Part shown: one piece after another, positions 1 to 34,889 of the stretch | How the letters are laid out: each line of letters begins with the position of its first letter | Position numbering within the stretch: the stretch's first letter is position 1 | NCBI GenBank assembly: GCA_964634365.1 | Contig: CAZWJU010000003.1 | Location: forward strand, 1-34,889 | DNA: 34,889 bases | Reading direction: 5' to 3' | Source: an uncultured Candidatus Saccharibacteria bacterium | Lineage (GTDB): Bacteria > Patescibacteriota > Minisyncoccia > Phycocordibacterales > UBA9973 | Made by a program: the position numbers and the translations under genes | The notes under the pieces: model-generated | What the model saw: the letters and a program-made list of their open reading frames with translations, nothing else | Databases searched by the model: none | Told to the model about the DNA's origin: nothing

Positions 1-572
<572 letters not shown>

Positions 573-903
573 GAAATCTAAAAACCACATACTCACTCGC
601 ATACTCTCTCCGGAATACGCGAGTGTTTTGAATTCATACTAAAACCAAAATCCAACCGCTTGGATAATATCAATATCTAGTATGAACTCGCTCTGTTTAC
701 GGCACGACTTAAAAGACCCCATGTCCTAGATAACCTAGAACAAAAAGATTGTATGCCGTAACAGAATTTAGTTTTCAATGAGTGGACAATCGGACAATTT
801 TTGACTAAAAAAACCGCCATTTGGCGGACCAAGCTAAAACAAAAGAGTTTTAGAATCCCCGCTTAGACTTTGTTTTGTTAGTTATATTCATAACAGTACA
901 GAG

Positions 904-932
904 AGTATATAGGATTGCAAAATATAAGTCAA
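904..932 (-). promoter_or_regulatory. putative sigma70-type promoter of the 23S transcript
   Basis: On the minus strand: TTGACT (927-932), a 17-nt spacer, then TATACT (904-909). It lies about 330 nt upstream of the mature 23S 5' end, and no gene sits between them. Confidence 0.45.
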
Positions 933-971
933 GCTTTTCACTGTAATATTTGAAAACTATCTAAATATAAT

Positions 972-997
972 AAAAGCCCTTAAAAATAAGGGCTTTT
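972..997. terminator. bidirectional stem-loop terminator
   Basis: AAAAGCCCTT / AAGGGCTTTT form a 10-bp stem with a 6-nt loop. A/T runs flank it on both sides. Confidence 0.6.
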
Positions 998-1111
998 TGA
1001 ACGATTTATTTATCGATATTTTCAATGAATTTACCGAGGCCGACATGCAGGCTTTTGAGGCCGGTTTTCATAGTTTCTTTCAAATCTTTGTATTACAAAC
1101 TTGATATGTTT

Positions 1112-1145
1112 TGTAAAAATTAAAACCCACATATTCGCGGGTTTG
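1112..1145 (-). terminator. intrinsic terminator after ORF 1151-1579
   Basis: The minus strand reads CAAACCCGCGAATATGTGGGTTTTAATTTTT, a stem followed by a U-tract, 6 nt after the stop codon. Confidence 0.55.
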
Positions 1146-1150
1146 TGATT

Positions 1151-1579
1151 TTAAAATAATGTAGCTTGGAATGCTACAGGCTCACTAGATTTTATCTTTC
1201 CAAGTCTTTTGTCTTCCCTCTTTTTTACCCGAGCAGTAGTCTTTTTTGTTTTCTCGGCATAAAATTTTTTGGGATTTATCATGGCTTGAAGCTCAGGAAT
1301 AGTTTCCCATATTTCATTGCCGATTTTTTTCAAAAATTTCACTTGTGAAAAACTTGGGCGATTTTCTTTTCTTGTTTCTTCGCAAGTCTCTTTGAAAAAT
1401 TTCCAGAGCTCGACTCTGTAAGTATCTTCATTTTTGATACTTTTCAAAACTCTCTTGCGGTGCTCAAATATTTCAAGCTTTATGGCGTTTGAGATATTTT
1501 CGTCTGTAGGATTTTGACGTAAGTATATGTAGTGCATATGAACTATATTTAAAATCAAAAATACCATAAATACATACAT
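1151..1579 (-). CDS. hypothetical protein (N-terminal hydrophobic segment, Lys/Glu-rich remainder)
   Basis: 142-aa ORF flanked by terminators on both sides. I recognise no family motif. Confidence 0.5.
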   Translation of the reverse strand: MYVFMVFLILNIVHMHYIYLRQNPTDENISNAIKLEIFEHRKRVLKSIKNEDTYRVELWKFFKETCEETRKENRPSFSQVKFLKKIGNEIWETIPELQAMINPKKFYAEKTKKTTARVKKREDKRLGKIKSSEPVAFQATLF

Positions 1580-1588
1580 TAGTCAAAA

Positions 1589-1617
1589 CAAAAAACTCCC
1601 CAGAAGGGAGTTTTTTG
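1589..1617. terminator. bidirectional intrinsic terminator
   Basis: AAAAAACTCCC-CAGAA-GGGAGTTTTTT, directly after the stop of ORF 1630-1950. Confidence 0.7.
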
Positions 1618-1629
1618 TTTTGTGAAATA

Positions 1630-1950
1630 TTATTCTAACCCTGCGTCTAGTGAATCAAAATCAATTGAATTGAAATCTTCTTCAATACTTCCAAGATCAT
1701 CGTCGGTACTTACTATCTCTTCTATTTCGCCAGTAGAATCTGTACCGACTTCAACTGTTGAAACATCCATACTTTCTTGTAAACCACCTTTACTTGATAC
1801 AAAGAAGTAAGCAACCAATGCAACCAATATTACAATTAACAAAATAATTATATTTCTTTTTGAGTGACCAGATGTTTCAGGAGCCTGATTGTTCATCTGA
1901 TTCATAGAGCCCATAGGATTCATGTTTGTTGATTCGTTTGAATTTTCCAT
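1630..1950 (-). CDS. small single-pass membrane protein with acidic C-terminal tail
   Basis: 106-aa ORF with one clear TM helix (IIILLIVILVALVAYFFV) and a D/E/S-rich tail. It lies co-directionally 24 nt downstream of the acidic secreted protein gene. Confidence 0.55.
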   Translation of the reverse strand: MENSNESTNMNPMGSMNQMNNQAPETSGHSKRNIIILLIVILVALVAYFFVSSKGGLQESMDVSTVEVGTDSTGEIEEIVSTDDDLGSIEEDFNSIDFDSLDAGLE

Positions 1951-1974
1951 TTTTAAATTTGATTAAATTATTAA

Positions 1975-2805
1975 TTAACTATTTGTTGAATCGTCATCAG
2001 AATCATCAGTTTCTGCTGGGGAAAAACTTTCTTTCATAGACTCGATAACCATTTTTATTGCATCTCGAGCAGCACCGACAGCTGTCTTAACTTCTTCTGC
2101 TGCAGCTTTCACTTCTTCTTTAGTAGCAGTCTCACTTTCAATCAAAGCTTTGTTTTCTGATACTGCTGTGTGAACAGCATCTACTGCAACCTTAGCTTCG
2201 TCGAGCAAAGCTCTTTGAGCATAAACATCTCTTCCAGAATCTTCGATCTTTGTTAGGCGTTCATCTAGACGAACTATAAAGTTATCTAGATTCTTTCCGG
2301 CAATTTCAAGTCTATTACCTACATGCTTTCGAATCTCTGAAACAGTACTTCCCAAACTACCTGGTCCACTGTTTTCTTTAAATTTATCTAAGATACTTTC
2401 TTTCTCACTCATTTTTCTCAAGAAAGGATTTACTGCTGGTCTATCTTCTCTATCCATAAAACGATCTTGCAATTTTGGTCTTAGACCACCTTTATCATCG
2501 TTTGAATCATCATCTCCGTCTACACCTGAATCATCTGACTCATTTGAATCGTCTGAATCGTCATTTGAATCATCGTTTGAATCATCATCGTTCGCATCGT
2601 CATTTGAATCACTAGAATCATCACTACTATCGTCATTTGAATCTGAATCGTCGTCTGATTCTGATCCTGAATTATCATCTGATTCTTCTACTTCCTCAGA
2701 ATCACCACTGTCTCCACTTCCTGACTCAGCTCTCACTTGCGAATTTACTCCAAAAAATCCTAGTACTAAGGCTAAAAATATAGCCAATAAATATTTCTTT
2801 TTCAT
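1975..2805 (-). CDS. secreted, extremely acidic Asp/Ser/Asn-rich protein with helical C-terminal half
   Basis: Signal peptide MKKKYLLAIFLALVLGFFGVNSQVRA, then about 90 aa of (D/S/N/E) low complexity, then an alpha-helical-looking region. Confidence 0.75.
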   Translation of the reverse strand: MKKKYLLAIFLALVLGFFGVNSQVRAESGSGDSGDSEEVEESDDNSGSESDDDSDSNDDSSDDSSDSNDDANDDDSNDDSNDDSDDSNESDDSGVDGDDDSNDDKGGLRPKLQDRFMDREDRPAVNPFLRKMSEKESILDKFKENSGPGSLGSTVSEIRKHVGNRLEIAGKNLDNFIVRLDERLTKIEDSGRDVYAQRALLDEAKVAVDAVHTAVSENKALIESETATKEEVKAAAEEVKTAVGAARDAIKMVIESMKESFSPAETDDSDDDSTNS

Positions 2806-2920
2806 AGATTTAATTTTGTTTAATTTATTTATAAATTTATGTAATCACTAAAAAACGACAAGTGTGACTACGAAATACATTATAACCCTTATTTATACAA
2901 AATAAGCACCTAACCTGTGC

Positions 2921-2949
2921 AAAACAAAAAACCCTCGCTTGCGCGAAGG
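2921..2949 (-). terminator. intrinsic terminator after ORF 2974-3660
   Basis: The minus strand reads CCUUCGC-GCAA-GCGAGGG, a GNRA-closed stem with one G-U pair, followed by UUUUUUGUUUU. Confidence 0.6.
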
Positions 2950-2973
2950 TTTCCTGTCGAGATGATCGAACTT

Positions 2974-3660
2974 TTAGCGATGTGATGTCTCTGAACGAAT
3001 TTTCTCGATTGTACGAGATGCAGCCTCTTTTCCTCCAAGACCGAAAGCAAGTCCACCTGCGATAGCAAGCATTGCGATAAGTCCTGTAAATAGAATTTGC
3101 ATGAATTGTGCTGCGATACCAAGCTCTGATAGAGCGATGATAAGAGCGAAAATCCAAATTGCGTATTTTGTAATTGTACCTAGCAAGTTTGCTGAGTGTA
3201 CATTTGCTGCACGAGCTGAACCTTCTACAACTTTTCTCATTGCATCAGCAATAATTGTAGCAACAACTAGAACAAGTGAAGCAATAATAACGTTTGGAAG
3301 GTAGTTCAAAACAACTTCACGTAGGAAATCATTTACTTGTGTTAGACCAATAACTTCTAGTGAAGTCATTAGGAAAACAACAATAACAAACCACTTTACC
3401 AAACCACCCAAGAAACCGCCGACGTTTAATTTGAATCCAGCGCGTGAAAGTACTTCTTCTGCACCTGCACTTTTGAAAAGAGAATCAATTTTTAGAGCAC
3501 TGATAACTTGCTCGATTGCCTTTCCAACAACTGAACCAACTACCCATCCGACTATGAAAACTATAATCGCTACTATAAGATTCGGAACAAAGTTGATGAA
3601 GCCCCACCATAGATTTTGTAGTGATGCACCAAATACTTCTCCCCAAGTTTGTATAAACAT
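2974..3660 (-). CDS. polytopic membrane protein, conserved-TM-helix-repeat / MscS-N-terminal-like family
   Basis: 228 aa with two similar halves, each having long hydrophobic helices separated by short amphipathic linkers (LKIDSLF..., ANLLGTITKY...). The family assignment is from memory of such proteins, not from a search. Confidence 0.6.
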   Translation of the reverse strand: MFIQTWGEVFGASLQNLWWGFINFVPNLIVAIIVFIVGWVVGSVVGKAIEQVISALKIDSLFKSAGAEEVLSRAGFKLNVGGFLGGLVKWFVIVVFLMTSLEVIGLTQVNDFLREVVLNYLPNVIIASLVLVVATIIADAMRKVVEGSARAANVHSANLLGTITKYAIWIFALIIALSELGIAAQFMQILFTGLIAMLAIAGGLAFGLGGKEAASRTIEKIRSETSHR

Positions 3661-3671
3661 ACTTTAATATA

Positions 3672-3724
3672 CCGCTCATCCGCGCAATTGCGTGAGCGGA
3701 GAACGCTTTACCGCAAGCGGTAAA
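3672..3724 (-). promoter_or_regulatory. two GC-rich stem-loops in the 5' leader of ORF 2974-3660
   Basis: Hairpin 1 is CCGCTCA..(CGC-AATT-GCG)..TGAGCGG at 3672-3699. Hairpin 2 is TTTACCG-CAAG-CGGTAAA at 3707-3724. Both lie within 65 nt of the start codon in an otherwise AT-rich spacer. Confidence 0.35.
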
Positions 3725-3833
3725 ATGTTACTAATAAATACATACCTTTTAAGTTCGACCTTTCAAAGTATGCTTATATTATAGACCTATAGAGGGCTAA
3801 TGAAAAGACTAGTGTGGATAACTAAAAAGCCTC

Positions 3834-4460
3834 TTAAACAGAGACTTTTCCTGAGAGTGTTGGTAGTTTTACTAGTGTTTCGTGAGGATAATCCAAAACA
3901 TCACAGACAAGCTTGTCATACATATCGAGTCTGTATGTAAATTCAGGAGTCTCAAATACAGCATATGAAAGCTCTCTTCCGAGTTCTGCTTCCAAATTTC
4001 TGATTGATGACTCTATAATATTTCTCTTTAAGTTATCTCCGACTATCATTAGATCCAATCTGCTTTCCTCGTCTTTTGTAAATATTCCTGCAACAATAAA
4101 GAGTTTTATCCTGCCTGCCTTCTTGAATCTTTTCATTATATCTTCACGATTCATCGAACAAGAATCCACCAACAAATTTTGTAAAGAAACCAAGTAGGGA
4201 TAATTTTCATTTAAAAACCAACCACTTGTTCTTTTTTTCTTTGAAATACCTTTAGAATTTTTAAATTCTTTTACAAATGATCTCTTCTTTATAAAACCAG
4301 CGCTGGATAGTAGAGACAATTCTTTGCGAGCAGAGCTTGGGCTAATCTTGCTGCGCTTTATTATGTCTTTATTTTCAAAACCCGAGCGTCCATTCAGCAT
4401 AAAAAGACGCATTACTTTTATACGAGCAGAGCTTCCAAATAGTTTTCCGAGAGTTTCCAT
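3834..4460 (-). CDS. putative winged-helix transcriptional regulator with C-terminal nucleotidyltransferase-like domain
   Basis: The N-terminus (ARIKVMRLFMLN...FENKDIIKRSKISPSSARKELSLLSSAGFIKK) looks like an ArsR/MarR-type wHTH. The C-half contains LFIVAGIF..ESRLDLMIVGD, reminiscent of minimal nucleotidyltransferase folds. Confidence 0.45.
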   Translation of the reverse strand: METLGKLFGSSARIKVMRLFMLNGRSGFENKDIIKRSKISPSSARKELSLLSSAGFIKKRSFVKEFKNSKGISKKKRTSGWFLNENYPYLVSLQNLLVDSCSMNREDIMKRFKKAGRIKLFIVAGIFTKDEESRLDLMIVGDNLKRNIIESSIRNLEAELGRELSYAVFETPEFTYRLDMYDKLVCDVLDYPHETLVKLPTLSGKVSV

Positions 4461-4502
4461 GGAGAGAGTATACGCCTAAAAAAAATGTGTTGCAAGTATA
4501 GT

Positions 4503-4526
4503 AAAACGCCCATTTTTGGGCGTTTT
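4503..4526. terminator. bidirectional intrinsic terminator
   Basis: AAAACGCCCA-TTTT-TGGGCGTTTT, 4 nt after the stop of ORF 4530-5126. Confidence 0.7.
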
Positions 4527-4529
4527 TAT

Positions 4530-5126
4530 TCATAAAACTTTGTGGGTATTAACCACCAAGGATTCTCTGTGTATACCAGACATGCTCACATATTTACCAA
4601 CAGCAATCTCTGCCCTGGCACACAAAATTTGTATATATTTTTCTGCTTCTGGCTCACCCACCTTAAGCCAATCCAATAAATTTTCCCTACGATTAGATTC
4701 GCATATTACAATACGACCACCTTTAACCGCAGAACGGACCATCGTCGGACCACCGATGTCAGTTTTTTCTACAACCTCTTTAAAAGAAGCTCCCGATCTA
4801 ATAGTCTCGTAGAGCGGGTAAAAATCTACACACAAAAGATCGATCCAAGGAAACTTATACTTTTCAAGTTCAGCTCTGTGTTCTTGGGTATCTTCAGCCA
4901 ACAGGCCGGCATGGACCGCTGGATGTAGTGTTACAACACGATGATTAAGAATCGGAGGCATGCCCGTGATATGAGCGACATCGATTACTTGTACACCGTT
5001 TTCAATAAGTTTCTTTGCGGTTCCACCAGAAGATATGATGTTGAAGTTGAGCTCTATGAGCTCTTTTGCAAAGTCTACAATACCATCTTTGTTGTAGACA
5101 GAAATAAGTGCATTACGTTTTTCCAT
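4530..5126 (-). CDS. purH: stand-alone IMP cyclohydrolase / MGS-like domain (PurH N-terminal domain only)
   Basis: ALISVYNKDGIVDFAKEL..IISSGGTAKKL..V..VAHITGMPPILNHRVVTLHPAVHAGLL..DIGGPTMVRSAVKG matches the hallmark strings of the PurH IMPCH domain. The ORF ends at 198 aa with no AICAR-transformylase domain. Confidence 0.8.
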   Translation of the reverse strand: MEKRNALISVYNKDGIVDFAKELIELNFNIISSGGTAKKLIENGVQVIDVAHITGMPPILNHRVVTLHPAVHAGLLAEDTQEHRAELEKYKFPWIDLLCVDFYPLYETIRSGASFKEVVEKTDIGGPTMVRSAVKGGRIVICESNRRENLLDWLKVGEPEAEKYIQILCARAEIAVGKYVSMSGIHRESLVVNTHKVL

Positions 5127-5172
5127 AAGCTAGTACATTTGAGTGTTTTATAACACAAGGTATACAAAAAAC

Positions 5173-5196
5173 AAAACCGCTTTTTAAAGCGGTTTT
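5173..5196. terminator. bidirectional intrinsic terminator
   Basis: AAAACCGCTT-TTTA-AAGCGGTTTT, between ORF 5211-5903 and the purH-like gene. Confidence 0.65.
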
Positions 5197-5210
5197 AAAT
5201 TTAAATTTAA

Positions 5211-5903
5211 TTATATTCTTTTGATATACCAATCTTCGGAATCTACAATTACGAAATTGATATCTCCTTCATCTCTTACAGGGACAAGATCGAAATTTCT
5301 TTTAAAAAGAGCTCTATTGTAAACACCAATCATATTAAGCTCATCACGGATACGGTCGTTATATAATGAATGCTCAAAGTTTATTGTCTCAGATGTTACG
5401 CTCAATATATTTGGAATGTACTCAAATATAACCCATCGTGCTCCCCTTTGACCTGATGATGAGCTAATATAAAAACCTACAGGCTTTTCAATAGGTAAAT
5501 CTCTATTGTATTTATTTTTGTATCTTCTAGATGCCTCCCTATTTGACAAAAGTTCATGTAGAGCTGAGAAGTTCGAAACCTGAAAACAAAAAATATCTCT
5601 CTCTTTAAGGTCTATTACGGAGTGCGGATACGAAACATCATTCAATAAAAAATTTGTATTTTTACCTTTAACTATAAACTCCCTATCGGATCCTCCTATT
5701 GATACGATAAATGTTTGTTTGGAACGACTTGTTTGACTATTTTTTGTATCAAAATCTTTTCGATATACCTCAAATGCTTTTATAACTTCATCCACATAAG
5801 AATAATCGCGAAATACACCTATGGTACCTTTTTCATCTTTATAAATCTTAAAACGAAGAAGGCTTTTTTTCTGTACTATCTTTTTTCTTCTGAAAAATAA
5901 CAT
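5211..5903 (-). CDS. hypothetical protein
   Basis: 230-aa ORF bounded by terminators. No recognisable motif. Confidence 0.55.
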   Translation of the reverse strand: MLFFRRKKIVQKKSLLRFKIYKDEKGTIGVFRDYSYVDEVIKAFEVYRKDFDTKNSQTSRSKQTFIVSIGGSDREFIVKGKNTNFLLNDVSYPHSVIDLKERDIFCFQVSNFSALHELLSNREASRRYKNKYNRDLPIEKPVGFYISSSSGQRGARWVIFEYIPNILSVTSETINFEHSLYNDRIRDELNMIGVYNRALFKRNFDLVPVRDEGDINFVIVDSEDWYIKRI

Positions 5904-5950
5904 GACAAAATTTTATTTATTATAAATAATTAATTAACTTTTGTCAAAAA

Positions 5951-5976
5951 GAAAAAGTCCCATTTGGGACTTTTTC
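5951..5976. terminator. intrinsic terminator ending the rplJL transcript
   Basis: AAAAAGTCCC-ATTT-GGGACTTTTT. It is the first convincing terminator after rplL, about 105 nt past the stop codon. Confidence 0.65.
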
Positions 5977-6080
5977 TTTTTGAGTGTTTTATTATTTTAG
6001 CTCTACTTTTCCTCCTGTCCTCTCTCGCCTCTTTTGAGGAGGCTCCTAGGAAGCCGGAAAAATAAATTGAATTAACTTCG

Positions 6081-6440
6081 TTATTTCAATTCTATTTTTC
6101 CTCCTGCTTCTTCGATAGCTTTCTTCAAAGCTTCTGCTTCTTCTTTCTTCATTCCCTCTTTTAGAGTTGCTGGAGCGTTGTCTACCATATCCTTAGCTTC
6201 CTTTAGACCAAGACCTAGAGCTTCTTTAACAACTTTCATAACTCCGATTTTACCTTCACCAGCACTTGCAAGTACTACTGTGAAAGAATCTTTTTCTTCT
6301 GCTGCGCCTGCGCCAGCACCTGCACTAGGAGCTGCTGCAACAGCAGCTGCTGAAACTCCGAACTTTTCTTCAATTGCCTTTACAAGGTCATTGAGTTCAA
6401 GTACAGACATTTTTTCAATTTTTTCGATTATGTCGTTCAT
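6081..6440 (-). CDS. rplL: 50S ribosomal protein L7/L12
   Basis: N-terminal dimerisation helix ([26 protein letters not shown]), an Ala/Gly hinge, and a C-terminal domain [24 protein letters not shown]...[19 protein letters not shown]. Confidence 0.97.
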
Positions 6441-6454
6441 ATAATTTTTTTTAA

Positions 6455-6943
6455 TTAACTTTTAATTTTCGCAACTTCATTTACTGCGATAGCAATACGT
6501 TGCATTGGTGATTTCAATAGATATGCAAGTTGTGACAGAAGTGTTTCTCGAGAAGGAATAGTTGCAAAGAGAGACATTTCTTCTTTTGTTTTGTAAACAC
6601 CTTCAAATACACCACCAACAATTTCTACGTTATCTTTGTGTGTTGTGTGGAAGTTGTAAACTTCGCGTGCTGGAGCCAAAGAATCAACTCCGTATGCGAT
6701 AGCTACTTCACCTGGTAGTTCTGGCATATCACCAGTTATACCCTTCTCACCCAAAACTCTTTTCATAAGAGTTTTCTTGATAACTTTGTAGCCTACATTT
6801 TCTTTTTGAAAACCTCTTCGCATACTGTTTACATCAGCAACAGTTAGCTTGTTGAATTTTACAAAAACTAAAGACTTTGCATCTTTTATAAGATCAGTAA
6901 ACTCTTTTGTTATCTCTTGTTTTTTTTGTTTTGTAATTGCCAT
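6455..6943 (-). CDS. rplJ: 50S ribosomal protein L10
   Basis: 162 aa immediately upstream of rplL with L10-like strings ([23 protein letters not shown]...[14 protein letters not shown]). Confidence 0.92.
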
Positions 6944-7110
6944 ATATGTTTTATCCTAAAATAAAAAATCGACCCATCTTGGGCCATAGTATAAATGCGT
7001 ACATAAAATATTATGTATTCATCCTCGGCAGGCAAAACAAGTATTCTTGTTCAAATTGAGGCTTCCGCCACCCACTTTCTACGGCTTACAGATACGATAA
7101 TACCAACTAA
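6944..7110 (-). promoter_or_regulatory. structured rplJ leader with a terminator-like attenuator hairpin (possible L10-leader type autoregulation)
   Basis: The minus strand carries GGCCCA-AGA-UGGGUC + GAUUUUUUAUUUU (6957-6985), about 14 nt upstream of the rplJ AUG. Further 5' are GC-richer stems: AACAAG-AAUA-CUUGUU and AUACAUAA..UUAUGUAC. Confidence 0.4.
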
Positions 7111-7128
7111 AAAACAATAAGTCAAACA

Positions 7129-7266
7129 CTATAAATCATATAGAGATGCGCCTTGATATCCTGTCTTTGATTTCTCATACTGATTTGCAATAAATATACC
7201 TAAAAAACCTAGGAGTATCATACCTATTAGAGCGAGCAACATTCTAAAAAAATGACGAGAAAACAT
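7129..7266 (-). CDS. possible 45-aa single-TM micro-protein
   Basis: Read by hand; it is below the ORF-track cutoff. Sequence: MFSRHFFRMLLALIGMILLGFLGIFIANQYEKSKTGYQGASLYDL. It starts 25 nt downstream of the HlyD-like gene on the same strand. Confidence 0.3.
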   Translation of the reverse strand: MFSRHFFRMLLALIGMILLGFLGIFIANQYEKSKTGYQGASLYDL

Positions 7267-7291
7267 ATGAAAAATTATAAAATAATAAATA

Positions 7292-8827
7292 TTATTTGGA
7301 TTCTGACATAATTATATACTCATCTGCTTCTAGCCCACCGACAATCTCAACCAAAGCACCATCTAGGTACTCACCTGTTGAAACTTCACGCAAGACACTG
7401 TCGTCACCATTTGGATATGGTGATACTTTCACAGACTTTTTACCATCGGCATCAACCAAAGATCGTATTGGTACAGCAATTATATTTAATTTGTCAGCCA
7501 CAATAACTTTTATATTTGCTGTCATACCAGGCCTGATTCGATCATCTGCATTTTCAAGCGAGATAGTGATTTTATAATTTACTACACTAGAAACAACGGT
7601 AGGTGCTATATCAATATTTATTACTGAACCGTAGAATACTTCATTTGAAGACGAGTCAAATGTGATTTCTACCTTCTGGCCGTTTTGAATATTTAAAATA
7701 TTTGATTCATTTATATTTGCCTCTATATACAAATTGTCTACATCCTGAACTACTACCACAGGATCAAATGCTTCTACTCTCTCACCAATATTTGCATCTA
7801 TTTTAGTAACCTTTCCACTAGCAGGTGCACGTATGATTGTCTCTTCTAAGAGAGCGACTGCGCCAGCATAGACACCTTGCGCAGAAACTAAATTGGCATA
7901 AGCAATTTTAGTATCTCCTGTAGATACTTGTGTTTTCTTTATTTCTAAATCTGCTTCTAGTTCACTAATAACCTTCTGCTTTGTGCTCAAAGCTAGATTG
8001 TAAGTATTTAGATTAGATGCGTATTCTGAACTAGATTTATTTGGTATATCAATAATCCAATCCTTCCCTGAATTAAAACCAGATGGGAATATAATTGTAA
8101 GTCCACATTCACCTATCGGAACAGAAACATCTGTCTTAACACTACCAGTAAAACCTTCCTCTAATCCATGAACCTCAAAAGAATACCCAGACGAAGCTCC
8201 CGATGCATACATGTCTAATGTATAAGAACCTTCTTCCCCGCATAAATAGGAACCTGAAATCGTAGGAGCAGAAACATCTTGATCTCCATCTTCTGAAACA
8301 GCTTCTAGTCCGCTAGAAAGTAGCGTTCGGTACGCATTTTCAACCAATGTATCTTGTTCTACTTTGGCGTTTTCAAGTTCGAGCTCAGCTTTAGCAATCT
8401 CCTGATTCTGAGTTACATCTATAGCGCTGTTGTATTCAGCTTCTGCTTTCAATAGAGCTCCTCTGGCTTGCATAACTTCTGCATTTTCATTTCCAGCTTC
8501 GAGTGTAGCTAAAATTTGACCCTGTTTTACTAAATCACCAACACCTACACTTATACTCTTAACAGTGCCGGATTTTTTAAATGGAAGAGTTAGGTCTATG
8601 TCACTTGTTACCTCACCTGTAGCTTCTATAGTCTTTTGGTGGTTTCCATAAGAAATTTTTTGTATCTCTTTGGTGCCTCCGTTGTTTTGCAAAATAATTA
8701 CAATAAAAATAAAGGCGATTATGACGCTTGGCCAAAATATTTTCTTTTTACTGTAGAAAAAAGCAATCTTTGCTTTTAGAAAAGAAATTAATCTCGCAAA
8801 TTTATTTTTAGATTCTGGAAAATTCAT
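7292..8827 (-). CDS. HlyD/membrane-fusion-protein family periplasmic adaptor
   Basis: N-terminal TM anchor, a lipoyl-like motif (GTVKSISVGVGDLVKQGQILATLE), coiled-coil arms and a beta-barrel (IIRAPASGKVTKIDANIGERV...RPGMTANIKV). Confidence 0.85.
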   Translation of the reverse strand: MNFPESKNKFARLISFLKAKIAFFYSKKKIFWPSVIIAFIFIVIILQNNGGTKEIQKISYGNHQKTIEATGEVTSDIDLTLPFKKSGTVKSISVGVGDLVKQGQILATLEAGNENAEVMQARGALLKAEAEYNSAIDVTQNQEIAKAELELENAKVEQDTLVENAYRTLLSSGLEAVSEDGDQDVSAPTISGSYLCGEEGSYTLDMYASGASSGYSFEVHGLEEGFTGSVKTDVSVPIGECGLTIIFPSGFNSGKDWIIDIPNKSSSEYASNLNTYNLALSTKQKVISELEADLEIKKTQVSTGDTKIAYANLVSAQGVYAGAVALLEETIIRAPASGKVTKIDANIGERVEAFDPVVVVQDVDNLYIEANINESNILNIQNGQKVEITFDSSSNEVFYGSVINIDIAPTVVSSVVNYKITISLENADDRIRPGMTANIKVIVADKLNIIAVPIRSLVDADGKKSVKVSPYPNGDDSVLREVSTGEYLDGALVEIVGGLEADEYIIMSESK

Positions 8828-8882
8828 GATTATTTAAATATAACACAATAAACAATCTTTTTAAAATAAAAAATAAAACTTA

Positions 8883-8910
8883 TTCACAAAATACAAAAAT
8901 ATTGTATAAT
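8883..8910 (+). promoter_or_regulatory. putative promoter of the sugar-transferase gene, near-leaderless
   Basis: TTCACA (8883-8888), a 16-nt spacer, then TATAAT (8905-8910). The ATG is at 8918, only 7 nt after the -10 element. Confidence 0.45.
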
Positions 8911-8917
8911 CCAAAAT

Positions 8918-10192
8918 ATGAACTCAACTAGAAAAATAATCCTTTTCTTGGGCGATTGCTTGGCACTTATAGTGTCTTTTTTGGTTATGCTTTTTATAGA
9001 CCAAATGGGTATGCCCTCAGGAGAGGTTTTTTCTATACACACAGGACCATTTACAATCTTGTTTCTAATATCAATCTTTATATTTTTTATTTTGGATTTA
9101 TATGAAATACGCTTCGCAAAAGCAAACCCTCTAACAATAGGAAGAATCGGTTTAGCATTTTTAATAAGTCTAATCTTGGGAGCAATATTGTTTTATACGA
9201 TTCCATACTTCGGTATTGCGCCAAAATTAAACTTATTAATTTTTACTGTAGTAGGATTTATTTTGGTTATAAACTGGCGCAGAATATTTTCTAAGTTATT
9301 TGCAAATACTTTTATAAGACGTATTGCTATTTTAGGTAAAACAGAAGAAACAGAGCTTCTTAAAAATGAAATTGTAGAACATTCTTATATTGGGACCTAT
9401 GTTGGGTCTTTTGAAAAAATAGAAGATATAAAAGACAAGAACATAGACATGATAGTCGTAGCCGCACCAGCAACAAACGATCTTGTGATAGGCAGTAGTG
9501 CTTTAGGGAAAGACATAATAAGAGTGAGCGAGGCTTACGAAGAAATATTTAGCAAAACACCACTGAACCTAATGGACAACGAAACCGCTCTGCAGATAAT
9601 AGAGGGCAGTAAAACATCCACTTCTTTTGTTTTATGGAGACTAGTCGAGATAATACTAGCCTTGTTTGTACTGGTAATCACATCCCCTTTTACAATACTT
9701 TCTATTATTGCAATCGTACTGGAAAATGGCTTCCCTGTATTCTATAACCAAGAACGTGTTGGTAAGGGTGGAAAAATTTTCAAAATTCATAAGCTAAGAA
9801 CAATGCGAAAAGATGCAGAGAAAAACGGAGCAACATGGGCCGAGAAAAATGACCCTCGAGTAACTCGGGTTGGAAAAATATTGAGAAAGCTTCATATAGA
9901 CGAAATACCTCAGATGATAAATATAATCAAAGGTGAGATCGCACTAGTAGGACCAAGACCAGAGCGACCAGAGTTTGTAAGAGAGCTAGAACAGACCATC
10001 CCCTACTACTTTTTAAGACACATAGTAAGACCTGGATTTACAGGCTGGGCGCAAATAAAATACAGATATGCTAGAAGTGTTCTAGATTCAAAAGAAAAAT
10101 TTGAATACGATCTATTCTATCTAAAAAGAAAAAACCTACTACTTGATATAGGTATAATGGTAAAAACTGTCCAAATAATATTCACTCATTAA
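8918..10192 (+). CDS. polyprenyl-phosphate glycosyl-1-phosphate transferase (large WbaP/WcaJ-type bacterial sugar transferase)
   Basis: N-terminal TM bundle and a central Rossmann-like domain. The C-terminal Bac_transf core reads PVFYNQERVGKGGKIFKIHKLRTM...DPRVTRVGKILRKLHIDEIPQMINIIKGEIALVGPRPERPEF. Confidence 0.9.
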   Translation: MNSTRKIILFLGDCLALIVSFLVMLFIDQMGMPSGEVFSIHTGPFTILFLISIFIFFILDLYEIRFAKANPLTIGRIGLAFLISLILGAILFYTIPYFGIAPKLNLLIFTVVGFILVINWRRIFSKLFANTFIRRIAILGKTEETELLKNEIVEHSYIGTYVGSFEKIEDIKDKNIDMIVVAAPATNDLVIGSSALGKDIIRVSEAYEEIFSKTPLNLMDNETALQIIEGSKTSTSFVLWRLVEIILALFVLVITSPFTILSIIAIVLENGFPVFYNQERVGKGGKIFKIHKLRTMRKDAEKNGATWAEKNDPRVTRVGKILRKLHIDEIPQMINIIKGEIALVGPRPERPEFVRELEQTIPYYFLRHIVRPGFTGWAQIKYRYARSVLDSKEKFEYDLFYLKRKNLLLDIGIMVKTVQIIFTH

Positions 10193-10219
10193 AATACTTC
10201 TTTGTAAAAAAGAAGTATT
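10193..10219 (+). other. perfect 11-bp stem-loop without U-tract between the initiating transferase and epimerase genes
   Basis: AATACTTCTTT-GTAAA-AAAGAAGTATT, starting the base after the stop codon. Confidence 0.5.
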
Positions 10220-10240
10220 GCTGATAACATAAACCTGTCT

Positions 10241-11161
10241 ATGACAAACAGTCCTAAAAACAAAAGAATGATCGTAACTGGCGGAGCGGGTTTTATAGGC
10301 TCACATCTATCCGAAGAGTTACTAAAACAAGGCTACGAAGTTATCGTGGTAGACAATCTTTACCAAGGTAAAAAAGAGAGAGTTCCAAAAGGAGCAACTC
10401 TAGTAGTCGAAGATATTAGAAACTTTGAAGCACTTGTAGATATATTTCGTGGCGCTGATACAGTTTTTCATCTTGCGGCAATCCCCCGTGTACCTTTTTC
10501 TATTGAATATCCAGCGGAGACAAACGATGTAAATATAAATGGAACTCTAAATGTACTACGCGCAGCAAAAGATGCGGGTGTTCGTAGAGTTATATATTCA
10601 GCATCAAGTTCTGCGTACGGAGAACAGACCAAGCTCCCGCTAACAGAAGACATGACTCCTATGCCTATACATCCGTATGGAGTTCAAAAGCATGTTGGCG
10701 AACTTTACTGTAAAACATTTAGCACTGTCTATGGAGTAGAAACTGTGTGCTTGAGATATTTCAACGTATACGGACCACACCAAGATCCAGATGGACCATA
10801 TGCAGGAGTAGTTGTAAAATTTTTGAAAGCAAAAAAGGAAGGTAAAGCTCTAACCATAGTCGGAGATGGATTACAGAGTAGAGATTTTACTCATGTGTCT
10901 GATGTTGTAAATGCAAATATTTTAGCTATGCAAAGTGATCAAGTCGGAGCTGGGGATGTTGTAAACATAGGATATGGAAAAAATATAACAGTACTTGATC
11001 TTGCAAAAATAATCGGCGGGGAGCTAGTTTATGAACCAGAGAGAAAAGAAGCCAAACACAGCCTAGCGGATATAACAAAAACAAAAAGATTACTTGGATG
11101 GGAGCCTAAGGTCCCTATAGAAGAAGGTCTAAAAGACCTTATGAAGCATTTCGGACTCTAG
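10241..11161 (+). CDS. NAD-dependent nucleotide-sugar epimerase/dehydratase (extended SDR, GalE/WbpP-like)
   Basis: VTGGAGFIGSHL Rossmann motif, SASSSAYG, and catalytic YGVQK (YxxxK). Confidence 0.88.
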   Translation: MTNSPKNKRMIVTGGAGFIGSHLSEELLKQGYEVIVVDNLYQGKKERVPKGATLVVEDIRNFEALVDIFRGADTVFHLAAIPRVPFSIEYPAETNDVNINGTLNVLRAAKDAGVRRVIYSASSSAYGEQTKLPLTEDMTPMPIHPYGVQKHVGELYCKTFSTVYGVETVCLRYFNVYGPHQDPDGPYAGVVVKFLKAKKEGKALTIVGDGLQSRDFTHVSDVVNANILAMQSDQVGAGDVVNIGYGKNITVLDLAKIIGGELVYEPERKEAKHSLADITKTKRLLGWEPKVPIEEGLKDLMKHFGL

Positions 11162-11164
11162 ACA

Positions 11165-11830
11165 CTAGAGTTTAGAATCTATATCTTCAACAATTTTTAT
11201 ATAGTCAAAAGGTTTACGCAAAGAGTTATCTATTTCTAGAAAAATTTCTGGATTTTTTTCTTTTATAATACTCTTAACCTTCATATAGTTAGATTTCTGA
11301 GAAACTATCCATTTATTTAGATATTCACTGCCCGCTATAACACGCGGGTTGTTGTGTGCGTCTACTAAAGATGTAAACCTATCAAAATTGCCACCGTCTA
11401 GCACCAATACCAAGCCAACCCAATTTGGAAAAAAATTAATATACTTTTTTATATTTTTATCTGTTTCTTCTGTTTCTAAAATAGATAGATACCTCTGAAA
11501 CAAACCTTCGTCTATCAAAAAAATCTTATATGAAAAAATAGACTCTATCTTCGCCTTCATTAACTTTGAACATGAGAGCGTGAAAAGGTGTAGAACATAA
11601 GACCTAACCACTCTATTGCATCGTCTTATATATAAAAAAGAAAAGTAAACAAAACGTGGATTGAGTATAAAAAATAATGCAAAATAAAAAATTCTAAATA
11701 TCTTATTTTTTACCTCAACTTGTACTATTTCTTTTGAGCCCCCTTCTGTTAATATTTTAGATAGGGTTGTTTTGCCAGATCCAGGTAAACCAAATAATTC
11801 AATTATTTTATTTTTTCTTCGCTTTGACAT
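11165..11830 (-). CDS. P-loop NTPase of unknown function
   Basis: Walker A GLPGSGKTTLSKIL and Walker-B-like IFLIDEG, with an unusual hydrophobic segment (IFRIFYFALFFILNPRFVYFSFLYI) between them. Confidence 0.55.
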   Translation of the reverse strand: MSKRRKNKIIELFGLPGSGKTTLSKILTEGGSKEIVQVEVKNKIFRIFYFALFFILNPRFVYFSFLYIRRCNRVVRSYVLHLFTLSCSKLMKAKIESIFSYKIFLIDEGLFQRYLSILETEETDKNIKKYINFFPNWVGLVLVLDGGNFDRFTSLVDAHNNPRVIAGSEYLNKWIVSQKSNYMKVKSIIKEKNPEIFLEIDNSLRKPFDYIKIVEDIDSKL

Positions 11831-12569
11831 AAAAACTCTCAGATAAATATCCTAAAAATCCAACGGGCAGTACTCTCCATGGGAGTACTAGAACAAAAGA
11901 CTGGAGTGCGCTTGAAATAAATCTAAAAAATCCAAATTTCAACAATTTTCCAAATATTGCTGGTTTTACATCTTCTATTTCGAATCCATTTGACTCAAGC
12001 ATATGCAAAAAATGCTTTATATCGACCTGATCAGAGTGCAATGTCTTGTTTTTTAAATTTGTATGAAAATTGTATTTACTGCTTTTTGTAACAACTATAA
12101 GCTCACCACCCTGCTTCAGTAGTCTATTCATCTCACTAACTGCAAAATTTTTATCTTTGAAGTATTCGAAATTTCTAATAGATATAAAATTATCAAAACT
12201 TCCACTAGGTAATTTGTTCTCTAGAAAGTCACCCTGGATAAAATCCACTTTCGCTGTCTTTTCTTTTAATCTATCTTTTGCTCTAGATAGCATCTCCTCT
12301 GATACATCTAAATATGTAAGATGCTCTATTTTGTCTACATAAAACATAGTCCACATAGCATCTCCACCACCGACTTCGAGAACATTTCCTGATAGACCTG
12401 AAAAAGCTCTTTTTAGGGTTCTTTTAGTTTGCTCAAAATGAGACTCGTGCACTGGAGTTTTGTGCCATCTGTCATATGCATATTCGCCACCATCTTTTGA
12501 CAAGAAGGTGTCGTAATATTCTTTTACATATTGTGCGTCGAGATTTTGGTCTTTTACTTGAATACTCAT
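11808..12569 (-). CDS. class I SAM-dependent methyltransferase
   Basis: Motif I VLEVGGGDAMW, an acidic post-I residue (YLDVSEEM), and motif LLKQGGELIVV. Confidence 0.8.
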   Translation of the reverse strand: MSIQVKDQNLDAQYVKEYYDTFLSKDGGEYAYDRWHKTPVHESHFEQTKRTLKRAFSGLSGNVLEVGGGDAMWTMFYVDKIEHLTYLDVSEEMLSRAKDRLKEKTAKVDFIQGDFLENKLPSGSFDNFISIRNFEYFKDKNFAVSEMNRLLKQGGELIVVTKSSKYNFHTNLKNKTLHSDQVDIKHFLHMLESNGFEIEDVKPAIFGKLLKFGFFRFISSALQSFVLVLPWRVLPVGFLGYLSESFYVKAKKK

Positions 12570-12696
12570 AAATGTATAGTTAAGTATACATTTATGCTAG
12601 ACATAGTAAAGAAAATCACTTATAAATAGTAAGTATTTTATAGAAAAATCTTAAGGTGGTCGGGGCTTATAAAACCACAAAAAACACACAAAATCC

Positions 12697-13596
12697 ATGT
12701 CTAATAAAATATTTAAAACAATAACTAAAAAGACAAGTAACTGGTTGTATAAACTATTTTTTTTATGCGTCTTCAAAAAAGCGAGGTACGAAAGTATATT
12801 GCCTTTAAAAAAAGACTTACTGATTATTAGCGTGGCTTTCAATAACTCAGAAACAATATCAATCCAATACAGTCACTTAGTAAAAAATCTAAAAGAAGAT
12901 TTCGATTACCTAATCGCAGATAATTCAAGTAAAGAAAATATATCAGATGAGTTAAAGATTTTCTGCGAAAAAAACAATCTCTCTTATATCAGGCTACCTA
13001 AAAACCCTCTAACAAACATACGCACAAGCGGATCTCATAGTATTGCACTAAATTGGTGCTACAGAAATATAATCAAAAAAAATAAACCGAAATATTTTGG
13101 CTTATTGGATCACGATATATTTCCAATTAGAGATGTCGAAATAGTTAAAAATATGAAAAATGGTTTTTGGGGTGTGGTTCGTACAAAAAAAGAAAAGTGG
13201 TGGTACTTTTGGCCAGGTTTTTCTTTTTTTGAATATGAAAAATTTAAAAAATACAGATTCGACTTTTTCCCATACCATGCTGACAGGAACGGTTTGATTT
13301 TCTTGGACACAGGTGGATCAAACTATAATTCAATATGTAAAAAAATTGATAGAAATAGCATATCTGTGGCCGAGAGCGTGATAATCGATATACCAACCAA
13401 AAAACCTTTGGTTATAGGACGCGACTCCAGTCAAACATTTGAGATAATAGATAACAAGTGGATGCATATAAGACAAATTTCGTGGAGAGAAGAATCCTTC
13501 AATAAAATGTCAGAGTTTGATGGTATTATTAATATTGCAAACGAAATTATAGAAGAAAATTCAAAAAACAAGGCATGGCAAAATTCGAATGGGTAA
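12697..13596 (+). CDS. GT-A fold glycosyltransferase (GT2-like)
   Basis: LLIISVAFNNSETI...YLIADNSS and a DxD-like LLDHDIFP. It is the first gene of a tightly packed ten-gene plus-strand operon. Confidence 0.55.
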   Translation: MSNKIFKTITKKTSNWLYKLFFLCVFKKARYESILPLKKDLLIISVAFNNSETISIQYSHLVKNLKEDFDYLIADNSSKENISDELKIFCEKNNLSYIRLPKNPLTNIRTSGSHSIALNWCYRNIIKKNKPKYFGLLDHDIFPIRDVEIVKNMKNGFWGVVRTKKEKWWYFWPGFSFFEYEKFKKYRFDFFPYHADRNGLIFLDTGGSNYNSICKKIDRNSISVAESVIIDIPTKKPLVIGRDSSQTFEIIDNKWMHIRQISWREESFNKMSEFDGIINIANEIIEENSKNKAWQNSNG

Positions 13597-14816
13597 TAAA
13601 AAAGTTTGATACTTTTTTTCAACTAAATACTAAAAAAATACTGGGCCAAGCATCATATCTGCTAGGTGGACACGTTGTAAGCAATATACTTTCTTTTCTA
13701 GTAGCAGTTGCTGCAGCACGTTTTATAAGCAAAGATACTTACGGAACATATCGCTACATACTATCTATAGTAGGTTTTGTTGGGGCTTTTTCTCTAACTG
13801 GTTTGTCGACTGCGATCGTAAGAGATGTAGCCCGCGGTTATGACAATATTTTCAAGACATCTTTTATAAGATCGCTTGTCTGGTCAACACCAGCATTTGT
13901 TATGGGAATAGGTGCGGGTGTCTGGTATCTAATGCACGACAATCTCGTTTTGGGATTTTCAATAGTACTAGGAAGTATATTGTTCCCTGTTATCCAAGCA
14001 CTCCTTTTATATAGATCTTATCTAAACGGAAAAAGATATTTTCGCGCACTAATGAAAAGCAATATCGCATATTCTGTTGTAACTTCATTTGCAATTTTAG
14101 CGACACTATTCTTCAATCCATCAGTAACTACACTGGTAATTGTGTATTACGTTTCAAACATAGTTATTCTTTTTATTCTAAAAATAATAATCCAAAACAA
14201 ATTCAAACCAAATGCAGAAAAAGATCCTGAAAATGGAAAACTGGAGCATCACATGAGTCTAATGAACATATTGGATATAGGAGCGACTCAACTAGACAAA
14301 ATAATAATTTTTCAAATTGCAGGACCTATAGAAGTGGCGCGCTACACTTTCGCCACAATGATCCCAGAACAATTGCGCAATGTCATAAAATATATTCCGA
14401 CTCTCTCGATGCCAATATTTTCTGAACTCCCAAAAGATACAGCAAAATCAAAAGGTCTATTCTTGGTAAAAAAATTATTTCTAATTACTATTCCCTTTGT
14501 TGCTTTATATATACTAATATCTCCTATTGCATACAAAATATTGTTCCCTGCATATACTGAGGTAGTTTTATATTCACAAGTATTTTCTCTTATTCTTATA
14601 TTCGATGGAGGGATTAGCGGTGCAGTACTCAAGGCACAAAATCAAATCAAAAGTTTATACTGGGTCAATATTACTTCAAACATTGCACGCGTAATATTGC
14701 TTTTAATATTTGGATATATGTGGGGTATCTGGGGAGTTATTGCATCAAGAATAATCGGACGAGTATTGAGCTTTTTAATTGCATACGTTTTGGTGCTTAA
14801 GATGAAAACTAATTAA
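13575..14816 (+). CDS. Wzx-type oligosaccharide flippase (MOP superfamily polysaccharide biosynthesis protein)
   Basis: 413 aa with about 12 predicted TM helices and the typical N-terminus (ILGQASYLLGGHVVSNILSFLVAVAAARFISKDTYG). Confidence 0.75.
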   Translation: MAKFEWVIKKFDTFFQLNTKKILGQASYLLGGHVVSNILSFLVAVAAARFISKDTYGTYRYILSIVGFVGAFSLTGLSTAIVRDVARGYDNIFKTSFIRSLVWSTPAFVMGIGAGVWYLMHDNLVLGFSIVLGSILFPVIQALLLYRSYLNGKRYFRALMKSNIAYSVVTSFAILATLFFNPSVTTLVIVYYVSNIVILFILKIIIQNKFKPNAEKDPENGKLEHHMSLMNILDIGATQLDKIIIFQIAGPIEVARYTFATMIPEQLRNVIKYIPTLSMPIFSELPKDTAKSKGLFLVKKLFLITIPFVALYILISPIAYKILFPAYTEVVLYSQVFSLILIFDGGISGAVLKAQNQIKSLYWVNITSNIARVILLLIFGYMWGIWGVIASRIIGRVLSFLIAYVLVLKMKTN

Positions 14817-14817
14817 A

Positions 14818-15996
14818 ATGAATCAGCTAAATAAAAATAAAAAAATATTAATAATTGTTTTGCTTACAATAATTTCAATCAGCTTTAGTCTGCTTTTACT
14901 AAAAGTTATCCCCGCGCTCCCAGTAATATCAGATTCAAAAGACTATCATGATATAGCGACAGGTATTGTTTCAGACCTAACCTATATAACAATCTCAGAT
15001 GATCTAATTTTATACCCGCCTTTATATCCGATTTTTATATCTATAATATATAAATTTACACATATAGGTTTTTTTGATGGAATTTATTTTGTTCAAAGCT
15101 TGCTTGTATTTGGTATTTCATTGATTACTTTTACAATCTTAAAAAGAAACGCGGGTATACCTAACAAACTGGCAATTTTTGCCTCAGTTGTAGTTTTTTT
15201 CTGGCCATATTTCATACTGTATTCGGAGCTAGTAAGTTCTGAGATACTATATTCTTTTTTGCTAGCTCTATCTGTACTCATGTTTTTAAAGATAAACAAT
15301 GAATCGAGTATAAAAATTGTCGCTATCACTGGCATATTGTTTGGGCTTGCGATACTTGCAAGACCAGTAGCACTGCTTTTACTTCCATGGATAATAATTG
15401 GTTTGTTCTTTATGCAAAAGCTACCTAAAATATTTGGAAATATTTTAATACCTTGGAAAAAGTATTTTCTGGTTTTATTGATAACTATAGTAACAGTTGT
15501 ACCATGGGAGCTTTATGTGAAAATAAAATACGATAGATTTATCCCAGTAGCATCTAATTTGTCTTTTGTTTTTGATAAAGCAAATAAAACACTTGCTTAC
15601 TTACCAGACGAAGGAGTGACTACAGAAAGTGCTTTCTCTAAACTTATAAAAGCTAAGGCGAGAAATGTTTATCTATTCTGGGATCCAGGGGCAAGCGGAT
15701 ATCACCTAGAAATATTAAAAGAAAAATATCCCAAAGCAGGTTACTTAGTTTTATTGTATAAAATTGTATTTTTCGTAATTTTAGCCACAGCTTTGCTCAC
15801 TTCTATTTTCTATAGAAAAGATAGAGTTGTAATACTTCTAACTACAATCATATTATACTTCTGGGCACTGCATACAGTACTATTCCCTTTCCCTAGATAT
15901 ACCTTGCCCATAATACCGTTTGTGATTATACTCTCAACAATAGGATTATATAGATTTGGAACTACTTTCACATGGATCAAAAGAATAAAATTTTAA
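14818..15996 (+). CDS. GT-C fold membrane glycosyltransferase (ArnT/PMT_2-like, polyprenyl-P-sugar dependent)
   Basis: 392 aa and polytopic. It shows the SDSKDYHDIA...YPPLYP loop after TM1, and ILARPVALLL, as is typical of family-39-like enzymes. Confidence 0.6.
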   Translation: MNQLNKNKKILIIVLLTIISISFSLLLLKVIPALPVISDSKDYHDIATGIVSDLTYITISDDLILYPPLYPIFISIIYKFTHIGFFDGIYFVQSLLVFGISLITFTILKRNAGIPNKLAIFASVVVFFWPYFILYSELVSSEILYSFLLALSVLMFLKINNESSIKIVAITGILFGLAILARPVALLLLPWIIIGLFFMQKLPKIFGNILIPWKKYFLVLLITIVTVVPWELYVKIKYDRFIPVASNLSFVFDKANKTLAYLPDEGVTTESAFSKLIKAKARNVYLFWDPGASGYHLEILKEKYPKAGYLVLLYKIVFFVILATALLTSIFYRKDRVVILLTTIILYFWALHTVLFPFPRYTLPIIPFVIILSTIGLYRFGTTFTWIKRIKF

Positions 15997-16937
15997 TATT
16001 TCTTCCAGCACAAAACGAGGCTAAGACAATCGCCTCTGTTATAGATGACGCAAAAAAAGAGCTCAGAAACCACTCAGTGGAAACAGATTTTTTAGTTATC
16101 AACGACGGCTCAACAGACGAAACAAAAAACGAAGCAGAGAAATCTGGAGCTTTTGTAATTGACCACAAAGAAAAAAGGGGCTTGGGTTTTGTTTTTAGAG
16201 AAGCTGTAGAATACGCTAGAAAAAACAGTTATGAAATACTCGTGACCATCGATTCCGATAAACAATTTAAAGAATCTGAAATTATAAATTTCATTAGAAT
16301 CTTGGAAAAAGGTGAAGCTGATTTTGTTACAGGATCAAGATTCCTCTCTGATTCAAAAACAACAAACATAAGCAAGGTGAAAAAACTTGGCAACAAAGTA
16401 GGTGCCTGGTATATCAGCTCTATATTAAAGAAAAATTTTAGTGACGTTACTTGTGGGTTCCGTGGCTACAATCGTGAAGCACTGCTTCATCTGCATACAT
16501 TTTCAGATTTTACTTATACACAAGAGGTATTTTTAAACCTTGGTATTAAAAAATTGTCTATAAAAGAAATACCCATAACCACTATTTATCACAACGATAG
16601 AAAATCAAAAATGGTAAAAAGTATTTTTTCTTATATATCAAAATCACTAAAGATAATACTTAAATTTGCCATAGTATATGCTCCTATGAGACTTTTTGGA
16701 ACTCTTGGAAATCTATCTTTCTTGGTATCAATCGTATCTGGAGTATTTGTATTTTTCTGGAATAGAGCAACGGGTGAAGTGACTCCATATAAGTGGCTGG
16801 GTGTTTTAGGGGTCTCGGCAGGAGGAGCTGGACTTCTCTTTTACTCTGTCGGTATACTCTTGCAAATAACTAGCCGAATACAATTAACAATAGAAGAACA
16901 ATTATATCTAGCGAAAAAAAATTTATATGGAAAATAG
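15972..16937 (+). CDS. polyprenyl-phosphate glycosyltransferase (GT2, GtrB/ArnC/DPM1-like)
   Basis: ILIFLPAQNEAKTI..LVINDGSTDET..TIDSDKQF..GSRF, plus two C-terminal TM helices. Confidence 0.85.
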   Translation: MDQKNKILIFLPAQNEAKTIASVIDDAKKELRNHSVETDFLVINDGSTDETKNEAEKSGAFVIDHKEKRGLGFVFREAVEYARKNSYEILVTIDSDKQFKESEIINFIRILEKGEADFVTGSRFLSDSKTTNISKVKKLGNKVGAWYISSILKKNFSDVTCGFRGYNREALLHLHTFSDFTYTQEVFLNLGIKKLSIKEIPITTIYHNDRKSKMVKSIFSYISKSLKIILKFAIVYAPMRLFGTLGNLSFLVSIVSGVFVFFWNRATGEVTPYKWLGVLGVSAGGAGLLFYSVGILLQITSRIQLTIEEQLYLAKKNLYGK

Positions 16938-17526
16938 AAGAGTCACACAATTTACAGATAAATATAAAAAATCCGGTAAAATAGGAGCATTTTTATTGAA
17001 AAGATTCTTTTCTACAATATCGAAAACAATACCTAGTGACGTAAGCTCTGTCGCCGAGATAGGATGTGGAGCTGGATATTCTACAGAAGTATTACGTAGA
17101 TATTTCAAAAAAGAAGTCCCCTTTTTTGCTTCAGACGTCGACGAGGAGCTCGTTAAAATAGCAGGATCAAAAAATAGTAATGTCTCTTTTTCTGCAGAAT
17201 CAATATACAAATTGAATCATCAAGATAATTCATTTGACCTAGTTTTCTGCCTTGAGGTCATGGAACATTTAGAAAAACCAGAAGAAGCGCTGAAGGAACT
17301 TCGTCGTGTTACTAAAAAATACGCAATCATAAGTGTACCCAGAGAGCCTTTGTGGAGAATTTTAAATATGTGCAGAGGTTCATATCTAAAAGACTTCGGG
17401 AATACTCCTGGTCATATAAATCATTGGTCAAGAAGCAAAATAGGTAAATTCGTTTCAAAAGAGTTTGATGTTATAGATATAAAAAGTTCTATACCTTGGA
17501 CTATTGTGTTAGCGAAAAAGAAATGA
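16927..17526 (+). CDS. class I SAM-dependent methyltransferase
   Basis: Motif I VAEIGCGAGYST, then FDLVFCLEVMEHLEKPEEALKELRRVTKKYAIISVP. Confidence 0.8.
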   Translation: MENRRVTQFTDKYKKSGKIGAFLLKRFFSTISKTIPSDVSSVAEIGCGAGYSTEVLRRYFKKEVPFFASDVDEELVKIAGSKNSNVSFSAESIYKLNHQDNSFDLVFCLEVMEHLEKPEEALKELRRVTKKYAIISVPREPLWRILNMCRGSYLKDFGNTPGHINHWSRSKIGKFVSKEFDVIDIKSSIPWTIVLAKKK

Positions 17527-17897
17527 AAAATTTGTTGCTCCAGTTAACAAAATACGGTCTTACGATGGTTATAAGCCAAATTATAATTATTGCTTTTATG
17601 TATGTATCGGTAGATATATACAACTTAAATGAAAAAATATCTTATGCAATTGTATTAACTCTAGTATATGTTGGGGTCTATATAAGTTACTTAAATTTTG
17701 TATTTAAAAAAGACCACTCCAAAGAAACCCTTTTCAGATTTTCACACATATTGATATTCTCTTGGTTCGCAAACAATTTACTTTTTTCATTTTTAACTAG
17801 CAACTTAGGTATACACTATGCATATGCATCTATACTAAACACTGTAATCTTAGGGGGAATAAGGTTTGCCTTAAACAAATACTATGTCTTCAGATAA
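17523..17897 (+). CDS. GtrA-family small membrane protein (putative polyprenyl-P-sugar flippase)
   Basis: Four TM helices. I place the start at the ATG of an ATGA overlap with the preceding stop (MKNLLLQLTKYGL...); the ORF track extends to 17496. Confidence 0.7.
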   Translation: MKNLLLQLTKYGLTMVISQIIIIAFMYVSVDIYNLNEKISYAIVLTLVYVGVYISYLNFVFKKDHSKETLFRFSHILIFSWFANNLLFSFLTSNLGIHYAYASILNTVILGGIRFALNKYYVFR

Positions 17898-18714
17898 TAA
17901 AAAAGTAATACTAACTTTCGATGTTGAGCTATGGAGTGAAGGTGGGTGGATGATACCTTTTATAAAAAAAGGTCAGCTAGAAGAATACAATTATTTTTCT
18001 GAGTCTATAGAAAAAATATTACATCTTCTAAGAGAAAGTGGTAGTCTTGCTACATTTTTTATAACACAAGAAGTTACTGAAAAATATCCAGATGTAATAA
18101 AAAACATTCACTCTCTTGGACACGAAATAGGTATCCATGGACCGAAACATGTAAAACTAAAAGATTACTCTAGAGAAGATTTCAGAAATGATTGTGTAAA
18201 ACAAACAAATCTAATAGAAGGTATTACAGGCAAAAGACCTGTGGGATACAGAGCTCCACATTTTTCTGTTAACAAAGAAACACTCTGGGCAGTAGAGATA
18301 CTGAGAGATTTGGGATTCTCATACGACTCAAGTGTGTTCCCTATGAACATGGGCGAATACGGTATTTCTGGTGTAAAAACAACTAAATACGAGATCTTGC
18401 CAAACTTTTCAGAAATACCAGTTTCTGTTGCACAGATTGGTCCATTTAAAATACCTTTTGCTGGTGGAATATATTTTAGAGCGCTCCCTTATTTTATATT
18501 CAAATTTTTACTAAAAAACACACTAAAAAAACAAGATGTTGTTTTATATTTCCACCCACACGAACTTGAGAGCAGGACTCCCAAGATAAAATCGGGTCCA
18601 TGGCTAAGAAGAAAACTAAAATATTTTGGAACGAAAAGTAGTTTTAGCAAGTTTCAAAAACTCTCTAAATGTTATATATTTGATTCTATTGAGAATACTT
18701 TTTTAAAACCATGA
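17884..18714 (+). CDS. polysaccharide deacetylase (CE4 / NodB-homology)
   Basis: LTFDVELW.., HEIGIHGPKH, GYRAPHFS..; these match NodB motifs 1-3. Confidence 0.8.
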   Translation: MSSDNKKVILTFDVELWSEGGWMIPFIKKGQLEEYNYFSESIEKILHLLRESGSLATFFITQEVTEKYPDVIKNIHSLGHEIGIHGPKHVKLKDYSREDFRNDCVKQTNLIEGITGKRPVGYRAPHFSVNKETLWAVEILRDLGFSYDSSVFPMNMGEYGISGVKTTKYEILPNFSEIPVSVAQIGPFKIPFAGGIYFRALPYFIFKFLLKNTLKKQDVVLYFHPHELESRTPKIKSGPWLRRKLKYFGTKSSFSKFQKLSKCYIFDSIENTFLKP

Positions 18715-19418
18715 TCGCACTAATCCTTGCAGGCGGACGCGGAACACGACTTCGCCCACACACAGAAGAAATACCAAAGCCATTACTGGAAGTTAACGGT
18801 AAGGCTATTTTAGGCCACCAAATTGAAATGCTTGCAAAAGAAAGTATTTCAAAAATTGTAATTGTTACAGGATTTCTTTCTCATAAGATAGAAGAATATA
18901 TAAAAGAAAACTACCCTGAACAAAACATAGAATTTGCTGAAAATAAAGAATTTGAAGACTCTCGACCAGCATATGGGATAATAACTGCACTCCCTCATTT
19001 AAACGAAGATGTTCTTTATCTAAACGGAGACGTCCATTGTGAACAAAAAGTTTTGAATGATGTAATAAACAACGAGAAGAATTCTGTAACTGCTATACAA
19101 AAAATCCCTTGGGACGAAGAGCAGGTAAATGTCGTACTAGATGAAAATATGAATATTCTTCATATAGGAAAACACATAACAGAAAATGATAGCGATGGAG
19201 AGTTTATAGGCATAACTAAACTATCTAAAGACTTTATCGAGTCCATAAAAAAAATAATCGAGCAAGAAGGAAAAGAGGCTTTTAGATACTCTTTTGCAGT
19301 TGATCTTATAAATCACATAATACATGTGCATAAAAAAGATTTGCACGCTGTCGATGTAACCCTGTCTCGAGCTATTGAAATAGATACGGCCGAAGATCTA
19401 GCACGAGCAAACAAATAA
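18711..19418 (+). CDS. LicC/PntC-like nucleotidyltransferase (phospho- or phosphono-headgroup cytidylyltransferase)
   Basis: The N-terminus ALILAGGRGTRLRPHTEEIPKPLLEVNGKAILGHQIEML is the sugar/choline-phosphate nucleotidyltransferase signature. 235 aa, LicC-sized. Confidence 0.75.
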   Translation: MIALILAGGRGTRLRPHTEEIPKPLLEVNGKAILGHQIEMLAKESISKIVIVTGFLSHKIEEYIKENYPEQNIEFAENKEFEDSRPAYGIITALPHLNEDVLYLNGDVHCEQKVLNDVINNEKNSVTAIQKIPWDEEQVNVVLDENMNILHIGKHITENDSDGEFIGITKLSKDFIESIKKIIEQEGKEAFRYSFAVDLINHIIHVHKKDLHAVDVTLSRAIEIDTAEDLARANK

Positions 19419-19420
19419 AA

Positions 19421-20494
19421 ATGTTTAGAAATAAAAACATCTGGATATTTATAGGCTGGCACAAGTCAAAAAACGGAGAGGTCTTTGCTGATAACGCAAA
19501 ACATTTTTTCTTGTACATAAACAAAAAACACCCTGAGATAAAATCAATCTGGCTTGCAAAAGACAAGAGTCTCGCAAAAAAACTCCGCCAAGAAGGATTC
19601 CGTTCATATAATGAAAAAAGTCTAGCTGGTATTTGGTACTCACTAAGAGCAGGTTACACGGTAATCGATGCATTTTTGCAGAAATATAATTCTTATTTTT
19701 TACATGGCGCAAAAGTATTACAGCTTTTACACGGAAAAGGACTAAAAAAGAAGGGTTACGCACAGACTCCTTATATCAAAAATAGTTTCATATTTGGAAC
19801 ATCAGAATTTACAAATTCCCTACTCCCTGCCGAATTTACAAACGGCGCACAAATGTGCGTTTCTGGTTATTCACGCAATGATCAATTTTTTGATAAAACA
19901 AAACTTTATTTTTCTCCAGAAGAAAAAGAGTTAGTAGAGACTTTGAAAAAACATAGAGAAAGTGGGAAGAGGGTTGTTATGTATGCTCCGACTTTTCGTA
20001 GAGGAAACAAGGACTTTAATCCAGAAAATTATTTTGGAAGAGACAACGCGAACAGCTTTGCAAAAGAAAATAATGTTGTTTTCCTTGTATCTCTACACAC
20101 AAAATATCGTGCTCGAAAAAATCTGATGTTTGAAGAAAATATAATAGAGATGCCCGAGTGCGACATAAACTCAATAATGCCTTACATGGATATTCTCATA
20201 ACAGATTACTCTTCTTCTTATGTAGATTTTCTGTTATTAGATAGACCAATAATCTTTTATATACACGATATAGATTTATATAACGAAAAAGAAGGTCTAA
20301 TAGACGATTATGAGTCTCATATGCCTGGAGCAAAAATAAAAGATGAAACAGCTCTGTTTAAAGAGCTAAAAAATATACTAGACGGAAACGATAGTTGGAA
20401 AAAAGAACGCGAAGATGTTAGAAATCTATATCATACATATAAAGATGGCAGTTCATCAGAAAGAATTTTTTCCATTGTAAGCACTGGTAAATAG
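19421..20494 (+). CDS. TagB/TagF-family CDP-alcohol phosphotransferase (Glyphos_transf)
   Basis: FADNAKHFFLY.., VVMYAPTFR.., ILITDYSSSYVDFLLLDRPIIFY..; typical teichoic-acid-type glycerophosphotransferase strings. Confidence 0.8.
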   Translation: MFRNKNIWIFIGWHKSKNGEVFADNAKHFFLYINKKHPEIKSIWLAKDKSLAKKLRQEGFRSYNEKSLAGIWYSLRAGYTVIDAFLQKYNSYFLHGAKVLQLLHGKGLKKKGYAQTPYIKNSFIFGTSEFTNSLLPAEFTNGAQMCVSGYSRNDQFFDKTKLYFSPEEKELVETLKKHRESGKRVVMYAPTFRRGNKDFNPENYFGRDNANSFAKENNVVFLVSLHTKYRARKNLMFEENIIEMPECDINSIMPYMDILITDYSSSYVDFLLLDRPIIFYIHDIDLYNEKEGLIDDYESHMPGAKIKDETALFKELKNILDGNDSWKKEREDVRNLYHTYKDGSSSERIFSIVSTGK

Positions 20495-21604
20495 ATCTTC
20501 GTATTTTTTAATATAAGTATCTACGCCATAACTCTCAGCGCTTTTTTTAGCACTCTCTTTGTAAGAAGAGAGTTTTTCTACGTCGATTTTTAAAAGTTTT
20601 TTTATAACATTTGAAGTTCCTAGTGGATCATTTGGTAAAAAGAACCCATTTTCTCCATCTTTTAAATATTCATTTACCCCGGCAACGTGCGTAGACAGTA
20701 GAGGTAACCCAAAAGCTAAACCATTCATAGCAGATATACAAAATCCTTCTCGAAGAGATGTGAGTAAAAAGAAACCTGAAACTGCATAAAAGCGATATAT
20801 GTCAGTTCTCTCTCCAAGTAAAATAACATTTTTAGATAAACCGAGTTTGTTTATCTGTTTCTCCAGATCACTTCTAAGTGGACCGTCCCCTATTACAACA
20901 AGCTTTGCCTTGTTGTCTTCTTTTACCACATGAGAAAATGCATCTATCATAAGCGCATGATTTTTTTGTACAGATAAGCGAGCCACGTTCAAAAACATCC
21001 TATCTTCCCCACTGAGGCCTATTTCTCTTCTTATTTCGTCTCTATGTGGCCCATACTCCTCCATCGCTTTTTTTATAGACCCCAACTCAACGCCGTTATA
21101 AATAACAGTAAACTTTTCTTTCTTGATACCTTCTGTTTTTGAAATAATATCTACAACACCATTTGAGTCTGCGACTATTGTGTATGCAAACATTGAAAAA
21201 AATTTATTTAGAAAGCGAACATTCCAAGGTCTCTTTAAATCAGTGTTGTGCTCAGCAGCAATAGCTGTGTATTTAAAAAATGGTTTTAGAAAAAGAACTA
21301 TTACATTACTGAAAAACAAACTAGATTTAACTATATCTGGTTTTTCCTTTTTTATTATAGAGACAAGTTTACCCCACTCTGCAATATCAAAGAACCTTTT
21401 AAAATTTAACTTATAAACAGGGACGTGTTCTGGGATCAGGCCGTAAAAATCAACTTTACCGGGAAATTGATAGAGAGAGATTATAGAGAAATCAAACTTA
21501 CTACTATCGAGCAAATTAACCTGGTCAACAATCAATTTTTGAACACCGCCAACAACAAGATCGTTTGTAACTATGACTACTTTTATTTTCTTTCTATTTT
21601 CCAT
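20456..21604 (-). CDS. GT4 (GT-B, Glycos_transf_1) glycosyltransferase
   Basis: FFLLTSLREGFCISAMNGLAFGLPLLSTHVAGVNEYLKDGENGFF. Confidence 0.88.
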   Translation of the reverse strand: MENRKKIKVVIVTNDLVVGGVQKLIVDQVNLLDSSKFDFSIISLYQFPGKVDFYGLIPEHVPVYKLNFKRFFDIAEWGKLVSIIKKEKPDIVKSSLFFSNVIVLFLKPFFKYTAIAAEHNTDLKRPWNVRFLNKFFSMFAYTIVADSNGVVDIISKTEGIKKEKFTVIYNGVELGSIKKAMEEYGPHRDEIRREIGLSGEDRMFLNVARLSVQKNHALMIDAFSHVVKEDNKAKLVVIGDGPLRSDLEKQINKLGLSKNVILLGERTDIYRFYAVSGFFLLTSLREGFCISAMNGLAFGLPLLSTHVAGVNEYLKDGENGFFLPNDPLGTSNVIKKLLKIDVEKLSSYKESAKKSAESYGVDTYIKKYEDLFTSAYNGKNSF

Positions 21605-22250
21605 TTTTTTCTAAGATAAAGAATCTATGATATTTATTTAGTGGGGGCTGAAATTCATCCTTTATAGTGAAGTGACGCTCAAAAGTTTTTCTAACTTTTT
21701 TCTTTGAGGTTGTGAAAAAATCTATCTCCCAATAGTGCTGATCAGACTCGTGAAACCCAGGGAATCTCACTGGAAATTCTATATTTATATCGAAAAAACG
21801 CCTTTTAAACAGAGTTTGCATAAAAGGTATCTTGAAAACAAATTCAAATCCGGTCGATCTGTTTGGCAAAGAAACTAGAGCGTACTTTTTTGTGATACGA
21901 GCTATATCTCCGACTACTTTTTCAAAATTTTCAAATGGTATATGTTCTAAAACCTGACAAGCCATAACACAGTCGAACGAACCCTCTTCGAAAGGCAGGT
22001 TTCTAACATCAGCAACAACATCCGGGTTTACACTAGCGTCAAAATCACAAGTTGTTACTTTATAACCTAGATTATCTAACTCTTTTGAAACTAGCTTGCT
22101 ACCTGGACCTATTTCAAGCACAGTATTTATGTCGGCCAACTTAACAATCGAATCAATCTGATAAAAAAACGAAATAAATCTAGGAAGTGTTGTGTACTTC
22201 CACTTTTTATAGTGCCCTTCTTTAACTTGAAGTTTATTTTCTTGTGACAT
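21594..22250 (-). CDS. class I SAM-dependent methyltransferase
   Basis: VLEIGPGSKLVS.., FDCVMACQVLEHIP.., ITKKYALVSLP. Confidence 0.8.
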   Translation of the reverse strand: MSQENKLQVKEGHYKKWKYTTLPRFISFFYQIDSIVKLADINTVLEIGPGSKLVSKELDNLGYKVTTCDFDASVNPDVVADVRNLPFEEGSFDCVMACQVLEHIPFENFEKVVGDIARITKKYALVSLPNRSTGFEFVFKIPFMQTLFKRRFFDINIEFPVRFPGFHESDQHYWEIDFFTTSKKKVRKTFERHFTIKDEFQPPLNKYHRFFILEKNGK

Positions 22251-22881
22251 AAAAGTAACCTATTGGAAAAGGATAATTTGTTTTTAATTTTCTTGGGATA
22301 ATAAAGTCTAGCATGAGCGCAAGTGTATTTACCACCAGTCTGATTGGCCATATAAGCAAAAGTGGATTTAGTGCATAAGCACAAACTGAAAATCTGTCTC
22401 CAAGTCTTTTGAATTCAACTATTTCAAAACCTGTTTTTTCAATCATTCGATCTATGCCCTCTTTTGAGAATCTAATATAATCGTGTGGCTCTGGCATTTC
22501 GTTTGCGGTAAATGGATTTGATATTAGTAAGTATCCCCCGTTTTTCAAAACTCTTTTTACTTCGGACATTGTAAATTCTGAGTCTTCGGCGATATACAGA
22601 TTATGAAATAAAAACACAGTGTCGAAACTTGCATCTGGAAAATCAAACTTTTTGTTGAAATCCAAAACCTTGCCTACACCATCTTTTTGTACATAATCTG
22701 TTTTTGTATATTTTATATTTTTAGGTAAATATTTTTCATAACTTGGATTTCCACCAGATCCTATATCTAAAACTGTGCCACTTATAAAAGAATTTGCATT
22801 TAGTAAGCTCCATTGAAAAAGAATCCGGTAAATAGTCTTGCCTTTTATATTGTTTTTTAGAAAATCAATTATGCGTGCCAT
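22234..22881 (-). CDS. class I SAM-dependent methyltransferase
   Basis: VLDIGSGGNPS.., FDTVFLFHNLY.., LKNGGYLLISNP. Confidence 0.78.
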   Translation of the reverse strand: MARIIDFLKNNIKGKTIYRILFQWSLLNANSFISGTVLDIGSGGNPSYEKYLPKNIKYTKTDYVQKDGVGKVLDFNKKFDFPDASFDTVFLFHNLYIAEDSEFTMSEVKRVLKNGGYLLISNPFTANEMPEPHDYIRFSKEGIDRMIEKTGFEIVEFKRLGDRFSVCAYALNPLLLIWPIRLVVNTLALMLDFIIPRKLKTNYPFPIGYFYVTRK

Positions 22882-23657
22882 GACGAGACTATAGCATAAA
22901 AGGATGATAATTTCGCCTTAAATTTAAGCATATCTACGCTACTATCTATGGATATTCTCGGTATTCTAAATAAATCCGTATTTTTACCGACAGCACCCTC
23001 TTTTACAGTAAGACCGTATTTGAATCCACTTAAACAAACTTTTTCTATGACACCTTGATTGAACTTCCCTCTAGGATAAGCAATGCTCTCAGGATAAAAA
23101 CCAGTTATGTTTTTTATATCTTCTTTTGATTGTCCTATTTCATTTTCAAGATCTATTTCGCTAATTTTTGTAAACTCCCTATGAGTAGCTCCATGTGAGC
23201 CGAGCTCTACCAATTCATCTGAAAATATTTTTCTTGCATCTTCAAAAGATAAAATCTCGCAATCCATACCTGTAGTTGTCTTCAAAATATTGCTTGGCAT
23301 ATTTGTCGGCCAAAAAAGTGTAGATTTTATATTTCTTTCTTTTAACATTGGGTATGCAAAATCCAAAAAATCTTTATGCCCATCGTCAAAAGTTAGAGCT
23401 ATATTTTTATAGACGCTTTTTTTATTTTTTATTTTTTCAAACAATTCTGAAACAGTGACAAAAATAAAATCATTTTTCTGAAGATAGTCTATTTGCAGGA
23501 CAAAATCCTCTGGCTTAACATTGAAAAAAACACCCGCTTTTTTAAAAGAGTGATACATCAAAACACGTGCCTTTTTATCTTTTAAAAAAGACTCCAAAGA
23601 TACACAGAATCTATAAAAAATTGTCTTTAAAATACCTTTAAACATAGGTTTAAGCAA
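22869..23657 (-). CDS. polysaccharide deacetylase (CE4 / NodB-homology)
   Basis: ALTFDDGHKDF.., LGSHGATH.., IAYPRGKF. Confidence 0.82.
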   Translation of the reverse strand: MLKPMFKGILKTIFYRFCVSLESFLKDKKARVLMYHSFKKAGVFFNVKPEDFVLQIDYLQKNDFIFVTVSELFEKIKNKKSVYKNIALTFDDGHKDFLDFAYPMLKERNIKSTLFWPTNMPSNILKTTTGMDCEILSFEDARKIFSDELVELGSHGATHREFTKISEIDLENEIGQSKEDIKNITGFYPESIAYPRGKFNQGVIEKVCLSGFKYGLTVKEGAVGKNTDLFRIPRISIDSSVDMLKFKAKLSSFYAIVSSWHA

Positions 23658-23663
23658 AAAAAT

Positions 23664-23698
23664 AAATCCACTCTTAGATTAACACCTAGAGTGGATTT
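23664..23698 (-). terminator. intrinsic terminator closing the phosphonate operon
   Basis: An 11-bp stem AAATCCACTCT/AGAGTGGATTT with a 13-nt loop. On the minus strand it is followed by TTATTTTTTT. It lies 13 nt after the stop of ORF 23711-24943. Confidence 0.6.
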
Positions 23699-23710
23699 TT
23701 GAAACATTTT

Positions 23711-24943
23711 TTAATACCAACGAGTTGTCTCTGTGTGAACTCGCGAAAGCCCCCTATCTCCAGAAAACTCCGAAATTACCGCAAGTTCACTATATGGGTC
23801 TACTCCATCTGGTCTGATTTCTACAATCAGAATTTTTCCATCGATAAGACTTTCATCTTTAACAACAAAAGAGTGCTCAGTACCAGGTGCGATAAATGCA
23901 GAATCCCCGGGAAAAAGATCGCTGAACTTACCTTCGCCCCAATGAAGCGTGACTTTTGTGTTTCCGATATTGTACACCCAGCGATCTTTCTGTACTGATT
24001 CAAAAAAGCCAACACTTGAAGAAAAAATTCTTTCGAAAATTTTACTTTCCGGTTGAGATTTGTTGTTCACTAAAAATAAATTCACTTGGTCGGTTCCGTG
24101 ACTTACCGCGTCATGATGCTTGTAAATAGAAACTCCACCTTTAAAATCATCGAGGGCGAGATTTTTGGTGTAATCTTTTATGATCGTTTTAACACCGCTT
24201 AAATACTCTTCCAAGGAAAGATTACTTATCGAATTTTTGAACATCGGATCGGCTATAGCACCACCGTACGTTACAGCGAGGATTAAACCCCTGCCCTCTT
24301 CCCTTGTTGTAAAGGTATGGGGAACAAATGGTGAAATGTAATTTGTATCACCGGTATTCATCTTCTCGACATGGCGTTTGCCATACTGATCAATCCAGTA
24401 GAAATTTACCGGACCAATAAAATACGTAATCTGGTGTTCGAAGTGTCCTTTGTTGAAAGCCCAATCGGGCAATTCATCTGCCGATTCTCCGTCATGAACA
24501 TAGAGTTCCTTGATCCACTCCGGACGAAATGTAGAGATATTGCTCATGGCAGTATCTGCATAATCGTAATATGGAATCTCCATAGGCCCCCTTGATAGGG
24601 TGCGTTTGCTCGCCATAGTCTCAGAAAACTTCATAGTCCTGACACCTTCGACAGTATCGTCTATTACCGGGAAAGAATCTACAAATTCCGCAGGATAAAA
24701 ATCTCGTTCATTTATCCCTGTGATAGAAATAAGCTTGTTTTTTAACTCTTCGGTAAATTCAATTTTACCTGAAATCGTATCTTCTAATAGGAGCGGGTCT
24801 ACACCAATCAGCGGACCAGCGGTCTGTGGCGTGTGTTTAAGGCCATTTAAAAGACCTCTAACAACCGAACCGATGTTTTGTTTGTAATGGTACATCTTTA
24901 TTAAATTTTCTAGATTATATAGGAAAGTTAGACTATTCGCCAC
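23711..24943 (-). CDS. bi-cupin non-heme Fe(II) oxygenase of the HEPD / methylphosphonate synthase (MPnS) family; the motif pattern favours MPnS
   Basis: Architecture is HTH-like alpha domain + cupin, twice. The first cupin carries NKGHFEHQITYFIGPVNFYW...NYISPFVPH, giving H167-x3-Q171, F181, I203 and H209. It is the last gene of an operon that makes 2-hydroxyethylphosphonate. Confidence 0.7.
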   Translation of the reverse strand: MANSLTFLYNLENLIKMYHYKQNIGSVVRGLLNGLKHTPQTAGPLIGVDPLLLEDTISGKIEFTEELKNKLISITGINERDFYPAEFVDSFPVIDDTVEGVRTMKFSETMASKRTLSRGPMEIPYYDYADTAMSNISTFRPEWIKELYVHDGESADELPDWAFNKGHFEHQITYFIGPVNFYWIDQYGKRHVEKMNTGDTNYISPFVPHTFTTREEGRGLILAVTYGGAIADPMFKNSISNLSLEEYLSGVKTIIKDYTKNLALDDFKGGVSIYKHHDAVSHGTDQVNLFLVNNKSQPESKIFERIFSSSVGFFESVQKDRWVYNIGNTKVTLHWGEGKFSDLFPGDSAFIAPGTEHSFVVKDESLIDGKILIVEIRPDGVDPYSELAVISEFSGDRGLSRVHTETTRWY

Positions 24944-33795: not shown

Positions 33796-34695
33796 TTATT
33801 TTCCAAAGATTATCAAGATCACTCCGAGTGCCACCATACTAATCGGAAGAATTCTGTTCGAAATATCTTCGTTCAAATACTTCTTTGCTAAAAACGCACT
33901 TATTATAATACTAAGTCTTTTCATGCTTATAAGATAAGATGCTTGTGTTAACCCTTGCCCCATCAGCTGAGATAGATTTGAAATACTATCAAAAAAACCT
34001 ATTTTAAATATTTGAAAGAAAGACAAATTTGAAAAAACTTCTTTTATGTGGCTTCTTTTTGTAAGCAAAACTACACAGGTCAACAAAAATGCGATTGCAC
34101 AAGTTCCGATGGCTGCATATGTATAAGGATCCGAATGTCTTATTGCAAGAGTGTGCAAGCTTGTAGTAATTGCCCATATTATAGAAACAAATGTCATATA
34201 TCTTACTCCTTTGTTTTTCCAGATAAAAATAAAAGGATCAAATATTTTTCCATCTTTAGATAAATTATTTAAATAAATTCCAATAGAAACTAATACTATT
34301 CCAAAAAAGGCCAGGTTTGACGGGACATCACCATAAATAATATAGCTAGTTAAAACTACAAATATTGGTGTGAGTCCGAGCATGGGTTGTGCCAATGTGA
34401 GATCCGAAAATCTAAAAGCTCTTACATATAAAACAACGGCTATGGTGTCTAATATTGTTCTAATAGATAGAGCAACCCAGAAAACATTGTCCGTATTAGA
34501 AAATCCAAAAAATATTGAGGGTATGAATATAACCGGTAAAGAAAAAATTATCCAAACCCAAGACAAAACAACTGGGTCAAAATTTTTAGAGACTTTTTTA
34601 ACACTGATGTTAAAAAATGAATTGAAAAATGCCGAAATAAGCCCTAGAATTATCCACATAAAATTTTCTTCATATCTTCTGCTATCATCCCCCAC
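33796..34695 (-). CDS. EamA/DMT-superfamily transporter (10 TM)
   Basis: Two repeats of five TM helices each. The likely true start is the ATG at 34659 (MWIILGLISAFF...), which overlaps the upstream GT4 stop as ATGTGGATAA. Confidence 0.72.
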   Translation of the reverse strand: MGDDSRRYEENFMWIILGLISAFFNSFFNISVKKVSKNFDPVVLSWVWIIFSLPVIFIPSIFFGFSNTDNVFWVALSIRTILDTIAVVLYVRAFRFSDLTLAQPMLGLTPIFVVLTSYIIYGDVPSNLAFFGIVLVSIGIYLNNLSKDGKIFDPFIFIWKNKGVRYMTFVSIIWAITTSLHTLAIRHSDPYTYAAIGTCAIAFLLTCVVLLTKRSHIKEVFSNLSFFQIFKIGFFDSISNLSQLMGQGLTQASYLISMKRLSIIISAFLAKKYLNEDISNRILPISMVALGVILIIFGK

Positions 34696-34889
34696 TCATA
34701 TTTCTCCATTACCATTTTCTTTGCCTTTTCTACAATACGATTTTTTTGTTCTGGATTGTTTTCAAATTTCAAAATTTGCTCCGCAATACTTTTCGGATTT
34801 TCTACTTCACAAAAATATCCTGTCTCGCCATCTTTCAAAAAGTCTGGTATCCCACCAACACTCGTCGCAACAACAGGCAAACCAGTCGC
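34650..34889 (-). CDS. GT4 glycosyltransferase, C-terminal fragment (gene continues beyond the right edge)
   Basis: ..TGLPVVATSVGGIPDFLKDGETGYF.. is the conserved GT4 C-terminal motif. The frame is open to the window edge. Confidence 0.8.
   Translation of the reverse strand, partial: ATGLPVVATSVGGIPDFLKDGETGYFCEVENPKSIAEQILKFENNPEQKNRIVEKAKKMVMEKYEWGMIAEDMKKILCG

What the first reader, a model, noticed from the sequence alone, without database searches (positions are those of the whole stretch)
24317..24445. Metal-site motif of the bi-cupin matches methylphosphonate synthase rather than HEPD
In the first cupin the translated sequence is NKGHFEHQITYFIGPVNFYWIDQYGKRHVEKMNTGDTNYISPFVPH. This gives H167, Q171 (H+4), F181 (Q+10), I203 (Q+32) and H209 (Q+38).

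From my memory of the N. maritimus MPnS structure work (Born et al. 2017, Science), MPnS uses a 2-His-1-Gln triad (H148, Q152, H190). The Gln is pinned by F162 and I184. HEPD has Tyr and Gly at those two packing positions and uses a Glu as the third ligand.

The five residues here reproduce that pattern with a constant offset of 19. No Glu occupies the position 6 residues before the second His; it is Ile. If this holds, the enzyme would convert HEP to methylphosphonate, a precursor of aerobic methane, in a lineage where I am not aware of it having been described.
Basis: partly seen in the sequence, partly recalled or inferred. Interest (0 to 1): 0.85.

Follow-up and report, generated by a model that had tools for sequence, protein, structure and literature searches.

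The report
Short methylphosphonate-synthase-like enzyme in a CPR bacterium
An ultra-small (CPR/Patescibacteria) bacterium carries a full phosphonate pathway ending in a trimmed-down relative of methylphosphonate synthase that keeps every residue known to steer the reaction towards methylphosphonate, so this unannotated enzyme group may be an overlooked source of a methane precursor in fresh and ground water.

Summary
On the minus strand, window 24317-24445 encodes H167...H209 of a two-cupin protein (gene 23711-24943, or 23711-24895 from the likelier ATG). H167/Q171/F181/I203/H209 align column for column with H148/Q152/F162/I184/H190 of Nitrosopumilus maritimus MPnS (PDB 6b9s). Class II HEPD (6b9r) has Tyr163/Gly184 at the two packing sites. 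Class I HEPD (3g7d) has Glu176 where this protein has Ile.

MPnS is the best match by both sequence and predicted fold. PepM, Ppd and an Fe-alcohol dehydrogenase lie directly upstream, inside a surface-glycan cluster.

New findings:
- The host is a Paceibacteria (CPR) bacterium.
- The protein belongs to a distinct clade of about 380-420 residues, found in CPR bacteria and DPANN archaea.
- This clade lacks the second helix-turn-helix-like domain of all characterised MPnS/HEPD enzymes.
- It separates from 140 long forms in 200/200 bootstraps.
- It carries an invariant extra Glu inside the metal motif.
- Its named NCBI members are all "hypothetical protein".

Methylphosphonate as the product is inferred, not shown (about 0.65). 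A 2025 groundwater study already lists a few such sequences as MPnS-like, without mention of the taxonomy or architecture in the held text. I rate it a new variant of a known kind, of moderate to high interest.

The parts
23711..24895 (-). Short-form MPnS-like two-cupin Fe(II) oxygenase gene.
   Evidence: ORF. Database gene call P0001, 394 aa. Best PDB match by sequence is MPnS 6b9s, 4.5e-56. AF2 model has pLDDT 93.5. Best Foldseek hits are 6b9s/6b9t, about 1e-33.
24317..24445 (-). Metal-site segment of cupin 1, H167 to H209. Codons: H167 24443-24445, E169 24437-24439, Q171 24431-24433, F181 24401-24403, I203 24335-24337, H209 24317-24319.
   Evidence: Translation. Column-for-column alignment with MPnS H148/Q152/F162/I184/H190. 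E169 is invariant in the short clade only.
24933..26294 (-). PEP mutase with an N-terminal PF01467-type cytidylyltransferase domain
   Evidence: TIGR02320 383.8 bits against a cutoff of 319.55. Pfam PEP_mutase plus CTP_transf_like. EDKIGLKSNS motif at residue 278.
26348..27271 (-). Conserved 307-aa protein with a sulfotransferase-like fold, from a CPR-restricted family of unknown role
   Evidence: No Pfam or NCBIfam hit. Named homologues are all Pacebacteria/Patescibacteria/Harrisonbacteria 'hypothetical protein'. AF2 pLDDT 91.9. Foldseek best hits are tyrosylprotein sulfotransferases, 1.8e-5, TM about 0.5.
27371..28525 (-). Fe-dependent alcohol dehydrogenase, the likely phosphonoacetaldehyde reductase that makes 2-HEP
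   Evidence: Pfam Fe-ADH 2.6e-42. It is below the cutoff of every specific NCBIfam model, including Phn_Fe-ADH. The role is inferred from its position between ppd and pepM and from conserved synteny.
28515..29645 (-). Phosphonopyruvate decarboxylase (Ppd)
   Evidence: TIGR03297 485.4 bits against a cutoff of 312.5.
18711..19418 (+). LicC/PntC-like nucleotidyltransferase, a candidate CMP-phosphonate-forming enzyme
   Evidence: Pfam NTP_transferase/NTP_transf_3. Best PDB hits are T. denticola PntC-AEPT 6pd1 (4.5e-14) and LicC 1jyk. A homologous gene sits next to, or is fused with, MPnS homologues in many loci.
19421..20494 (+). TagF-like CDP-alcohol phosphotransferase (Glyphos_transf), a candidate for transferring the activated phosphonate to the glycan
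   Evidence: PF04464 on the identical gene in L001. Sub-cutoff NCBIfam hits to TarF/TarL/TarB. The role is inferred.
29652..32917 (-). Three GT4 glycosyltransferases upstream of ppd
   Evidence: Pfam Glycos_transf_1.
20456..23657 (-). Downstream genes of the same strand block: polysaccharide deacetylase, two class I methyltransferases and a GT4
   Evidence: Pfam, NCBIfam. Same order in the Nomurabacteria locus L002.
8918..18714 (+). Remainder of the glycan cluster: priming sugar transferase, epimerase, flippase, PMT_2-like membrane protein, GT2, methyltransferases and a DUF3473 deacetylase
   Evidence: Pfam. Two genes in this span (11165-12569) are on the minus strand.

Best explanation
The gene encodes a non-haem Fe(II)/O2 enzyme of the MPnS/HEPD/HppE family.

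Shown:
- It is homologous to MPnS over both cupins.
- It has the His-Gln-His iron triad.
- It has Phe and Ile at the two positions that flank the Gln.
- It has all the other residues conserved across MPnS and class II HEPD.
- It sits directly downstream of pepM, in a block with an Fe-alcohol dehydrogenase and ppd, inside a cell-surface glycan cluster of a Paceibacteria (CPR) genome.

Inferred pathway: PEP is converted to phosphonopyruvate by PepM, then to phosphonoacetaldehyde by Ppd, then to 2-hydroxyethylphosphonate (2-HEP) by the Fe-ADH.

Inferred mechanism (from my knowledge of Born et al. 2017 and earlier van der Donk work): 2-HEP binds the iron through its hydroxyl and a phosphonate oxygen. 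O2 activation cleaves C1-C2, giving a methylphosphonate radical and iron-bound formate. Because Phe and Ile hold the Gln ligand fixed, the formate stays positioned so that the radical takes its hydrogen. The products are methylphosphonate and CO2, rather than the hydroxymethylphosphonate and formate made by HEPD.

Inferred fate: methylphosphonate is activated to a CMP conjugate by one of the two cytidylyltransferases in the cluster and esterified to the glycan.

The enzyme is a structurally reduced form with domain order alpha1-cupin1-linker helix-cupin2-C-terminal helix. It lacks the second HTH-like domain and is typical of a clade found in CPR bacteria and DPANN archaea.
For: - Sequence: phmmer gives 4.5e-56 to MPnS 6b9s against 7.3e-41 to SaHEPD 6b9r.
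- Structure: Foldseek on a pLDDT 93.5 model ranks MPnS (about 1e-33) above SaHEPD (1e-30) and SvHEPD (1e-17).
- Motif: it aligns with the verified PDB residues.
- Rule: the Phe/Ile requirement for methylphosphonate synthesis is stated in PMC11978286. The Tyr-Gly motif is stated to be diagnostic of class II HEPD in PMC8976061.
- Family survey: of 254 family sequences, 203 are HQFIH and 25 are HQYGH. No column other than these two separates long MPnS-type from class II HEPD-type sequences.
- Conserved residues: K20, R98, R102, Y110, Y112, N148, R198, S332, R385 and W393 (Nm K28, R98, R102, Y108, Y110, N145, R195, S397, R441, W449) are conserved at 90% or more in all three groups.
- Neighbours: PepM and Ppd score above NCBIfam equivalog cutoffs. 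The PepM EDK(X)5NS motif is present.
- Synteny: the same cassette is syntenic in a Nomurabacteria genome. DPANN loci keep NTP-transferase, PepM, the MPnS-like gene, Ppd and Fe-ADH together.
- Missing domain: it is the least conserved part of long forms, with no residue at 90% or more.
Against: - No biochemical datum exists for any short-form member.
- The Phe/Ile rule was established on long-form enzymes only.
- The short clade separates from all long forms (200/200 bootstraps). In the N-terminal half it is no closer to N. maritimus MPnS (46%) than class II HEPD is (47%), so phylogeny does not decide the product.
- The clade has an invariant Glu at His+2 inside the metal motif, where long MPnS has Met or Leu.
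- The second HTH-like domain is absent.
- The PepM-fused PF01467 domain is of the Fom1 type, which cytidylylates HEP (PMC6697681). The true substrate could therefore be CMP-HEP.
- CPR bacteria are usually regarded as fermentative, whereas this enzyme needs O2 (own knowledge).
Confidence: 0.65

Rival explanations
1. The short-form enzyme acts on 2-HEP but gives the HEPD outcome (hydroxymethylphosphonate and formate), or a mixture. On this view the missing alpha2 domain and the extra Glu change how formate or the Gln is held, despite the Phe/Ile pair.
For: The short clade lies outside both long MPnS and class II HEPD. Mean distances are 1.18 and 1.33, against 1.03 between those two groups. It has an invariant Glu at His+2. 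Class I HEPD also has Glu at His+2.
Against: Phe/Ile are present in 64 of 70 clade members, which argues for selection on exactly these two positions. The Tyr/Gly pair is absent from the clade; the six other members are HQFNH, HQLKH and HQYIH. No gene for further processing of hydroxymethylphosphonate was recognised in the cluster. The context is a glycan cluster with nucleotidyltransferases, as reported for MPnS neighbourhoods (PMC9381506).
Confidence: 0.15
2. The enzyme acts on a different or activated substrate, for example CMP-2-HEP or another hydroxyalkylphosphonate. Its product would then be a nucleotide-linked or otherwise new phosphonate.
For: PepM is fused to a PF01467 cytidylyltransferase of the Fom1 type, which makes CMP-HEP (PMC6697681). 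A second LicC/PntC-like transferase is in the cluster. NTP-transferase fusions to MPnS homologues exist: P0056 at 623 aa and P0079/P0089/P0093 at 708 aa. Loss of alpha2 could open the site.
Against: The residues that I recall binding the free phosphonate in MPnS (K28, R102, Y110, N145) are all conserved. Long-form MPnS from organisms with the same fusions and neighbours uses free 2-HEP (own knowledge of Metcalf 2012 and Born 2017). No radical-SAM methylase of the Fom3 type is in the window.
Confidence: 0.12
3. The protein is a catalytically dead or purely structural remnant of an MPnS/HEPD gene that lost a domain.
For: A whole domain of about 65-70 residues is missing relative to every characterised member.
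Against: About 60 full-length homologues at 35-87% identity share the same architecture. They have 37 invariant positions, including all metal and conserved active-site residues. The model is confident. Linkage to the pathway genes is conserved across CPR and DPANN loci.
Confidence: 0.03

Closest known systems
Methylphosphonate synthase (MPnS) of Nitrosopumilus maritimus, PDB 6b9s/6b9t
   Same: - Best hit by sequence and by predicted fold.
- Identical H/Q/H triad and Phe/Ile clamp in the same columns.
- Conserved K28, R102, Y110 and N145 equivalents, and the C-terminal R...W motif.
- Same neighbours: pepM with a nucleotidyltransferase fusion, ppd, Fe-ADH and glycan genes.
   Different: - Only about 31-32% identity overall (46% in the N-terminal half).
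- About 65-70 residues shorter, because the second HTH-like alpha domain (Nm residues about 233-305, Pfam HTH_3 hit) is replaced by a single linker helix.
- Invariant Glu at His+2 in place of Met150.
- DRW in place of HQY in cupin 2.
- The host is a CPR bacterium rather than a marine thaumarchaeon.
Class II hydroxyethylphosphonate dioxygenase (Streptomyces albus HEPD, PDB 6b9r)
   Same: Same fold, same 2-His-1-Gln triad, same substrate pathway. Similar overall distance from the window protein (41.5% identity in the N-terminal half).
   Different: SaHEPD has Tyr163/Gly184 where the window protein has Phe/Ile. SaHEPD has the second alpha domain. HEPD genes sit in antibiotic-type clusters rather than glycan clusters (own knowledge).
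Class I HEPD (PhpD of S. viridochromogenes, PDB 3g7d)
   Same: Two-cupin fold (Foldseek 1.3e-17). Glu at His+2.
   Different: The third ligand is Glu176, at the column where the window protein has Ile. It has Ala instead of Gln at His+4. Identity is only about 15%.
HppE, hydroxypropylphosphonate epoxidase (PDB 1zz6, 5u55)
   Same: Same superfamily; a single alpha plus cupin unit.
   Different: It is about 190-200 aa with one cupin, and the match is weak (2.6e-5 and 0.034). It has a different substrate and chemistry.
MPnS-like sequences from Alberta groundwater metagenomes (supplementary alignment of PMC11978286)
   Same: Several entries are the same short form, with GHFEHQ, VNF[HY]W and a C-terminal TETTRWY, and no alpha2 block. 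Examples are MQ_C4_g0040.c0159.01954 and unbinned_C4_g0007.c0043.00468.
   Different: That paper treats them as putative MPnS on the strength of the five residues. The text held here gives no taxonomy, gene context or comment on the missing domain.

Membership tests
MPnS (methylphosphonate synthase) | Homology to MPnS over the two-cupin core, with MPnS as the closest solved relative | tested here: met
   phmmer gives 4.5e-56 to 6b9s, with two stretches covering both cupins. Foldseek ranks 6b9s/6b9t first at about 1e-33.
MPnS (methylphosphonate synthase) | 2-His-1-Gln iron triad (H148, Q152, H190) | tested here: met
   H167/Q171/H209 fall in the same alignment columns. Actual metal ligation was not observed.
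MPnS (methylphosphonate synthase) | Phe and Ile next to the Gln (F162, I184), the pair reported as required for methylphosphonate synthesis | tested here: met
   F181 and I203 align with them. The rule is quoted from PMC11978286. 64 of 70 short-clade members keep the pair.
MPnS (methylphosphonate synthase) | Conserved substrate-binding residues (K28, R102, Y110, N145; roles recalled from memory) | tested here: met
   K20, R102, Y112 and N148 (394-aa numbering) are conserved at 90% or more in the short clade, long MPnS and class II HEPD alike.
MPnS (methylphosphonate synthase) | Four-domain architecture alpha1-cupin1-alpha2-cupin2, about 440-460 aa | tested here: not met
   The spacing from His193 to the cupin 2 motif is about 110 residues, against about 180 in long forms, and the distribution is bimodal. 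The HTH_3 Pfam hit at Nm 249-300 has no counterpart here. The model shows one linker helix, 228-244. The pairwise alignment shows the gap.
MPnS (methylphosphonate synthase) | Falls in one clade with experimentally characterised MPnS | tested here: not met
   The short clade is separated from all 140 long forms, both MPnS-type and HEPD-type, in 200/200 NJ bootstraps. It is no nearer to long MPnS than class II HEPD is.
MPnS (methylphosphonate synthase) | Genomic linkage to pepM, ppd and a phosphonoacetaldehyde reductase | tested here: met
   All three lie within 5 kb upstream on the same strand. The linkage is conserved in CPR and DPANN loci.
MPnS (methylphosphonate synthase) | Converts 2-HEP and O2 to methylphosphonate and CO2 | not testable with these tools
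   Needs an enzyme assay.
HEPD class II (S. albus type) | Tyr163/Gly184 next to the Gln ligand | tested here: not met
   The window protein has Phe/Ile. 6b9r has Y163/G184. The Tyr-Gly motif is called diagnostic in PMC8976061.
HEPD class I (PhpD type) | 2-His-1-Glu triad with the Glu six residues before the second His, and no Gln at His+4 | tested here: not met
   The profile alignment places PhpD E176 on the MPnS I184 column and Ala on the Gln column. The window protein has Ile and Gln there.
HppE | Single alpha plus cupin unit of about 200 aa with a His-Glu-His site | tested here: not met
   The window protein has two cupins and 394 aa. It matches HppE only weakly, at 2.6e-5. It has Gln rather than Glu at His+4.

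The most novel reading that the evidence does not exclude
The alpha2-less, database-invisible MPnS clade of CPR bacteria and DPANN archaea really does make methylphosphonate. It would then be a substantial, so far uncounted source of this compound in lakes and aquifers. That would supply the missing producer for oxic methane formation in fresh water, where surveys based on KEGG annotation find C-P lyase but no mpnS (PMC10734540).
Probability: 0.35. Interest if true: 0.8.

Novelty: new variant of a known kind. Interest (0 to 1): 0.62.

Why it matters
Methylphosphonate cleavage by C-P lyase is a leading explanation for methane supersaturation in oxygenated water. The known producers, however, are marine: Nitrosopumilus, SAR11 and a few others.

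In a large oligotrophic lake, no mpnS was found by KEGG annotation, although pepM and ppd genes resembling those of Woesearchaeota were present. [quoted passage not shown]

The enzyme type described here gets no NCBIfam hit and only a sub-threshold Pfam cupin hit. Its named NCBI members are all called hypothetical proteins. It shares only about 30% identity with reference MPnS, so identity-filtered surveys, such as the 60% cutoff used in PMC9381506, would probably miss it. I did not test whether the KEGG model K18049 detects it.

If it makes methylphosphonate, three things follow:
- Ultra-small, host-dependent bacteria and archaea of fresh and ground water become candidate producers of a methane precursor.
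- These organisms would decorate their surface glycans with an unusual, phosphatase-resistant group.
- The enzyme would show that the second HTH-like domain of MPnS/HEPD is dispensable, giving a smaller scaffold for mechanistic work.

Tried and rejected
- Born et al. 2017 (PMC5901744) could not be read. I verified the residue numbers from the PDB sequences instead. The rule came from papers that quote it.
- A first NJ bootstrap script timed out.
- Exact-set monophyly tests gave 0/100 and 15/200, because fragments and a few divergent sequences move in and out of the clade. I replaced them with the test 'all 60 full-length short forms separated from all 140 long forms', which gave 200/200.
- A search for columns other than Phe/Ile that discriminate MPnS-type from class II HEPD-type sequences found none. 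No independent vote on the product is therefore available. Because the groups were defined by those two columns, recovering them is circular.
The distance of E153/E169 and K20 from the metal site, and an overlay on 6b9t, could not be computed.
- Recent foreign origin of the cassette: not supported. GC is even, 31-39%, across the window.
- Literature searches for mpnS or pepM together with Patescibacteria found nothing relevant. The Woesearchaeota genomics paper does not mention phosphonates.
- The sample accession SRR12486993 appears in no held paper, so the habitat of the window is unknown.
- NCBI labels 'uncultured Methanosarcinales' (L003, L005) and 'uncultured Gammaproteobacteria' (L008) for short-form loci were not verified. 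L008 also carries the CPR-restricted 307-aa protein, so its label is doubtful.
Full report
**1. The observation**

The finding lies on the minus strand. Window 24317-24445 read in reverse gives HFEHQITYFIGPVNFYWIDQYGKRHVEKMNTGDTNYISPFVPH, exactly the 43 codons from H167 to H209. The plus strand gives a stop-containing string.

The ORF is 23711-24943, 410 aa from a GTG. In that numbering, residues 167, 171, 181, 203 and 209 are H, Q, F, I and H. The GTG lies within the last codons of the upstream pepM gene. The public gene call for the identical protein starts at the ATG 16 codons later (P0001, 394 aa), and homologues begin there too. The equivalent numbering is then H151/Q155/F165/I187/H193. 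This does not affect the argument.

**2. Check of the recalled reference residues**

Born et al. 2017 is not in the held library, so I took the numbers from the PDB sequences themselves.

- The near-complete sequence of N. maritimus MPnS (6b9s), recovered from a HMMER alignment, has H148, Q152, F162, I184 and H190.
- S. albus HEPD (6b9r) has H149, Q153, Y163, G184 and H190.
- In the direct alignment of the window protein to both, the five residues fall in the same columns. The constant offset of 19 is real.
- A profile of long-form family members aligned to class I HEPD (PhpD, 3g7d, and its E176H mutant 4yar) puts E176 on the MPnS I184 column, six residues before H182. It puts Ala on the Gln column.

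Class II HEPD shares the 2-His-1-Gln triad and differs by Tyr/Gly.

The rule that Phe and Ile next to the Gln are required for methylphosphonate synthesis is quoted in PMC11978286. That Tyr-Gly is diagnostic of class II HEPD is stated in PMC8976061.

**3. What the protein is**

- By sequence, the best solved relative is MPnS (4.5e-56), then SaHEPD (7.3e-41), then HppE (2.6e-5).
- An AlphaFold2 model built on 59 homologues is confident (pLDDT 93.5, pTM 0.91).
- Foldseek ranks MPnS chains first (about 1e-33), then SaHEPD (1e-30), then PhpD (1e-17).
- Pfam gives only a sub-threshold Cupin_2 hit, and NCBIfam gives nothing.

**4. Surroundings**

Directly upstream on the same strand are:

- PEP mutase fused to a PF01467 cytidylyltransferase. 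It scores above the TIGR02320 cutoff and has the EDK(X)5NS motif.
- A conserved 307-aa protein.
- An Fe-alcohol dehydrogenase.
- Phosphonopyruvate decarboxylase, above the TIGR03297 cutoff.
- Three GT4 glycosyltransferases.

Downstream and on the other strand are deacetylases, methyltransferases, a TagF-like phosphotransferase, a LicC/PntC-like nucleotidyltransferase (best PDB hit is the T. denticola PntC), a flippase, a GT2 and a priming sugar transferase.

The genes for making 2-HEP, a candidate for consuming it, and candidates for activating a phosphonate and attaching it to a surface glycan are therefore all present. GC content is even across the window.

**5. Host**

The window carries bacterial rplJ and rplL, an L10 leader and the 5' end of a 23S rRNA. 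All named top hits of the L10 protein are Candidatus Pacebacteria, Paceibacterota, Parcubacteria or Nomurabacteria. The best named hit is 84% identical. The organism is a Paceibacteria-type CPR/Patescibacteria bacterium.

**6. A distinct short clade**

Homology searches found about 60 full-length relatives of 372-428 aa at 35-87% identity, and one 623-aa fusion to an NTP-transferase. The canonical 440-460-aa MPnS sequences share only 30-34% overall.

- Named members and genome loci are Nomurabacteria (56%), Patescibacteria group, Woesearchaeota and Nanoarchaeota. Some have doubtful automatic labels.
- The whole family is small: 285 cluster representatives at E ≤ 1e-3 among 1.84 billion.
- The spacing between the second His and the cupin 2 motif is bimodal, about 110 against about 180 residues.
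- The missing piece is the second alpha domain. In N. maritimus MPnS it gives a Pfam HTH_3 hit at about residues 249-300, and it matches XRE-type HTH proteins.
- It is replaced here by a single helix.
- In long forms this domain is the least conserved region, with no residue at 90% or more, so losing it is plausibly tolerated.

On the N-terminal alpha1 plus cupin 1 region, all 60 full-length short forms separate from all 140 long forms in 200/200 NJ bootstraps. The short clade is somewhat farther from class II HEPD (mean distance 1.33) than from long MPnS-type sequences (1.18). Those two groups are closer to each other (1.03). Identity of the window protein to N. maritimus MPnS in this region is 46%, the same as MPnS to SaHEPD at 47%. 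Phylogeny therefore does not assign the product.

**7. Evidence bearing on the product**

- Among 254 aligned family members, 203 have HQFIH and 25 have HQYGH. Within the 70-tip short clade, 64 have HQFIH.
- No column other than the Phe/Tyr and Ile/Gly pair separates long MPnS-type from class II HEPD-type sequences. This is consistent with these two residues being the switch. Because the groups were defined by those columns, the test adds no independent vote.
- Residues conserved at 90% or more in all three groups include the equivalents of N. maritimus K28, R98, R102, Y108, Y110, N145, R195, S397, R441 and W449. From memory, K28, R102, Y110 and N145 bind the phosphonate.
- The gene context is a glycan cluster with nucleotidyltransferases. 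This matches published MPnS neighbourhoods (PMC9381506) rather than antibiotic clusters. It is syntenic in a Nomurabacteria genome and retained in DPANN loci.

**8. Caveats**

- The short clade has an invariant Glu at His+2 (G-H-F-E-H-Q). Long MPnS has Met or Leu there (Glu in 5 of 108), and class II HEPD has Leu.
- Class I HEPD also has Glu at His+2 while using E176 as ligand. The residue is therefore probably not a ligand, but I could not check this without coordinates.
- The PF01467 domain fused to PepM is of the Fom1 type, which cytidylylates HEP (PMC6697681). CMP-HEP is a conceivable substrate or competing branch.
- The enzyme needs O2, which is unusual for the metabolism generally ascribed to CPR bacteria (own knowledge).

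**9. Prior knowledge**

- No held paper pairs mpnS or pepM with Patescibacteria in a relevant way.
- The Woesearchaeota genomics paper does not mention phosphonates.
- The supplementary alignment of PMC11978286 (groundwater, 2025) contains several short-form sequences, taken as MPnS-like after checking the five residues. The text held here gives no taxonomy or comment on the architecture.
- PMC10734540 found no mpnS by KEGG in a lake that had Woesearchaeota-like pepM and ppd.

**10. Verdict**

The protein is best described as a short, alpha2-less variant of MPnS that is typical of CPR bacteria and DPANN archaea. It most likely makes methylphosphonate for a surface glycan (about 0.65), but this is unproven. 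I rate it a new variant of a known kind, with interest about 0.6.

Noticed in passing
window 26348-27271 (-): A 307-aa protein between the Fe-ADH and pepM has no Pfam or NCBIfam hit. It belongs to a family whose named members are all CPR 'hypothetical proteins'. Its confident AF2 model matches PAPS-dependent (tyrosylprotein) sulfotransferases (Foldseek 1.8e-5, TM about 0.5). It is co-located with the short MPnS gene in L001, L002 and L008, and matching contig lengths suggest four further shared contigs. Its role in the phosphonate pathway is unknown.
   Followed up: partly
window 24437-24439 (-), residue E169 (E153 in the 394-aa numbering): There is a Glu at His+2 inside the metal motif. It is invariant in all 63 short-clade sequences. 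Long MPnS has Met or Leu at this position, and class II HEPD has Leu. Its position relative to the iron could not be determined.
   Followed up: partly
window 1-571 (-) and 6953-7102 (-): The 5' end of a bacterial 23S rRNA lies at the window edge. An L10 leader lies upstream of rplJ-rplL (6081-6943). The genes between them (1151-5903) mostly lack any Pfam hit.
   Followed up: no
window 33796-34695 (-): An EamA/DMT-type membrane protein gives a sub-cutoff hit to TIGR03340, 'phosphonate utilization associated putative membrane protein'. It sits at the far end of the phosphonate block and may be a transporter linked to the pathway.
   Followed up: no
P0056, P0079, P0089, P0093, P0115; loci L003-L048: MPnS homologues are often fused to, or directly preceded by, a LicC/PntC-like NTP-transferase. 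Fusions of 591-708 aa include one eukaryotic transcript and one short-form fusion of 623 aa. This suggests that methylphosphonate is cytidylylated immediately after synthesis.
   Followed up: partly
L009, L012, L020 (Chloroflexota/SAR202) and P0263, P0356: Some family members carry a hybrid Tyr/Ile signature (VNYYY...CYITPF). Others carry rarer combinations: HQLKH, HQFNH, HQVMH, HQLGH. Their product cannot be predicted from the two-residue rule.
   Followed up: no
L021, L023, L024, L032 compared with L004, L007: DPANN archaea (Woesearchaeota, Nanoarchaeota) carry both long-form and short-form MPnS homologues in different genomes. The short form is therefore not simply a lineage marker.
   Followed up: no
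L008 (CAYYTQ010000029.1); L003, L005 (TPA assemblies): Short-form loci are labelled 'uncultured Gammaproteobacteria' and 'uncultured Methanosarcinales'. L008 also encodes the CPR-restricted 307-aa protein at 62% identity, so the label looks unreliable.
   Followed up: partly
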